A stretch of 64,000 nucleotides of DNA from a bacterium (GTDB taxonomy: Bacteria > Hydrothermota > Tepidihabitantia > SM23-42 > JAOAFX01). Below are positions 1 to 64,000 of this stretch, piece by piece. The stretch covers positions 28,804-92,803 of the forward strand of contig DASVHD010000035.1 of NCBI GenBank assembly GCA_036382775.1, in the 5' to 3' direction. The position numbers were made by a program, and so were the translations under genes. Within the stretch, counting starts at the first letter, position 1. Every line of letters starts with the position of its first letter. The notes beneath the pieces are model-generated. The model was not told the origin of the DNA, searched no databases, and saw only the letters and a program-made list of their open reading frames with translations.

Positions 1-2
1 AC

Positions 3-473
3 CTGTTCTCCCATAATGCCGCGGATCTGTCCCGGATCAGGAATGAAAAGATCGGCTTCGTTTTCCAGTTTCACCATCTTTTGCCCGAATTCAGCGCCCT
101 GGAAAACGTCGCGCTGCCGGCCCTGGTCAACGGCCGCAACCCCGCTTCTGCCATCTATGAAAAAGCCCAGCGGCTGCTTGAACAACTCGGCCTGGGCAGC
201 AAAAGAAGCAGGCTTCCCGAGGAAATGTCCGGCGGTGAACGCCAGCGCGTCGCGATCTGCCGGGCCCTGGTCAACAACCCGCGCGTGCTGCTTGCCGACG
301 AACCGACCGGCAACCTCGATGACGAGAACACCGGTAAACTGATCGGCGTTCTGACCGATCTAAAGAATGATGGCAGAACGATCATCCTTGTCACGCATTC
401 GCTGGATATTGCCAAGGCCGGCACCGATGTGTATACTTTACGCGATGGAAAACTTTTCCCGATCAAGGAATAA
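3..473 (+). CDS. lolD: ABC transporter ATP-binding protein, LolD/MacB-like (5' partial, runs off window start)
   Basis: The frame is open from nt 3 with no start codon. It has IGFVFQFHHLLPEFSALENV, the ABC signature MSGGERQRVAICRAL, Walker B LLADEPTGNLD and H-loop LVTHS. Confidence 0.8.
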   Translation: MFSHNAADLSRIRNEKIGFVFQFHHLLPEFSALENVALPALVNGRNPASAIYEKAQRLLEQLGLGSKRSRLPEEMSGGERQRVAICRALVNNPRVLLADEPTGNLDDENTGKLIGVLTDLKNDGRTIILVTHSLDIAKAGTDVYTLRDGKLFPIKE

Positions 474-485
474 GGAGCTCTGAAC

Positions 486-965
486 ATGCTCTGCGATGAT
501 TGCAAGAAAAAACCGGCATCGATCTTTTTCAAGGACGTCGTATCCGGGAAGATCAGCGAGCTCAGGCTGTGCCTGGAATGCGCGCAAAAACGCGGGCTGG
601 TCGCAAGCAAAAAAATGTCGCCGATCGAAACGCTGCAGAAGCTGCTCAAAGAAAAGACCGCGCAGGACGAGCAGGTCATCTGCCCCGTGTGCTGCCTGTC
701 GCTGGCCGAGTTCAAGCGGGTCGGACGTTTTGGCTGCAGCCATTGCATCCACACGTTCGAACCTCATATCCGGCACCTTATCAAGGAGATCCAGGAAAGC
801 GAGCGGCACATCGGACGCCGGGCCAAGCCGGGCGAACACAAAGGCATGGAGATCTTCAAACTACGCGAGGAACTGAAAAAGGCGATCGAGAGTGAAGCGT
901 ACGAAGAAGCGGCCAAGATCCGCGACCAGTTAAAAGCGCTGGGCATAAACACCAGCGATAACTAA
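486..965 (+). CDS. mcsA: Protein-arginine kinase activator McsA (zinc-finger plus UVR motif protein)
   Basis: It has paired Cys motifs (CDDC..CLEC, CPVC..CSHC) and a C-terminal UVR-like helix EAYEEAAKIRDQLKAL. Its stop overlaps the mcsB start as TAATG. Confidence 0.8.
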   Translation: MLCDDCKKKPASIFFKDVVSGKISELRLCLECAQKRGLVASKKMSPIETLQKLLKEKTAQDEQVICPVCCLSLAEFKRVGRFGCSHCIHTFEPHIRHLIKEIQESERHIGRRAKPGEHKGMEIFKLREELKKAIESEAYEEAAKIRDQLKALGINTSDN

Positions 966-2011
966 TGCTAAACAACATCCGCTGGCTCGTTCCCGGCAAC
1001 GGCATAACCCACAGCCACGAAGAACGGGAGATCGTAGTATCATCCCGCATCCGGATCGCACGCAACCTCGAAAGCCTGCCTTTTGAGATAAAAATGAAAC
1101 CGCGGGACAACGACCGGCTGCTGGAGCTCGTTAACAATATCATCAAGTCCAACGCCACCGGTCAGTACCTTTACATGCAAAAGATATCGCCATTGGAACG
1201 GGAATCCCTGCTTGAAAGTCATCTTATCTCACCGGTATTCTTGAAAGCGAACCGTCCATCCGCCGTTTTCCTGAATGAAACCGGCACTATCTCCATCATG
1301 GTCAATGAGGAAGACCATCTGCGCATCCAGGGCCTGTCGTACGGGCTGGATCTGCTCAATATATCAAGCGAAGTTTTCAAGATCGAAGAGATCCTGGGCG
1401 AAAACCTGGGGTTCGCGTTCCATGAAACCTACGGCTACCTGACAAGCTGCCCCACCAATATCGGCACGGGCATGCGCGCGTCAGTGCTTTTCCACCTGCC
1501 CGGGCTTGTCTTCACGAACGAGATCGATAAGATCCTCAAGGGCGCGGTTAACCTGGGCATGGCCGTGCGGGGTATCTACGGGGAAGGCACCGAGATCAAG
1601 GGCAACCTGTTCCAGATTTCGAACCAGCACACACTGGGCTTGAAAGAAGAAGACCTGATCGAATCGCTGACAAAATTCACCCACATGATCATCGATGTCG
1701 AGAGAAAGACCCGCGACGCGATCCTTGCCAAGGCCCGTTTTGAGTTCGAGGACAAGGTCCTGCGCAGCCTTGCCATTTTAAAATATGCAAAAATCCTGAG
1801 CACGGACGAGGTGCTGAACTTGCTTTCAGCGGTCCGGCTCGGTATCGGTACGGGCGTCATCACCGACATCAGCATCGATACGGTCAATGAGATAATGCTT
1901 ATTTCGAGACCAGGGAACCTCCAGATGCATTATGGTGAGATCCTTGAAGAGCATGAACGTGATATCAAAAGGGCTGAATTCATCCGTAACCGGCTCAGCC
2001 CGACCGCTTAA
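965..2011 (+). CDS. mcsB: Protein arginine kinase McsB (ATP:guanido phosphotransferase)
   Basis: It carries the guanido-kinase signatures NEEDHLRIQ and CPTNIGTGMRASV, is 348 aa long, and is translationally coupled to mcsA. Confidence 0.9.
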   Translation: MLNNIRWLVPGNGITHSHEEREIVVSSRIRIARNLESLPFEIKMKPRDNDRLLELVNNIIKSNATGQYLYMQKISPLERESLLESHLISPVFLKANRPSAVFLNETGTISIMVNEEDHLRIQGLSYGLDLLNISSEVFKIEEILGENLGFAFHETYGYLTSCPTNIGTGMRASVLFHLPGLVFTNEIDKILKGAVNLGMAVRGIYGEGTEIKGNLFQISNQHTLGLKEEDLIESLTKFTHMIIDVERKTRDAILAKARFEFEDKVLRSLAILKYAKILSTDEVLNLLSAVRLGIGTGVITDISIDTVNEIMLISRPGNLQMHYGEILEEHERDIKRAEFIRNRLSPTA

Positions 2012-2098
2012 TTACACCGTTATTGCATCCCGTTAGAAACAGCAACGCTCTTTGGTGCCCACCAGTTTATTAAGCGTATGTAATTATCCCCTGAGTTT

Positions 2099-4135
2099 CT
2101 AATGGGATTCCCCCAGCATCCGTATTGCTTCCTTAGCGTAAGTGTTGTCCGGTTCAATTTCCAGACAGCGCTGCCATGACTGCCGTGCCCGGCCGCGCTG
2201 ACCGGTCTTGAAGTAAACAATACCCAGATCATACAACAGGACAACGCTGTTGGGGATCTTCCTCAGCCCGGCGGACAGCACGCTGAGCGCCTGATCAGAT
2301 CTACCGAGCTGGAATAAAAGCCGCCCCAGGTTATTATAAGCCTGGACATGGCATGGTTCATCGTTGATCGCCTCCCGGTATGCTATCTGCGCCGGTACGT
2401 ATAAATGTTTGTTCTCCAGTTCAAAACCTTTTTCATAGGGCGTCAGGGGGATCGATCCCGGACCGACTAGATCGCCGGTCGTGCGAAACTTTAACCGCAT
2501 CGCTTCCAACGCTTCTGCCGCCGGCTTTCTTTGAGGATCGATCTTGAGCACGAACTCAAGCTGCTGGATGGCGCCCGAAAAATACCCCAGGCTTGCGTAA
2601 GCCCGTGCAAGTTCATAACGCGCGTACGGGTCGGCGGGATCAAGTTCGAGCGCCCATTTCAGTTCAACAATGGCTGCTTTCAGGTCTTGTTCCCGCGACC
2701 CAGGATCCTCAAGCGCTCTGGTGAGGTACCGCGAGCCGATGATGCTCCTCATTCTTTCATAATCAAACTGGATCCGCGGCCAGTTGACCAGTGCAAAACA
2801 CGCCGCCAGCACCACTATGGCAAGTCCCAGCGTTCGGTAAGAACGGGCACGGACAAGCTCCAGGAAGTCGCGCGCTCCCAGCACCGTAAATACGATAAGG
2901 ACTGGCACGACCGGCACGCGGTAACGTTCGGTGACAAAGAATACAACCACCGACAGCATGTAAGTGATCAAAAAGGCGAGTAAAAGCTTCTCTGCGGTCT
3001 TCAGGCCCCGGACTATCCGCATGAGAATACCCGTCAGCGCCAGTGGACCGATCAGCCAGAAACCGATGAGCGTGATCTTTAAAACCGGCGCATAATGAGC
3101 GCGGATGAAATAGAAATCAAGATTATTGGGTATTTCATATGAGTTCCAGAACAAAGTGATCTTACGCCATAACAATCCGAGCGCCCGGCCCGGATGGTGA
3201 AGGATGAAGGAAAATGCTTTTGATGCCCAGAACGACGACACCCCGGATGGTTTAAGCGCCCGGCCGGTTTGCGCTTCAGCGGCTGCGCTGGCCGATCCTC
3301 CAAGGTCATAATTCGACAATCCGGACCCCGGCGGCAGGTAAAAGGCGCCGACCGCCTGCGGGTTGTTGCCGATAAAAAGATTTACCCCGGCGTTCGACGA
3401 AACCAGCATGAAATCATGTCCCTTCAGCGCGTTCCGGACTGTAAAGGGCAGGATCAAACCTATCGCGCCGGCGAGTAGTAAGATGGCCGGCTTCCATTTC
3501 CAGGCGGATAATTTTGTTGAAAACCTTCCAGCCACGAACCATAACGCCACGGGCAGGAAAAGAAGGATATTAGTACGGTCCAGCGCGGCTGCGCCTAAAC
3601 ATGCGCCCGCGGCAAGTGCGTGCCAGCCCCTTGATGACCGGTCATATGCGGTCAGGAACAACAGGCACAGATCAACAAATACGAGCGTCACAAAGATCAT
3701 GAGCATATCGGCGTCGAAGAAAACAAGCAGACCGTAAAGTACGGATAAAATTCCGGCGATCAGCGCGTAACCAGTCCTGCCGTCCGTGACCTTCCATGCC
3801 AGCATGAAGATCAGAAGACAATTCAGGGAACCGATCACGATCTGGATCAAACCCAGGATGAAAAAACTCCTGCCTGCAAGCGCGAGGACCGCGGCAATGA
3901 AATATGGGTATGGCGGAGAACTGTAGAAATATACTCCTTCGCCCAGGAGATGCCCTTTTAAAATATCCAGCGCCTGGTCTAAAAGAACACGGGAATCGCC
4001 CGCCGGATCGTCAAAGTACGGTGCCCTGGAAATTTCGGTTAAATAAACCAGTCGCACGGCAAAAGCGGCAACGAATACCAGCGCCATTAAATAAAGCACC
4101 CGGCGTGACAAAAACCGCTGTCGATCAGGTCCCAT
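2099..4135 (-). CDS. GT-C/GT39 (ArnT/PMT-like) membrane glycosyltransferase with C-terminal TPR repeats
   Basis: The N-terminal ~470 aa is a multi-pass hydrophobic region typical of polyprenyl-phosphate-sugar dependent transferases. The C-terminal ~200 aa has TPR-like repeats (AYNNLGRLLFQLGRSDQAL, GIVYFKTGQRGRARQSWQRCLEIEPDN). Confidence 0.65.
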   Translation of the reverse strand: MGPDRQRFLSRRVLYLMALVFVAAFAVRLVYLTEISRAPYFDDPAGDSRVLLDQALDILKGHLLGEGVYFYSSPPYPYFIAAVLALAGRSFFILGLIQIVIGSLNCLLIFMLAWKVTDGRTGYALIAGILSVLYGLLVFFDADMLMIFVTLVFVDLCLLFLTAYDRSSRGWHALAAGACLGAAALDRTNILLFLPVALWFVAGRFSTKLSAWKWKPAILLLAGAIGLILPFTVRNALKGHDFMLVSSNAGVNLFIGNNPQAVGAFYLPPGSGLSNYDLGGSASAAAEAQTGRALKPSGVSSFWASKAFSFILHHPGRALGLLWRKITLFWNSYEIPNNLDFYFIRAHYAPVLKITLIGFWLIGPLALTGILMRIVRGLKTAEKLLLAFLITYMLSVVVFFVTERYRVPVVPVLIVFTVLGARDFLELVRARSYRTLGLAIVVLAACFALVNWPRIQFDYERMRSIIGSRYLTRALEDPGSREQDLKAAIVELKWALELDPADPYARYELARAYASLGYFSGAIQQLEFVLKIDPQRKPAAEALEAMRLKFRTTGDLVGPGSIPLTPYEKGFELENKHLYVPAQIAYREAINDEPCHVQAYNNLGRLLFQLGRSDQALSVLSAGLRKIPNSVVLLYDLGIVYFKTGQRGRARQSWQRCLEIEPDNTYAKEAIRMLGESH

Positions 4136-4237
4136 GGATGATCATCCCTGATGACATTGTATGCCAAAATAACCTGAAATCAATCCGCAATTTTTGTTGC
4201 CGTGTCACTTGGCACACGGCTTGCCGGCATATCTTCA

Positions 4238-4265
4238 TTGCTATAGCCCCAAATCCGAATATAAT
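4238..4265 (+). promoter_or_regulatory. Sigma70-type promoter upstream of tilS (-35 TTGCTA, 16-nt spacer, -10 TATAAT)
   Basis: TTGCTA lies at 4238-4243 and TATAAT at 4260-4265. The -10 ends 8 nt before the ATG at 4274, and no SD lies between them. Confidence 0.55.
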
Positions 4266-4273
4266 ATCCGGCT

Positions 4274-5719
4274 ATGGGCTTAATTCCACGGGTCATAGGT
4301 CCAACCTCAGAATTTCTTCACATGGTGGATCGAACAGTGCGGGATGAACGCATGCTGTCGCGAGCTAAAAAGATCCTGATCGCGTTCTCAGCGGGCCCTG
4401 ATTCGGTCTGCCTGCTCGATGCTCTGCACCGGCTGTACGGTCATAAGGTCGCAATGTCGCTGGTCTACCTTGACCATGGTCTGCGGTCGGAACGGGCTAT
4501 CAGCCGCGAAAAAAAGCTGGCCCGGCACTACGCGCATATCTACGGCATACCCGGCAAGGTCATCCGCATCAAGGTCGACGCCGGCAAGGGCCGGCTGGGG
4601 ATCGAGGGCGAGGCCCGCGAATCCCGGTACCAGGCCCTGATCCGGCGCGCGCGCGCGGTTAAAGCCGACCGGATCGCCCTGGGACACAACCTTGATGACG
4701 TCGTGGAGACATTTTTTCTTAATATTTTACGGGGCAGCGGCGCAACCGGCCTGATGGCGATACCAGCGGTCCGGTTGCCGTTCATCCGGCCCCTTATCGC
4801 CGTACGCAAAAGGGATATCATCGTTTATCTCCGGCAGAATAAACTGCGATCCGCGACCGATCGGTCCAACCGCCGCCTGTCGTTTCGCCGCAATTTCCTT
4901 CGCCACAAGGTCATCCCGCTGCTGGAAACCATCAACCCGCGACTGCATGAGCATATCCGCAACCAGATCGAACTACTGCGGCGCGATGAAGCATATTTTC
5001 AGCAAAAAGCCGAATCGGCGCTAAAACGCGTCGTCACGCAGCACCAAAGCGGTGCTGCCCTTGACACCAGCCGGCTTATGCGTTATACTATGCCAGTGCG
5101 TAGTCGGGCGCTCCGCCTTGTGATCAAGTCACTCTGCGGGGACCTTGCGGGTTACGAGAGTAAACACATTGACGCGATTGCCGGTCTAATTGCTAAAGAG
5201 AGCGGCAAAAAGATAATTCTGCCGAAAGGCATGTACGCCCAGCGCGATCATGGTCTTATCGTGATCGGCAGGGCTGGTCAAAACCGGGCATTTGAAAGGA
5301 CACTGGGCCTGCGCGGAAAAATCCTACTGCCCGGCGGATGCCGGATCAAGTCGCGGACCGTACGGCATTACGATCTTTCAAAACGCATTGCCGGAAACGA
5401 GGTATTTGACCTCGACAAGCTGGCGTTGCCAATGGTGGTCAGGAGTAGAAGACCGGGTGACGTGCTTGAAGGAGCGCGCGGCAGGATCGCGCTGAAAAAG
5501 ATCTTGAGCGCGGCCCGCGTGCCCCAGGACCGACGGCCGGGGATCATTGTACTGGCCGACCAGAAAGGGATCCTCTGGATACCGGGCGTCAAGCGTGCAG
5601 TCCGGGCGTACATTGGGAGAACAACAAAACGTTTTCTACTGGTGACTTGTGAATGTCTTGATCAAAGAGGAAGATGTAATAAAAAAAGTCAAGGATATCG
5701 GAGCGCTGATCAACAGTGA
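4274..5719 (+). CDS. tilS: tRNA(Ile)-lysidine synthase TilS
   Basis: It has the PP-loop SAGPDSVCLL and sits in the conserved tilS-hpt-ftsH order. The start is uncertain (ATG at 4274, 4319 or 4352). The 3' end overlaps hpt by 71 nt. Confidence 0.85.
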   Translation: MGLIPRVIGPTSEFLHMVDRTVRDERMLSRAKKILIAFSAGPDSVCLLDALHRLYGHKVAMSLVYLDHGLRSERAISREKKLARHYAHIYGIPGKVIRIKVDAGKGRLGIEGEARESRYQALIRRARAVKADRIALGHNLDDVVETFFLNILRGSGATGLMAIPAVRLPFIRPLIAVRKRDIIVYLRQNKLRSATDRSNRRLSFRRNFLRHKVIPLLETINPRLHEHIRNQIELLRRDEAYFQQKAESALKRVVTQHQSGAALDTSRLMRYTMPVRSRALRLVIKSLCGDLAGYESKHIDAIAGLIAKESGKKIILPKGMYAQRDHGLIVIGRAGQNRAFERTLGLRGKILLPGGCRIKSRTVRHYDLSKRIAGNEVFDLDKLALPMVVRSRRPGDVLEGARGRIALKKILSAARVPQDRRPGIIVLADQKGILWIPGVKRAVRAYIGRTTKRFLLVTCECLDQRGRCNKKSQGYRSADQQ

Positions 5720-6155
5720 TTACCGGGGTAAGAACCCCGTGCTCATTGGTGTACTCAAGGGCGCGTTCGTATTTCTCGCGGACCTGCTCAGGGAGCTGGA
5801 AATACCGCATGAGCTCGATTTTCTGGCGATCTCAAGCTACAGCGGCAAGACCTCGCGGGGGATCGTTAAGATCAGCGCCGATCTGTCCATTAATATCGAG
5901 GACCGGGATGTCATCCTGGTCGAGGATATCGTGGACACGGGATGCACGCTTCATTACATCCTTGAGAATTTGAAGACGCGCCAGCCACGCAGCCTGGCCG
6001 TATGCGCATTGCTGAATAAAAAGGAGAACCGGCGGACCGAGATACCCCTGACCTACGTGGGGTTCACCATCCCGTCGGTCTTCGTCGTGGGATATGGGCT
6101 TGATTATGAAAATCAATACCGGAATTTACGGTATATAGGAGTGTATGATGGCTAA
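5649..6155 (+). CDS. hpt: Hypoxanthine phosphoribosyltransferase
   Basis: It has the PRPP-binding motif [14 protein letters not shown] and a typical Hpt N-terminus ([16 protein letters not shown]). The start is GTG at 5649. Confidence 0.9.
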
Positions 6156-8007
6156 TAAACCGCCCACACGGACAAGGGCTCTGCAAACAGTGATCTTATG
6201 GACGGTCCTGATCATTGTCGTCTGGATCGGCGTCCAGTATCTGCTATCCCGGAGCGAAAAGGCTGCTGATATACCGTATTCCAAATTCATCCAGGAACTC
6301 AGAAGTAAGAACATAGGCAAGGTCATGATCACCGAGCGGTCGATCAAAGGGACGTTCAAAAACATGCTCCAGATCGACAAAGGAACGTTCACCGAATTTG
6401 TAACGCTCATGCCGTTCGAAGATACCAAGCTCACGGATGAGCTGCTCAAGGGCAATGTCGAGATCGTGGCCAAGCAGAAGTCCTCATGGTTCGAGATCGT
6501 CGCCGGCATAATCCCCTGGCTTTTGGTCATCGCCATCTGGGTCATTTTCTTAAGGCAGATGCAGTCGGGGCAGAACCGGGCGCTTGGTTTCGGGCGGAGC
6601 CGGGCCAAGATCATGTTGGAGAACAAGCCGTCCGCCACGTTCAACGATGTCGCGGGTGTCGAAGAGGCGAAGCAGGAGCTGCAGGAAGTCATAGAATTTT
6701 TAAAGGAACCGCGCAAATTCACCAGGCTGGGCGGCCGCATCCCGAAAGGCGTGCTCCTTCTCGGTCCACCCGGCACGGGTAAAACCCTCATGGCACGCGC
6801 GGTTGCCGGTGAAGCCGGCGTCCCATTCATATCGATCAGCGGTTCGGATTTCGTAGAGATGTTCGTAGGCGTGGGCGCTTCGCGGGTTCGCGACCTTTTT
6901 GAACAGGCCAAAAGGAATTCGCCCTGCATCGTGTTCATCGACGAGATCGATGCGGTCGGCCGGCTGCGTGGGGCCGGTCTCGGCGGCGGGCACGACGAAA
7001 GAGAGCAGACGCTAAACCAGCTCCTGGTCGAGATGGACGGCTTTGTGGTCAACGAAGGCATAATCCTGATGGCGGCCACGAACCGCCCTGATATCCTTGA
7101 TCCCGCGCTCTTGAGACCCGGGCGCTTTGACCGCGTGGTCGTGCTTGACCGGCCTGATATCCGCGGTCGTCAGGGGATACTGAAAGTCCACACGCGCAAG
7201 ATCCCGCTTGATACCGACGTGGACCTTGACGTCCTGGCGCGCGGCACACCTGGATTTTCCGGCGCCGACCTTGCGAACATGTGCAACGAAGCGGCTCTAC
7301 TGGCGGCGCGGCGCAACAAGCAGAAAATCTCCATGGCCGAGTTCGAGGATGCCAAGGACAAGATCCTCATGGGCGTTGAACGCAAGAGCCTGATCATCTC
7401 CGATGACGAGAAAAAGCTGACCGCATGCCACGAATGCGGGCACGTGTTCGTGTCGAAATTCCTCCCGGGCATGGACCCGATCCACAAGGTCACCATTATC
7501 CCTCGCGGCATGGCCCTCGGCGTGACACAGGCCCTGCCCATTGACGAACGGCGCACCTATTCGAAGACCTATTGTTTCAACCAGCTCGCCTATATGCTGG
7601 GCGGCCGGGTCGCCGAGAAATTGATCCTGGGCGATCTATCGACCGGCTCAGGCAATGACATCGAAAAAGCGACCAAACTTGCCCGCAAAATGGTATGCGA
7701 ATGGGGTATGAGCGATAAGCTGGGGCCTCTGACCTATGGCGAAAAACAGGAAGAGATATTTCTGGGCCGCGAGATCGGCATGCACCGCGATTATTCAGAG
7801 CAAACCGCCCGGGAGATCGACGAGGAAGTGAAAAAATTAGTGGAAAGATCCGAAACGATCGCCGAGCAGATAATTTCCAAAAATATCGAGAAACTCAAAA
7901 CGCTGGCCGCAAAACTGCTCGAGAAAGAGATCATGACCGGCGAAGAAATCGACCAGATTCTCTTTGATAAAGATAAAAAAACCGGGATCCACGACGTTAG
8001 CGCGTAA
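6145..8007 (+). CDS. ftsH: ATP-dependent zinc metalloprotease FtsH
   Basis: It has two N-terminal TM segments, Walker A GPPGTGKT, Walker [10 protein letters not shown] and the zinc motif HECGH. Confidence 0.95.
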
Positions 8008-8565
8008 ATGAACAAGAAAAAGATCGAAAAAGCGGTCCGCGCGATCCTTGAAGCGATCGGCGAAGACGTTGACCGCGACGGACTTAAAGACACGCCGCGC
8101 CGGATCGCTGACATGTACGAGGACATTTTTGCCGGCATCAAACAGGACCCGAAAAAGGAACTTAAAACATACCGGACCAAGAACGAAGATGAGATGATCA
8201 TCATCAAGGACGTCCCGTTCTATTCCGTATGCGAACATCACCTGCTGCCATTCCTGGGCAAAGCGCATGTTGTCTACATTCCCAAAGATAACCGGATCAC
8301 AGGTTTTTCCAGTCTGGTTAAAGTCATCGATATCATGGCAAAAAAACCCCTGATGCAGGAACGCCTGACTCATGAGATCGCTGATTTTTTAATGGCGAAT
8401 CTAAAACCTCTGGGCGTGCTGGTCGTGATCGAAGCCGAACACTTGTGCCTGTCCATGATCGGCGTGAAAAAATCCGGCATGCTGACCGTGACCTCCGCGA
8501 TCCGCGGCGCCATGCGTTCAGCCGCGACCCGGGCTGAAGCCTTGTCTCTGATTAAAGGCCGTTGA
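8008..8565 (+). CDS. folE: GTP cyclohydrolase I
   Basis: It has the FolE core motifs (FYSVCEHHLLPF, VVVIEAEHLC). The ATG immediately follows the ftsH stop. Confidence 0.9.
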   Translation: MNKKKIEKAVRAILEAIGEDVDRDGLKDTPRRIADMYEDIFAGIKQDPKKELKTYRTKNEDEMIIIKDVPFYSVCEHHLLPFLGKAHVVYIPKDNRITGFSSLVKVIDIMAKKPLMQERLTHEIADFLMANLKPLGVLVVIEAEHLCLSMIGVKKSGMLTVTSAIRGAMRSAATRAEALSLIKGR

Positions 8566-8596
8566 AACCTCCCGGGGAAATCTAAAAACACATTTA

Positions 8597-8914
8597 ATGC
8601 CTGACGGTTTCATAATAATATACTCGACGTTCCCGAATAAAAAGACGGCCGTTAAAATAATTAAAATGCTAATCGCCGCAAAACTGGCCGCCTGCGGCAG
8701 CATGTTCGAGCTTGATTCGCTCTATGTTTGGAAGAAGAAAACCGAACGCGCGCGTGAATGGGGCGCGTTCATTAAGACAAAAAGTAGGAATTATAAAAAA
8801 GTGGAAGAGTTCATTTTGAGGCATCATCCCTACGAAGTGCCGGAGATCGTTAGCTGGGACATCAAACGGGGTTCGAAGAGCTACCTACACTGGATCAAAG
8901 AAAATACGATTTGA
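8597..8914 (+). CDS. cutA: Divalent-cation tolerance protein CutA
   Basis: It is 105 aa and has CutA1-like sequence (AAKLAACG..., HPYEVPEI). Confidence 0.8.
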   Translation: MPDGFIIIYSTFPNKKTAVKIIKMLIAAKLAACGSMFELDSLYVWKKKTERAREWGAFIKTKSRNYKKVEEFILRHHPYEVPEIVSWDIKRGSKSYLHWIKENTI

Positions 8915-8952
8915 AAGACCTGAGCATATCGGGTTCGACCACATATTCATAA

Positions 8953-9058
8953 TGTGTCATACCCGCGCAGGCGGGTATCCATAGCTGTTTTTTCTGGATT
9001 CCCGTTCCCCGCTTTTGCGGGGACAAGTTTACCCCTGCGGAAGCAGGGGGGAATGACA
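8953..9058 (+). mobile_element. MITE/REP-like palindromic element, family A, copy 1
   Basis: Its imperfect terminal inverted repeats are TGTCATACCCG and CGGGGAATGACA. It contains three internal hairpins (atacccgc/gcgggtat, ccccgc/gcgggg, cccctgc/gcagggg). The 29 nt at 8953-8981 is identical to the reverse complement of 16275-16303. Confidence 0.75.
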
Positions 9059-9092
9059 ATGCAGCGGGAGAGGTCGTTTTGCAAAAGTAAAA

Positions 9093-9117
9093 GGGGCGGC
9101 AAAGCCGCCCCTTTTTT
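9093..9117. terminator. Bidirectional intrinsic terminator between cutA and the lipoprotein gene
   Basis: The hairpin is ggggcggc-aaa-gccgcccc. An A-run lies upstream and TTTTTT downstream, and it sits between convergent genes. Confidence 0.8.
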
Positions 9118-9133
9118 GTTTTTGGTTATCGTC

Positions 9134-9964
9134 TTATTTCGCGATAAGTATCGGCACTCCGGCATTATCCTGGTAGGCGTAGGTGACGTCAACGGTCGCT
9201 CCGGTCGAATCATAAGCATCGACATGGAGTTTTACGTAGTTCTCTTCCTCAGTCACGAAACCGATGAGGTCGCCGACAATGAACGGAACATGATCGTCAA
9301 TGAGATCCCCCGGCGTCAGCTCGGACAGGCTGTCCAATTCCATCTGACCGTAGCTGTGCATCAAGGTCGTTCTTCCATTGGGGCGCCGTGAAGCAGAATT
9401 GACCTGGAGTGTTTCTTCGCCGCCTTGAATGAACCTCTCGAAGAACACATCAGCACCAGGAAATTCATCATTGGTTTCATCAACCAGTGCGCCGGTGGCG
9501 AATGTCAGTCCACAACCAGGTTCATTCATGTTACCAGGCGCGAGTTCGAGAGTCACGGTTACCGTGAACTCGGGTCTCGGCGAAGCCGTCACAAACGGCT
9601 TTGTCGCGTTGTAATCGCCGGCTTTGTCGTCGGTATTCAAAGTACGGACCTGGATATAGTAAACGCTGTCCTGCGCCAGTGGCGTAATCTCGTATGAATT
9701 GGTCGTGATCGGGGTCGCGTTGAACGCACTGAGATCTTCCGCGCTCTCGACCAGGAGTGTGGTGGAATCGGTGGCCACGTACACGTTGTAGCCGTTGAAA
9801 TCCGTGCTATTCTCGATCGTCGTATCCACGGTCCAGACGACCGTCACCGACGTCTCACCCATAATCACGGTATTGATCTCCGGCGCGTTGAGCAGCTCGG
9901 CGCCGCCGCAGCCGGCGATTAATGCCACTGCGATCAACGATGCGAAGGTTATAAATGTCTTCAT
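9134..9964 (-). CDS. Secreted lipoprotein with fibronectin type III-like domain
   Basis: It has a lipobox signal peptide (MKTFITFASLIAVALIAGCGG) and Fn3-like strands (VTVVWTVD..FNGYNVYVA..YYIQVRTLN). An SD (AGGAG) lies 8 nt upstream. Confidence 0.7.
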   Translation of the reverse strand: MKTFITFASLIAVALIAGCGGAELLNAPEINTVIMGETSVTVVWTVDTTIENSTDFNGYNVYVATDSTTLLVESAEDLSAFNATPITTNSYEITPLAQDSVYYIQVRTLNTDDKAGDYNATKPFVTASPRPEFTVTVTLELAPGNMNEPGCGLTFATGALVDETNDEFPGADVFFERFIQGGEETLQVNSASRRPNGRTTLMHSYGQMELDSLSELTPGDLIDDHVPFIVGDLIGFVTEEENYVKLHVDAYDSTGATVDVTYAYQDNAGVPILIAK

Positions 9965-10208
9965 TTTTTCTACTCCTTTTTGTTCTTGCTTTTGCAGTTG
10001 CCCGATCCAGTTGTAAATGACCTGTTCACATACTATGAACAGTATATCTGGCCGCTGCTTTTAAAGCTTATTTTTTTATTGGGACAACGGTTGTTCTCAG
10101 GCACAACCGGCAAAGCCCTTGTTTAGCGTATCACGTATGTTTGGGCTTCCAGCACCACCTCCTCTTTAAGCCCGATCAGACCCAAATATCTTAAAACCTA
10201 CTATGCGT

Positions 10209-10236
10209 ATTATAAGCACAATTTAAGTTTTGTCAA
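10209..10236 (-). promoter_or_regulatory. Near-consensus sigma70 promoter (minus strand) about 240 nt upstream of the lipoprotein gene
   Basis: On the minus strand, TTGACA lies at 10236-10231, followed by a 16-nt spacer and TATAAT at 10214-10209. Confidence 0.6.
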
Positions 10237-10263
10237 GAGGGCTTGGGGGGGCCCAATATTCTC

Positions 10264-10317
10264 CACCCCCTCCTTTTTCCTCCCCCCTCGAGGGGGAGGG
10301 CTAGGGTGGGGGGGGGA
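10264..10317. repeat. GC-rich two-tier palindromic element, family B, copy 1
   Basis: The sequence is caccccctcctttttCCTCCCCCctcgaGGGGGAGGgctagggtggggggggg. It is nearly identical to 15058-15108, ends in a G9 run, and lies just 3' of the helicase gene. Confidence 0.8.
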
Positions 10318-10348
10318 TTAAAAAAGAAGAGTCAACACTCATTCACTA

Positions 10349-12391
10349 CTATGTTTTTGCCGTAATATGCTCGATAACCGACTTCAGCAGTTCAGGATCG
10401 ATCTCCTTCATCCTGACTTTACGCAGGAATTCAAGCAGTCCGCTGATGTCCAGGTTTCTCCAGTGATCCTCGATCTGGTACTCGACCGGCAGGTCATAGA
10501 AAAAAGCGCCGCTGCCCAGGGCATCCTCAAATAGCATCGTCTTTTCGGCAAGTATCCTGCGGATCGTTTCTTCTTTGGGCACCGGGAAACCGCCGTCTTC
10601 CAGTTTGAAGCTATTTATGGTCAAAAGCTTTCCTTCGGCTTCGATCACGTCCTTGCCTTCGGCCATCAGCGCCTCCGCGATGAGGTAGCTGTACAGTGAT
10701 CCGATCACGTGAAAAATATGACTGTTCCTGCCGTCAAAGGCGAACGGGAATTCCATGGGCTCAAGGTCGGGAAAGATGTGCTGCTTGAGAACGACCGATA
10801 GCTGGTAACTGTAGTTCCCCGCGCCCTTACCCTCGAATATCTTCGTGACTGCCGGCGCGCTGCCCGCGTACCGCGCGTATACCTTTTTGTCCGCCTCGCT
10901 CACGCTGACCTTTTCCCAGCACTTACCTCCCAGGATGAACTTCTCCAGCACGTAATATATCCTTCCCACCAGCGCGCCCTGGGCGATATCGAACACATCG
11001 TATTCGCCGAAAGATTTCTCGTTGATATTAGAATGGATCTTGCCGTACGTGATCTTTTTCTCGATCGCGCTGGTCACGAAATAGATGCCGGGTCTGCCCT
11101 CTTTTACGACGCCGTCGCCCATCAGCTTGTAGAATATTTTCTTCACGGTCGGTTCATCGAAAAACCCACCCTGCGCTGGGTCGCATAGCACCTGGTTGAT
11201 GTTTTTAAGCGTCGTGCCGATGCGGCGCCGCTGGTATAGATATGAATAGATCTGCTGGGGTATCACCGACAGCAAAGGCCGGTATTGTCTCTCATAGAGC
11301 AGGCCGCTGCGCGCGCAGTTAAAAAAAACATCGAACAGGATCTGCTCCCAGGAATTAGTATAAGCGCCCAACGCGAAAAGCGTGTTGCTGCGCCGGTTCC
11401 CGCGGCCCACACGCTGGAGCAGCGACGATACCGTGTAAGGAGGCCGGTACAGCGCGACGCAGTCGATATCGCCGATATCGATCCCAAGTTCCAGCGTGGA
11501 GGTGGCAAGCAGCATTGCCCGGTCCGACTGGTTCATGGCCTTTTCCACCTCTTCGCGCCGCGGTTTGGGCAAACTCGCGTGGTGAACGAGCACTTTTCCG
11601 TCAAAAGGCGGCCGGTTCAGCTTCTGCGAGAACCCTTCGACAAAACTGCGCGCGTTAAAGAATACCAGGACCTTTTTCAACCCCCGTTCCTTGACCACTC
11701 CGAACAGTTCTGAAATGAACTTCAAAGCCGGCACGAGCTTATACTCAATCTCCCGCGGCATTTTCAACAGGCAAACTACCGGGTCTGGAAAATACCTCTC
11801 CCCCAGCCTGACATCGTCGATCGTCGCGGATAAGGCGCAGTAGCGGAGCCCGGACCTTACCCTGCGCAGGCGGTTCAGCAGCACTCTGAGCTGGTCCCCG
11901 CGCGGCGTGTTGTCCAGAAGATGGATCTCATCGAGGATAACGTATTTTAGCGCCTTGAATATCTCCGGATGGCGGCTCATCATTGAATCGAATGATTCGG
12001 GTGTAGTCAGTAATATTACCGGCAGGTCTGATGGATCGATACGCGGTCGGTCGCCGGTTTTCCGGCTGATGCTCTTGCCCAAATAAGAGACCGGATCTTC
12101 AAGCCGGCGGAACAGATCATTGACCAGCGCGCGTGTGGGCGATATGTATAGCACCTGGAGCGAAGGGTCCTTATCAGTGACGGTTTCCGCGATGATATTT
12201 TCCAGTACCGGCGCGATCACGGCTTCGGTCTTGCCGGTCGCCGCCGGTGAAATGACGACCGCGTTCTCGCCGGCCAGAATGCGCGGGATCGCCATTTCCT
12301 GGACCGCGGTGAAACTGCCGAACCGGCTGAAAAAAGGTGTCCAGGTCCTTTTAAGCGCGTTTTTTAATTCTTCCGGTGTCATCTTCTGCAC
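10349..12391 (-). CDS. SF2 DEAD/DEAH-box helicase, Lhr-like core with uncharacterised ~280-aa C-terminal region
   Basis: The motifs are Q-motif FTAVQEMAIP, motif I SPAATGKTEA, Ia YISPTRAL, II ILDEIH, III SAT, V ATSTLELGIDIG and VI QRVGRGNR. The likely true start is ATG 12382, which has GGAG about 8 nt upstream; GTG 12391 is the longest ORF. Confidence 0.85.
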   Translation of the reverse strand: MQKMTPEELKNALKRTWTPFFSRFGSFTAVQEMAIPRILAGENAVVISPAATGKTEAVIAPVLENIIAETVTDKDPSLQVLYISPTRALVNDLFRRLEDPVSYLGKSISRKTGDRPRIDPSDLPVILLTTPESFDSMMSRHPEIFKALKYVILDEIHLLDNTPRGDQLRVLLNRLRRVRSGLRYCALSATIDDVRLGERYFPDPVVCLLKMPREIEYKLVPALKFISELFGVVKERGLKKVLVFFNARSFVEGFSQKLNRPPFDGKVLVHHASLPKPRREEVEKAMNQSDRAMLLATSTLELGIDIGDIDCVALYRPPYTVSSLLQRVGRGNRRSNTLFALGAYTNSWEQILFDVFFNCARSGLLYERQYRPLLSVIPQQIYSYLYQRRRIGTTLKNINQVLCDPAQGGFFDEPTVKKIFYKLMGDGVVKEGRPGIYFVTSAIEKKITYGKIHSNINEKSFGEYDVFDIAQGALVGRIYYVLEKFILGGKCWEKVSVSEADKKVYARYAGSAPAVTKIFEGKGAGNYSYQLSVVLKQHIFPDLEPMEFPFAFDGRNSHIFHVIGSLYSYLIAEALMAEGKDVIEAEGKLLTINSFKLEDGGFPVPKEETIRRILAEKTMLFEDALGSGAFFYDLPVEYQIEDHWRNLDISGLLEFLRKVRMKEIDPELLKSVIEHITAKT

Positions 12392-12409
12392 TCTCCGCGC
12401 ATTTTTTTC

Positions 12410-12484
12410 TCTGCGTCCTCTGCGGTGTTATTATTCTGCGTTCTTTGCGTTCTTTTATTTCTGCGGCTTCTGCGTATCTTTATT
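12410..12484. repeat. Degenerate 25-bp tandem repeat x3 at the ATPase B / helicase junction
   Basis: The units start at 12410, 12435 and 12460 and each begins TCTGCGnnnTnTGCG. They span the ATPase B stop (12455-12457) and most of the intergenic spacer. Confidence 0.8.
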
Positions 12485-13771
12485 AAACCTCACCCAGTCG
12501 AACGCCTCGACCGAGAATTTTATGAACTCGCGCAGTTCTTCCTTGTTGATCTTCAGGGCCGAATTCAGAATCGAATCGCTGGTCGGCGGATCGATCTTGA
12601 AAGCCCGGTAGGCGCACTGGTAAACCTTGAGCAGGTTATCGAATAATAATTCGCATTCAAGCCGGCTGAACTTTCTAAGCTGAATGATGTTTCCGGGACC
12701 AGCCCCTTGGGCAAGCCGGTTGGGTTCCTGGGGCGTGGTCGCGAGTACCAGGAACAAGTGCGCGTCTTTGTACAGGTACGGGGTCGGCCTGACCTGGTTA
12801 TGGATCAGATTGCCGTTCACCTTTTTTAGCTGGGCATCGTTGCGCGCGACGCCGATCAATCCCTGCAGAAAATTCATGCCGCGTTCCTTCAAATAATATT
12901 CCCAGACATGGTTTATTTCTTCCGCTTCATCAATGATTATGACCAGCCCGCCCAGACCCGCCGCATGGATCGCGTAGCTCAAGCCACTGAGGATATAGCA
13001 GTAGAAATCGGCTGCGGTCGAAAAATCATACAAAGCCGGAATGACCTGGCCACCCCGAACCCGGAACGGCGCCGAGCGGTCGGTTGCGTAGTTCTTGGTC
13101 GATTCGCCTTCGATCCACTGCCAGAAAACCTCGTTCTTGACTCCGGCATCGTCCCCTTCCATGTCCCTGACCCGCTTCAACACCGGCGTCAGGAAACAGT
13201 GATCATTGATCTCGACCGACGCCAGTTCGGCAAGCAGGTCGCGGAATCCGCGTTCATAGCCATCCTTGATATATCTGAGATTGTAGACCAACTCATGATA
13301 GACCTTTTTAGGCCGGTATGGAGGGGTCTCCTGGACGTGCAGTTCGCAGATCGTCGTGACGAGCCCCTGCCTGAGCGCCTGGTGCCGGATAAATTCAAGG
13401 AGGTGCGATTTTCCGGCGCCGTAGACCCCTTCGATCATGCACAGATCTCCCTGTCCCTGCTTGAGGTCGTCCAGGTGTCTTTGAAGGGTCCGCAATTCTA
13501 TGTCCCGGCCGAACGTGAAATATTCGATATCCTGGTGGGGAACCACGCCCATGCGAAAGGCCTCGAGGATCCGCTTCGATGATATCTCGTCAAGCTGGAT
13601 GTCCTTGTTTGTAATCGAGAGCGGCTTGAGCCATTTCGTGGGCAGCCACAGGCACAGACCGCTCCGAAATTTCACGCGGGACTGGACGCCGTCCCACCGC
13701 GTCTCCAAGACCAGTCCTTCGCCGAATATGTTGTGGGCTACGACGTGGCGGCTAGAATTCTTCTCGCTCAA
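12455..13771 (-). CDS. P-loop ATPase B, DUF2791 / BrxC-BrxD-like (BREX ATP-binding family-like), with small N-terminal beta-rich module
   Basis: It has Walker A GVYGAGKSHLLEF, Walker B LVIIIDEAEE and the pre-P-loop motif RMGVVPHQDIEYFTFGRD. The start is TTG and overlaps the upstream ATPase gene by 20 nt. The family call is from memory of motif and size and was not searched. Confidence 0.7.
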   Translation of the reverse strand: MSEKNSSRHVVAHNIFGEGLVLETRWDGVQSRVKFRSGLCLWLPTKWLKPLSITNKDIQLDEISSKRILEAFRMGVVPHQDIEYFTFGRDIELRTLQRHLDDLKQGQGDLCMIEGVYGAGKSHLLEFIRHQALRQGLVTTICELHVQETPPYRPKKVYHELVYNLRYIKDGYERGFRDLLAELASVEINDHCFLTPVLKRVRDMEGDDAGVKNEVFWQWIEGESTKNYATDRSAPFRVRGGQVIPALYDFSTAADFYCYILSGLSYAIHAAGLGGLVIIIDEAEEINHVWEYYLKERGMNFLQGLIGVARNDAQLKKVNGNLIHNQVRPTPYLYKDAHLFLVLATTPQEPNRLAQGAGPGNIIQLRKFSRLECELLFDNLLKVYQCAYRAFKIDPPTSDSILNSALKINKEELREFIKFSVEAFDWVRFNKDTQKPQK

Positions 13772-15008
13772 CTTCTTCCTTTTCTTTGTCAGTCAACATT
13801 TTAGTCGTGCTGCGCATCATGACGCGGCTGGCGTTCTTGTCGATCTCGGCATTCGTCTCCCGGATCTTCAAGAACGCGTCGATGATGGTAACCACGAAGA
13901 TCCGGCGGTAACTGATGTCCAGGACCTGCAGTTCGAGTGCCGCCTGGACCATGTTGTGAACGGAATTGGACAGCACGGTTTCATCGAAAGTATATGCATA
14001 GGCTTTTTCGAAGATCGTCTTGAGTTTCATGCTCAAATTCCTCAGGAACGCTTCGGCGGGCATGCCGATCTCTTCCAGGTTCACCTTCACGCCCATGGGG
14101 TTGACCTTGGTAAAGCTGCTGCGCAGGCGCTGTTTCAATGCTTCGTAAACCCCGCCGCTTCCTTCCAGGAGAAGGTTCTCGTCCGGGACCGCGTAGAAGA
14201 ACATGGCGCCGGGCAGGCGCGAATTGCCGCACTCATCGACGATCTGCCGCAGGTTATCCAGAGCGCGCCGCTTGTCCTTTGCCGACGAGATGCTCATGCC
14301 CCGTTCTGCCTCGTCGAACAGGAAGATCAAACCGCTGAACCCGAGCACGTTCACGAGCTGGATCAGGCTCCTGAGCATGCGGAACGCGCTCGTGCGGTCG
14401 ATGCGCTCCGAGATCCGGTGCTGAAGCTTTAGTTCGCGCGGGATATCTTCGCCCTTGAGCCACTGTACAAGCGCGCTGAATCCTTCCTCGTCATCGCTGT
14501 CGAGATTGAGCAGCGCGGCTTTGACCGCGTTGGTGAAGCTCGTGCTCTCCAGATTTTTAACGAACGACAGAAACTTCCGGTCGTCCCGAACGCGCTGGTG
14601 CCACTTTCTCAGCAGCACCTCGATGCCGGTCTCCCAGGGTTTAAGCAATTCCTCGGTCTTCAGGGGAAGCGTGATGTTCGCCACGATCTTTTTGTATACC
14701 AGTTCCAGACGGTCGAACGGGCACTCGGTCGCGCTCAGGCTGACATAGCTGGTCACGTAATTGTGCTTCCAGGCGAGGTCGCGCATTAAATAAAGGAAAT
14801 GCGTCTTCCCCCCGCCGTAATTGCCAGTAATGAGTTTGAACGAAGACAGGTTGCACTTCAGGATCCCGTCTAAGTATTCCGTTTCCATGGCCTTGAGATA
14901 CTGCTCGAGGCCGACGCTGAAGTGCTGGATGCCGAATTCGGGCGGCGTGCCAAAGCTTCCGAGCTTATGGATAATGGCTTTTGCGAGAATGGGATCTAAC
15001 TGGTCCAT
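13752..15008 (-). CDS. P-loop ATPase A, paralog of ATPase B (DUF2791 / BrxD-like)
   Basis: It has Walker A GNYGGGKTHFLYL, Walker B LIFLFDEAERG and the pre-P-loop motif FGTPPEFGIQHFSVGLE, which parallels ATPase B. An SD (GAGGTG) lies 5 nt before the ATG. Confidence 0.7.
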   Translation of the reverse strand: MDQLDPILAKAIIHKLGSFGTPPEFGIQHFSVGLEQYLKAMETEYLDGILKCNLSSFKLITGNYGGGKTHFLYLMRDLAWKHNYVTSYVSLSATECPFDRLELVYKKIVANITLPLKTEELLKPWETGIEVLLRKWHQRVRDDRKFLSFVKNLESTSFTNAVKAALLNLDSDDEEGFSALVQWLKGEDIPRELKLQHRISERIDRTSAFRMLRSLIQLVNVLGFSGLIFLFDEAERGMSISSAKDKRRALDNLRQIVDECGNSRLPGAMFFYAVPDENLLLEGSGGVYEALKQRLRSSFTKVNPMGVKVNLEEIGMPAEAFLRNLSMKLKTIFEKAYAYTFDETVLSNSVHNMVQAALELQVLDISYRRIFVVTIIDAFLKIRETNAEIDKNASRVMMRSTTKMLTDKEKEEVEREEF

Positions 15009-15025
15009 TCAATCACCTCAATGTC

Positions 15026-15214
15026 GTCATTGCGAGCACTCTTTGTGCGCAACCTTACACCCCCTCGTTTTTCCTCCCCCCTCGAGGGGGAGGGTAAGGT
15101 GGGGGGGGAATATCTGGAGTCCCGAGGAACGAGGGGAAGCAATCTCATCTGGTGTCTTTTCCTTCCATAGATTGCTTCGTCTCCCTCGATAATCTCGGGA
15201 TTCCTCGCAATGAC
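15026..15214. mobile_element. Composite nested MITE-like element (family C termini enclosing a family B hairpin)
   Basis: The terminal inverted repeats are GTCATTGCGAG (15026-15036) and CTCGCAATGAC (15204-15214). Inside are a family B copy at 15058-15108 and a second inverted pair, gaagcaatct / agattgcttc. Confidence 0.75.
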
Positions 15215-15228
15215 AAGAAAATGAACGT

Positions 15229-16059
15229 TCATAAGAAAGAAATATACGAATAGTACGTACCGTCTCCCTCGTCATTGTCCGGCACCCAGAGTGCGCTTTT
15301 TCTTTCTGTGGTCGCGTCAAAGGTCGCGACGTAAAAACGGATACCTTTGTCGGCAATGCCTGATTTTCTTAAAAGATAGAACATGTAACTCAGCGTATTC
15401 CGCGGGTACTCGCGGAAGTGCTCCTTGCGCGGGTCTTCGAAGAATTTTTCCGGCTGTTGTAAAAGCACGTACCCGTGCAGGACATCCACGATCAGCATTT
15501 TGTCGCCCATGTTCTTACCGGCATACGCTAATCTCTTTTTATAAGCCGTTAAAAGGCCGTTATAAAACTCCTGCCCATCGAATTTTTTAGGAATCAAGGT
15601 ATTGTGGTATTTCTTGACCGCCTCGTAGACTGACTGGGGTTGTAACGGAATCTTACCCTTGATCTTTTCCACCTCGGGTCCGAAAAACAGCTCGGCTTCG
15701 CCGAACTCAAAATTGATCACCAGCGTAAAGATCGCAATGCGCAATTTAGGATACTGGCCACGGACCGCAATGTTGTCTTTTTTGAACATCTCCTTTAATT
15801 TCTCACCGAATTCGAACTTGAAGTCGTCCTTATGCTTTTGTTGTTCCTTGTTTTCGTTTGAATACCAGGTTTTCAGGTCGGCTTTGAGCTGGCTATCCGG
15901 AATTTCGGCAAAAAGCTTCGATATTTCGGCGATTTTCTTCTCGCGCAGGTAGACATTGTCGACTGGCTTTTCCATCAGTTTGGAGTATGAATTGAGCAGT
16001 TTGGTCAGTTTGTTACAATCCCTGGATAATTTCTTTAATTCCTCCAAAATTTCTTTCAT
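15229..16059 (-). CDS. Hypothetical protein, 276 aa, no recognisable family (Lys/Glu-rich helical N-terminus)
   Basis: It is a long ORF with sensible composition, visibly more AT-rich than neighbouring genes, and has no motif I can assign. It is the first gene of the co-directional array. Confidence 0.6.
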   Translation of the reverse strand: MKEILEELKKLSRDCNKLTKLLNSYSKLMEKPVDNVYLREKKIAEISKLFAEIPDSQLKADLKTWYSNENKEQQKHKDDFKFEFGEKLKEMFKKDNIAVRGQYPKLRIAIFTLVINFEFGEAELFFGPEVEKIKGKIPLQPQSVYEAVKKYHNTLIPKKFDGQEFYNGLLTAYKKRLAYAGKNMGDKMLIVDVLHGYVLLQQPEKFFEDPRKEHFREYPRNTLSYMFYLLRKSGIADKGIRFYVATFDATTERKSALWVPDNDEGDGTYYSYISFL

Positions 16060-16064
16060 CCAGT

Positions 16065-16093
16065 ATTATACTTTAAAAGTGATTCATAGTCAA
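16065..16093 (-). promoter_or_regulatory. Consensus sigma70 promoter abutting the 276-aa ORF start (candidate leaderless transcript)
   Basis: On the minus strand, TTGACT lies at 16093-16088, followed by a 17-nt spacer and TATAAT at 16070-16065. Only 5 nt (ACTGG) separate the -10 from the ATG at 16059, and there is no SD. Confidence 0.6.
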
Positions 16094-16164
16094 TTACTCA
16101 TAAGATTACGGTGATAATAAAAAGATGCCGATGATACCCCCTCAGTCGATAGGTGACCGCACAA

Positions 16165-16205
16165 CCTCTCCCCTCCCTAGATGGGAGGGGATAAAGGGGA
16201 GGGTG
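16165..16205. repeat. Family B-like GC-rich hairpin element, degenerate copy 3
   Basis: It has a perfect 9-bp stem, tcccctccc (16169-16177) / gggagggga (16183-16191), with flanking cctc/gagggtg arms. Confidence 0.6.
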
Positions 16206-16214
16206 AAACAAAGA

Positions 16215-16303
16215 TGTCATTCCCGTCCCATATCTATATACAGGACAGATTCCAACGGGAATCCAAGAAAATACTGGATACCCGCCTGCGCGGGTATGAC
16301 ACA
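16215..16303 (-). mobile_element. MITE/REP-like element, family A, copy 2 (inverted relative to copy 1)
   Basis: Its ends are TGTCATTCCCG (16215-16225) and CGGGTATGACACA (16291-16303). The segment 16275-16303 is the exact reverse complement of 8953-8981, and it shares the internal block tggattcccgtt. Confidence 0.75.
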
Positions 16304-16312
16304 ACCCAAAGA

Positions 16313-17296
16313 CTAAAAAGTGTACGTCAACGACAGTTTTCGGTTTTGGGTTTCAAAATCAAATACATCCTCATCGATCCCGATATCTATCTCCAGATTC
16401 AGCACCTTGATCCCTCCGCCAAATGTCCATCCAATACGTTGTCCTTCATAGTCATAGAAATAACCGGTGCGCAGGGAAAGCATTTTAAAATAATTAACTT
16501 CCAAACCTATCGCTTTCCAAGCTTCTTTGAATTCATATTTCAGGTTCTCTCCAAAACTGTTGTTAGAATTAGCAAACATCCCAACGAGAATCTTGGTCAT
16601 TTCGGTTGATAAGGTTATTGATAAATATTCAGACTCATACAGCTTACCGGCTAAACCTAACCTGCTTAAAAGCGGCAACGGATCGCTCGAGCCGGATTCG
16701 GTATATGATATATCAGGACCAAGATTATGAAAAACTAACCCCATGGACAAATACGGTTTGATCTTATAAAGAATATTGAAATCAAACGCAAATGATGTAC
16801 CTGTACCGCCTGATTCGATCCCGAGCTCCGGCATTTTAGCTATTACCCAATCTGCCATCAGGTGATCATAAATTAATTTGCATCCTAACCCCGTTGATAT
16901 ATTTTCTGAAAATTTCCGGGCATAATTCACCTTGAGTGTAATACGATAACTGAAATATCCATCATATTCAGGCATATACATAGATCGGTATCCTGTATCA
17001 AAATAGATAATATCAAAGCCAATTGCGGACTTTGTATCCAGACGCTTAACCCATGCGATATAAATATGTTTCATCCCATCATGCAAACCAGGCAAATAGC
17101 TTGAGTAATTAACAGTTCCTGACCATCTGTCAATGAACGCCAGGCCGGCCGCGTTGTAGTAGTTCGCCGAAGCGTCGTCCGCGATCGCGGTCCAAGCGTA
17201 AGCCATGCCCGTGGCTTTGGCTGAGGGCGGAATCAACATAAAGCAGGCGCCCGGTCTTTGCGCCGAGATCAGTAATACAAGAAACAGACTGGCCAT
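16313..17296 (-). CDS. Outer-membrane beta-barrel protein, PorV/PorQ-family-like
   Basis: It has a signal peptide, the N-terminal motif GMAYAWTAIADDASANYYNAAGLAF typical of PorV/PorQ-type porins, alternating beta-strand pattern and a C-terminal aromatic residue (TYTF). The ATG at 17296 has SD GGAGGT. The longest ORF extends to GTG 17311. Confidence 0.6.
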   Translation of the reverse strand: MASLFLVLLISAQRPGACFMLIPPSAKATGMAYAWTAIADDASANYYNAAGLAFIDRWSGTVNYSSYLPGLHDGMKHIYIAWVKRLDTKSAIGFDIIYFDTGYRSMYMPEYDGYFSYRITLKVNYARKFSENISTGLGCKLIYDHLMADWVIAKMPELGIESGGTGTSFAFDFNILYKIKPYLSMGLVFHNLGPDISYTESGSSDPLPLLSRLGLAGKLYESEYLSITLSTEMTKILVGMFANSNNSFGENLKYEFKEAWKAIGLEVNYFKMLSLRTGYFYDYEGQRIGWTFGGGIKVLNLEIDIGIDEDVFDFETQNRKLSLTYTF

Positions 17297-17325
17297 TTGT
17301 ACCTCCAACACAATCTTGCTATGTA

Positions 17326-17354
17326 ATTATATGCATTGGATGATATCCTGTCAA
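17326..17354 (-). promoter_or_regulatory. Consensus sigma70 promoter for the PorV-like gene
   Basis: On the minus strand, TTGACA lies at 17354-17349, followed by a 17-nt spacer and TATAAT at 17331-17326. Confidence 0.7.
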
Positions 17355-17407
17355 TAATTATCCACCACCCCCACCTTTATCCTCCATTCCACGGGGACAC
17401 CAGTTAT

Positions 17408-17456
17408 CCCTCACCCCTACCCTCTCCCTTTTTAAGGGAGAGGAATAAGGTGAGGG
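17408..17456. repeat. Family B-like two-tier hairpin element, degenerate copy 4
   Basis: The outer stem is ccctcacc / ggtgaggg (8 bp). The inner stem is cctctccctt / aagggagagg (10 bp) with loop ttt. Confidence 0.65.
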
Positions 17457-17512
17457 TTTAATTTTTAATGCTGCCATCAAGGAGGAGGGAGTAAATGTTG
17501 GGAAAATCTCCC

Positions 17513-17540
17513 TTGACTAATAATATTATTTATATATAAT
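17513..17540 (+). promoter_or_regulatory. Sigma70 promoter of rpsL-rpsG
   Basis: TTGACT lies at 17513-17518, followed by a 16-nt spacer and TATAAT at 17535-17540. The leader before the rpsL SD (AAGGAGG) is about 120 nt. Confidence 0.65.
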
Positions 17541-17662
17541 TATGGTTGCTGATTACAGGCTGAAATTACAGCCAAATTTGTGTAATTTGTTCATCGCTGT
17601 CCCGTAAATCGGGATAATCTATTTTTTCATCCCTGTAATCATTCTTTGCCAAAAGGAGGCAA

Positions 17663-18061
17663 ATGCCAACGATCAATCAACTGATAAGGCTGGGCAGGAG
17701 ACAACAGAAGAGCAAGAGCAAGGCTCCGGCACTGACTGGCAATCCACAGCGCCGCGGCGTATGCACGCGGGTTTACACGACCACTCCGAAGAAGCCCAAC
17801 TCAGCCTTGCGCAAGGTTTGCAAAGTAAGGATGACCAACCACTACGAAGTGACCGCCTACATACCCGGTGAGGGTCACAATCTGCAGGAGCACTCGATCG
17901 TGCTCGTGCGTGGCGGCAGGGTAAAGGATCTACCAGGCGTCCGGTATCATATCGTTCGCGGAAAATACGATGCGGCTGGTGTCGAAGGCAGGAAAAAGAG
18001 CCGTTCTCTCTACGGCGTAAAGCGGCCCAAAGAAACCCCGGCCGCCGCCGCTGCCACCTAA
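17663..18061 (+). CDS. rpsL: 30S ribosomal protein S12
   Basis: It starts MPTINQLIR and contains [10 protein letters not shown] and [13 protein letters not shown]. It has a short Ala-rich C-terminal tail. Confidence 0.97.
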
Positions 18062-18084
18062 CCGAACTAACCTAAGGAGGTTCA

Positions 18085-18555
18085 ATGGGACGTCGAAGAC
18101 GGGCACAGATAAGAAGGATCCAACCCGATCCGAAATTCAACAGTATCCTGGTCAGTAAGTTCATTAATAACCTGCAATGGGGCGGCAAGCGGGGGACTGC
18201 GCAGAAGATCCTTTTTAACACACTGGTGCAGATCGAAAAGATCACCAAAGAAGACGGCCTCGCGGTTTTCGAGCGCGCGCTCAGCAACGTGAAACCGCTG
18301 CTCGAGGTCAGACCGAGAAGGGTCGGCGGAGCGACATACCAGATCCCCATGGAAGTCAGGCCGAACCGAAAGGAAAGCCTGGCCATAAAATGGATAATCC
18401 GGGCTGCCCGGGAACGCGCCGAGCATCGCATGCAGGACCGACTGGCGCAGGAGATCATCGCGGCCAGCAAGAACGAAGGAACGGCCATGAAGAAACGGGA
18501 AGAAGTCCATAAGATGGCCGAAGCCAACAAAGCTTTCGCCCATTTCCGCTGGTAA
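18085..18555 (+). CDS. rpsG: 30S ribosomal protein S7
   Basis: It has DPKFNS, the core VRPRRVGGATYQIPMEV and a C-terminus ending AFAHFRW. Confidence 0.97.
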   Translation: MGRRRRAQIRRIQPDPKFNSILVSKFINNLQWGGKRGTAQKILFNTLVQIEKITKEDGLAVFERALSNVKPLLEVRPRRVGGATYQIPMEVRPNRKESLAIKWIIRAARERAEHRMQDRLAQEIIAASKNEGTAMKKREEVHKMAEANKAFAHFRW

Positions 18556-18594
18556 TACCGCGGCTCAAACTAAAGTCAAAAAAACAGATCAAAA

Positions 18595-19551
18595 ATGGAC
18601 ATAAAACTGCAGAAAAGACTCAAACGACCGGCCGAAATAGTCATCAAGGAGTGTCTATCAGTAAAAAAAGGTGAGCGATTTGTCATTATCATCGATGAAC
18701 CGTGCCGCGAGATCGGCTACGCGCTTTTCAATGCGGCCAAGGCGGTCACTGACCCCATCATGGTGGAGATGTTACCTCGCGAGATCCACGGCGAAGAACC
18801 GCCTTCATTGATCGCCGAGCTCATGCGAAACTGCGACGTATTCGTGGCGCCGACCAGCCATTCGCTGACGCACACGCAGGCCCGGATCCAGGCCTGCGCT
18901 CATGGCGCACGCGGCGCGACCATGCCCGGGATCACGCCGGACCTGATGATCCGGGCATTGGATGCCGATTACAGGCGCATCAGCGCCCTGGCTAACAAGG
19001 CAAGCCAGGCGCTCACCCAGGCCCGGCACGTTCTGATCAAGACAAAACTCGGCACACACCTGGAATTGAGCGTCGAGAACCGGACCGGCGATCCGGACAC
19101 CGGGATCATTAATAAACCTAAAGCGTTCTCCAACCTGCCGGCAGGTGAAGCCTACGCGGCACCGGTCGAGGGTAAGTCGAACGGAACTGTCGTGATCGAC
19201 GGTTCGTTCGCGCCCCTGGGATTTTTAAAAAAACCGGTCCGCCTGAAGATCAAGCACGGTGAGATAAAGGATGTCAGCGGCAATTGGGAGATCGCGGCCA
19301 TCTTCAAGAAATACGGCAAGAAAGAACGAATCCTGTGCGAACTGGGCATCGGTACGAATTACAAAGCCGCAATCACGGGCAACGTGCTCGAAGACGAAAA
19401 AGTGCTCGGCACGATCCATGTCGCCTTTGGCAACAACCTGGGTTTCGGCGGAAAGAACAAAGCGTGTATACACCTCGACGGCATCGTGAGGAAACCTTAC
19501 GTCTGGCTCGACGGCAAACCATTTATTGAAAATGGCAGACTGCTGCTTTAA
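18595..19551 (+). CDS. Aminopeptidase, M29 (AmpS/aminopeptidase T-like) family
   Basis: It is 318 aa. Its N-terminus (GERFVIIIDEP) and C-terminal block (LGTIHVAFGNN, CIHLDG) resemble short M29 peptidases. Confidence 0.6.
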   Translation: MDIKLQKRLKRPAEIVIKECLSVKKGERFVIIIDEPCREIGYALFNAAKAVTDPIMVEMLPREIHGEEPPSLIAELMRNCDVFVAPTSHSLTHTQARIQACAHGARGATMPGITPDLMIRALDADYRRISALANKASQALTQARHVLIKTKLGTHLELSVENRTGDPDTGIINKPKAFSNLPAGEAYAAPVEGKSNGTVVIDGSFAPLGFLKKPVRLKIKHGEIKDVSGNWEIAAIFKKYGKKERILCELGIGTNYKAAITGNVLEDEKVLGTIHVAFGNNLGFGGKNKACIHLDGIVRKPYVWLDGKPFIENGRLLL

Positions 19552-19556
19552 GACCG

Positions 19557-21242
19557 TTGAGTAACTTCCTCCTTGTCCTCGTAATCTTATCAGCCCCCAT
19601 AAAAAAAGTCGAATTTACTGGGAACGCTTCGATCCCCAGCCGGGTGTTGTATAACGCCATAATTTCAAAAACAAAAGAAACCTTTGACGAGATCAATCTA
19701 ACCTTTGATGCGAACCGCATCGGCCGCGTTTATTACAACCACGGTTTCTTCGACACCAGGGTTATGACCGGCACCCAGATCGATTCCAATGGCGTCAACA
19801 TCACCTTTGCTGTCCAGGAGGGAAGGCGGCCGCGCATCCAGCGGATTGTCTTTGAAGGCGATACGTACAAGGCATATAAACGACTCCTTAAGATCAAGCC
19901 GCGGGATTTCTTTATTCAACTGAAGATCAAGGATTCTGAGACCGGGATCCGCGACTATCTCCTGGATAAGGGCTACGCGTTGGCCAAGGTCTCCACCTCG
20001 GTCCTGGCTGATTCCGGAGCGCTTGTTTTCAGCATTAACAAAGGGTCGATATATTATATAAAGGATATCACGATCCGGGGCCTTAAAGTCTGCAACCCCG
20101 ACGTGGTCCGGCGCGAGATCACGCTCAAGAAGGGCGACCCCTACAGCAAGTCGAAGATACGCACCAGTCAACGCCGGATCTACAGTCTCTCATTTTTCGG
20201 CACGGTCGATGTCGAGATGCTGACCATATCGCCGGACAGCATTGAATTGATCTTCAATATCCGCGAGCTCAAATCACGGATCCTCAATTTTGGTTTCGGC
20301 GTTACGATCCCGCCAAGTTTCCTGGTCTCCTTCGGTATCGAGGAACTCAACCTATTCAATATCGGCCACCGGTTCTTGATCCGGCCGTCATTCCGTATAA
20401 AGACCGAACGGGCATGGGAGGCTAAGCTGGAAGGCCGCTACATAGTTCCCAACATCACACCGGCCAGGCTGACGCTCACGTTGCTGCCGTTCTACTGGCG
20501 CGAGGACACCAAGGCATACGTGCGCAAGACGACCGGCGGTGAGATCCGGCTTTCAAAGATATACACCGATCACATCCAGGTCACCTTTGCCAATAAATAC
20601 AAGTATGTCGATTATATGGCCCGCACCACCGATGTCGACACGGCAAAGGGCATTACCAACAGCATCAAGCTTGAACTGATGGCGGATTACCGCGATGAAT
20701 TTTTCAACCCGAAACGCGGACTGTACTGCACGCCGTTCATCGAATACGCAGGTGGCATACTGGGTGGGCGCAACGATTACATCCGGCCGGAAATGGAGTT
20801 GCGTCTTTTCAAATCAATATATTTCACCACGATCGCCCAGCGGCTGAGGGTCGGAATGATGATCTCCACCGGCAATCTGGCGACCGATGAGAAATATTCG
20901 ATCGGCGGCCAGTATTCAGTGCGGGGTTATGATGAAAAATCGATCGGGCCGGACAGCCTGGCCATCGACAGCACCCACTACGGCAACGTGATCATCAATT
21001 ATAACCTGGAATACCGGATCCACCTGCCTCTTAGCACCGGAGTACTTGGTTTTCTGGATATTGGATATGTTGACAACACTTTCAACGTGCAGAACAGCGA
21101 TTACCTGAAATTCAGTGCCGGCTTCGGCCTTCGGTACTATTCGCCGATCGGTCCGGTGCGCGCGGACCTGGGTTTTCCGCTAAATGCGGTCAACGGTGAA
21201 CGTCGGCCCCAGATCTATGTCGGTATCTATCACATTTTCTAA
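19557..21242 (+). CDS. tamA: Omp85-family outer-membrane assembly protein, TamA/BamA-like
   Basis: It has POTRA-like repeats (IQRIVFEGD, IKDITIRGL) followed by a surface-antigen beta-barrel ending in an aromatic residue (GIYHIF). Its size fits TamA, and it is followed by a TamB-like gene. Confidence 0.7.
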   Translation: MSNFLLVLVILSAPIKKVEFTGNASIPSRVLYNAIISKTKETFDEINLTFDANRIGRVYYNHGFFDTRVMTGTQIDSNGVNITFAVQEGRRPRIQRIVFEGDTYKAYKRLLKIKPRDFFIQLKIKDSETGIRDYLLDKGYALAKVSTSVLADSGALVFSINKGSIYYIKDITIRGLKVCNPDVVRREITLKKGDPYSKSKIRTSQRRIYSLSFFGTVDVEMLTISPDSIELIFNIRELKSRILNFGFGVTIPPSFLVSFGIEELNLFNIGHRFLIRPSFRIKTERAWEAKLEGRYIVPNITPARLTLTLLPFYWREDTKAYVRKTTGGEIRLSKIYTDHIQVTFANKYKYVDYMARTTDVDTAKGITNSIKLELMADYRDEFFNPKRGLYCTPFIEYAGGILGGRNDYIRPEMELRLFKSIYFTTIAQRLRVGMMISTGNLATDEKYSIGGQYSVRGYDEKSIGPDSLAIDSTHYGNVIINYNLEYRIHLPLSTGVLGFLDIGYVDNTFNVQNSDYLKFSAGFGLRYYSPIGPVRADLGFPLNAVNGERRPQIYVGIYHIF

Positions 21243-21253
21243 ATCGCACGACC

Positions 21254-24200
21254 ATGGTACAAGATATCAATAAAGGGCTCGTTACCACCGCTCCAGCCGG
21301 CAAAGAAAAGGGGAAATTCCCTTTGAAACGAGTGATCGTGTGGAGCATTATCGCCGCGGTAATCATCGCCATGGGCATCGTCGTCAAGGCCATAAATTTC
21401 GGCAAACTGACGGTCGACATTATCGAGCGTAACGCCCATATTACGATAACCTACAAGGAAATGCAGGGCAATATTCTCAGCGGTTTTCGGATCGACGGCT
21501 ATAACGTGAAGATCTCGGAATCGGACAGCGCTTATGGGAACTATGCCGAGATAAATTACCGCTTGTCTTTTCGGCGGCTGGGTCTGCCGACATTTTTTGA
21601 GATCAACCTGCTCGAACCGACCGTTCACATCACCCAGAAGAAACAGAGTACAAGCGCCGGCGGCGGGTTCCGTTTCCCTAACCTGTACCTCGGCTTGCGC
21701 ATAAATGTCAAGAATGGCACGGTCATATATGATAACGTTTCGCCTTATGTCACGGAAAGGATCTCCGGACTGATCTTCATCGATTTTGTGGGAACAAAGA
21801 TCTACGTAAGCACGATGAACCTCAGCTTTACCAGCCGGAATTATCCGATCTCCGTCACGTCTCTTAATGCGGCAGCGACGATCAGTTCCAGGAATATTGC
21901 GATCCGCTCGCTGAAATTGAAAGGCAAGGGTTTGCTCATCGACGGTCAGGCCGATCTGGACATGGTCAACCGGCGGTTCAATGGGATTATAAAGAAAATG
22001 GAGATCGATCTCGAAAAGTTAGATCTCTACAAGGGCACGGTCAACTGCCAGGGCGCTATCGCCTACGCCGACGGCCGGTTCCAGCCGGAACTCCGCGGAG
22101 ACTGTGCCGGATTTTATCCAGCGGACCGATTCAAGTTCGAGACCACTTACCTGGGCGATACGATAATAATCAATGCCTTTGACGGCGAAATGCTCCAGGG
22201 CAGCTTCTTCGCTCAGATCCGGTTCCTCGATCTCAAACACTGGGATATGGAAACGAATTTCCGCAACCTCAATGCCGCGCTATTGTTGAACCGCCGCGAA
22301 CCGCTCTTGATCAACGGTTTTGCCGGATACCAGGACAACAAGTTTAACGGCTTCATCAACTCCACCAGCGACAGCGGCATTGCCGTGGACTCGCTCTTTT
22401 TGTTCGGCTACCGTTCCGGGACCGCGGTCTACCTTGATTCGTTGTATGTCCGGGAAGGAAAGGAGCGGCTCCGCTTAAGCGGGCTTGTCTGGCCGCAGTG
22501 CAGCCTGCTTGTGAAACTTGATGATTTCGCGGTCGACCGCTGGAACCGCTTTCTCGCCATGAAGGGCTCGCTGTCAGGCCAGGCCGTTGTTTGGGGCGAC
22601 TGGAAAAAAGTAAGGCATATGACCTTTAGCGCGGATATTGCCGGACGGCAGTTCTCCCTGTTCGATATCGCATGCAACGATCTCGCCTTCAAGGCGACGC
22701 GGTTCACGTATGGCGACACGATCCCGCTGCTGGAACTCCGGGCCACGGCAATTTCGTACAAAAACATGGCACTGGATACGCTCGGGTTCAGGGTCGAGCA
22801 CAATCGGTTTTCGATCCTTGGCCGGAAAGCCAGCGACAGCCTGATCATAGCCGGTGAACTCGGAAATGATCTTCAAGGCACGGTCACGCAGCTCGACCTG
22901 TGGTATCGCGGCTTGTCCATGGCCAGCATTGAACCGATCATGTTTGACGGACTGAAAAAGAAGATCGGCGCTTTCAATTTCGCGATATGCGGCGGAACAT
23001 TCTCCGGCTCCATTGCGCCGACCGAACTCCGCCTTTCCGGCATCGATCTCGCCCAAGTGGGCCGGGCTCTGAACCTGAAAGTACTGATCGCCGGCAAACT
23101 GAACGCTTCATTGCACAAGGATACGGTCCTGCTCGATGCCCGCGCCATCGATTTTCTGGGCCTGGCGAACGGATCGATCGCCCTGAAAGGCGCGTTTAAG
23201 AGCAATGGCATCGCAGTAGAATCGCTAACTGTTGTCGACGACAACGGCCAGCGGGTGAGCGGACGCGGGCTGGTTTCGAACGCGGCATCCGATTTCAGCG
23301 TGCAATGCGAGAATTTAAGAACTTGGGTATTCCCCTTCCTGAAAAATATGCTGCAGAACCCGGATGGAGTGCTCAACGGCTCGGTGCGGTTCACCGGCAC
23401 CTTCGATGACTTCGCGCTTACCGGCAACGGCACGATCACGGACGGCCGGTTCGGTATCAAGATCATCGGCGATGAATTCGACTCGGTGCAGGCAAAGATC
23501 AGGTTCGATGGCCGGATGATATATTTTGAGTCCATGCAGGGCATTGTCTATGCAAGCTCGGACACGAGACGCATTTACAGTGCGCCGGTCACCGGCAGCG
23601 GGTTCGTGAAGCTGGAACCGCGGTTCAGGGTCAGAAATTTGAATTTCGACTTCAGTTTTCGCAACGCGCCCGGTCACTACGTGCCTTATGCTTACGGTAA
23701 AGGCACGGGCAATTTTTCCATCGGCATTAAGGATCTAATTCCCTATTATAACGGTAACATCAATGTCAGCGAGGGGGTCGTCCCCGTGGAATTCGGCATG
23801 CAGATCGTGGAGGACGTGGGAAAGAAACCCGACAACTACCGCATGAACATCAAGATCAGCGGCGACCGCAATATCTGGCTCCGCAACCGCGATGCGGACA
23901 TCGAATTCGGCGGCGAGATCTACATCATCAAGGAGCACGGACCGCTATACATCACCGGTTCTCTCGAGACAAAACGCGGAACGTATTACTGGCTCAACCA
24001 CGCCCTCACGATCACCGAAGGCAACGTGATCTTCGTTCCCGAGGCCGAAATGATCGACCCGGAACTCGATATCTGGGCGGAAATGAACACCCACGAACGC
24101 TCCCAGGAGTCAAATGCAGAGATCAAGATAAAACTCCATTTCTTCGGACCGATCTCTTCGCCGATCTTCGAATTTTTCACCGAACCCGAGGGTATTTTCA

Positions 24201-24586
24201 CCGAGCAGGATATCGTCACTTACCTTAACCTGAACATCACGTGGCGCGAGCTCGAATCGATGCAGCAGGGTTCGTACATGAGCGATGTGCTGCCGAGAAG
24301 CCTGCTCGCCTGGCTGGAAAGCGATGTTTCCCGCCGGATCCGCGCCTATACCGGGCTTGACTATTTCCGCATCGACGCGCCGCTCTTCCAGACGGATGAA
24401 AAAACCAAGCTCACGGTCGGCAAGTACATCTCCAGGAACCTGTTCATCACCTACACCTACGACATCACCGATTTCGACAATGAATTCAACGTCGAGTATT
24501 TTATCGACGACCGCAACGAGATACTGATCCGCAGGGACGATACCGGTGAATACGGCATGGAATATCAGTACCGGATAAGGTTTTAA
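21254..24586 (+). CDS. tamB: Translocation and assembly module protein TamB-like (DUF490 C-terminus)
   Basis: It is 1110 aa with an N-terminal TM anchor and a long beta-rich body. The C-terminal block (LTVGKYISRNLFITYTY ... YQYRIRF) is typical of TamB. Confidence 0.7.
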   Translation: MVQDINKGLVTTAPAGKEKGKFPLKRVIVWSIIAAVIIAMGIVVKAINFGKLTVDIIERNAHITITYKEMQGNILSGFRIDGYNVKISESDSAYGNYAEINYRLSFRRLGLPTFFEINLLEPTVHITQKKQSTSAGGGFRFPNLYLGLRINVKNGTVIYDNVSPYVTERISGLIFIDFVGTKIYVSTMNLSFTSRNYPISVTSLNAAATISSRNIAIRSLKLKGKGLLIDGQADLDMVNRRFNGIIKKMEIDLEKLDLYKGTVNCQGAIAYADGRFQPELRGDCAGFYPADRFKFETTYLGDTIIINAFDGEMLQGSFFAQIRFLDLKHWDMETNFRNLNAALLLNRREPLLINGFAGYQDNKFNGFINSTSDSGIAVDSLFLFGYRSGTAVYLDSLYVREGKERLRLSGLVWPQCSLLVKLDDFAVDRWNRFLAMKGSLSGQAVVWGDWKKVRHMTFSADIAGRQFSLFDIACNDLAFKATRFTYGDTIPLLELRATAISYKNMALDTLGFRVEHNRFSILGRKASDSLIIAGELGNDLQGTVTQLDLWYRGLSMASIEPIMFDGLKKKIGAFNFAICGGTFSGSIAPTELRLSGIDLAQVGRALNLKVLIAGKLNASLHKDTVLLDARAIDFLGLANGSIALKGAFKSNGIAVESLTVVDDNGQRVSGRGLVSNAASDFSVQCENLRTWVFPFLKNMLQNPDGVLNGSVRFTGTFDDFALTGNGTITDGRFGIKIIGDEFDSVQAKIRFDGRMIYFESMQGIVYASSDTRRIYSAPVTGSGFVKLEPRFRVRNLNFDFSFRNAPGHYVPYAYGKGTGNFSIGIKDLIPYYNGNINVSEGVVPVEFGMQIVEDVGKKPDNYRMNIKISGDRNIWLRNRDADIEFGGEIYIIKEHGPLYITGSLETKRGTYYWLNHALTITEGNVIFVPEAEMIDPELDIWAEMNTHERSQESNAEIKIKLHFFGPISSPIFEFFTEPEGIFTEQDIVTYLNLNITWRELESMQQGSYMSDVLPRSLLAWLESDVSRRIRAYTGLDYFRIDAPLFQTDEKTKLTVGKYISRNLFITYTYDITDFDNEFNVEYFIDDRNEILIRRDDTGEYGMEYQYRIRF

Positions 24587-24591
24587 GAAAA

Positions 24592-25686
24592 ATGAGTGCA
24601 CGGCACGGCCATCAAGGCAAGCTGCGCAGAGCAACGCTGCTGTTGGAAGACGGTTCGGCTTTTGAAGGCTATTCGTTCGGCGCCAGCAGATCCGTGGCCG
24701 GCGAGGTCGTGTTCAACACGGGTATGGTCGGCTATCCCGAGAGCCTCACCGATCCTTCCTACCGCGGTCAGATCCTTGTCCTGACCTATCCCCTCATCGG
24801 CAACTACGGCGTTCCCGGCAGAACGATGGATGAAAACAGGATCCTTGAGTTTTTCGAATCCTCGAAAGTCCAGGTCGAAGCGTTGGTGATAACCAACCAG
24901 CCCGATGTGTATTCGCACTGGAATGCGCGCATGTCATTGCCGGAGTGGCTGGAACACGAATCCATACCCGGTATCTGGGGCGTCGATACGCGCATGATCA
25001 CCAAAAAGCTGCGCGAGCAGGGAACCATGCTGGGTAAGATCGTTTCCGCCAGGCCCACCGTCCCGTATACCGACCCCAATAAGCGCAACCTGGTCGCGGA
25101 GGTCAGCATCAAGGAACCAGTTCTCTACCGCCAGGGCAAGAAACGCGTTATTATCATAGACTGCGGTGTTAAAAACAACATCATCAAATCCTTCCTGCGC
25201 AGGAATATCACGGTCGTGCGCGTACCGTGGAACTACAATATCATGAGAGAAAATTGTCACGGCATTGTCATTTCCAACGGCCCCGGCGACCCGACGCGCT
25301 GTCACGAAACGATCGAACACGTGCGCCAGGCGATCGAAAAGAACATCCCGATAATGGGGATCTGCCTGGGCAGCCAGATCCTGGGACTTGCCAGCGGCGC
25401 CCGGACCTATAAACTAAAATACGGTCACCGCAGCCAGAATCAACCCTGCATTGAGGTGGGTTCGAAGCGGTGTTACATAACGTCTCAGAACCATGGCTAC
25501 GCGATCGACGATACCACTCTGTCAGAGGACTGGCGGACATGGTTCTATAACAATAACGACCGCACGAACGAGGGGATCATCCATATCTCCAAACCGTTCT
25601 TCGGCGCCCAGTTCCATCCTGAAGCGTTTCCGGGTCCGGATGATACTGAATTTTTGTTTGATATGTTCCTGCGCGCGATGGATTGA
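24592..25686 (+). CDS. carA: Carbamoyl-phosphate synthase small (glutaminase) subunit
   Basis: It has ATLLLEDGSAFEGYSFGA at the N-terminus, the GATase catalytic motif GICLGSQ and the His-Glu pair in QFHPE. Confidence 0.93.
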   Translation: MSARHGHQGKLRRATLLLEDGSAFEGYSFGASRSVAGEVVFNTGMVGYPESLTDPSYRGQILVLTYPLIGNYGVPGRTMDENRILEFFESSKVQVEALVITNQPDVYSHWNARMSLPEWLEHESIPGIWGVDTRMITKKLREQGTMLGKIVSARPTVPYTDPNKRNLVAEVSIKEPVLYRQGKKRVIIIDCGVKNNIIKSFLRRNITVVRVPWNYNIMRENCHGIVISNGPGDPTRCHETIEHVRQAIEKNIPIMGICLGSQILGLASGARTYKLKYGHRSQNQPCIEVGSKRCYITSQNHGYAIDDTTLSEDWRTWFYNNNDRTNEGIIHISKPFFGAQFHPEAFPGPDDTEFLFDMFLRAMD

Positions 25687-25695
25687 GACCTGAGC

Positions 25696-28600
25696 ATGCA
25701 CGTAATGAGCAGATCGGATACGAAGAAGGTCCTGATCCTGGGGTCAGGCGCCATACGAATCGGCCAGGCCGGCGAATTTGACTACTCGGGCAGCCAGGCG
25801 ATAAAAGCGCTCCAGGAAGAAGGCATCAAGACCGTCCTGATCAATCCGAACATTGCCACGATACAGACATCGGATTATCTTGCCGATAAGGTTTATTTCT
25901 TGCCGCTGGACACTTACTTTGTCACCAAGGTTATAGAAAAAGAACAGCCCGACAGCATCATGCTCAGCTTTGGAGGCCAAACCGCGTTGAACGTTGGCAT
26001 CGCCCTGCATGATTCCGGCGTGCTTCAAAAACACAAGATCAAGGTGCTCGGCACACCGGTCGATGCGATCCGCAATACCGAGGACCGGGATCTCTTCGTT
26101 AAAAAACTAAAAGAAATCGACCTGCAGACACCAGCCAGCAGCGCCGTATCGAGCACTGCTGAAGCCGTTTCGTGCGCCCGCCGCTTGGGATACCCGGTCA
26201 TGTGCCGGTCCGCCTATGCCCTGGGCGGACTGGGTTCAGGCGTCGCGTACGAACAGAAACAATTGAAGTCCCTTGTCAAGCGGGCTTTCGCGCACACCAA
26301 CCAGGTCTTGATCGAGGAGTATTTTGGCGGATGGAAGGAACTTGAATACGAAGTGGTGCGCGACTGCCACGACAACTGCATCGTCGTCTGTTCCATGGAA
26401 AACATCGACCCAATGGGGATCCACACCGGCGAATCGATCGTCGTGTCGCCCGTTCAGACTCTCACCGCCTCGGAGAATTTCAAACTACGCGCGCTGGCGA
26501 TCAAGGTCATCCGTCATCTGGGTATCGTGGGCGAATGCAATATTCAGTTCGCCCTGGACCCGGGTTCCGAGGATTATCGCATCATTGAAGTTAACGCGCG
26601 GCTAAGCCGCAGTTCAGCCCTGGCATCAAAGGCAACAGGGTATCCCCTGGCGTTCATCGCCTCGAAACTGGCCTTAGGGTACAGCCTGACCGAACTGGAG
26701 AACAACATAACCAAAGCGACAGCGGCATGCTTTGAACCGGCGCTCGACTACATTGTCGTGAAATACCCGCGCTGGGACCTGCAAAAATTCAAACGCGTTA
26801 CGCGCCAGATCGGTTCGGAGATGAAATCAGTCGGCGAAGTCATGGCGATCGGCCGGGGGTTCGAAGAAACTCTGCAGAAAGCGATCCGCATGCTTGACAT
26901 CGGGCTGAAAGGCCTGGTCTGCAACGACCTCAAGTTCCCTGGCCTGACCGCGGAGCTTCGCGCGCCGACCGACAAGAGAATGTTCGCGATCGTCGAAGCC
27001 ATCAGAAGGGGTTTTAGCATCGACCGCATCTACAAATTGACCGGCGTCGATCCCTTCTTTCTGCAAAAGATCCGCGCGGTCGTTACGCTCGCGTCAAGGT
27101 TGCAGAAATTTTCAACCGCCACGATCCCGCGCGAGGTTTTGAACGAAGCCAAGCAAAAGGGTTTTTCCGACGAACAGATCGCCGAGCTGCTCAATAGCGA
27201 TGAGCTTACGATCCGTAAGAAGCGTAAACAGTGGGGGATCATTCCCCGCGTGAAGCAGATCGATACGCTGGCAGCCGAGTACCCGGCCCGGACCAATTAC
27301 TTGTACCTGACTTATCATGGCAGCGAGGACGATATATCCTTTGATGACAAAAAACAGATCGCTGTCCTGGGCGGCGGGGCATACCGCATTGGCTCGTCGG
27401 TAGAATTCGACTGGTGCTGCGTGAACTCGGTATTGACCCTCAAGAACCTTCATTACCGGACGATCATGGTGAACTGCAATCCGGAGACGGTCAGCACTGA
27501 CTACGATATCTGCGACAAGCTGTACTTCGAGGAACTGAGCTTCGAGCGGGTACTTGATATCTATGAAAAGGAAAGACCGCTCGGTGTCATTATTTCCATG
27601 GGCGGGCAGATCCCGAACAACCTCGCGCTCCCGCTGACGCGGCAGGGTGTGGCGATCCTGGGCACGAGCCCGCGTGATATCGACCGCGCCGAGGACCGGC
27701 ATAAGTTCTCCAAACTTTTGGATGAACTAAAAGTAGCGCAACCGGCCTGGCGGGAATTGAGCAGCATCCGTGACGCGCAGCGGTTCGCCGACCGTGTCGG
27801 CTATCCGGTCCTGGTCAGGCCCAGCTATGTACTGAGCGGCGCGGCCATGAGCATCGCCCTATCGAGCGCAGAGCTCAGGGAGTATCTCAAAAAGGCGTCG
27901 CTGGTTACCAAAGACCACCCCGTGGTCATAAGCAAGTTCATAACGGCGGCCAAGGAGATCGAGATCGACGCCATTGCCCGGAAGGGCGAGGTATACTGCT
28001 ACGCCATATCCGAACATGTGGAGAACGCCGGCGTGCATTCGGGCGACGCGACCATGGTACTGCCGCCGCAGCGTACGTACCTGGAAACGATGCGGCGCAT
28101 AAAAATGGTCACGCGAAACATCGCCCGCGCGCTGAGCATCACGGGGCCGTTCAACATCCAGTTCATCGCCAAGGACAACGACATCCAGGTGATCGAGTGC
28201 AACCTGCGCGCATCCCGGAGCTTTCCCTTCGTTTCCAAGGTCTTCAAGATAAATTTCATCGACCTTGCCACGAGGGTCATGCTGGGTCATGACGTGCCGC
28301 GCATCGAGCGTTCCTCGTTTGACTTAGATTACATCGGCGTTAAAGCCTCGCAGTTCTCCTTCACGCGGTTGAAGGGTTCGGACCCGGTGCTCGGCGTGGA
28401 AATGGTCTCGACCGGCGAGGTTGCCTGCATCGGCGATGATTTCAACGAAGCATTCCTGAAGAGCCTTATCGCCATCGGGTTCAGGCTGCCCCAGAGATCC
28501 ATCCTCTTATCCACGGGCGCGATCGAAAGCAAGGCTGAGTTCCTGGAATATACCAGGCTTTTGAGCAATATGGGGTTCAAGCTTTACGCAACCAGGGGCA

Positions 28601-28896
28601 CAGCCGATTTTTTGAAAAGTAAAGGCCTGCAGACCATCAGGCTGCACTGGCCCCTGGAGCGTGCCGAGCCCAATACCATGACCTATATCGCGGAGCAAAA
28701 GATCGACCTTGTCATTAACATCCCAAAGAACATCGAAAAACAGGAACTGGAAAACGATTACCTGATCCGAAGACAGGCGGTCGACGCGGATGTTCCGCTG
28801 ATCACCAACCTCCAGCTCGCCAAGAGGTTCGTGGAAGCCATCAGCCGGGTGCCGTTGAGCGAGCTCAAGATCAAAAGCTGGGACGAATACCAGTGA
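25696..28896 (+). CDS. carB: Carbamoyl-phosphate synthase large subunit
   Basis: It is 1066 aa with duplicated ATP-grasp halves (GSGAIRIGQAGEFDYSG; GGGAYRIGSSVEFDWC) and a C-terminal MGS-like domain. Confidence 0.95.
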   Translation: MHVMSRSDTKKVLILGSGAIRIGQAGEFDYSGSQAIKALQEEGIKTVLINPNIATIQTSDYLADKVYFLPLDTYFVTKVIEKEQPDSIMLSFGGQTALNVGIALHDSGVLQKHKIKVLGTPVDAIRNTEDRDLFVKKLKEIDLQTPASSAVSSTAEAVSCARRLGYPVMCRSAYALGGLGSGVAYEQKQLKSLVKRAFAHTNQVLIEEYFGGWKELEYEVVRDCHDNCIVVCSMENIDPMGIHTGESIVVSPVQTLTASENFKLRALAIKVIRHLGIVGECNIQFALDPGSEDYRIIEVNARLSRSSALASKATGYPLAFIASKLALGYSLTELENNITKATAACFEPALDYIVVKYPRWDLQKFKRVTRQIGSEMKSVGEVMAIGRGFEETLQKAIRMLDIGLKGLVCNDLKFPGLTAELRAPTDKRMFAIVEAIRRGFSIDRIYKLTGVDPFFLQKIRAVVTLASRLQKFSTATIPREVLNEAKQKGFSDEQIAELLNSDELTIRKKRKQWGIIPRVKQIDTLAAEYPARTNYLYLTYHGSEDDISFDDKKQIAVLGGGAYRIGSSVEFDWCCVNSVLTLKNLHYRTIMVNCNPETVSTDYDICDKLYFEELSFERVLDIYEKERPLGVIISMGGQIPNNLALPLTRQGVAILGTSPRDIDRAEDRHKFSKLLDELKVAQPAWRELSSIRDAQRFADRVGYPVLVRPSYVLSGAAMSIALSSAELREYLKKASLVTKDHPVVISKFITAAKEIEIDAIARKGEVYCYAISEHVENAGVHSGDATMVLPPQRTYLETMRRIKMVTRNIARALSITGPFNIQFIAKDNDIQVIECNLRASRSFPFVSKVFKINFIDLATRVMLGHDVPRIERSSFDLDYIGVKASQFSFTRLKGSDPVLGVEMVSTGEVACIGDDFNEAFLKSLIAIGFRLPQRSILLSTGAIESKAEFLEYTRLLSNMGFKLYATRGTADFLKSKGLQTIRLHWPLERAEPNTMTYIAEQKIDLVINIPKNIEKQELENDYLIRRQAVDADVPLITNLQLAKRFVEAISRVPLSELKIKSWDEYQ

Positions 28897-28928
28897 TGGC
28901 AATCCGCGCGATCCCCAATATCATGCCC

Positions 28929-28956
28929 TTGACATGATGGTCAGCGTGAATATAAT
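28929..28956 (+). promoter_or_regulatory. Consensus sigma70 promoter for the M6 protease gene
   Basis: TTGACA lies at 28929-28934, followed by a 16-nt spacer and TATAAT at 28951-28956. The SD AAGGGGG precedes the TTG start at 29026. Confidence 0.7.
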
Positions 28957-29025
28957 TTATCTATAAAGTATTATGTTTCTCGCATTGTTTGCATTCCACG
29001 ATCATAAATATTTAAGGGGGTAATT

Positions 29026-32000
29026 TTGAGAAAATTTTTGACGCTTGTCTTGCTGGGTATTTTATGCTTTGGGGAAAGGGTCGTGCTCACAAGAAATGAT
29101 CATACGGGTCAACCCGTACCCGAACCGCCCATCCCGAATCTCCAGCTCAAGATCGAAACCCTGGGAGGTACCCAGACCGGTGCTCCCGGGAAATTCAGGA
29201 ACTTTGACCTGTTCAGGCAGTTCGCCATGAAACCGCCGCTCAAGGGCCGGCAGAACCTTAAAATCCTGGTGCTCAAGGTCGAGTTCGTCGAGGACGATGA
29301 TTCGTCGACCACCGGCAACGGCAAAATGGACCTGGTCGGGTTCGGCACGCCTGACGACGGCTTGTTCTATGATCCGCCGCACACCAAAAGCTATTTCCAG
29401 CACCAGCTGCAGTTCATCAGTAACTATTACAAGGTCAATTCATTCGGGGATTGCGTCGTGGAATACGACGTGAAACCGGACGGTCCGATCAACAATTATC
29501 AGCTGCCCCACAAAATGAAATATTACAGCGGGTTCGAACGCCTTGAGTACGTCGGCGACTTAATCTTCGCGGTCTACAATTCCTACGCCATGGAAATGGG
29601 GATGGTGCGCATCGCCGCCGATGCCATTGCCGCCGCAGACCAGGACGGATCCATTGATTTCTCCCAGTACGACGATATCATAGTTTTCCACGCCGGCACG
29701 CTCTGGCAGATAAGCGCGAACTTTGCCCGGTTCCACGACATCCCTTCGGCGACCATACCGCCGGCGGCTTTTGAATTCTACCTGGGTAAACCTTTCTTTG
29801 TCGTGGACGGTGGCGCGGACACGGTCGAATGCGAAGTCAGCCTTCTATCGGAGATGGCGCGCGTCGAAGACTATATGAATGGTTCGCTCGGCACGGCCAC
29901 CCACGAATTCGGCCATATTCTTGGACTGCCGGATCTATACGATGTTTACTACAATTCAAGCGGCGTGGGCGCGTGGGATCTAATGTGCTTCGGCGGCTGG
30001 GCCGGCAATCCCAGCGTGGGCGCGCCCAGCGGTTCCCTGCCCGTTAACCTGAGCGCCTGGCCGCGGTATTTCATGGGCTGGGTCAACCCGCCGTCATATA
30101 ACACGCCGGAATCATTACTTACGCTGCGGGCGTCCGAGATCGACACGACCCAGTACGGCGTGGTCGGCCAGACCATGATCAAGATCCCGATCTCAGCGAC
30201 CGAATATTACCTCATGGAGAACCGCCAGCAGGACATCAAACAGAAGGACACGATCGTGGTCGATGTTGAAGGCGGAGTGCCGGTCTATATTGACTATGGC
30301 GAATTCGATTTCTTCCTACCCGGCAGCGGTATCCTGGTCTGGCATATCGACGAAAACATCATCGCTGCCAACTACCCATACAACATGCTTCAGATCAACC
30401 CCCATCATAAGGGTGTTGACCTAGAGGAAGCCGACGGCACCCAGCATTTTGACGCCTACTACAATTACGATTCGCTTGAGCAGTACGGCTCTGGTTATGA
30501 CGCATTTTTTATCGACGATTCGGGGAAGGCGAACCACCATTTCGGGCCTTTTACCAACCCCAATTCGGACTCTTATTACGGCAAGTCCCTGACCGATGTT
30601 TTCATCAACTCGCGGCGCGACACGCTGATGAACTTTTCATTGGACTATGACATCTACCAGCCGGGGTTCCCGGTCACGGTGCGCCGGCACCATCAGATCC
30701 TGGCAACAACCTATGGTGATCTTGACCATGACGACAGCCTGGAGATCGTCGTCATCACCAGGAGCGGTTATATCCATACATACCGAAGTACAGGTGTTCC
30801 CATGGATACTGCGCGCTTCTTCGAACCGATAACGACCTTCCCGGCGATCGGCGATATCAACGGGGATTCTGCAGAGGATATCGTTTTCGGATCGAACCTC
30901 AAGCTCTTTGCTCTTGATGGCGCGACGCTCGACACATTGAACGGATTCCCATACCTGGCGCAGGATGGGATCGTGGGAGCTCCGTTATTATTTGACATTA
31001 ATAACGATGGCGCGCTTGAGATCATCTTCGGCAGCATGGACCGCCGGCTTTACTGCCTGGATAAAAACGGCAGCGCAATCGCGCCTTTTCCGATCTTTTT
31101 GAATACCGCCATCCTTTCCACACCCTGCGTCTTTGACAAGGATGCAGGGACGATCGGCCTTTTGGGTTCGGACGGCCGGTTCTGGCTGGTCAACAAACAA
31201 GGCGTGGTCAAGGAATTCACAAATTCCCAGCACAACCTGATCAGCTATTCCTCGCCCGTGAGCGGCGATATGGACCGCGACGGCGAACCGGAAGCCGTGA
31301 TCGTGAACGGCAACGGTACGATCTACATTTACGGCGCGGATAGCTTGGAAGAAAAATTCGAAATTTGGATCGACTCGACCATGTATTACACGCCCGGTCT
31401 GGCCGACCTCGACCACGATGGGTACCTTGAGATCATATCGCCCAACAGCACAAAGACCCTGTTCGTCTGTAACCGCAACGGCACGAGCGAGAACAATTAT
31501 CCCCTGTATACTGAACAGAATATTCAGTACCCGCTGCTGATCGTGGATATCGATTCGACCGACAGCCGGGAAGAGATTTTTTATGGACTGGGGCCGGTTG
31601 ATTCGATCGCCAGCGGCACGCTTGAGATCATCAATGATCTAAAGCAGAAATCGGCGTATTCACCACTCTTTGGCAACGGCGGCTTTTCCTCGCCCGGCGC
31701 GGTGTTTGACCTGGACGGTGACGGTACGCTGGAGATCGCCTGTGCTTCCGATTCCGGCGTGCTTTACGTTTGGGACTTCCCAGCCACCCGATCCTCATGG
31801 CGCGGGTACATGAATACCCCCAAGAACTGGGGCGCGTTTGACGGTCAGCTGGGAGCGATCCCGACCAGTCATGTACTGCTCGGGAACTTCTACATCTATC
31901 CGTCGCCGGTTACGCATCATGGCCGCGTCCGGTTCTATCTGTACCAGAACGCCGACGTGCAGATCGATATCCTTGATATATCGGGCCGCAAGATCGGTGG

Positions 32001-32151
32001 CGTCAAACCAGCGCGCGTCACGGCCAACGAATACAATGAAGTCGAGTTCGATTTCACCAATGAATCGAACGGCATCTACCTGGTCCGGGTCGAGGTCAAT
32101 AGCGGCGGCAAGAAAGAAGTGAAGTTCAAGAAATTCGCGGTGCTTAAATGA
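29026..32151 (+). CDS. Secreted M6 (immune inhibitor A-like) metalloprotease with FG-GAP/VCBS repeats and T9SS-type C-terminal sorting domain
   Basis: It has a signal peptide and the zinc motif HEFGHILGLPDLYD. The Ca-binding FG-GAP repeats include DINGDSAEDIVFG, DINNDGALEIIFG, DLDHDGYLEII and DLDGDGTLEIA. The C-terminal ~80 aa is a beta-sandwich tail (IYPSPV...GIYLVRVEV...KFAVLK). Confidence 0.75.
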   Translation: MRKFLTLVLLGILCFGERVVLTRNDHTGQPVPEPPIPNLQLKIETLGGTQTGAPGKFRNFDLFRQFAMKPPLKGRQNLKILVLKVEFVEDDDSSTTGNGKMDLVGFGTPDDGLFYDPPHTKSYFQHQLQFISNYYKVNSFGDCVVEYDVKPDGPINNYQLPHKMKYYSGFERLEYVGDLIFAVYNSYAMEMGMVRIAADAIAAADQDGSIDFSQYDDIIVFHAGTLWQISANFARFHDIPSATIPPAAFEFYLGKPFFVVDGGADTVECEVSLLSEMARVEDYMNGSLGTATHEFGHILGLPDLYDVYYNSSGVGAWDLMCFGGWAGNPSVGAPSGSLPVNLSAWPRYFMGWVNPPSYNTPESLLTLRASEIDTTQYGVVGQTMIKIPISATEYYLMENRQQDIKQKDTIVVDVEGGVPVYIDYGEFDFFLPGSGILVWHIDENIIAANYPYNMLQINPHHKGVDLEEADGTQHFDAYYNYDSLEQYGSGYDAFFIDDSGKANHHFGPFTNPNSDSYYGKSLTDVFINSRRDTLMNFSLDYDIYQPGFPVTVRRHHQILATTYGDLDHDDSLEIVVITRSGYIHTYRSTGVPMDTARFFEPITTFPAIGDINGDSAEDIVFGSNLKLFALDGATLDTLNGFPYLAQDGIVGAPLLFDINNDGALEIIFGSMDRRLYCLDKNGSAIAPFPIFLNTAILSTPCVFDKDAGTIGLLGSDGRFWLVNKQGVVKEFTNSQHNLISYSSPVSGDMDRDGEPEAVIVNGNGTIYIYGADSLEEKFEIWIDSTMYYTPGLADLDHDGYLEIISPNSTKTLFVCNRNGTSENNYPLYTEQNIQYPLLIVDIDSTDSREEIFYGLGPVDSIASGTLEIINDLKQKSAYSPLFGNGGFSSPGAVFDLDGDGTLEIACASDSGVLYVWDFPATRSSWRGYMNTPKNWGAFDGQLGAIPTSHVLLGNFYIYPSPVTHHGRVRFYLYQNADVQIDILDISGRKIGGVKPARVTANEYNEVEFDFTNESNGIYLVRVEVNSGGKKEVKFKKFAVLK

Positions 32152-32257
32152 ATTGTTGCTTTAGAATCCGGCATCCGTGTTTAGGATTTTTTGTATTAGA
32201 ATTTATTTAGGATTTCGATATTAGGATTTAGAGTTTATCACATTAAGGAGGCATGAA

Positions 32258-32848
32258 ATGCTGCAGATATCACTCATCCTTTTCCAATCAATGAACCCGA
32301 TCCTCGCCTCCGCGATCCTGCCGGGGTGGGGCGAATTATTGACCGGACGGCGCACCGAAGCCCGGGTCTTTTTCATCGTCGAGGGTTCGCTCTGGTCGTC
32401 GTACGTGGGTTTCAATTATTTCGGGCACAAGACCATGTTCTCCTCGCAGGCGTTCGCCGTAGGCCACGCCGGCGCCAACCCCCTGCAGCGCGATGAAGAT
32501 TATTACAACATCATTGAAGACTTCGATTCGTCGGATGACTATAATCTCAAGGTGGAACGCGACGCCAGTTATTATTACCCGAATGACCCGGTAGGGCAGC
32601 AGGAATATATCGCGGAGAACGCTTATTCCGGCGATGATTCCTGGTCATGGGACACGCTCAGCAGCCGTATCAAGTACTGGGAACGCCGGAAGGCCGGCCG
32701 CGAGGACCTGCGCCGCGCCTCTTTCGTGAGCGGTTTTCTGATCATTGACCGCATTGTCTCAGTGATCAACGTGGCGGTCTTCACCAAAACCCCGAACATC
32801 AACCTTGATTCGGAACCAGGGAAGATAGGGATATATTACAAATTCTAA
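32258..32848 (+). CDS. Hypothetical membrane protein
   Basis: It has hydrophobic segments at both ends (ILASAILPGWGELL...; FVSGFLIIDRIVSVINVAVF). An SD (AAGGAGG) lies before the ATG at 32258, and an alternative start is at 32291. Confidence 0.5.
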   Translation: MLQISLILFQSMNPILASAILPGWGELLTGRRTEARVFFIVEGSLWSSYVGFNYFGHKTMFSSQAFAVGHAGANPLQRDEDYYNIIEDFDSSDDYNLKVERDASYYYPNDPVGQQEYIAENAYSGDDSWSWDTLSSRIKYWERRKAGREDLRRASFVSGFLIIDRIVSVINVAVFTKTPNINLDSEPGKIGIYYKF

Positions 32849-33039
32849 GCACGAAATCCTCAATACATGCCATTGTTAATCGTTGTACGTCATAGCAGCC
32901 CGTATCGTTAAACGGCATTGTTATACGGCAAAATAACCCATGCCGAAAAACGAAATACGATACGAGCAGCGATGCCGATTACCGTATAACGAGATGTAAA
33001 TTTGTTTAGGATTTAGAGTTTAGGATTTCGGATTTTCCG

Positions 33040-33789
33040 ATGGATCATACTACAACTAACAGGATCAAGCAAGCCGTTGAGATCCTGCGAACGTCCAATT
33101 CGCTCTTCGTCCTAACCGGTGCCGGCATCTCGGCGGAGAGCGGCATCCCGACGTTTCGGGGCAAGGATGGTTTGTGGAAAAACTATTCGGCGACCGACCT
33201 GGCAACGTCCGAAGCGTTCGGCCGCGACCCCGGCTTGGTCTGGAAATGGTATCACTGGCGTCAGTCCATAATCCTGGACGCGCGGCCCAATCCCGCTCAT
33301 CTCGCCCTGGTCGAACTTGAAAAAAAATTCGGAGATTTCCTGCTGCTCACTCAAAACGTCGACAATCTTCACCGGCAAGCAGGTTCAATGAAGATCCTGG
33401 AGTTGCACGGCAATATATTCCGTGCCCGGTGTCTTGGCTGCGGGAAAACGACCGATCATTCGATCCGGAATGGGGTAGAAAAGCTCCCGACCTGCTTAAG
33501 CTGCGGTGGATCGCTCAGACCCGATATTGTGTGGTTTGGTGAGCCGATCCCTCAAGATATCTGGGAAGAATCGGTTTCGTTCCTGAACCGCTCGGCCGAT
33601 GCGGCATTGATCATCGGTACATCCAGCGTTGTCTGGCCGGCCGCCTTCATACCTGAGATCGCCCGCCAGAACAAAGTGCGTACGATCGAGATCAACCTGG
33701 AACCAACGCCGGTCAGTGATTCGGTCAACGTCGCGCTTTATGGTAAAGCCGGCGAGATCCTGCCAAAAATAACAAAAGCTCTGTTATAG
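33040..33789 (+). CDS. cobB: NAD-dependent protein deacylase, Sir2 family
   Basis: It has GAGISAESGIPTFRG, QNVDNLH and the zinc ribbon CLGC...CLSC. Confidence 0.9.
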   Translation: MDHTTTNRIKQAVEILRTSNSLFVLTGAGISAESGIPTFRGKDGLWKNYSATDLATSEAFGRDPGLVWKWYHWRQSIILDARPNPAHLALVELEKKFGDFLLLTQNVDNLHRQAGSMKILELHGNIFRARCLGCGKTTDHSIRNGVEKLPTCLSCGGSLRPDIVWFGEPIPQDIWEESVSFLNRSADAALIIGTSSVVWPAAFIPEIARQNKVRTIEINLEPTPVSDSVNVALYGKAGEILPKITKALL

Positions 33790-33830
33790 GTCCTATAAGT
33801 CTTATAAGTCCTGTAGGACCTATTCTTTTT
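33786..33830. terminator. Hairpin terminator between convergent cobB and ompA-like genes
   Basis: It has a 9-bp stem, ataggtcct (33786-33794) / aggacctat (33815-33823), followed by tcttttt. The loop contains a duplicated tataagtc. Confidence 0.6.
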
Positions 33831-33831
33831 C

Positions 33832-35439
33832 TTATTTCACCAAGAAGATCTCAACTCTCCGGCTCAATTCCCTCTTTTCCTTTATCTGTTTGGTCTTGGA
33901 GAACGCGAGGGTAGAGATCCTCTCCTTTTCTATGCCGTGAGCTTTCACTAAATAGTCCATGACACTGTTGGCGCGGGCGAGAGAGAGAGTCAGGTTATAG
34001 TCCATATTCCCGGACGGATCGGCGTGACCGCGCAGTTCGCATTTAACCTTGGGATGGATTTTCAAGAATTCGGCAATGGAATCGATCACCGGTTTCTGGT
34101 CATCCCTGATATTGGCGTCGTCAACATCGAAATGGACGATGGCTTCGGGCACGGCGCTGACGACCTCCACGGGCCTGAGCTGGATCGTGTCGAACCGATC
34201 CTGAGTGATCACGTACGGCTGGGTAAAGTAAACGTAGTTCTCTTTGCTGACCTTGACCGTGTACTCACCAGGGATCAGCAGTTCACTGAATGAACCGTCA
34301 AGGTTGGTCTGAGCCTGCGTCATCGTCTTGCCGTCAATGGTCAGGTTTGCCGCATCGACCGCTCCCCCGGTCTGTCCATCAACAACCAGCCCCTTGAAAT
34401 AAACACTGGACCGGTCAAGGAAGAAATTTACGACCGACGCTTCGCCCGGGTCGACGACGACCACGCGGCTCTGCCCATTGTAATTCTCGGATTCCACTCT
34501 CAGCGTGTACACGCCTTTTGGTATGCCCATTAGTTTATACACGCCGTATTCGTCATCCGATGACGCGATCTCAGAGATCTCAATCAATTTAACATACGCT
34601 GGTAGGGGTTCGTTTGTGTTTTTGTCGCGTATCTCGCCGGCAATAACGCCGGTCGGCATTACCTCGCGTTCCTTGATCAGCGACGAGTTAAGGGATACCC
34701 CGACATTGGCGCCCAGCAAACGGTAGTCACTTGTCAGGCCAAGGTCGGCCGCGGCGGTCAGGCTTATTCGGTAGAAGGGGTGAAAACGCAAACCAGGCGT
34801 GAACCGCCAGTTCCAGTCGCGCTCGTGGTTCTTTGTCAATTCCATGAAATAGGTGAACCACTTTGAAGGCAGTTCCCAGGCAAACCCGAAGGTCAAGGGG
34901 AAGTGTTCGGACAATCCTTGCCGGCCAAGCGGCACACCAAGGTTCAGGTGCCACCGGATCGGCATGAGATAGAAATTGTCGCCCATATCATAAGTTGCCA
35001 ATAACTTGGGATACAAGATCAGTCCGTCATTGGAATACGGGTCGCGGCCGATGGGGAGCGTAAGCGCCATGTCCGCGCCCAGGTATGAGTTGTTCATCTT
35101 TTTCAATACGGCCTTTGCCCCGAAATCGATATCGCCGAGGTCGCCGGTAAATTCCGATCCGGTCACAGGTACCTGCGCCTGACCTTCGCCGTGCGCTCGC
35201 CACAGCGTGTACACCTCAAGCCACCGTGTGGATGTATAGGCGATGCCGAGCCGTCCCGACGCATAATCAAACAGGGTATCGTCATAATCATAACGGTATC
35301 CTTCCGCATCCAGATTGATCACGAGTATTGACCTCGCGTCCAGCATCCATTCGATATCCGCGCTTTTGACGCGACAAATGCCCTTTCCTCCAAATGTGGA
35401 GGGGAACGATATGAGGACCATCAACAAACATACGCCCAT
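33832..35439 (-). CDS. OmpA-family outer-membrane protein with carboxypeptidase-regulatory-like Ig domains
   Basis: The C-terminal OmpA peptidoglycan-binding domain has RGHADPSGNMDYNLTLSLARANSV. Two CarboxypepD_reg-like modules lie in the middle (GVYTLRVESENY, GEYTVKVSKENY), and the N-terminus is a beta-barrel-like region. Confidence 0.8.
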   Translation of the reverse strand: MGVCLLMVLISFPSTFGGKGICRVKSADIEWMLDARSILVINLDAEGYRYDYDDTLFDYASGRLGIAYTSTRWLEVYTLWRAHGEGQAQVPVTGSEFTGDLGDIDFGAKAVLKKMNNSYLGADMALTLPIGRDPYSNDGLILYPKLLATYDMGDNFYLMPIRWHLNLGVPLGRQGLSEHFPLTFGFAWELPSKWFTYFMELTKNHERDWNWRFTPGLRFHPFYRISLTAAADLGLTSDYRLLGANVGVSLNSSLIKEREVMPTGVIAGEIRDKNTNEPLPAYVKLIEISEIASSDDEYGVYKLMGIPKGVYTLRVESENYNGQSRVVVVDPGEASVVNFFLDRSSVYFKGLVVDGQTGGAVDAANLTIDGKTMTQAQTNLDGSFSELLIPGEYTVKVSKENYVYFTQPYVITQDRFDTIQLRPVEVVSAVPEAIVHFDVDDANIRDDQKPVIDSIAEFLKIHPKVKCELRGHADPSGNMDYNLTLSLARANSVMDYLVKAHGIEKERISTLAFSKTKQIKEKRELSRRVEIFLVK

Positions 35440-35481
35440 TTATGACCTCCCTTTTATTTTTTTCATTATAGTTTAAGTGAA

Positions 35482-35697
35482 CTATGCTTCCAGCACTTGT
35501 TTTAACAAAGCCTCAGTTTCCTTTGCGTCCTTTTCATCAATGGTGTTGATGGCGAATCCGGCATGGACCATGACATAATCACCCTTTTTCGCTTCTGGTA
35601 CCAGGACCACGGATATGTCCCGCTGCACGCCCATGATCTCCACGACCGCCATCTCGCCGTTTATCTCTTCGATCCTTCCGATAAAAGCTAAACACAT
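35482..35697 (-). CDS. hypC: Hydrogenase maturation chaperone HypC
   Basis: It has the canonical N-terminus MCLA and the motif HAGFAI. The longest ORF (to 35730) adds 11 non-conserved residues, so the start was set at MCL. Confidence 0.85.
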   Translation of the reverse strand: MCLAFIGRIEEINGEMAVVEIMGVQRDISVVLVPEAKKGDYVMVHAGFAINTIDEKDAKETEALLKQVLEA

Positions 35698-35754
35698 GAT
35701 TTTAAATTCCAAATACCAAATAAATGCCAAAACGCAAATTCGAAAACCGACATC

Positions 35755-37986
35755 CTATCTGTTACCATAGATCACCTGACCGTACGAGATGCAGCCGTCA
35801 TTGGTCGGTAAATACTTGTGCAGGTAGACCTTGAAACCAGCCCTTTTCAACACTGACGCCATCATGACAAGCAGGTATCGGTTCTGGAAAACACCGCCGC
35901 TCAATGCTACGCTGTTCATGCCGTATAGTCTACGCAGTTTCCGCGCGATGTCAAGCGAAAACCCTGCGACCGTGTTATGGAACCTGGCTGATATGACCGG
36001 CGCCTTGACCCCGTTCTCAATATCGCTCAGGATCGCTCGTAGCAATGGCGCAACTTTAACCATGATCGTTTCATTCGCGACCAGCTCGTATGGATAGGAT
36101 CCAGCCGCCCCTCTGCCGGCAATATGTTCCAGCCTGATCGCGGCTTCGGCTTCATAGGTTATCTCCTTTTGCAGGCCGAGCATCGCAGAAACGCAATCAA
36201 ACAGCCGGCCCATACTCGATGTCCAGGCAAGATTGTATTTGGTATCGATCATCCGTTCGATCGCGGTCTGCTGGCCGCGTGCCAATTCAGCCAACACGGC
36301 GGGATAGGCCAATCCGTTTTTGTACAAATAAGCCAGAGCGATACGGAACGGTTTTTTTATGCTTTCCTCGCCACCGGGCAAGGGCAGGTATTCCAGGTGT
36401 GCAGCCCTTTGCAGGTCATTCATCGTGCCCACAAAGAACTCACCGCCCCAGATCCTGTTGTCCAGACCGTAACCAGTACCGTCAAAAGCGATGCCGATCG
36501 CCGGCCCTTGAACGTTATTCTCGCCAAGGCAGGCAGCAATATGGGCGATGTGGTGCTGGACGCCGACTTTCCTGCCTTTCAAGCTCTGCGCCACCCTGGT
36601 CGACATATAATCGGGATGAAGGTCATGGATGATAAGGTCGGGCTCAATCTTGAACCACCGTTTGTATTTCCGGATCATTTCCTTAAAAAAATCAAGCGTT
36701 TCGAGATTATCAAGGTCGCCGATATGCGGCGATACATAGGCATCCTTTTTATGCGCAAGGGTAAACGTGTTTTTTAACAACGGGCCCATGGCCAGGGTAG
36801 GTTTGACGCGGAGCGGCAATTGAACAGGCACCGGCACATAACCCCGTGAACGGCGGATAATTGAAAACCCATGGCGCGGCAGGACCAAGCCCACCGAATC
36901 ATCACAGCGGTTGATGATCGCCCGGTCATGCGTGAGGTACCCGGAAACGATCCTGCCCAGTTTCTGTCTGACCTGCTGGTCGTCGATGACAATGGGCTCG
37001 TCCTGGATATTCCCGCTGGTCATTACCAGGTATGGCACGGCCTTAAGCAGCGTGTGATGAACCGGCGCATAGGGCAGCATCACGCCGATATAGGGATTTT
37101 GCGGCGCCACCTCGTCACAAACCAGGCGGTGCCTTTTCTCAAGCAGCACCACGGGCGCGGCCGGAGACACCAGGACCGTCCGTTCCATTTCGTTGACCCG
37201 CGCGATTCCGGGTACATCGCGCAGTGCGGCCATTACCGCGAAGGGTTTTGTCGGGCGATGTTTCAAACGCCGTAGTTTTTGTACGGCATGCCGATTGGTC
37301 GCATCGCAAGCGATGTGAAACCCGCCGATCCCCTTGACCGCGATAATCCGGCCACGCTTCAGAAGTTCCGCCGCCGTAACAATGGGATCGACGGTCTTCA
37401 AGACCTTGCCATTCATGGCATGTATTTCGAAGGCCGGTCCGCAGACATAGCAGCAGTCGGGCTGGGCATGGAACCTGCGATCCCCCATATTCTCGAACTC
37501 GGCTGCGCAGTCAGCGCACATTTTAAAACGTCTCATCGACGTCCGGCTGCGGTCGTACGGCGCGGCCTGGATGATGGCATACCGGGGACCGCAATTAGTA
37601 CAGTTTATGAAAGGGAAATGGTAGCGCCGGTCCGATGGGCGCGAGAATTCTTCGAAGCACTGACGGCACATGGCAATGTCCGGAGAAAGCTGCGTGAACC
37701 CCTGCGCGGCCACGCTTTTGCGGATCTTGAATTCCTTGTCGTGACACAGGGGCAGAATGATCTTCGTGATTTCATCGATCCGCGCGGCCGGCGGCTTGAG
37801 CTCGATCAACCGATCCAGGAATCTCGCCAGAGCGGGCGCCGTTCCCTCGGCTTCGATGTCCACGCCGGCCGTGGTGTTGCGGACAAAACCGGCAAGACCG
37901 AGATCGTGCGCCGTGCGGTACACAAAAGGCCTGAAACCCACGCCCTGGACAATACCCTGGATGTGGATCCTCAGCCTTTTTTTCAT
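35755..37986 (-). CDS. hypF: Carbamoyltransferase HypF
   Basis: It has an acylphosphatase N-terminus (IQGIVQGVGFRPFVYR), two CxxC zinc fingers (CRQC..CTNCGPRY; CADC..CYVCGP), a YrdC-like domain and Kae1-like domains. Confidence 0.93.
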   Translation of the reverse strand: MKKRLRIHIQGIVQGVGFRPFVYRTAHDLGLAGFVRNTTAGVDIEAEGTAPALARFLDRLIELKPPAARIDEITKIILPLCHDKEFKIRKSVAAQGFTQLSPDIAMCRQCFEEFSRPSDRRYHFPFINCTNCGPRYAIIQAAPYDRSRTSMRRFKMCADCAAEFENMGDRRFHAQPDCCYVCGPAFEIHAMNGKVLKTVDPIVTAAELLKRGRIIAVKGIGGFHIACDATNRHAVQKLRRLKHRPTKPFAVMAALRDVPGIARVNEMERTVLVSPAAPVVLLEKRHRLVCDEVAPQNPYIGVMLPYAPVHHTLLKAVPYLVMTSGNIQDEPIVIDDQQVRQKLGRIVSGYLTHDRAIINRCDDSVGLVLPRHGFSIIRRSRGYVPVPVQLPLRVKPTLAMGPLLKNTFTLAHKKDAYVSPHIGDLDNLETLDFFKEMIRKYKRWFKIEPDLIIHDLHPDYMSTRVAQSLKGRKVGVQHHIAHIAACLGENNVQGPAIGIAFDGTGYGLDNRIWGGEFFVGTMNDLQRAAHLEYLPLPGGEESIKKPFRIALAYLYKNGLAYPAVLAELARGQQTAIERMIDTKYNLAWTSSMGRLFDCVSAMLGLQKEITYEAEAAIRLEHIAGRGAAGSYPYELVANETIMVKVAPLLRAILSDIENGVKAPVISARFHNTVAGFSLDIARKLRRLYGMNSVALSGGVFQNRYLLVMMASVLKRAGFKVYLHKYLPTNDGCISYGQVIYGNR

Positions 37987-38000
37987 TGACCAAAATTGTC

Positions 38001-38660
38001 TTAACGCGGTTTTCTTGCCTGCATACGGCTGATCAAGAACCTCGTGAGGGGAGCAAAGCCGGCGCCGGTCTTGGCAGAAACCTCAAAGAGCAGGCCGCGG
38101 GGATTGCATTGTTTTATTGCCTTCCGCGCCTTTGCCAGGCTGAAATCGACATGTTTCAAAAGATCGCACTTATTGATCACGATCGCGCGCGCCACATGGA
38201 ACACGAGCGGATACTTCAATGGCTTGTCATCACCCTCCGGCGTCGATAAAATGGCCATCTTGAAGTCTTCGCCGATCTCAAATTCGGCAGGGCAGACAAG
38301 GTTGCCGACGTTTTCCACGAGGATAAGATCGTAATGTTTTTTAATCCGGGCCAGCACCTGTGCGGTCATGAAGGCATCAAGATGGCATTGGGTTTCCGTG
38401 TTGATCTGGATCGTATCAATGCCCAACCGCTTGATACGGCTGCTGTCCAGCGAACCTTTTATATCCCCCTCGATGACCAGGATACGGTAATCCTTCTTCA
38501 ACCTCCGGCCGATGGCTTCTATTATCGACGTCTTACCCGCGCCCGGCGAGGCGATAATATTGACGACCAGGCTGCCGGACCGGTCAAAAAATTTCCGGTT
38601 CTCTTTTGCCCGCTCGCTATTCGAAACAAGAATTGGTTTTAAAACCGTGATCTTTTTCAT
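38001..38660 (-). CDS. hypB: Hydrogenase nickel-incorporation GTPase HypB
   Basis: It has the P-loop SPGAGKTS, ENVGNLVCPAEF and NKCDL. Confidence 0.9.
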   Translation of the reverse strand: MKKITVLKPILVSNSERAKENRKFFDRSGSLVVNIIASPGAGKTSIIEAIGRRLKKDYRILVIEGDIKGSLDSSRIKRLGIDTIQINTETQCHLDAFMTAQVLARIKKHYDLILVENVGNLVCPAEFEIGEDFKMAILSTPEGDDKPLKYPLVFHVARAIVINKCDLLKHVDFSLAKARKAIKQCNPRGLLFEVSAKTGAGFAPLTRFLISRMQARKPR

Positions 38661-38724
38661 AAAAGATCCTCCTTCTTAAATGTACGTGCGGCAATCTCCG
38701 CTTGCTTTCCCGTTGTGCGGCATT

Positions 38725-39066
38725 TCACTCGCCTTCGAGCGATTCGATATAGAACTCCCGGCCGGAAATGATCTCAAGATCGGACTTTCCGCAATCCGGG
38801 CATAGAAAGACCGGTTCTTCGATCGTGCTTTCATGCCCGCAGTCGCGGCACTTGATCCGTATCGGTATTTCACGAAAAGAAATATCGGCGGCGGCGCAAA
38901 CCGTATCCGGCTTTAGATAATCGAAATAAAAACGGATGGAATCAGGTGAAAAGTTAGTGAATTTCCCGACCATGACCTTGACGCGCGACACCCGCTTCAG
39001 TCGATGAGCTTTTGCTTCCTGGACGCACAGTTCGACGAGTGATCTGGTGACGCTGTATTCATGCAT
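38725..39066 (-). CDS. hypA: Hydrogenase nickel insertion protein HypA
   Basis: It has the MHE N-terminus and the zinc site CRDC...CPDC. The longest ORF extends 9 codons upstream. Confidence 0.88.
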   Translation of the reverse strand: MHEYSVTRSLVELCVQEAKAHRLKRVSRVKVMVGKFTNFSPDSIRFYFDYLKPDTVCAAADISFREIPIRIKCRDCGHESTIEEPVFLCPDCGKSDLEIISGREFYIESLEGE

Positions 39067-39132
39067 GGGGAATATTTTTTCCGGGATGCCCATACCCGAC
39101 GCCGGGCCGCGAAGGACCTTTCAAAATGATCT

Positions 39133-41310
39133 TTACCGCACCACGGCGAATTTGTAAACACGCCGGCCCTGACCTGATCTAACCAGAGCAAAATACAATC
39201 CGCTGCTCATGCCGGACGGCAGGTCCCATACCACTTCGCCGAACATGCTGTCGGGCACAAGATCTTCCGCGACGCGGCGGCCGGCGATCGAATAGATATT
39301 GACCAAGGCGTCCGCGGGCAAATTTCTTATCCGGACGCGGCTTTGACCGATCACCGGATTGGGATAGATCACGACGCTGTCCAGATCAGGCTGCGAATCT
39401 ACCTGTATTTCCAGTTTCAGCAGACCGGTCTCGGCGCCGATCCAGAAACAGTTGCGCGCAGGATCGTATTCAAAACCCTGGGTCTGGATCACTTCTTTGT
39501 CCGTCGTGTCAAAGTCAACGTACGCACCGATGTCATCGTAGGTAATGCCGTCGATCAGGCCGGTCAGAGGTTCATACCAGTAGATGCCGTCGCGCGCCAT
39601 GATCCATACCCTGTCTTCGGAATCGATTTCGACGTCGAACAGATCCTGCGAGGAGATCGCCGAGACAAGGCTGAACAATGAGTCATCTACGATCAAACCG
39701 ACCGGCGACGCAATATATACGTGATTATTGCCGTCAACGATAATACCCCTAAGATTTTTCGTATAACCACCAGGAGTATCATACACGATATATGAATCAT
39801 CACCGGTATTAAAAAGCGTGCCTTTTGTGTCCGTAACGACCAGGCCACCGGGCTGTTCGCTGATCGTGCGCCAGACCTTGCCGGCGCTGTCGATTGCCGT
39901 TTCGCAGAAAAAGCCTTCCTGTTTTGGCGCCAGCGCGTAAGCGTTCGACAATGCCGAATCGACGATCCAGCACCGGTCGGCTGTCTGTCCGGCCAGTGAT
40001 ATGAACAAGTTGCCATGCTCGTCTGATTCAATATCCCAGACACCGGTTGTATGGTCCATGTTCTTGTAGCCAAGCGGGATATAGGCCCATTCACCGGTTT
40101 CCGGATCCATGGCAAACGCGATCATGGTATCGCCCGTCTGAACCCACCTTTCGATCGGATTGCTGGCGAACCATACGCGGCCGTCCGGCGCCGTGACGCA
40201 TCGGTGAATGTTGTTGAAAGGAACGACCGAATCACGCACGAACCGGACCCATTCTCCATTATCTTTTAGCCAGCTGAATCCCCTTGACATCGACGAGCGG
40301 TGGCCATGGGTCACGAAAACGCCTTCGCTGTTAGCCGTGATGCAGCTAATATGGTTCGATCCCGGGCAATTGCCTTTGTGCAACACCCAGCAAGCACGGG
40401 CGCGGTCATATTGACCAATGCCTTCGCCGTAATAATCCCGGTCCCGGTTGTTCCCCAGACCGCAATACCAGGATGAATCCATGACCAGTATCGACCACAC
40501 CTTAGCCTGGTAAGGCAAGCTGTCTTTTATGATGGTAAGCACACCCTCATGATAAACCCCCACCTGTCTCGATGAATCCATGGCGAGCAGCAGGGAGTCG
40601 CCACTCACACCTATGTCCAGGACCTTATTGTTCAACAGCGTGTCAAAATGATCACCTGAGAACCGGTAGAGCCCGTTGTTTGTGCCGGCGTAAATATTCG
40701 TATCCGCGATCTGGATGGTGTTGATCCTGATCGCGTTAAGATTATACATGGACGTATCGTAGAAGTCTTTCGTGAACCTGACCAGCCCCTGGTCCGTACC
40801 TACCCATACCGAGCTGTCGTCAGTGCAGATCGATGTGACCGAGTTCGACGGCAGGCCGTGCTCTATATATATGCTCAGGCGTGAATCATCGGTGAAATCA
40901 TCCGGCGTTCCGTTCTGCACTATGCGCAGCAGTCCGTCGGTCGTCCCGACATAGACCGTGTCGCGCCGGCAATAGGCCGTGCTGATCCTGGAACAGGGGA
41001 GGCAGTCGATCGGATAATTCCTGATCGCGTCAAAGGCGGTGTCGACCTGAGCGAGACCAAGTTCGCTCCCCGACCAGATAAAACCCGTGCTGTCGAGCGC
41101 GACGCAGTTCTGGCGGTTCACGCGGAACCCGTCCAGGCTTGTCAGTACGCTGAAGCTTTCGCGGCGCGTGTTATATTTGACCAGCCCGCCGTTGGCCGCG
41201 CCGTAGATAAGCGAATCCCTGCCGGTCAGGTCATAGTAATAATCATAATTCGTGAAACTTGCGGGGCTGACCGCAATATTGATCGCCATCAGTAGTATCA
41301 GAGCGGTCAT
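39133..41310 (-). CDS. Secreted beta-propeller protein with two-component-regulator-propeller (Reg_prop-like) repeats and T9SS-type C-terminal domain
   Basis: It has repeated x-T-x-x-GL-x-[RK]-[FIL] blades (TDGLLRI, TDQGLVRF, TNNGLYRF, ETGLLKL). The C-terminal tail is VIYPNPV...GLYFALV...KFAVVR. The start was set at the ATG at 41310 (MTALILLMAI signal), which overlaps the upstream GT2 stop as ATGA. Confidence 0.65.
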   Translation of the reverse strand: MTALILLMAINIAVSPASFTNYDYYYDLTGRDSLIYGAANGGLVKYNTRRESFSVLTSLDGFRVNRQNCVALDSTGFIWSGSELGLAQVDTAFDAIRNYPIDCLPCSRISTAYCRRDTVYVGTTDGLLRIVQNGTPDDFTDDSRLSIYIEHGLPSNSVTSICTDDSSVWVGTDQGLVRFTKDFYDTSMYNLNAIRINTIQIADTNIYAGTNNGLYRFSGDHFDTLLNNKVLDIGVSGDSLLLAMDSSRQVGVYHEGVLTIIKDSLPYQAKVWSILVMDSSWYCGLGNNRDRDYYGEGIGQYDRARACWVLHKGNCPGSNHISCITANSEGVFVTHGHRSSMSRGFSWLKDNGEWVRFVRDSVVPFNNIHRCVTAPDGRVWFASNPIERWVQTGDTMIAFAMDPETGEWAYIPLGYKNMDHTTGVWDIESDEHGNLFISLAGQTADRCWIVDSALSNAYALAPKQEGFFCETAIDSAGKVWRTISEQPGGLVVTDTKGTLFNTGDDSYIVYDTPGGYTKNLRGIIVDGNNHVYIASPVGLIVDDSLFSLVSAISSQDLFDVEIDSEDRVWIMARDGIYWYEPLTGLIDGITYDDIGAYVDFDTTDKEVIQTQGFEYDPARNCFWIGAETGLLKLEIQVDSQPDLDSVVIYPNPVIGQSRVRIRNLPADALVNIYSIAGRRVAEDLVPDSMFGEVVWDLPSGMSSGLYFALVRSGQGRRVYKFAVVR

Positions 41311-42176
41311 CTCAAATAAGCCTTTGCCGATTCGGTCGAGATCACATACCCGAGCCGGACACAGAGTGCCAGCTTCATAGCCAGACGTAACAGAACACCG
41401 GGACGGTAGTGCTTGTTGAAGAAAGTGTAGAACGAACGGGAATGGTGGATCATCGGATGGATATTTTCCTTGCGCGTGTTCTCCCCGCGGAAATGGATCG
41501 CATAGGCGCGGTCCACCCACCAGGTCTCCCAACCGTGCTCGCGCAGCCGGTAACTGAGGTCCGCATCCTCCAGATACATGAAGAAACGGTCATCAAGCGC
41601 ACCGCAATCATCAAGGGCTTTCCGCCGTATCAATAATAAAGACCCTTCAAGAAAATCGACCTTTTGCGGTCGCGCGTAATCAAGGTCCGAGTACAGGTAA
41701 CGACGGGAAAAAGGATTGGCAGGGAGACACCGGTTGAACACGGAACGCCGTCCAAAAAGGACATTGAAATACCCCGGAAATCTCCGGCAGGTCAGCTGGC
41801 GGGAGCCGTCGGGTTTCAGGATCTCACCGCCCGCGATCCCGCAACGCGGGTGCTGTTCCATGAAGCGGACCAATCCATCGACCGCACCGGGCAGAACGAT
41901 CATGTCCTGGTTCACCAGGAGAATAAGATCTCCGTGCGTCCGGGCAATGACCTTGTTGACGGCAGCCGCGAACCCGATATTGGCCTTGCACATGATGTAT
42001 CCTACGGCGGGACCGGCAAGATGTTCCCTCGCCTGGGCCACGCTGGAATCGCTTGAGCCATTGTCAAATACGAAAATTTTTTTTTGCTGTTCAAAGGTTG
42101 TTTTATCCAGGGATTCAAGGCATGCGGAAAGATACCTGCCTGAATTGTAGTTGACGATGATTATGTCGAGAGCCAT
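41307..42176 (-). CDS. Family 2 glycosyltransferase
   Basis: It has the N-terminus IIIVNYNS and the motifs VFDNGSSD, NIGFAAAVN and YLEDADLSYR. The start was set at MALDIII. Confidence 0.8.
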   Translation of the reverse strand: MALDIIIVNYNSGRYLSACLESLDKTTFEQQKKIFVFDNGSSDSSVAQAREHLAGPAVGYIMCKANIGFAAAVNKVIARTHGDLILLVNQDMIVLPGAVDGLVRFMEQHPRCGIAGGEILKPDGSRQLTCRRFPGYFNVLFGRRSVFNRCLPANPFSRRYLYSDLDYARPQKVDFLEGSLLLIRRKALDDCGALDDRFFMYLEDADLSYRLREHGWETWWVDRAYAIHFRGENTRKENIHPMIHHSRSFYTFFNKHYRPGVLLRLAMKLALCVRLGYVISTESAKAYLR

Positions 42177-42889
42177 CGTTTGTTGAAAATCCGAACAAGT
42201 CTCAGCTTCCAGACCAACCAGAAAGCTTCCCAAATGATCTTTTTTGACATCTTAGAGATACCAGCCCGGCGTTCCACGAAGATGATGGGTATCTCCTTAA
42301 AGGGGAGTCCGGCACCACGCACTGCAAAAACGCTCTGGATCTGAAAGCCATAGCCGTCGACCTTGAACTTCCTCCAGTTTACGCTCTGCAGCGCTTTTCT
42401 TGAGTAGCATTTGAAACCGCTGGTCAGATCACGGATGGGTATTCCAATGACCAGCCGGGCGAAAAAGCAAGCAAAAAATGATAGCAGCAAGCGCTTCATG
42501 GGCCAGTTGACAACGCTGACACCATCAACGTACCGCGAGCCAATGACCAGGTCGAACCGATCCATCAGTTCGATGAAACGCGGCAGATCGCCGGGATCAT
42601 GGGAAAAATCGGCGTCCATTTCGAACGCAAAATCATATTTTCTTTCCAGAACATAGGCGAAACCGACGACGTAAGCCGTGCCCAGTCCCAATTTCCGGGG
42701 ACGCCGGATAAGATGGACTCTGGGATTGTGTTTACTTAGTTCCTCGACGATCAGTGCTGTTTTATCGGGTGAATTGTCATCGATGACCAGGACTTCCAGC
42801 TGGTCAGAAACCGATAAGATCCGGTTAATGATCTTCTGGATGTTCACGGCTTCATTATAACTTGGGATTATGACCAGCCCTTTAGCCAT
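42161..42889 (-). CDS. Polyprenol-phosphate mannosyl/glucosyl transferase (Dpm1/Ppm1-like GT2)
   Basis: It has [31 protein letters not shown] and DADFSHDP, which together form the Dpm1-type signature. Confidence 0.8.
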
Positions 42890-42945
42890 AACCAAATTAT
42901 ATTTAAAATCCCCATTGTGTCAATATTTCAGGGCAAACCCAGGCA

Positions 42946-42973
42946 TTGACTTTACTCAAAAAATCGATACAAT
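42946..42973 (+). promoter_or_regulatory. Sigma70 promoter for the inositol-phosphate synthase gene
   Basis: TTGACT lies at 42946-42951, followed by a 16-nt spacer and TACAAT at 42968-42973. The SD AAGGAGG lies at 42984-42990. Confidence 0.6.
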
Positions 42974-42992
42974 TATGGATGTTAAGGAGGAC

Positions 42993-44120
42993 ATGATGGG
43001 TAAGATCAAAGTGGCAATAATTGGTGTTGGGAATTGTGCATCGAGTTTGGTTCAGGGCATTCATTATTACCGGCATGCCAAAGAGTATCAGCTTATCCCG
43101 GGCATCATGCACACCCGCCTGGGCGGCTATCATATCAATGATATCGAATTCACGTTTGGCATTGACATTGATAAGAACAAAGTCGGCAAAGATCTGACTG
43201 AGGCGATCTACACAAAACCAAACAATACGTTCAAATTTTGCACGGTACCGCGGATGAATGTGCCCGTGGTCCGGGGTATGACCCACGACGGGCTGGGCTA
43301 TTATCTTTCCCAGATCATTGAGAAAGCTCCAGGTCCGACCGCGGATATTGTCGGTCTGCTCAAACAGACCAAGACCGATGTAGTCATCAACTACCTGCCG
43401 GTCGGCAGCGAGGAAGCCACAAAATGGTACGTGGAACAGATCCTGACCGCGCGCTGCGCCCTTATCAACTGCATCCCGGTTTTCATTGCCAGCCAGAAAT
43501 ACTGGCACAAAAGGTTCGTCGAAAAAGAACTGCCGGTCCTGGGCGATGATATAAAATCACAGGTTGGCGCCACGATCCTGCACCGCGTGCTGGTCAACCT
43601 GTTCCAAGACCGCGGCGTGAAGCTGGAACGTACCAGCCAGCTTAATGTCGGCGGTAATACCGACTTCTTGAATATGCTGGAGCGCTCGCGCCTGCAATCG
43701 AAAAAAATATCAAAGACTCAGGCCGTGACATCGCAGCTTAAATACAATATCGGCGCGGATAACATCTACATCGGACCTTCAGATTATATCGCGTGGCTCA
43801 CCGACCGGAAATGGGCGCATATGAGACTGGAAGGCCGGACTTTTGGCGACGTACCATTGAACATCGAGTTGAAACTTGAAGTGTGGGACTCGCCGAACTC
43901 GGCGGGCGTAGTGATCGACGCCATACGGTGCGCCAAGCTGGCGCTTGACAACAAACTGAGCGGTTCTATTGTCGAACCTTCAAGTTATTTCTTTAAATCG
44001 CCGCCGGTTCAGTTCCCGGACAATATATGCCGCGAGAAAACCGAAGATTACATTGCTAAATACGGCACGAAGCACACACCGCTCGCCGTACGCAAGCATC
44101 CAAAAAAGAAACGCAAATAA
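42993..44120 (+). CDS. ino1: myo-Inositol-1-phosphate (inositol-3-phosphate) synthase
   Basis: It has the Rossmann N-terminus [17 protein letters not shown] and bacterial/archaeal MIPS-like blocks ([34 protein letters not shown]). The start was set after the promoter and SD; the ORF is open from 42870. Confidence 0.8.
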
Positions 44121-44132
44121 CATGCTCCGGCG

Positions 44133-44771
44133 ATGGATCCCATGAAACGGGGTCTGTTGATCACGTTCGAAGGCGTCGAAGGATCAGGCAAGACAACGCA
44201 AGCGAAGAACCTGGCACAGTGGTTTGACGAAAAAGGCATCCCCTATGAATTTGTCCGGGAACCAGGAGGAACCGATATCGGTGAGGTAATCCGTTCCATA
44301 TTGCTTAACCCAGACCTTAAAGTCCATCCCAAATGCGAGGCTTTGCTGTTCCTGGCCGCCCGCAGTCAGGTCGTGCATGACCGGATCTTGCCGGCGTTGC
44401 AGCAAAAAAAGGTCGTGATCGTCGATCGGTTCTCGGATTCCACCTATGCTTACCAGGTATGCGGCCGCGGGCTTCCCGAACGGCTGATGCGCATCCTGAA
44501 CCGGTTTGCCAGCGCCGGTCTCACGCCCGACCTTACGATTCTTGTGGACATCGACACATCCCGGCGCCATGAGCGGGGAAAAGATCATGACCGCATGGAG
44601 CGCGAAGACGACAGTTATCACCAGAAAGTACGCCACGCTTACCTGCAGTTGGCGCGGCGAGCCAAGAAAAGGATCAAGGTCCTCGATGGCGAAAGGTCCA
44701 TTGAGGAATTGAAAAATGAAGTATTAAGGCATGTTCAGGACCTTCTGAACAGAAAGGGGCACCCATCATGA
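44133..44771 (+). CDS. tmk: Thymidylate kinase
   Basis: It has the P-loop FEGVEGSGKTTQ and the DRF/LID region. Confidence 0.9.
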   Translation: MDPMKRGLLITFEGVEGSGKTTQAKNLAQWFDEKGIPYEFVREPGGTDIGEVIRSILLNPDLKVHPKCEALLFLAARSQVVHDRILPALQQKKVVIVDRFSDSTYAYQVCGRGLPERLMRILNRFASAGLTPDLTILVDIDTSRRHERGKDHDRMEREDDSYHQKVRHAYLQLARRAKKRIKVLDGERSIEELKNEVLRHVQDLLNRKGHPS

Positions 44772-46291
44772 AGAAGATAATTATTCCGTTATTATTGGTA
44801 TCCCTGATATGCGGGATATTTATCGGCAGCCGACTGTGGGCCGGCACCGAAACTTATCAGTTGCTCAGGATCTTCAACCGGATCCTTAAAGATATCGAGG
44901 ACAGTTATGTCGACCCGGCAAGCTCTGATTCGCTGCTGCACGGCGCTATCAACGGCATGATAAAGTCGCTGAACGATCCGCACACCGTCTATTTGTCAAA
45001 GAGCGACTATGAAGACCTGCGCACTTCTACCGAGGGTGAATTTGGCGGGATCGGAGCCCAGATCGGCAAGCGCGATGAGAAGATCATGATCGTATCCCCG
45101 CTGGATGGAACGCCCGCTTACCGGGCGGGCTTGATCCCTGGCGATAATATCACCATGATCGACAGCGTACCGACCCAGGGCAAGAACGTCGAGGTTGTAG
45201 TGCATGAGATCCGCGGCGAACCCGGCACCAAGGTGCGGCTGACGATCCAGCGGCAGGCTATCGCCGAACCGTTCGATGTCGTGCTCACGCGCGCGGTCAT
45301 CAAGCTGGAAGCGGTACGGTATTATGGCATGCTCACCCCCGATATCGGCTATGTGTATCTCGCCACTTTCTCAAGAACCGCTGATGCCGAGCTCAAACAA
45401 GCGCTCGACTCGCTGTTTGCCAATGGCGCGAAAAAAATAGTCTTTGACTTGCGGTTGAACACGGGTGGTCTTCTCCAGGAAGGTGTCATGGTCAGCGAAC
45501 TGTTCCTTTCCCAGAACAAGGATATCGTCACCACGCGCGGCCGGCGAGAACCCCAGCGCACGTTCAAATCGTTGAAAACGTATGAATATGGCGAGTTCCC
45601 CATGATCACGCTCGTGGACGGTGGTTCCGCTTCAGCGTCCGAGATCGTTGCCGGCGCACTCCAGGACTGGGACCGGAGTTTGATCATCGGGACCAGGACT
45701 TTCGGAAAGGGATCGGTCCAGACCTTGAACCCCCTTGAGGACGGCGGTGCACTCAAGCTCACCACCGCCCGCTGGTACACGCCTTCAGGACGGTGTATTG
45801 ACAAACCGTTTGACGAAAATGACACCGGCACCACCGAAGTCATAGATACGACGGCAGTCTACACGACCGTCGGTCCCCTCAAACGCAAGGTGTACGGCAA
45901 GGGCGGCATCACCCCGGACATCACGATCGAACCTCTTCAACCGACCAAACTGGAAATCGATGTCTGGTCCAAAGGTCTGTTCTTTGATTTTGTTATCGAT
46001 TACACGGGCTCCCATAAAAATATCACCAGGGATTTCAAGGTCGATGGCCCGGTCCTTGAAGAATTCGCCGCCTTCCTCAAATCCAAAAAGGTTGATTTTA
46101 CCGACGCGCAGTTCGATTCGATACAGACGATCTTCGCCCAGCGTTTGAAACAAGAGATCTTCGCCAATCTATGGGGTCAGAAAGAACGTTACCGCATTGG
46201 CTTGCCGGACGACCCGTTTGTCCTGAAAGCCCTGGAACTTCTGAAGGAGGTGAAGAATCAAAAAGACCTTTTTCGGAGCGCAACCAACTGA
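44768..46291 (+). CDS. ctpA: Carboxy-terminal processing protease, S41 family
   Basis: It has a PDZ domain (GIGAQIG...SPLDGTPAYRAGL) and the catalytic block GGSASASEIVAGALQD...GTRTFGKGSVQ. Confidence 0.88.
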   Translation: MKKIIIPLLLVSLICGIFIGSRLWAGTETYQLLRIFNRILKDIEDSYVDPASSDSLLHGAINGMIKSLNDPHTVYLSKSDYEDLRTSTEGEFGGIGAQIGKRDEKIMIVSPLDGTPAYRAGLIPGDNITMIDSVPTQGKNVEVVVHEIRGEPGTKVRLTIQRQAIAEPFDVVLTRAVIKLEAVRYYGMLTPDIGYVYLATFSRTADAELKQALDSLFANGAKKIVFDLRLNTGGLLQEGVMVSELFLSQNKDIVTTRGRREPQRTFKSLKTYEYGEFPMITLVDGGSASASEIVAGALQDWDRSLIIGTRTFGKGSVQTLNPLEDGGALKLTTARWYTPSGRCIDKPFDENDTGTTEVIDTTAVYTTVGPLKRKVYGKGGITPDITIEPLQPTKLEIDVWSKGLFFDFVIDYTGSHKNITRDFKVDGPVLEEFAAFLKSKKVDFTDAQFDSIQTIFAQRLKQEIFANLWGQKERYRIGLPDDPFVLKALELLKEVKNQKDLFRSATN

Positions 46292-46458
46292 GGTGAATCA
46301 AAAACAACGCGCTGTGGATTTTAGAATTTTTCTATGGGTCGCGCTGGCGGCAATGCTGACCGTGCTGTTCTTGAAGTTACGGACCCGAAGGGAAAAGGAT
46401 GGGTCCCGGTGACGGCGACACAATTGCCTTCTCGTGATCTTTTACACGGACTAATGCC

Positions 46459-49257
46459 ATGCACCGCATCGAAATAAGACGCAGGAACGACCCCCGCGAA
46501 AAATCGGTCAAAGAGGATTTCATTACGCTTGGCGCCAGGGACATCACCAGGGTCGCGGTCCGCGATGTCTACTACCTCGACGACACGTTGACGCGCCAGC
46601 AGGCCAGGCGCATAGCCCGCGAGCTTTTCTGCGACCCGGTCGTGGAGGAACTCACGATCGGACCGGGCCGCGGTTTTGATGTAATGTTCAACCCCGGCGT
46701 CACCGATCCCCGGGAAGCAAGCATAAAGAAAGCGATCGCCGACCTCGGCCTTAAAGCGCCCGCGGTAAAGACCGCGACGAATTATGTTATCACCGGCAGC
46801 TTCAATGCGCCGTACCGGAAAAAGATCGAGCAGCTGGCCAGTTTATTCCTCTACAATCCTCTGATCCAGCACATCAGGTACGCGCACGAGAAAATGTCCC
46901 GTCATAAACGGTATCGCCTCAGCATCGTCACAGTCAGCCTTGATCAGGATCTTAAGAAACTAAGCGACGAGATGGGGCTTTCACTTTCGCTCGCCGAAAT
47001 GAGGACCATAAAACGTTATTTCACCCGCAAGAACCGCCAGCCCACGGATGTTGAGCTGGAGACCATCGCGCAAACCTGGAGCGAGCACTGCGGGCACAAG
47101 ACCTTCCGTGGCAATATACTTTACCGCGGAAAACGGATCAGGAATCTGCTGAAGAACACGATCATGAAATCCACCCGGCAGATCAACAGCCCCAGGTGCC
47201 TGTCGGTTTTCCATGACAACTCTGGCGTGATCGATTTCGACGAGACTTACGGCGTGTGCTTCAAGGTCGAAACCCACAACCACCCGTCGGCTCTGGAACC
47301 TTACGGAGGTGCCGCTACCGGCATCGGCGGGGTTATCCGTGACATTCTCGGAACCGGGCTTGGCGCCAAGCCGATCATGAATACCGATGTCTTCTGTTTC
47401 GGCCCGCCGGATTTCCCATATCGACGGTTACCCGAGGGTATACTGCACCCGCGCCGGATCATCAAGGGAGTATACCAGGGGGTCAGGGATTACGGGAACC
47501 GCATGGGTATTCCGACGCCCAGCGGCGCAATCTATTTTGACGAAGAGTTTCTATATAACCCGCTGGTCTACTGTGGCACGGTCGGACTGATCAGGAAAGA
47601 CCGTATCGAAAAAAAACCATGCCGGGATGATCTGATCGTCCTGGTCGGCGGCAGGACCGGCCGTGACGGCATTCATGGCGCCACCTTTTCATCGGTAGAA
47701 CTGTCGAGTGAATCAGAGAAATCGTGCGTGCAGATCGGCAACCCGATCATGGAAAAACGCGTACTTGACTGCCTGCTCCCGGTGAGCGATCAGGGGATCG
47801 TGAACTGCGTCACTGACTGCGGCGGCGGCGGGCTGTCCAGCTCGGTCGGCGAAATGGGCAGAACCCTGGGCGCGAAGGTGAACCTAGATAAGGTGCCTCT
47901 CAAATATCAGGGACTGACACCCCGGGAGATCTGGATCAGCGAATCCCAGGAACGCATGATCCTATCCGTGCCCCGCCGGCATCTAAAAAAAGTATTAAAA
48001 GAATTCCAGGACGAAAATGTGGAAGCGACCGTCATCGGCTCGTTCACCGGCGACAAAATGCTCAGACTCAACTATGGCCGCAAGAATGTCTGCACGCTTG
48101 ACATGGATTTTCTACACGATGGCTTGCCTATGCCCACCAAAAAGGCAGTTGATAAAATGACTCCTCCGAAAAGGATCAAGATACCGCTGCCGCGTGATCA
48201 CGCAAGGGTCCTGCTGGAACTTGCCGGCAGCCTTAATTCTTGCTCACGCGAATGGGTGATCAGGGAATACGATCACGAAGTGCAAGGTGCCAGCGTGATC
48301 AAACCGCTGGTCGGCGTCGACCATGACGGACCCCAGGATGCGGTGGTCATTAAACCGCTACTCGGCGGGAACAAGGGGATCGTGGTTTCGTGCGGGATCA
48401 ATCCCTCGTACGGCAAGCTCGATGCCTATAACATGGCGGCATCGGTGATCGACGAGGCACTGCGGAACCTTACGGCGGCGGGCGGTGATATCGCGCGGGC
48501 CGCGATGCTCGATAATTTCTGTTTCGCGTCGCCGGAACGTCCGGACGTGCTGGCTGACATCGTCCGCTCATCGCAGGCTTGTTATGACACAGCGATCGCC
48601 TTCGGCGTGCCGTTCATATCGGGCAAGGATAGCCTGAACAATGAATGGATGGATACTAATGGTCGCAGCCATCGTATCCCGCCGACCTTGCTTATATCCG
48701 CTATGGGGGTCATCGATGACGTCGAGTCCTGCATAACCATGGACCTGAAAAAGGATCACAGTGAACTTTTTTTAATCGGCGATACATACGAGGAACTGGG
48801 GGGTTCAGAGTACTGCCGGCACCTGCGCATCCACGGCGGTCGGGTTCCCGGTGTGGACTTCAAGACCGCGCCGCTCATCCTCAAACAACTCCACGCGGCG
48901 ATCACGCGCGGACTGATCCTCGCCTGCCACGATCTCTCGGAAGGCGGATTAGCACTGGGCTTGAGCGAAATGGCCCTAAGCGGTAACATCGGCGTGGATG
49001 TCGACCTGGACCGCGTATCGTACCGCGGCACGGTCCGGCGGCCTGATTTTATCCTTTTCGCCGAATCAAATTCGCGTTTTATCATCGAAGTTTCAGCCGG
49101 CGACGTCAGCCAGCTTCATCAGATCTTTTCCGGCCTGCCCATGAGCCATATCGGATGTACGAAGCCGCACCAAAACCTTGTTGTCCGCGCCGGCGGCAAG
49201 AAACTCATCGCTGTACCCCTCGCCATCGTGAAAAAACGCTGGAAACGCATAACCTGA
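46459..49257 (+). CDS. purL: Phosphoribosylformylglycinamidine synthase, PurL with PurS-like N-terminal extension and no glutaminase domain
   Basis: It has the FGAM synthase motifs (WSEHCGHKTF, VETHNHPSA, GGRTGRDGIHGATFSS, duplicated AIR-synthase-like halves). The ~190-aa N-terminal domain resembles the N-domain of large PurL. At 932 aa it lacks a GATase domain. Confidence 0.85.
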   Translation: MHRIEIRRRNDPREKSVKEDFITLGARDITRVAVRDVYYLDDTLTRQQARRIARELFCDPVVEELTIGPGRGFDVMFNPGVTDPREASIKKAIADLGLKAPAVKTATNYVITGSFNAPYRKKIEQLASLFLYNPLIQHIRYAHEKMSRHKRYRLSIVTVSLDQDLKKLSDEMGLSLSLAEMRTIKRYFTRKNRQPTDVELETIAQTWSEHCGHKTFRGNILYRGKRIRNLLKNTIMKSTRQINSPRCLSVFHDNSGVIDFDETYGVCFKVETHNHPSALEPYGGAATGIGGVIRDILGTGLGAKPIMNTDVFCFGPPDFPYRRLPEGILHPRRIIKGVYQGVRDYGNRMGIPTPSGAIYFDEEFLYNPLVYCGTVGLIRKDRIEKKPCRDDLIVLVGGRTGRDGIHGATFSSVELSSESEKSCVQIGNPIMEKRVLDCLLPVSDQGIVNCVTDCGGGGLSSSVGEMGRTLGAKVNLDKVPLKYQGLTPREIWISESQERMILSVPRRHLKKVLKEFQDENVEATVIGSFTGDKMLRLNYGRKNVCTLDMDFLHDGLPMPTKKAVDKMTPPKRIKIPLPRDHARVLLELAGSLNSCSREWVIREYDHEVQGASVIKPLVGVDHDGPQDAVVIKPLLGGNKGIVVSCGINPSYGKLDAYNMAASVIDEALRNLTAAGGDIARAAMLDNFCFASPERPDVLADIVRSSQACYDTAIAFGVPFISGKDSLNNEWMDTNGRSHRIPPTLLISAMGVIDDVESCITMDLKKDHSELFLIGDTYEELGGSEYCRHLRIHGGRVPGVDFKTAPLILKQLHAAITRGLILACHDLSEGGLALGLSEMALSGNIGVDVDLDRVSYRGTVRRPDFILFAESNSRFIIEVSAGDVSQLHQIFSGLPMSHIGCTKPHQNLVVRAGGKKLIAVPLAIVKKRWKRIT

Positions 49258-49274
49258 GCGCCATGGCTTGATCT

Positions 49275-50201
49275 ATGCATGAACAACTCATCTCTCATCT
49301 CCGCACCCATGGTCTGGAAGGCGGCATCATTCCGGTCGGCCGTCTTGCTGTGATCGGCGACGAACTCAATAAATGGCACCATGATAAATTGCTCAGTGAT
49401 GAAGTTCACTCCGAATATCTTTCCTGGTTTGACTATAACTACCGGAATTTCTTATCTGATGCGCAATCCGTTATTATCGTCGCGGTCCCTGATGTGCAAA
49501 CAAAGATCGTCTTTACGTGGCATAAAGAATCCCATCCGTTCACGGTCCCGCCCACTTACCTGCACTGGCACCAGGTGAATAAAAAAGCCGAGGATGTGCT
49601 TTTGAAAATCCTGACTCCGGCACGACGTAAACTCGTTCCGGCAAAACTTCCGCTGAAACTGACAGCGGTGCACAGCGGCGTCGGACAATATGGTAGGAAC
49701 AATATCTTTTACATCCTCAACAAAGGTAGTTTTCACCGCCTTGCGTGTTTTTTCTCCGACTTCCCCTGTGACGACGGCAGCGGCTCATGGGTCGATCTTT
49801 CGCACCTGCCCCGCTGTGATAAATGCGACGTCTGCGTCAAGAGCTGCCCCACCGGCGCGATCCATCATGACCGGTTCCTGATATCGGCCGAAAAATGCTT
49901 GACATTCCATACTGAACGGTCCGGCGATATCCCGTTCCCGGACTGGATCAAACCGACCTGGCACAACTGTCTGGTCGGATGCATGATCTGCCAGAAAGTG
50001 TGTCCCGAGAACAAAGCCTTTTTGCAACACATCCGCCTGGGCGCGACCTTTACCCAGAATGAAACGGAATTGCTCGTCGGCAAGAAGCTCCCGGACAGGC
50101 TCCCGCCCGAGCTTGAGGCCAAGCTTAAAGATAGCGATCTATTGGAGATCCTGGACATCATACCGCGCAACCTGCGCGCGCTGTTGGGTATCACCTCGTA
50201 A
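49275..50201 (+). CDS. 4Fe-4S cluster protein, epoxyqueuosine reductase (QueG)-like
   Basis: It has two ferredoxin-type Cys motifs, CDKCDVCVKSCP and CLVGCMICQKVCP. Its overall size and layout are QueG-like but short. Confidence 0.5.
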   Translation: MHEQLISHLRTHGLEGGIIPVGRLAVIGDELNKWHHDKLLSDEVHSEYLSWFDYNYRNFLSDAQSVIIVAVPDVQTKIVFTWHKESHPFTVPPTYLHWHQVNKKAEDVLLKILTPARRKLVPAKLPLKLTAVHSGVGQYGRNNIFYILNKGSFHRLACFFSDFPCDDGSGSWVDLSHLPRCDKCDVCVKSCPTGAIHHDRFLISAEKCLTFHTERSGDIPFPDWIKPTWHNCLVGCMICQKVCPENKAFLQHIRLGATFTQNETELLVGKKLPDRLPPELEAKLKDSDLLEILDIIPRNLRALLGITS

Positions 50202-50336
50202 GCCTCCCAAAACACAAAACCAAACCCTGTCAACGGCTCCCGCAAGACCGATACTTTTAGTAGAACTAAACTTTTCCGCGTCCGCGATGTCAAAAGGTTA
50301 GAAGATGAAATATCCAAAGATGAAAGGAGACGCACC

Positions 50337-50783
50337 ATGTCAGAAAAATATCTAAGCAAATGGGAGCCGTTCCGGGATCTAGTGAGCATGAGGACTGACG
50401 TTGACCGTCTTTTCGAGTCTTTCTTTGGCAAGGAGATGAAGATGACGGAATCCATGTGGCATCCGCTGATCGACATTGCCGAGCATGACGGCGTGATCGA
50501 GGTAAAGGCTGAGGTCCCGGGAATGCAGAAGGAAGATATCAAAGTGTCGGTGCGCGACAATATGCTTCAGATCTCTGGGGAGAGAAAGCAGGAAATCGAG
50601 AAGAAAGATAAAACGTATCACGTGCTCGAACGTTCCTATGGAAAATTTGTGCGCACCATAGATCTGCCTGCCCAAGTCGATGCCGACAGGATAAAAGCGA
50701 ACTACAAAGACGGTGTTCTAACGATTGTTCTTCAGAAGCCAGAATCACTTAAGCCCAAAAACATTGAAGTCAATTTAAATTGA
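50337..50783 (+). CDS. Small heat-shock protein, Hsp20/alpha-crystallin family
   Basis: It has an alpha-crystallin domain (GVIEVKAEVPGMQKEDIKVSV...GERK...ERSYGKFVRTIDLP...A.YKDGVLTI). Confidence 0.92.
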   Translation: MSEKYLSKWEPFRDLVSMRTDVDRLFESFFGKEMKMTESMWHPLIDIAEHDGVIEVKAEVPGMQKEDIKVSVRDNMLQISGERKQEIEKKDKTYHVLERSYGKFVRTIDLPAQVDADRIKANYKDGVLTIVLQKPESLKPKNIEVNLN

Positions 50784-50819
50784 CAGGGAATTAGTTAAGA
50801 TTAGGCGGAAGAACGCAAA

Positions 50820-50852
50820 GGGCCGGGTTTTATACCCGGCCCCAATTTTTTT
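50820..50852. terminator. Intrinsic terminator between convergent hsp20 and the M23-like gene
   Basis: The stem is gggccggg / cccggccc with loop ttttata, followed by a T7 run. Confidence 0.8.
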
Positions 50853-50866
50853 GTCTTACATGACGA

Positions 50867-52189
50867 TCATTCCAGCAAGATCAATTTTGTCATTCCCGAA
50901 ACCGTACCAACAACAGGTGAGATAAAATAACAGCCGGCGGCGACCAGGCGGCCCCGGTCATCCCGGCGGTCCCACAAAACATCGCACGGGAACTTTTTGA
51001 CATGGGAGGTAACGAGCGATCTTACTATTTCCCCAGCTGCGTCATAGACCGCCAGCCTTACTTCGCCGCTGCCAAACTTGTTGATCCTGACGATAATGTT
51101 CCCGCGCGCCGGGTTCGGGTTGCAGGTGATGATCGCGCCGTATTCCGGGCTCGCATGCCGCGCTTCCTCGATCCCGACCGGATTCTTGACCCGGACCAGC
51201 ATGCTCTCGGGCCGCGAATTACCGTATTCATCGCTAGCCACGACCTTAACCCAGTACGGTCCGTTGGGCACGGTCGTCGTCTGCCAGCATAACATCGAAT
51301 CCGTATATTCGATGGTTGAATCGCCGTCCGTATTCGTGAAAATATAATAGAGGCGCCGGTTCAGGGAATCGTAGTTGCAGTTGCTGTTGCACGTGCCGTC
51401 GTCCTTGTAAATAGTTCTTACCTGCGACGTCGTGTAGGAATCGAGCGATTCCGAGAACTGCACGCTCAGCATGGGCGGTATCACGTAATTCCCCACGGTA
51501 TCGCGGATCGAATAAACAAGCTTGTACACGGCTACCCACCACGTATTGTGATTCATCTTGTCCTCGACCCGGCAGATGAAATCGACGTTGCCATAGATGC
51601 TGTCGGGGTTCAGATACGTGTTTGTTTGATTGGTGCAGATGCCAAAAATGCGTCCCGTGACCGCGTTGGTGAACACCGGTATCGTGCGGTCAGTGTCGGG
51701 AGCAACCTCGGTCAGCGGGTTCTTGTAGTACCCTCCGTAGCTTGACCACACCACCCCGGAATTACGGTTCTTGGAATAATGGTTGTGATTGAATCCGGCA
51801 GTCGGCCAGGTCACGATCCGGGCGATCGTATCGCTGACATAAACGGTATCGCCGACCTGGACCTGGATCGAAGGGCCGTCCACGTGATAATACTGGTAGC
51901 CGGAGCAAAAGGCGGCGCCCGCAGAGTCGGCGACCGATATTCCCATGTAATACGTGCCGCTGTTCCAGATGGCTTTGACATAACCGTATTTCACCGCGGT
52001 TACCGGGTGGAGCGCCGGGACCATGATATCATCGCCATTGTGCACGTAGGGGCTCCCGCCGTAGTCCTGAAAAATACCCCATGAATTGCCTACGGGCCAG
52101 ACCTGGTTCTGAGGCGGGTGCGGCCAGAGCATCTGAGCGGCGATGATGCTGACCAGACCGAAAATCAATAATATTCCTTTTATCTTCAT
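50867..52189 (-). CDS. Secreted M23-like peptidase-domain protein with T9SS-type C-terminal domain
   Basis: It has a signal peptide and M23-like metal ligands (HNGDDI ... HNHYS). The C-terminal tail is CNPNPA...VYDAAGEIV...GCYFISPV. Confidence 0.5.
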   Translation of the reverse strand: MKIKGILLIFGLVSIIAAQMLWPHPPQNQVWPVGNSWGIFQDYGGSPYVHNGDDIMVPALHPVTAVKYGYVKAIWNSGTYYMGISVADSAGAAFCSGYQYYHVDGPSIQVQVGDTVYVSDTIARIVTWPTAGFNHNHYSKNRNSGVVWSSYGGYYKNPLTEVAPDTDRTIPVFTNAVTGRIFGICTNQTNTYLNPDSIYGNVDFICRVEDKMNHNTWWVAVYKLVYSIRDTVGNYVIPPMLSVQFSESLDSYTTSQVRTIYKDDGTCNSNCNYDSLNRRLYYIFTNTDGDSTIEYTDSMLCWQTTTVPNGPYWVKVVASDEYGNSRPESMLVRVKNPVGIEEARHASPEYGAIITCNPNPARGNIIVRINKFGSGEVRLAVYDAAGEIVRSLVTSHVKKFPCDVLWDRRDDRGRLVAAGCYFISPVVGTVSGMTKLILLE

Positions 52190-52198
52190 GATCCCTCC

Positions 52199-53161
52199 CT
52201 AGAACCGGTACTCAAAAGCATTTTCCACGGTCGTGACCGTGAAGGTTTGTTCATCGGTAAAAGCAACAATGGGAATGAACGCGTTCCAGGTTTTGTAAGG
52301 TATCGCGGTCTGCCACTGGACATCGCCGTTTTGATCCAATAGGTTCACTAACCCGCGCGCATGCCGGTTCTGAACATCACGGCCCAGATCCTCGTCTTCA
52401 CCGACCGCGACCAGAGAATTGTCATGAGAAATGCCGACCGAGATATATTCAAGTTTCCCAGTGATCTCTTCACGCTTGAACATGACGGCTTTTTCAAGCA
52501 AGCCGTAGACCACTAAAAGCTTGCGGTCGATGAACGCAAAAAGCGACCCGTCACGGGAAAAAACCATTTGCCGGATAAAAGGGGATCCTATCGGTATCCG
52601 GCCGATCTCTTGACCTGACTTAAAAAGAATGACCTGGTCATCGGTCGCCAGAGCGATCAGATCGCCGTCACGGCTGAGCGCGCACGAATTGGCCTTGCCC
52701 AGGTTGTACAATTCTTTGCCGGCATTGTCAAAAACACGCACGCCGTTGATCCCGTCATGAACGCAGTAGACCGCACCGTTCTCCGAAAAAGACCGGACCA
52801 TGAGAAACCCGATCTCGACCGTGCCTGTTTCTGCACCTTGTACATTATAGAAATGAAGTGTGCCTTTTCCTGAAATAGGGCCGTCATAATCGATCCCCAC
52901 AACAACGCCGTCATCTCCGATATCGAAAAGCGTGTGGCCAAAATTATTTTTGTGAAAGACAATAGCGTTATTGGCGTCGTATAAGGTAAACTCAGCGATC
53001 GGGATGAACTCGGAATTACCAGTATCATACGTAAACGATGCGTGGTACAAGTTTTTCTCAGAATATACTTCCATGGAATGGCCGATTGCTGTGCTTTCTT
53101 TCAGCAGGACCGGCTGGATGGCGAGCGCCAGTATCGGAAAAAACAGGATGAATTTTTTCAT
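52199..53161 (-). CDS. Hypothetical secreted protein, beta-propeller-like repeats
   Basis: It has a signal peptide (MKKFILFFPILALA) and repeated SxDGxLxA blades (SRDGDLIALA, SRDGSLFAFI, SHDNSLVAVG). Confidence 0.5.
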   Translation of the reverse strand: MKKFILFFPILALAIQPVLLKESTAIGHSMEVYSEKNLYHASFTYDTGNSEFIPIAEFTLYDANNAIVFHKNNFGHTLFDIGDDGVVVGIDYDGPISGKGTLHFYNVQGAETGTVEIGFLMVRSFSENGAVYCVHDGINGVRVFDNAGKELYNLGKANSCALSRDGDLIALATDDQVILFKSGQEIGRIPIGSPFIRQMVFSRDGSLFAFIDRKLLVVYGLLEKAVMFKREEITGKLEYISVGISHDNSLVAVGEDEDLGRDVQNRHARGLVNLLDQNGDVQWQTAIPYKTWNAFIPIVAFTDEQTFTVTTVENAFEYRF

Positions 53162-53250
53162 CGAACCTCCTTTAATAGATTATAAACACTTCATGTTGAA
53201 TTGCAAGAATGATTTTGCCCTGGCGGCCGGCCGAATACCGGCGGTGGCGA

Positions 53251-55401
53251 TCAGAAATAAAACAGGTATTTTGCTTTTACTGCGCCGACCTGGTATATTG
53301 GCTTGACCACGCCTGGTTCGTCGACCTCGGCGCGGTAATCGTTGAGCGCGATATAGATCCATGACTTGGGGCTGAAGTTCCACGAAAAGAGCGCGCCCGT
53401 GCGAACAGCTGCCAGCCGCGTCTCTTGGGCATCCCCGGCTTCATCATAGATGATAAATTCGCTGAACAAAGTGATGGTCGCGGGCGTCGTGATGTAAAAT
53501 TTGGTGTTGGGCCGGAGACGCATGGTCTTTGCCAGGAGTGTGTTTTCCGGATCCCATTCCAGCCAGTAATTCGCGTCTATTCCCACGGCCAGGTGTTCAA
53601 TGACCGACCAGCGGCAGGTCGCATAACTCGATCCCTGGTAGGCAAGGAAGCCGCGTTGGTAATTATAGTTGTAACCGTAATTGCTGCCGAATTCAAGATG
53701 CTGCCCCATTAGATTTCCCCAGGCCGAAAGGTTCACGTTACGGTACTGGTAGTTCGTGTCAGCTTCATAATACGGGCCGAGATAACCCGAGAGATCGCAT
53801 CCCCATTCATTACGGGTATTGGGGTTGAACTCCAAAACCGCGATCTTTGACCAATCAGTACTGCCGGCTTCTTTTATTAATACCGCGCCCAGCGCCGTGT
53901 AGATATTGCTGATAAACCCGCGCTGGAACTGGTTGAATGGTCCGCAGAGTATCAGGACCTTCTGCTCGCCGGCCATGGGCACGAACCCGATCGATTTTAC
54001 GTTGAATGAATCATGGATCGCGCTGGCGCCGCCCAGGGCAAGAAACGGACCGAAGAAACCGAACATGCCGGACGACACTGCCCAACCCTTTTTGCCGCTG
54101 CTGTCGCTGACCGCGGCCTGGGCAATGTACTGGTTGGGACCCCGGCGGTACACGTTGTCAAGCCCCACCGCGTAATTATAATTATCTGCGGTGTCACGCA
54201 TTCCGCTGACCAGTATACCCAGATCTGAATTCTGGAATAAGCGCCGCTTCATGCGAAAGACGCCGTATATTTTATTGGTCTCCAACAGGGTATCGTTTCT
54301 TTCATATTTACCGGTGAAAGCTCCGAGTAACCCGTAATTTGTGTTCTCTGTTTTACTGGTCAGTTTCAGGCCGCCGATTATCGGTACGGCATCGCCGTTC
54401 ATTGACTTGCCGACGCTCCGGCTGTAAAAGAGCTGGAGCGGCGTGAAAAACCCCTTATTCTCGCCAAAATCGGACATCCGGAAGATATCTTTACCTTCCA
54501 GGAAAAACGGCCGTTTCTCGCTGAGAATAGTCGGATATCGGTTCAGGTTCAATGTATAAGGATCAGACTCGATCTGGGCAAAATCAGGGTATAGCGTGCT
54601 GTTGAGCGTCGTCTGCGGCGTGATATCCCACTTGATATTCAAGCTGCCGCTCGGTTTGATCTTCATGCTGTCGGTCCCGCTGCTGTCAGAATATGACCGG
54701 TGCCGGTCGTCCCGCACATAAACTTCAGGATACAGCTCAAAATTGTATCCCTGCACCCGCGGGTCAACGCCGGTCATGACCGGCCACTTCGAGATCAATT
54801 CTCCTTCTTTTTGCAGCGTCTCGGTCCAGTAATCAGTCTCATGGTTTGCCGCGATATACCTCATGAACTGTATCCCCCACTGATCAAGACCGTTCTTATA
54901 CCTTATCGTCTTGAAGGGTATTTTAAATTCCGCGACATATTGATTATCATAGAATTTGATCGCGAAATACCACACCCCATCCCATGAATCGTCCATGGTC
55001 CGGCCGTCATCAAGGATCCACCCGTCATCATATATACCGCTGCCATTGATGAGAAAATAATAGGCCGTGGTCTTGCTGCCGAACGGATCAATACCCACGG
55101 CGATAAAATCTTCCGCGGTCGTAAGATTAGCTATCATTTCGTGGCTGTCAGCGTGGCAGACAAAAGCAAAATACAAATTACTGTGGTCTTGTAAGACATA
55201 AACTTCCGTTTTTTCAGTGCTTTTTTCCATTTCATAGGGTTCATACTGGATAAAATCATAGGCCGAATCAGCCTGGTTCCACACTTCATCAATAATTCCA
55301 TCGATCCTGGGACTTATCGCGGTAAAGTGCACTTCCAGCGATTTAGGCTGGGTTTGAACCTGACAAAATACGATCGTGGCAATTACGATCATTAAGTGCA
55401 T
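53251..55401 (-). CDS. Outer-membrane/secreted protein with N-terminal CBM9/DOMON-like domain (DUF5916-like)
   Basis: The N-terminus (IDGIIDEVWNQA...YVLQDHSNLYFAF) resembles CBM9-like modules. It is followed by a long beta-rich region ending in an aromatic residue (KYLFYF). Confidence 0.5.
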   Translation of the reverse strand: MHLMIVIATIVFCQVQTQPKSLEVHFTAISPRIDGIIDEVWNQADSAYDFIQYEPYEMEKSTEKTEVYVLQDHSNLYFAFVCHADSHEMIANLTTAEDFIAVGIDPFGSKTTAYYFLINGSGIYDDGWILDDGRTMDDSWDGVWYFAIKFYDNQYVAEFKIPFKTIRYKNGLDQWGIQFMRYIAANHETDYWTETLQKEGELISKWPVMTGVDPRVQGYNFELYPEVYVRDDRHRSYSDSSGTDSMKIKPSGSLNIKWDITPQTTLNSTLYPDFAQIESDPYTLNLNRYPTILSEKRPFFLEGKDIFRMSDFGENKGFFTPLQLFYSRSVGKSMNGDAVPIIGGLKLTSKTENTNYGLLGAFTGKYERNDTLLETNKIYGVFRMKRRLFQNSDLGILVSGMRDTADNYNYAVGLDNVYRRGPNQYIAQAAVSDSSGKKGWAVSSGMFGFFGPFLALGGASAIHDSFNVKSIGFVPMAGEQKVLILCGPFNQFQRGFISNIYTALGAVLIKEAGSTDWSKIAVLEFNPNTRNEWGCDLSGYLGPYYEADTNYQYRNVNLSAWGNLMGQHLEFGSNYGYNYNYQRGFLAYQGSSYATCRWSVIEHLAVGIDANYWLEWDPENTLLAKTMRLRPNTKFYITTPATITLFSEFIIYDEAGDAQETRLAAVRTGALFSWNFSPKSWIYIALNDYRAEVDEPGVVKPIYQVGAVKAKYLFYF

Positions 55402-55519
55402 ATTTGGCTCCTTTTAATATTATACGTAATTATATTGAAAAAGTTTCATATTTCCATAACATCCTTTACTTTTCAGTGTTGCTGATTATAATAGCGAGAT
55501 CACAACAGCGAGGTAAAAA

Positions 55520-56887
55520 ATGAAATCCATAATAAATAACATCGTTCTTTTAGCATTTAGCGCTGGGATCATGGCAGCCCAAGCTCAAGAGACTCTTGGC
55601 TTTAAAGATCTGCGGTGGGCGTATGATCTGACGCCTGGCACTAAGCTGGTATACTCGATCGAGGACCGCACGACCCTGTCCAATACCGAGAATGGCCGCG
55701 TCGGCACAATGACGGTCTGGACGATCAGGCAGAACGACGCCAGGGACCTGCACGTGGTGATAAGCGGCGTCATGTTACCTTACCGGCTCCGACCGGAAAA
55801 CGAGCGCGATGACTATCCACCGGAATTTAGTTACGCATTCTGTGACCTCAGCCCCAATGGAACATACCGGGCCCACTGGGCGCTTGAACATACATATTTC
55901 CAGGACCTGTTCATCCCCATGCCCGCCAGCAGCGAACAGGCAGTGGCAGGATGGGGATCCGGCGAGCTCCAATTTGCAGAAAAAGAGCATTACCGGGCCC
56001 AGTCCGAAACGGTTTCTGACTCGACGGTGACTCTTTCGGTCGTGCGAGAAAGCCCGCTTGACCGGATCCACGGGATATCAAATGCATCGCTGGTGGTCTT
56101 CAGGGTCAAAGATGCCGGCATGGTGCCGACATCCAAAAAACTGATCAAAGACCGTACCGGCGGCATCCATACTGAAACAGCGATCACGCTGGATTCGGTA
56201 GTCCAGTTCGATCTCGCCGCCATGAGGGATTTTTTCAGCGAAGCCGACATCTACTTTGCCGCTGATTCAGCTTACGATAACTTTGTATCCAATGCCGAGG
56301 AAGACCCTGCGCATGCAGTAGAATGGCTCGCTGATGCCGAGTCAATACTGGTCAAAGCCCGGTCGGATATTATTCAGCCCGAACTGAAAAGCATTGTCGC
56401 GCAATGGACCGACGGATTTGTCTCTGATTCACAGTACATCAACGACATGATCAGAAAAAGGAGCGAGATCATTGGAAAATCAGCTCCCGCCTGGAACGCG
56501 GTTGATTTCAAGGGTAAAAAACACTCTCTGAACAAATATAAAGGAAAGGTGGTCGTGCTTGATTTCTGGTACAAGAACTGCCCATGGTGCATCCGGTCAA
56601 TGCCGGCGCTCAAACGCGTTGCCGAACGTTTCAAAGACAAGCCTTTCGCCATCATCGGCATGAACGTGGACAAGAACGAGGATGACGCCCTGTTGGTCAT
56701 GGACACGCTCCAGCTGAATTATGTCAATGTTAAAGCCGGCGAGATAAACAAGCTCTATGGCGTGACCGGCTACCCCACGTTATTCATCATCGATAAAAAG
56801 GGCAGGTTCTACGACATGCGCATCGGGTATACCCCGGACCTTTACGAAACATTGGTAATATCGGTTGAAGCTGCACTGGCGAAATAA
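55520..56887 (+). CDS. TlpA/AhpC-like thiol-disulfide oxidoreductase with ~330-aa N-terminal domain of unknown function
   Basis: It has a signal peptide. The C-terminal thioredoxin fold has the active site WYKNCPWCIRSMP, plus GYPTLFIIDKKG. Confidence 0.75.
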   Translation: MKSIINNIVLLAFSAGIMAAQAQETLGFKDLRWAYDLTPGTKLVYSIEDRTTLSNTENGRVGTMTVWTIRQNDARDLHVVISGVMLPYRLRPENERDDYPPEFSYAFCDLSPNGTYRAHWALEHTYFQDLFIPMPASSEQAVAGWGSGELQFAEKEHYRAQSETVSDSTVTLSVVRESPLDRIHGISNASLVVFRVKDAGMVPTSKKLIKDRTGGIHTETAITLDSVVQFDLAAMRDFFSEADIYFAADSAYDNFVSNAEEDPAHAVEWLADAESILVKARSDIIQPELKSIVAQWTDGFVSDSQYINDMIRKRSEIIGKSAPAWNAVDFKGKKHSLNKYKGKVVVLDFWYKNCPWCIRSMPALKRVAERFKDKPFAIIGMNVDKNEDDALLVMDTLQLNYVNVKAGEINKLYGVTGYPTLFIIDKKGRFYDMRIGYTPDLYETLVISVEAALAK

Positions 56888-56952
56888 CGGTAGAATAATT
56901 TAGTTATTAAGTAATTATGTAATTAGGCAAATAAAAAAAGCGTCCGCGTATT

Positions 56953-57579
56953 CTAATCCTGATCGCTTAAGATCGTCCGCACCTTTGCCTTGCATTCTTC
57001 ACAAAGTTCGCCGGTTTCGTTATCCACGGTCCTGATCGTACCTTTGGCGTCCTCCATCAAACACCCCTGGTTGGGGCAGTGGTCAAGACCAAAGTTGTGA
57101 CCGAGTTCGTGGTTGACGACCTTGACCAGGCGTTCATGAAATTTCTGGACCGAGACTTTTTTCTTTCCCAGGCGGTACGTGGAGATCACGCATACGCGGC
57201 CCGGCATGTAGCCGAGTCCAAAAATACCCCAGTCATAATATTTTCCCTTGGTCGTGGAAATGTCCTTCCTCGTAATACCCAGGATCATAGTGTATCGTTC
57301 AAAATTACCAATACTGTCCAGGTATACAAGGATCTTTTCCGCACGGTACCGTTTGCCCGGCTTGTAGTAGGCTTGTCCTGGCATTCCCATGCCGGGCAGG
57401 ACCGCGACCTCGACTTCATATAACGAAGTTATCCCTTCAATAATATTATTAATAATGACCGTATCGACCGTTCCCAACGGCTGGACCGCGAGCATCAGCC
57501 GGCATGTATCTGACCATTCTGATGCCTGGCCAAAAAGGCATGTCATTGACAATGATAATATCGTGATCAGCATAGTCAT
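56953..57579 (-). CDS. Archaemetzincin-like zinc metalloprotease (peptidase M54)
   Basis: It matches the archaemetzincin signature HEXXHXXGX3CX4CXMX17CXXC exactly, as HELGHNFGLDHCPNQGCLM-17 aa-CEEC. Confidence 0.85.
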   Translation of the reverse strand: MTMLITILSLSMTCLFGQASEWSDTCRLMLAVQPLGTVDTVIINNIIEGITSLYEVEVAVLPGMGMPGQAYYKPGKRYRAEKILVYLDSIGNFERYTMILGITRKDISTTKGKYYDWGIFGLGYMPGRVCVISTYRLGKKKVSVQKFHERLVKVVNHELGHNFGLDHCPNQGCLMEDAKGTIRTVDNETGELCEECKAKVRTILSDQD

Positions 57580-57992
57580 GGCTCCCTCTCTATTGTTACC
57601 GCAATGCCCTGGAAAAACACCAGGTCGGAATCAAACATTTTGCCGATGGCCGGCATCTCGTGAACGCTTACCCACCGGTATTCTTTTACTTCCAGAGGAT
57701 TGGCGCTGATCTCATCATCAATGTGTCTTACCACCCACCAGTGCAGCCGGTATTCCTTGTTATGGGTCAGGCATTCCCAGACTTTTTTTTCCGGCTCTAC
57801 GGTGATCCCGAGTTCCTCCTTTGCCTCCCGTATCACTGCTTGTTCCTGGGTTTCATCCTTTTCAACCGCACCCGTTACCGGACACCAGTAGTCCTCAGAC
57901 GCGTCTTTTTTAGCCCGTCTGATGAGCAGATATTTATCCGCCTTGTTAATAATAACTACCGCAACCGCATCCTTCATCTTAACAAAATGCAT
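57576..57992 (-). CDS. NUDIX hydrolase
   Basis: It has the Nudix box GAVEKDETQEQAVIREAKEELGI. Its stop overlaps the next gene's start as ATGA. Confidence 0.85.
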   Translation of the reverse strand: MHFVKMKDAVAVVIINKADKYLLIRRAKKDASEDYWCPVTGAVEKDETQEQAVIREAKEELGITVEPEKKVWECLTHNKEYRLHWWVVRHIDDEISANPLEVKEYRWVSVHEMPAIGKMFDSDLVFFQGIAVTIEREP

Positions 57993-59284
57993 TTAGCTGC
58001 GGTTGACATATCACCGGCTCTTAAGGTCACAAAATAAATGCCGCCGGGAAGCCTGCTGCCGGTGTCGTCTTCGCCGTGCCAGGTGAACGGTTTTGTTGCG
58101 TTAAAAACAATGCTTCTGACCCTCTGCCCTGCGCTGTTGTAGATCGTAGCATGGACGCTCGAAGTAAGAGTCAATGGCCAGCGGATCGTCACGGCCCGTG
58201 AAAAAATTGTTGGACCGACAACAGCACGCAGCAATGTGCTGTTTCTATTTTCCGATATCAAACTTGCAGGCGCGCTGGCCAGGCATATTCCGCCGACCGC
58301 TTCGTACAGCATCTTGTATGCGGTGCCGTCGAAGACCACATCGGGAGCCCAGGGACCGCCAGTATCGACCGGTGGATCAAAGGTAGAGAGCACGGGATTG
58401 CCCCCGTATTTGATCCAGTTAATGCCGTCGGTCGAGGTCGCATACCCCACGCGCGACGTATCGAGCGTGCTGTCAGCTGCATAATCGGCGATCGAAGCCC
58501 CAACATACCACATTTCATAAATGCCGCCGGTCTTTCGAACACCAGGCACAGAAACCCACCCATCATCGAAAGAACCAGGCGCGCCGACATCGAGCACGGG
58601 ATTATGTAACGTATCTTTGATCCAGATAGAACCGTCGCCTGACGTAGCTCGGCCGATGCTGATCCGTAAGTCGCTCGGCAGACCGGGTCCATAACCGACG
58701 CCGGTGTACCACATCTCATATAGATCTGACACTGAATCGTACAATACGGCTGGTGACTCGACCCAGAAGCCATCCCACCCCATCAGTTCGCCCTTTTCCA
58801 GGACCGGGTTGGCCGGATCTTTAGTCCAGCTTATCCCATTGGTCGATGTCGCCATGCCGATCGCTGAATAAACGACGGACAAAGAATCACCGTAGTAGTA
58901 AAGCTTGTAGCCATTATTATCGTGGATGATCGCGGGCGTGTCCAGCCAGCGTGAATCCCAGGCACCAGGAGATCCCACATCCAGCACCGGCATGGGCGGA
59001 TCCCTTTTTATCCAGTCAACGCTGTCGGTCGAATACGCGTAACTTATTCTACCTCTTAAGATTGAGTCTCCGATATAGGCGACACCGGCTGCGGCATAGT
59101 ACATCTTGGTCGTGTCGTTCTCGAATACGCAGGTTGGCTGCCCGATCCCGGCCCACTCCCAGATCCCGGCCAGCGTCGTATCTTTCGTCATCACCGGGTT
59201 GTTCAGATACTTTGTCCAATTGGTCTGGCAAAAGCCAATTCCAGCCGCGATCAGGATCAGCATCGAAATTCCTCTTTTGATCAT
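57974..59284 (-). CDS. Secreted five-bladed beta-propeller glycoside-hydrolase-like protein (GH43/GH130/DUF377-like) with T9SS-type C-terminal domain
   Basis: It has five repeats of the form W(D/E)xxW..xPxV....YxMWY. The C-terminal tail is ATIYNSAGQRV...GIYFVTL...KCILLR. Confidence 0.5.
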   Translation of the reverse strand: MIKRGISMLILIAAGIGFCQTNWTKYLNNPVMTKDTTLAGIWEWAGIGQPTCVFENDTTKMYYAAAGVAYIGDSILRGRISYAYSTDSVDWIKRDPPMPVLDVGSPGAWDSRWLDTPAIIHDNNGYKLYYYGDSLSVVYSAIGMATSTNGISWTKDPANPVLEKGELMGWDGFWVESPAVLYDSVSDLYEMWYTGVGYGPGLPSDLRISIGRATSGDGSIWIKDTLHNPVLDVGAPGSFDDGWVSVPGVRKTGGIYEMWYVGASIADYAADSTLDTSRVGYATSTDGINWIKYGGNPVLSTFDPPVDTGGPWAPDVVFDGTAYKMLYEAVGGICLASAPASLISENRNSTLLRAVVGPTIFSRAVTIRWPLTLTSSVHATIYNSAGQRVRSIVFNATKPFTWHGEDDTGSRLPGGIYFVTLRAGDMSTAAKCILLR

Positions 59285-59290
59285 AGGATA

Positions 59291-59731
59291 TCACACGCTT
59301 AGTCTTACAGCAGACATTTTTCCTAACGGCATATACTCGATCTGCCTCAGCTTCAGCTGCAGCAAACAAAAACTCGGGTCTTTGTATATTTTCCAGAAAT
59401 ATTTGAAGAATGGTATCGCTTCTGAGAGTTCTTTTTTAACTGACAAGCTCTTTACGATCAATGCCCTTCCGCTGCCCCTGACATAACCACTGTGTTTATT
59501 TGTCTTAAGCAGCAAACAAAATTCAATTGCCGGGTTGCGTTTGATCTGACACACTTTCGCGTCGCTCGACGATGTCGACACCCATAGTTTCCGTTTATAA
59601 TGGATCATTGTCACCGGCCTGACCCGTGGTTTTTTACCGTCCGCCGTCGCCAGGTAAATAACCTGTGTTTTCTTGAACAATTTCCAGACATCGTTTAACG
59701 TTATCTTCTTCTTCCTTTTGACCATGATCAC
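59291..59731 (-). CDS. Pyridoxamine 5'-phosphate oxidase-family (general stress protein 26-like) protein
   Basis: It is 146 aa and has a split-barrel FMN-binding-like sequence (VIYLATADGKKPRVRPV...NPAIEFC). Confidence 0.55.
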   Translation of the reverse strand: MIMVKRKKKITLNDVWKLFKKTQVIYLATADGKKPRVRPVTMIHYKRKLWVSTSSSDAKVCQIKRNPAIEFCLLLKTNKHSGYVRGSGRALIVKSLSVKKELSEAIPFFKYFWKIYKDPSFCLLQLKLRQIEYMPLGKMSAVRLSV

Positions 59732-59842
59732 CGCCTTTTTTCTATCCTATAGAATATCAACTCGAAGTCAAGGCCGCCTTAACTGCCGCATATCGATGCA
59801 TGCACATATATGCATATCTGCAATTGCACAGTTGAAAATAAG

Positions 59843-60733
59843 CTAAAGGAATGTTCCCTCAGCCACCAATCTGACCTTGCCTCCGACCAGGACTTCGATC
59901 TTTCCTTTTATGTTCCGGGCCTTGAGATACAATCGCGAACGCCGGCCGATCTCGTATCCCTGTTCAACCTTGACCGATATCACATCCGTGCCGAAATACC
60001 TGTTCTTCACGAGATACCCGGCCAGACATCCATTCGCGCTGCCCGTTGCCGGGTCCTCGGGAACGCCGTAAAAAGGCGCAAAAACCCTCACGTTGAGGTC
60101 ATTCTGTTTGCTGTAGGTCTGGGGGCATAAGACCAGGATGCATCGCGCTTTTGCGCCTTTTATCAGCGTTTTGAAATCCCCGATATTCATCATCGCCTTT
60201 TTGACCGCATCAAGGTTCTTCAGCGGCGCAATAATAAAGGGCAGGCCCGTCGATACCTCCTGAACCGGGAACCTTCGGTCGATCGCCGCCGGCTTGATAC
60301 CCAGGGCTTTTGCTATCCTAAGCGCATCGAAGTACTTTCCAAAAACCGGGGTGTTCTGTTTCATCCACAAGATACCTGGGGTTTTGCCCAGATACTTGAA
60401 TTGAACCGGTATCTGCCCCACTTTCAGGTTTAGCTTGACTTCATTCACCTTGCGGCGCATCAGCATTTGCTGTATGACATAAGCCGATCCCAGTGTTGGA
60501 TGTCCGGCAAACGGAACTTCCTCTTCGGGCGTAAAGATCCTGACATCCCAACCGCCATTATTTTCCTTATCAGATCTGATAAACGTAGTTTCCGAAAAAT
60601 TAGTCTCGCGCGCGATCTTTTGCATGGCCTTTGCCGGAACGTTGCCGGCATTGATGAACACGGCCAGCTGGTTGCCCGCAAATTCCTGCTCGGCAAATAC
60701 GTCGACGATATAGAATCTCAAATCTTTCGCCAT
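59843..60733 (-). CDS. PhzF-family isomerase
   Basis: It has the N-terminus FYIVDVFAEQEFAGNQLAVF, FSETTF, FAGHPTLG, and EDPATGSANGCLAGYL in the C-terminal half. Confidence 0.85.
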   Translation of the reverse strand: MAKDLRFYIVDVFAEQEFAGNQLAVFINAGNVPAKAMQKIARETNFSETTFIRSDKENNGGWDVRIFTPEEEVPFAGHPTLGSAYVIQQMLMRRKVNEVKLNLKVGQIPVQFKYLGKTPGILWMKQNTPVFGKYFDALRIAKALGIKPAAIDRRFPVQEVSTGLPFIIAPLKNLDAVKKAMMNIGDFKTLIKGAKARCILVLCPQTYSKQNDLNVRVFAPFYGVPEDPATGSANGCLAGYLVKNRYFGTDVISVKVEQGYEIGRRSRLYLKARNIKGKIEVLVGGKVRLVAEGTFL

Positions 60734-60864
60734 GGATCCTCCGGTTTCATATAAAGCATTGTCTTTTCGTATTCCAGGGTAGTCTATAATACGGATCGTC
60801 TTTTGTCAAGATGCCGTTGAATCAGTTCGCGGACAGGAGTTTTACCGGAATATTGATACCGCGT

Positions 60865-60889
60865 GGGGGCTGCCCTGCGGGCAGCCCCC
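60865..60889. terminator. GC-rich hairpin just 3' of the TonB-dependent receptor gene
   Basis: It has an 11-bp perfect stem, gggggctgccc / gggcagccccc, with a 3-nt loop. The U-run is weak on the minus strand, so its terminator function is uncertain. Confidence 0.45.
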
Positions 60890-60901
60890 TGTGTTTCTTA
60901 C

Positions 60902-63655
60902 TTAGAAACCTATGCTGGCGCCTAGCTGGATCCGAAACGGACTACCGTAGTTGACCGGGTTGTTATAGAAATCAGCCAGGGCGTCCATATAGCTGCTCTT
61001 CATCTCGGTCGCCGCGACCACGCCGTCGTGATTGAAGTCGGACTGCGGCGAATACCTGGTGCTGGTGAGCGTGAGCGGTCCGAATTGGTCAAGGCTTGGT
61101 TCCGGGTCGCCATGATTATCGGGTTCGCCGGTCGTCTGATACACGGCGATCACCTGTTCGGTATTGAAGAGGTTCTGAATGATCATGCTCAAACCCAGGC
61201 TGATCGGTCCGACCATGATCTGTTTCGATGCGTTCCAGTCGACATTCCAGCTCCCCGTCATCCGGGCGGAATTTTCATCGCCGATGCGGTCACCGCGCAG
61301 GTTCGTGGGCGTGTAGGGTTGTCCCGAATTGTAGGTGAACACGAACGAACTGGCCACGCTCTGCAGCGGGATGAGGATAAAATCCTTGGGCAGCTGGAGA
61401 TCAAGGTTGGCATTTACCAGGTGCCGCTCGTCAAAATCCAGCCAGTAATCGATCACCGGCGGGTCGATCTGGAAATTGTAATAATCATTGTAGTATTCAC
61501 CGGCGAACGAGGCCGTTCCTTTTGCGAATTGCAGTGTGTAGCTTAAGCCCAGTGCCCACATGCTCGACATGATCTTGTCGATCCTGAATTCAAATCCCTT
61601 TACGTTACCGTAGTCAACGTTGAAGTACTGGAAATAGGTGATCGGGAGCGCCGGCACCTTCCGAATCTGGGAGAGGTCGTATATATCCTTGAAATAGGTC
61701 GTGAATCCGAACACCAGGACATCCGACAATTGGTTTTCCAGGCCGAACTCGTACATGATCGTCTTCTGGGGTTTGATGAAGATGTTGCCGATGATGGTAT
61801 TGCCGCGGGTGAGCGCGACCCGGACGACCGCCGTATCCGTGACCATGTAAAGATTCTGGAGCACCGGCAGCTGGAAATAATGCCCGTAATTGAACCGGAA
61901 CTTCATGCGGTCCGTGACCGGCAGGGAAAAACCCAGCCGCGGTGATACCTTATAGCTGTTGTCCGCCCAGGTCAGCGTGTCACTCAGGAAATCGCCAGGG
62001 TCGCCATAGGTGTAGGTCCTGGGATCAAAATAATCAAGGCGCATTCCGACCCGCGCAATGAGACCCTCGAAATCCATTTTGTCCTGCACGTAAGCCGCAA
62101 ACTTGATGGGTGAGCGTTCGTAGTAATCCCAGAACGGATTGTTGACCCAGGGCAGATTATTGTCATAGTAGCTCATATTGTACTTGATCATGTCGCCCCC
62201 GGTTTTGAACTCGTGGATCTTGCCGATCGATTGAGTGACATCGAATCTGCCCTGCATATCCTCATTCGCCCAGTAACGCCACACGCGGAAATCGCCATAC
62301 GTGTAGAAAATCCCCTCGATCCCGTAGGGATTATACCGTAGCGCCTGCACATCACGGTCGGTGTACTCTTCATGGTACTGCATTACGCTGTCAACGATGA
62401 CCTGCCGTGCCGGCAGTCTGTGGTCTGTGAGGTATGGGATCAGGTGTTCGGCTTTCATCCGGTAATCCTCGTACCATTTCCGGTCATGGTCCGATTCCCA
62501 TGCATAGTCGCGCGTGCCGAAGATCTGCTGGAAACTCGTGTAGCCGAGTCTCAACGATGTCAGAGTTTTGGCGGATAACATATAATTGAAGGTCATTGAC
62601 CCGATCACGTTTTTTTGACGGTTCATGGGAACATTGGCAAAATATTTCATCTTGGGATCGTTGATCGGGCCATAGATGATCCATTGTTCGCGGGAATTGT
62701 AAGCCGAGGCCGTCACCTTGCCTTTGGCATTAGGGAGCAGGTACGTAAGGCGGGCGTTTCCGCGGTATTCTTGACGCGGAGATTCCACCTTGTACTGCGC
62801 TGCCTGGTAGGACTTGGTCGACATGAGTTCGACGGACAGAAAATACCTGAGACGGCTGGTCAGCGGGAATGGACCGCCCACTGATAAATCGTAGAGGCTG
62901 TACCCGCAATTGAACTTGTCAAGCTTGTCCGATACCAGGAACTGGTCCGTAAGATAGCGCACGCTGCCCGACGGTTTTGAACCGCCTTCTCGCGTTACGA
63001 CATTAATGATGCCGGAAAGCGCGTCTCCGTATTCAGCGTCAAATCCGCCGCTGATCACCGATACCTCTTCGATCGCTGACGGGCTCATGTCAGCCGACAC
63101 GTTGCCGGTCTGCGGTACCTTCGTAATTATCCCATCGACAAAATATGTGATCTCTTCGTTCCGGCCGCCCCTGATATGCGTGCCCAGATTGCTTTGCACG
63201 ACTCCGGCCTGCAGTGATATCACCTGATTGATGGTCGTGACCGGCAGGCGGCTAATGTCCTGCGAAGTCACGGAACGAGAAGTCTGGGTCTGGGAAACGA
63301 CGATCGGCTCTCTTACCGCGATCGAGGTCACGCCTTCGACCTGGATAATGGTCGGTCTTAGGCGGAAATTAAGGACCGTGGTCTGGTCAGCGTTCACCAC
63401 CACGCTCGTGTACGTAAAGGGATCATATCCAAGGTATGAAGCCATAACCGCATAGGTCCCCGCCGGAACATACAGCACGGAATAAACACCCTTCTCGTCG
63501 GTCGCGGTGCCCAGTTCCGTACCCTCAACTATCACGTTAGCGCCGATCAGGGGATCTCCCGTCTCACTATCCACGGCTCGACCTGTTATTTTTCCATACT
63601 CGGCACCAAAAAGGTGCATGCTGATGATCAAAAGGCAAGCGATGAATCGTATCAT
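60902..63655 (-). CDS. TonB-dependent receptor with N-terminal carboxypeptidase-regulatory-like domain
   Basis: It has a signal peptide, a CarboxypepD_reg module (GKITGRAVDSETGDPLIGANV...GTYAV), a plug region and a long beta-barrel ending in ...LGASIGF. Confidence 0.85.
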   Translation of the reverse strand: MIRFIACLLIISMHLFGAEYGKITGRAVDSETGDPLIGANVIVEGTELGTATDEKGVYSVLYVPAGTYAVMASYLGYDPFTYTSVVVNADQTTVLNFRLRPTIIQVEGVTSIAVREPIVVSQTQTSRSVTSQDISRLPVTTINQVISLQAGVVQSNLGTHIRGGRNEEITYFVDGIITKVPQTGNVSADMSPSAIEEVSVISGGFDAEYGDALSGIINVVTREGGSKPSGSVRYLTDQFLVSDKLDKFNCGYSLYDLSVGGPFPLTSRLRYFLSVELMSTKSYQAAQYKVESPRQEYRGNARLTYLLPNAKGKVTASAYNSREQWIIYGPINDPKMKYFANVPMNRQKNVIGSMTFNYMLSAKTLTSLRLGYTSFQQIFGTRDYAWESDHDRKWYEDYRMKAEHLIPYLTDHRLPARQVIVDSVMQYHEEYTDRDVQALRYNPYGIEGIFYTYGDFRVWRYWANEDMQGRFDVTQSIGKIHEFKTGGDMIKYNMSYYDNNLPWVNNPFWDYYERSPIKFAAYVQDKMDFEGLIARVGMRLDYFDPRTYTYGDPGDFLSDTLTWADNSYKVSPRLGFSLPVTDRMKFRFNYGHYFQLPVLQNLYMVTDTAVVRVALTRGNTIIGNIFIKPQKTIMYEFGLENQLSDVLVFGFTTYFKDIYDLSQIRKVPALPITYFQYFNVDYGNVKGFEFRIDKIMSSMWALGLSYTLQFAKGTASFAGEYYNDYYNFQIDPPVIDYWLDFDERHLVNANLDLQLPKDFILIPLQSVASSFVFTYNSGQPYTPTNLRGDRIGDENSARMTGSWNVDWNASKQIMVGPISLGLSMIIQNLFNTEQVIAVYQTTGEPDNHGDPEPSLDQFGPLTLTSTRYSPQSDFNHDGVVAATEMKSSYMDALADFYNNPVNYGSPFRIQLGASIGF

Positions 63656-63760
63656 GTGTCACCTCCGATCTACTGTATATCGGAACCTCACAGAATAATC
63701 ACAGGATTGTCATGACTGGGCAGAATTTCGGGATTTTACGGTATTAACAGGTAGTGGCGG

Positions 63761-64000
63761 TTATTTCAGGGATTTCTGGTAGATCTGCGCCGCTTCATCC
63801 GATGGTTTATCGATACCCAGTTCTTTCAGGTTGCTGGACAGCATTTCAAATTGCTTTCTAATACCCTTCCTGTCACCCATCGCTGAGTAACACCTCATGA
63901 TCCCGATATGGGTGGTCTCATCATAAGGGTCGTATTGCAGCGCACGGGCATAATAACGGACGCTTTTATTGTATTCTCTGGCTTCATAAAAATAAACGGC
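63761..64000 (-). CDS. C-terminal end of a BTAD (bacterial transcriptional activator domain)/TPR-like protein (3' part only; gene continues beyond the window)
   Basis: My hand translation of the minus strand is open across 63764-64000 and ends ...YYARALQYDPYDETTHIGIMRCYSAMGDRKGIRKQFEMLSSNLKELGIDKPSDEAAQIYQKSLK*. This is the typical BTAD C-terminal pattern. It is absent from the ORF track because no start codon lies in the window. Confidence 0.5.
   Translation of the reverse strand, partial: AVYFYEAREYNKSVRYYARALQYDPYDETTHIGIMRCYSAMGDRKGIRKQFEMLSSNLKELGIDKPSDEAAQIYQKSLK

Follow-up and report, generated by a model that had tools for sequence, protein, structure and literature searches.

The four co-directional genes on the minus strand of the 64 kb window (the whole stretch of DNA analysed here, 64,000 nucleotides) form a complete, intact copy of a conserved cassette, which encodes a protein of a family of its own, P1, two BrxD-family ATPases, A and B, and an SF2 DExH helicase. 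Our preferred reading, to which we assign a probability of roughly 55%, is that the cassette represents a new four-gene variant of the BrxD-BrxHI module of Shango and BREX type 2, serving defence in mobile lineages and vertically fixed in WOR-3. Neither PADLOC-DB 2.0, Pfam and NCBIfam nor the literature that was searched yielded a description of this widespread cassette, which is apparently undescribed. A preliminary description of the region had proposed either a new system or a Shango/BREX-2 offshoot. Its gene content, families, missing partners and linkage stand, whereas its accessory patch, orphan protein and recent duplication do not, as detailed below.

The ORF list matches exactly the coordinates, sizes and A/B overlap of the array as first described. 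In order of transcription, P1 (276 aa) lies at 15229..16059, ATPase A (418 aa, a standalone BrxD-family protein of PF10923) at 13752..15008, ATPase B (438 aa, TTG start, a divergent BrxD-family paralog) at 12455..13771, and the helicase (680 aa, GTG start, BrxHI/SngC/Lhr type) at 10349..12391, all on the minus strand. The start of the ATPase B gene reaches 20 nt into the end of ATPase A (13752-13771), an overlap that recurs in 17 loci. The consensus promoter claimed for P1 is found as a sigma-70-like TTGACT-17-TATAAT (16065..16093, minus strand, 11/12 consensus match) in front of the gene, in a region where promoter-like sites show little enrichment (8 observed against 4.8 +/- 2.3 expected). 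The -10 hexamer stops 6 nt short of the ATG, so that the P1 mRNA is probably leaderless. One copy of a 51-nt GC-rich palindromic repeat element (15058..15108) lies inside the spacer between P1 and ATPase A; the second (10264..10314), 35 nt past the helicase stop, may act as a terminator hairpin.

The check proposed at the outset, whether all four genes co-occur in the same order in unrelated genomes, gave a positive answer. They are found in this order in more than 50 loci of unrelated lineages, whose hosts include WOR-3, a Methanocorpusculaceae archaeon and metagenome lineages, with tight gene spacing throughout; the order is kept in every locus examined, from a P1 identity of 92% down to ~22%. 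Pairwise identities of the four proteins are correlated at 0.91-0.98 across 29 loci. These data also bear on whether P1 could be an unrelated neighbour, with the two ATPases and the helicase alone as the functional unit, as its own promoter and the unusually long spacer here, 220 nt with a hairpin element before ATPase A, might suggest. We regard this as highly improbable: in every locus P1 directly precedes A (over 52 loci the gap has a median of 11 nt, with ten overlaps), P1 diverges in step with A, B and the helicase (r 0.91-0.94), P1-A-B stay together where the helicase is absent, and remote plasmid versions retain a P1 homolog in the same position. Position, co-divergence and the persistence of P1-A-B thus contradict a bystander role.

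Rather than being the orphan it had been taken for, P1 defines a large family that carries no annotation, with 156 close homologs and 729 family representatives at 50% clustering. As the initial failure to assign the first gene to a family had indicated, it has no match in Pfam, PADLOC, NCBIfam or PHROGs. The AF2 model (pLDDT 91, pTM 0.79) predicts an N-terminal region of three coiled-coil helices (residues 2-93), then a beta meander of five strands (99-138) and, at the C-terminus, an alpha/beta domain (141-276). Foldseek against the PDB and sequence searches returned no relative among solved or viral structures, the matches to ORC and Cdt1 being weak and not significant; on the more speculative reading given below, P1 would define a new protein fold family. 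The only invariant columns in the divergent P1 set are G, P and A, and the family as a whole shows no conserved catalytic residue. The suspicion that P1 might be TerB or another known Shango/BREX component found no support from Pfam, PADLOC or Foldseek: neither TerB (Pfam) nor SngA (PADLOC) was detected in P1 and 36 divergent relatives, and no TerB structure appeared among the Foldseek PDB matches of the model.

For the two ATPases, the DUF2791/BrxC-BrxD family (PF10923), which had been proposed at the outset, is confirmed by Pfam, with E 5.7e-45 and 154 bits for ATPase A and E 9.8e-28 and 98 bits for ATPase B, against a gathering threshold of 22.2. Both match the PADLOC BrxD model (1.2e-39 and 3.2e-24) better than SngB (2.7e-21 and 3.2e-15), and both fall far under the 350-bit cut-off of the NCBIfam BREX_BrxD equivalog NF033438 (134 and 84 bits). 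The Walker A and B motifs noted earlier are present and intact in A (GNYGGGKTHF, LIFLFDEAE) and in B (GVYGAGKSHLL, VIIIDEAEE), and they are conserved in 48-50 orthologs; over the whole cassette, the motifs are conserved in 31-50 orthologs. ATPase A is the most conserved protein of the cassette. Because A and B are just 25% identical, they are not the product of a recent duplication, as the word "duplicated" had been taken to mean; judged by their sequences, they are ancient paralogs and a conserved heteropair. PF10923/BrxD ATPases have been placed in the ORC/Cdc6 clade of AAA+ proteins, and BrxD has been proposed as a loader or activator of its partner helicase (PMC12839542).

The N-terminus of ATPase B (residues ~8-55, 13607..13750, minus strand) is, by homology, a PcrA/UvrD-type Tudor domain, the profile scores being weak and highly specific (7e-4 to 4e-3). 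A profile of 25 orthologs searched against the PDB matched UvrD and PcrA helicases only (7egt_B at 7e-4, 6yi2_A at 3e-3 and 7egs_B at 4e-3, followed by 0.11, 0.29 and 1.1), and five of these six matches are isolated C-terminal fragments of the two helicases. The Tudor family PF21196 is matched by 8 of the 25 orthologs, at best with 0.0028. The signature V-x-H-x-x-F-G-x-G ... V-x-F ... G is common to the ATPase B N-terminus and the PcrA/UvrD Tudor domain; the motif occurs in 49 of 50 B proteins, with locus L058 carrying a W variant, and the domain is absent from the remote plasmid versions. In PcrA and UvrD it is known to dock on RNA polymerase (PMC5397179, PMC8318588, PMC7585439). There it is C-terminal on an SF1 helicase, whereas here it is N-terminal on an AAA+ ATPase. 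The domain had been overlooked in the preliminary description.

The helicase core, described beforehand as Lhr-like in the manner of BrxHI, matches BrxHI at 1.7e-63 (residues 24-511) and SngC at 2.2e-61 (residues 18-509) in PADLOC, and its closest PDB relatives are Lhr structures (5v9x, 3.8e-24; 7lhl, 1.4e-23; residues 11-194 only). The reported motifs I, II, III and VI (AATGKTE, DEIH, SAT and QRVGRGNR) are all present and conserved. The best NCBIfam match is TIGR04121, a ligase-associated DNA-damage-response DEXH helicase (4e-54), where a score of 183.5 bits over residues 28-336 only lies far below the 850-bit curated cut-off. Identity to a BREX-adjacent helicase is 32%, in the core only; the C-terminal region does not align with BrxHI, whose model leaves the last ~170 residues unmatched. 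This part includes a C-terminal domain (residues ~540-680, 10352..10774, minus strand) specific to the long form of WOR-3, L057 and L059; the ~530-aa helicases of the defence-island versions lack it. The domain has no Pfam match, and its single-sequence model reaches a pLDDT of 38. The helicase is not obligatory in cis, since 13 of 40 distinct WOR-3-type loci carry none within 2.3-7.5 kb. This helicase-less three-gene form, P1-A-B, had likewise escaped the first reading.

That BrxD and BrxHI are the best PADLOC matches, and that a remote version in Aulosira directly adjoins a BREX-like locus, could also be read as the trace of a decayed BREX type 2 or Shango system which has lost its partners and is non-functional as a unit. 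We consider this very improbable, and the conservation data effectively refute it. Across phyla, more than 50 loci contain the same four genes without such partners, with intact catalytic motifs and tight co-evolution; P1 constitutes a separate conserved family; and A and B are as remote from canonical BrxD as from each other (24-25% identity), and both score far below the BREX_BrxD equivalog cut-off. The absence of methyltransferase, PglZ, kinase, TerB and nuclease noted earlier holds for the surroundings as well. No PglX, PglZ, PglW, PglY/BrxC, TerB or nuclease partner was found in the 64 kb window, and no BREX/Pgl partner among the called genes of related loci; the ten genes flanking the cassette are all housekeeping according to Pfam, and the ten largest of the remaining ORFs in the window gave no PADLOC match.

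The genomic setting was less in line with the preliminary description, which had placed the array in a MITE-rich accessory patch. Just two short families of palindromic repeats are present, with two copies apiece, and no tRNA, integrase or defence gene was found near the cassette. In about 11 species the locus keeps its synteny with cutA and an fn3 lipoprotein, it co-diverges with these flanks across WOR-3 (r 0.7-0.9), and it is present on each of seven closed WOR-3 chromosomes. In WOR-3 the cassette is thus inherited like a core operon and not like a mobile island. Given the synteny and co-divergence of the locus, it is less certain than had been assumed that the cassette serves defence in this organism.

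Outside WOR-3 the picture changes, and the proposed search for homologs near known defence genes was successful in six loci. In L048 the cassette directly follows a type I HsdR (4e-183), a GmrSD_N+Schlafen protein and a Schlafen/HATPase protein; it adjoins a Lamassu LmuB-like ATPase (6e-46) in L055 and a type IIG fragment with prophage genes in L054; and in L058 it lies between a type IIG MTase/Eco57I enzyme and a GmrSD_N protein. Remote versions are located beside AbiEii/AbiEi on a Desulfomonile tiedjei plasmid, pDESTI.01, as genes DESTI_RS28080-28095, and beside a PglZ-like + BrxD + helicase locus on an Aulosira laxa plasmid, as genes NIES50_70940-70970. Such neighbourhoods were seen only in these six non-WOR-3 or plasmid loci, and neither in the window nor in WOR-3, L057 or L059.

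These opposing contexts raise the question of whether, in the WOR-3, L057 and L059 lineages, the cassette could instead be a housekeeping genome-maintenance machine, in which an RNA-polymerase-tethered, ORC/Cdc6-like ATPase pair works with an Lhr-type helicase. We hold this to be possible, if on balance unlikely, and with the same reserve its tasks might include R-loop removal, transcription-replication conflicts or transcription-coupled repair, and the defence-island copies might be its offshoots or its ancestral source. Vertical inheritance, synteny and the presence on seven closed WOR-3 chromosomes speak in its favour, as does a conservation at least equal to that of flanking housekeeping genes (mean identities in WOR-3 of 0.74 for A, 0.70 for B and 0.65 for the helicase; 0.60 for CutA). 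Housekeeping genes surround the cassette in this genome as well as in L004, L057 and L059, and in L057 there is a 4-nt overlap between P1 and the inositol-phosphatase gene upstream of it. UvrD/PcrA Tudor domains fill exactly such roles (PMC8318588, PMC5397179), and the best NCBIfam match of the helicase is a DNA-damage-response enzyme. However, with 183 bits that match stays far below the 850-bit cut-off set for the repair helicase, outside this cassette all three recognisable components are known from defence systems only, the same cassette is found in defence islands and on plasmids elsewhere, and thirteen WOR-3 species lack a helicase beside P1-A-B.

Under our preferred reading of a BrxD-BrxHI variant, the cassette probably encodes a machine for nucleic-acid surveillance or for defence, and by analogy with PcrA and UvrD this machine is possibly tethered to RNA polymerase. 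We infer the following scheme. The two ORC/Cdc6-clade AAA+ paralogs would be made in fixed proportion by way of the conserved 20-nt overlap and would form a hetero-oligomer, by which the 3'-5' helicase of Lhr type is loaded or gated on DNA or RNA:DNA hybrids. Through its Tudor domain, ATPase B might dock this complex on RNA polymerase or another protein with a "helicase interaction motif", and P1 could act as a structural adaptor or sensor, in place of the TerB protein of Shango, SngA. As the cassette encodes no nuclease, the output would not be cleavage; it appears plausible that the complex uses ATP to remodel or unwind nucleic acid that is invading or aberrant, and no recognisable effector (nuclease, toxin or membrane protein) is found in the cassette. 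In mobile lineages this would amount to anti-phage or anti-plasmid defence, while in WOR-3 the cassette would be long fixed and vertically inherited.

One could speculate further that a module otherwise known from anti-phage systems only has been fixed phylum-wide as a vertical, RNA-polymerase-tethered machine of a hetero-oligomeric, ORC/Cdc6-like ATPase pair, a new-fold adaptor P1 and an Lhr-type helicase, a proposition that we put forward as doubtful. If true, this would be an immune system that has either been domesticated for housekeeping tasks in transcription-coupled genome maintenance or serves as a "core" immunity guarding RNA polymerase against phage takeover. Vertical copies in WOR-3 against island and plasmid copies elsewhere bear on the exchange of roles between immune modules and housekeeping machines that act on nucleic acids. 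Within BREX type 2 and Shango, no part is to our knowledge less well understood than the BrxD-BrxHI pair, and we know of no structure or mechanism for it. The cassette is a minimal, self-contained and very widespread module of this kind, and as no methyltransferase, PglZ or TerB surrounds it, it offers a cleaner system for the role of the ATPase-helicase pair. The heteropair, the Tudor hint at RNA polymerase docking and the modelled P1 without structural relative provide testable hypotheses, and the cultured hosts of the remote versions, Desulfomonile tiedjei DSM 6799 and Aulosira laxa NIES-50, make these directly clonable.

Compared with Lhr and the ligase-associated DEXH helicases, the cassette helicase has the DExH SF2 core motifs in common, but only the N-terminal ~190-335 residues align and the C-terminal domains differ; unlike the ligase-associated enzyme, it is encoded in an operon without ligase or MPE phosphoesterase. 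The likeness to ORC/Cdc6-type loaders is an analogy only: ORC/Cdc6-clade AAA+ proteins are encoded beside a helicase, and the paralogous subunits suggest a hetero-oligomeric loader, whereas the helicase is of the monomeric SF2 type and not a ring hexamer. With BREX type 2 the cassette shares its best PADLOC matches and a tightly linked ATPase-helicase pair; it differs in lacking PglX, PglZ, PglY/BrxC and PglW, in the window and in related loci, and in ATPases that belong to PF10923 and score below the BrxD equivalog cut-off. Shango consists of the TerB-domain protein SngA, the DUF2791/BrxD-like ATPase SngB and the Lhr-like helicase SngC. In both systems a small non-enzymatic first gene precedes a PF10923 ATPase and a BrxHI/SngC-type helicase, and neither has a methyltransferase or recognisable nuclease; the cassette has a counterpart of SngC and none of SngA. 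The first gene is TerB in Shango, whereas P1 has no TerB match and a different predicted fold; and where Shango has one ATPase in three genes, the cassette has two ancient paralogs in four, the second of which carries the predicted Tudor domain.

The cassette consists of four minus-strand genes, which the ORF listing places exactly where the preliminary description had put them: P1, the 276-aa protein of the first gene (15229-16059), ATPase A (13752-15008, 418 aa), ATPase B (12455-13771, 438 aa) and a helicase (10349-12391, 680 aa), with the genes of A and B overlapping by 20 nt. The motifs quoted for the ATPases and the helicase were all found in the window proteins and are kept in orthologs, and the family proposed for both ATPases, PF10923, proved correct (BrxC_BrxD, E 5.7e-45 for A and 9.8e-28 for B), the best PADLOC models being BrxD first and SngB second. 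A and B share 25% identity, are 24% identical to canonical BREX-adjacent BrxD, and both lie far under the NCBIfam BrxD equivalog cut-off; they are ancient paralogs. The helicase, proposed to be BrxHI/Lhr-like, indeed carries DEAD and Helicase_C domains, matches the PADLOC models BrxHI (1.7e-63) and SngC (2.2e-61), and has Lhr structures as its closest solved relatives; its C-terminal domain has no match in Pfam, and a single-sequence model of that domain reached a pLDDT of 38. The claimed absence of known partners also held, as no BREX, Pgl or Shango partner genes were found in the flanks or among the largest ORFs of the window: the ten flanking genes encode Hpt, FtsH, FolE, CutA, an fn3 lipoprotein, a PorV-like protein, RpsL, RpsG, an M29 peptidase and BamA, and PADLOC returned zero matches on the ten largest remaining ORFs.

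A survey of one genome per species returned 44 cassette loci, nearly all of them in MAGs of WOR-3 or Stahlbacteria, seven of which are closed chromosomes; one locus is from a Methanocorpusculaceae archaeon (P1 identity 25%). P1, A and B are adjacent and in constant order in all of these, and the helicase directly follows B in 27 distinct loci. No helicase is found within 2.3-7.5 kb in 13 (the WOR-3-type loci L006-L009, L011, L012, L015, L017, L018, L021, L024, L046 and L047), and a three-gene form, P1-A-B, therefore exists. We found no conserved substitute gene downstream of B in this form; an upstream fructose-bisphosphate aldolase/phosphatase-like gene is common to five of the 13. That the four genes belong together in the same order was upheld in distant P1 representatives (22-31% identity), which we inspected individually and which all carry the same four genes. 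The pairwise divergences of the four proteins correlate closely (r 0.91-0.98, 29 loci), Walker A and B of both ATPases and motifs I, II, III and VI of the helicase are kept throughout the orthologs, and the spacing is tight, with a median P1-A gap of 11 nt and the 20-nt A/B overlap recurring in 17 loci. In view of this conservation, we rejected a decayed BREX or Shango remnant.

ATPase B contains a conserved N-terminal domain of about 55 aa, overlooked in the preliminary description, which has no counterpart in A, in the BrxD and SngB models or in Pfam PF10923. When a profile of 25 B orthologs was searched against the whole PDB, it matched UvrD and PcrA helicases only (7egt_B 7e-4, 6yi2_A 3e-3, 7egs_B 4e-3, then 4c2t, 5dma and 9dqs); these matches are weak but specific, and five of the six are to isolated C-terminal fragments. 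Pfam PF21196, PcrA_UvrD_tudor, is matched by 8 of the 25 orthologs, and effectively all of the 50 B proteins that we examined carry the Tudor signature motif. The Tudor domain of PcrA and UvrD serves to dock these helicases onto RNA polymerase and further partners (PMC5397179, PMC8318588, PMC7585439).

P1 had been described as an orphan, which its 156 close full-length homologs (42-55% identity, those named being from candidate division WOR-3) contradict, as does a family of 729 members, 468 of them at E <= 1e-10, obtained by a profile search of 1.84 billion cluster representatives; nearly all members are about 280 aa long. P1 has no match in Pfam, PADLOC, NCBIfam or PHROGs, and 37 divergent members gave no family match in Pfam or PADLOC. 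With 50 homologs, AlphaFold2 built a confident model (pLDDT 91, pTM 0.79), made up of three long helices at the N-terminus, a beta meander of five strands and an alpha/beta domain at the C-terminus. Foldseek found nothing significant for it (best E 0.44 in the PDB and 0.044 among the viral proteins of BFVD), winged-helix-like matches to ORC, Cdt1 and ScpA being set aside as too weak, and the P1 profile retrieved coiled-coil noise only from the PDB sequences. Since the only invariant columns across the divergent family are G, P and A, and no structural or sequence relative was found, we infer that P1 may be a non-enzymatic adaptor or sensor. A PD-(D/E)xK-like nuclease, for which the stretch FDATTERK was considered, was rejected, as the divergent set does not keep D248 or the residues next to it. 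The possibility that P1 is a TerB protein, which the preliminary description had raised against its own claim, was likewise dismissed, as Pfam and PADLOC matches are absent and the fold is different. Some longer members of the family (P0187, P0191 and P0213, 360-469 aa; e.g. 580-1989 of locus L053) carry an N-terminal Rho_N/SAP-type domain, a feature that hints at an association of P1 with nucleic acid.

Two short repeat families lie in and around the cassette in the window. A 51-nt GC-rich palindromic element has two strict copies only in the 64 kb, 90% identical, one past the helicase stop (10264-10314) and the other within the P1-A spacer (15058-15108). This spacer is 220 nt long, versus a median of 11 nt in 52 other loci, and the palindrome inside it may uncouple the transcription of P1 from that of the ATPases. 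The second family is a perfect 29-nt inverted repeat, TGTGTCATACCCGCGCAGGCGGGTATCCA (8953-8981 and 16275-16303), each arm of which is itself a GC hairpin with a T-run behind it. Between them the two arms enclose a 7.3 kb block comprising the fn3 lipoprotein gene and the cassette; one lies between the convergent cutA and lipoprotein genes, the other just past the stop of the PorV-like gene. We read them as REP-like terminator hairpins and not as the termini of a mobile unit, given that other species keep the cutA-lipoprotein-helicase synteny. The promoter claimed for P1 was recovered as a strong promoter-like site, TTGACT-17-TATAAT (within 16059-16093, minus strand; 11/12 of the sigma-70 consensus). 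Its -10 element ends 6 nt before the ATG, leaving no room for a Shine-Dalgarno sequence, which suggests that the P1 mRNA is leaderless. The fn3 lipoprotein gene (9134-9964) is preceded by a site that matches the sigma-70 consensus at 12 of 12 positions, TTGACA-16-TATAAT (10209-10236, minus).

Within WOR-3 the behaviour of the cassette is that of a core operon. In about 11 species it is followed, as in the window, by this fn3 lipoprotein gene and, in most of them, then by cutA; the cassette co-diverges with these flanks (r 0.7-0.9), at mean identities of 0.74 for A, 0.70 for B and 0.65 for the helicase, versus 0.60 for CutA. Other WOR-3 contexts are also housekeeping, such as thrS-infC-rplT-pheST at locus L004, and the same holds for two loci of more distant lineages with a long helicase, L057 and L059. 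Near the cassette, tRNA genes, integrases and Rfam elements are all absent, and the base composition of its region is unremarkable. Given this behaviour, and with two short repeat families only, the MITE-rich accessory patch in which the preliminary description had placed the genes is unsupported. The upstream side varies among WOR-3 genomes and the downstream side, lipoprotein and cutA, is conserved; the gene just upstream in the window encodes the PorV-like outer-membrane protein (type IX secretion; 16313-17311, minus) and lies in a low-GC stretch (0.40-0.43). The WOR-3 branch may be a housekeeping, transcription-coupled genome-maintenance machine, a reading that we regard as possible though less likely than not.

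The proximity to defence genes that the preliminary description had proposed looking for elsewhere is seen at loci outside WOR-3 and not in the window; six loci make up these defence-island contexts. In the archaeon (L048), the cassette directly follows a type I HsdR (4e-183), a GmrSD_N+Schlafen protein and a Schlafen/HATPase protein; at L055 it adjoins a Lamassu LmuB-like ATPase (6e-46), and at L058 it has a type IIG MTase/Eco57I enzyme on one side and a GmrSD_N protein on the other. At L054 it adjoins a type IIG fragment and prophage genes; its own helicase is split into two ORFs of 117 and 262 aa (13492-15017 of a metagenome contig), and this cassette appears to be a decaying copy. The helicase of these versions is about 530 aa long, without the last ~140 residues of the WOR-3 form. 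A remote subtype is found on plasmids of cultured organisms, adjoining AbiEii/AbiEi on pDESTI.01 of Desulfomonile tiedjei DSM 6799, and, on plasmid3 of Aulosira laxa NIES-50, directly following genes for an alkaline-phosphatase-domain protein, a BrxD-like ATPase and a helicase. These three form the end of a BREX-like locus (L061/L062, record 4762-24287), so that two ATPase-helicase modules stand in tandem on this plasmid; two large hypothetical proteins (1206 and 1327 aa) lie upstream. The 279-aa first gene product of the plasmid versions is distantly homologous to P1 (hhalign probability 97% and 96%), their second ATPase has no Tudor domain, and their helicases, of about 700 aa, have an unrelated C-terminus. 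A rule by which a long helicase marks housekeeping and a short one a defence island holds for the ten loci whose context is visible, but is broken by the plasmid versions. By tblastn, P1 relatives gave nothing in plasmids (query P0200) or in phages, and neither tblastn nor pattern scans of viral contigs placed the cassette on phage records or viral contigs. We put the probability that the cassette originated as a Shango/BREX-2-like system of defence or surveillance at roughly 55%; such an origin and a housekeeping role in WOR-3 could both hold if domestication of the module took place.

Helicases of the Lhr type translocate 3'-5' and prefer RNA:DNA hybrids. BrxD belongs to the ORC/Cdc6 clade of AAA+ ATPases; it is tightly linked to BrxHI, for which it has been proposed to act as loader or activator (PMC12839542). 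Combining the BrxD/BrxHI literature and these helicase properties with the anatomy of the cassette, we propose that A and B, made in fixed proportion, would form a hetero-oligomer controlling the helicase on DNA or R-loop-like substrates, that the Tudor domain of B could anchor this complex on RNA polymerase or some comparable partner, and that P1 would be the adaptor or sensor standing in for the TerB protein of Shango. Because the cassette encodes no nuclease, its action would be to remodel or unwind, not to cleave.

The architecture is undescribed in PADLOC-DB 2.0, Pfam, NCBIfam and the searched literature, including the 2026 BREX-diversity and 2025 defence-modularity surveys. It is of interest as a minimal, self-contained BrxD-BrxHI system, for the new fold of its partner, for its possible connection with RNA polymerase, and for being inherited vertically across a whole phylum, which is unusual. 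Unlike Shango, it lacks TerB; unlike BREX, it lacks PglZ, PglX, PglY and PglW, and its ATPases fall under the threshold for BrxD. The cassette resembles Shango and the BrxD-BrxHI dyad of BREX type 2 in its working, while being a member of neither.
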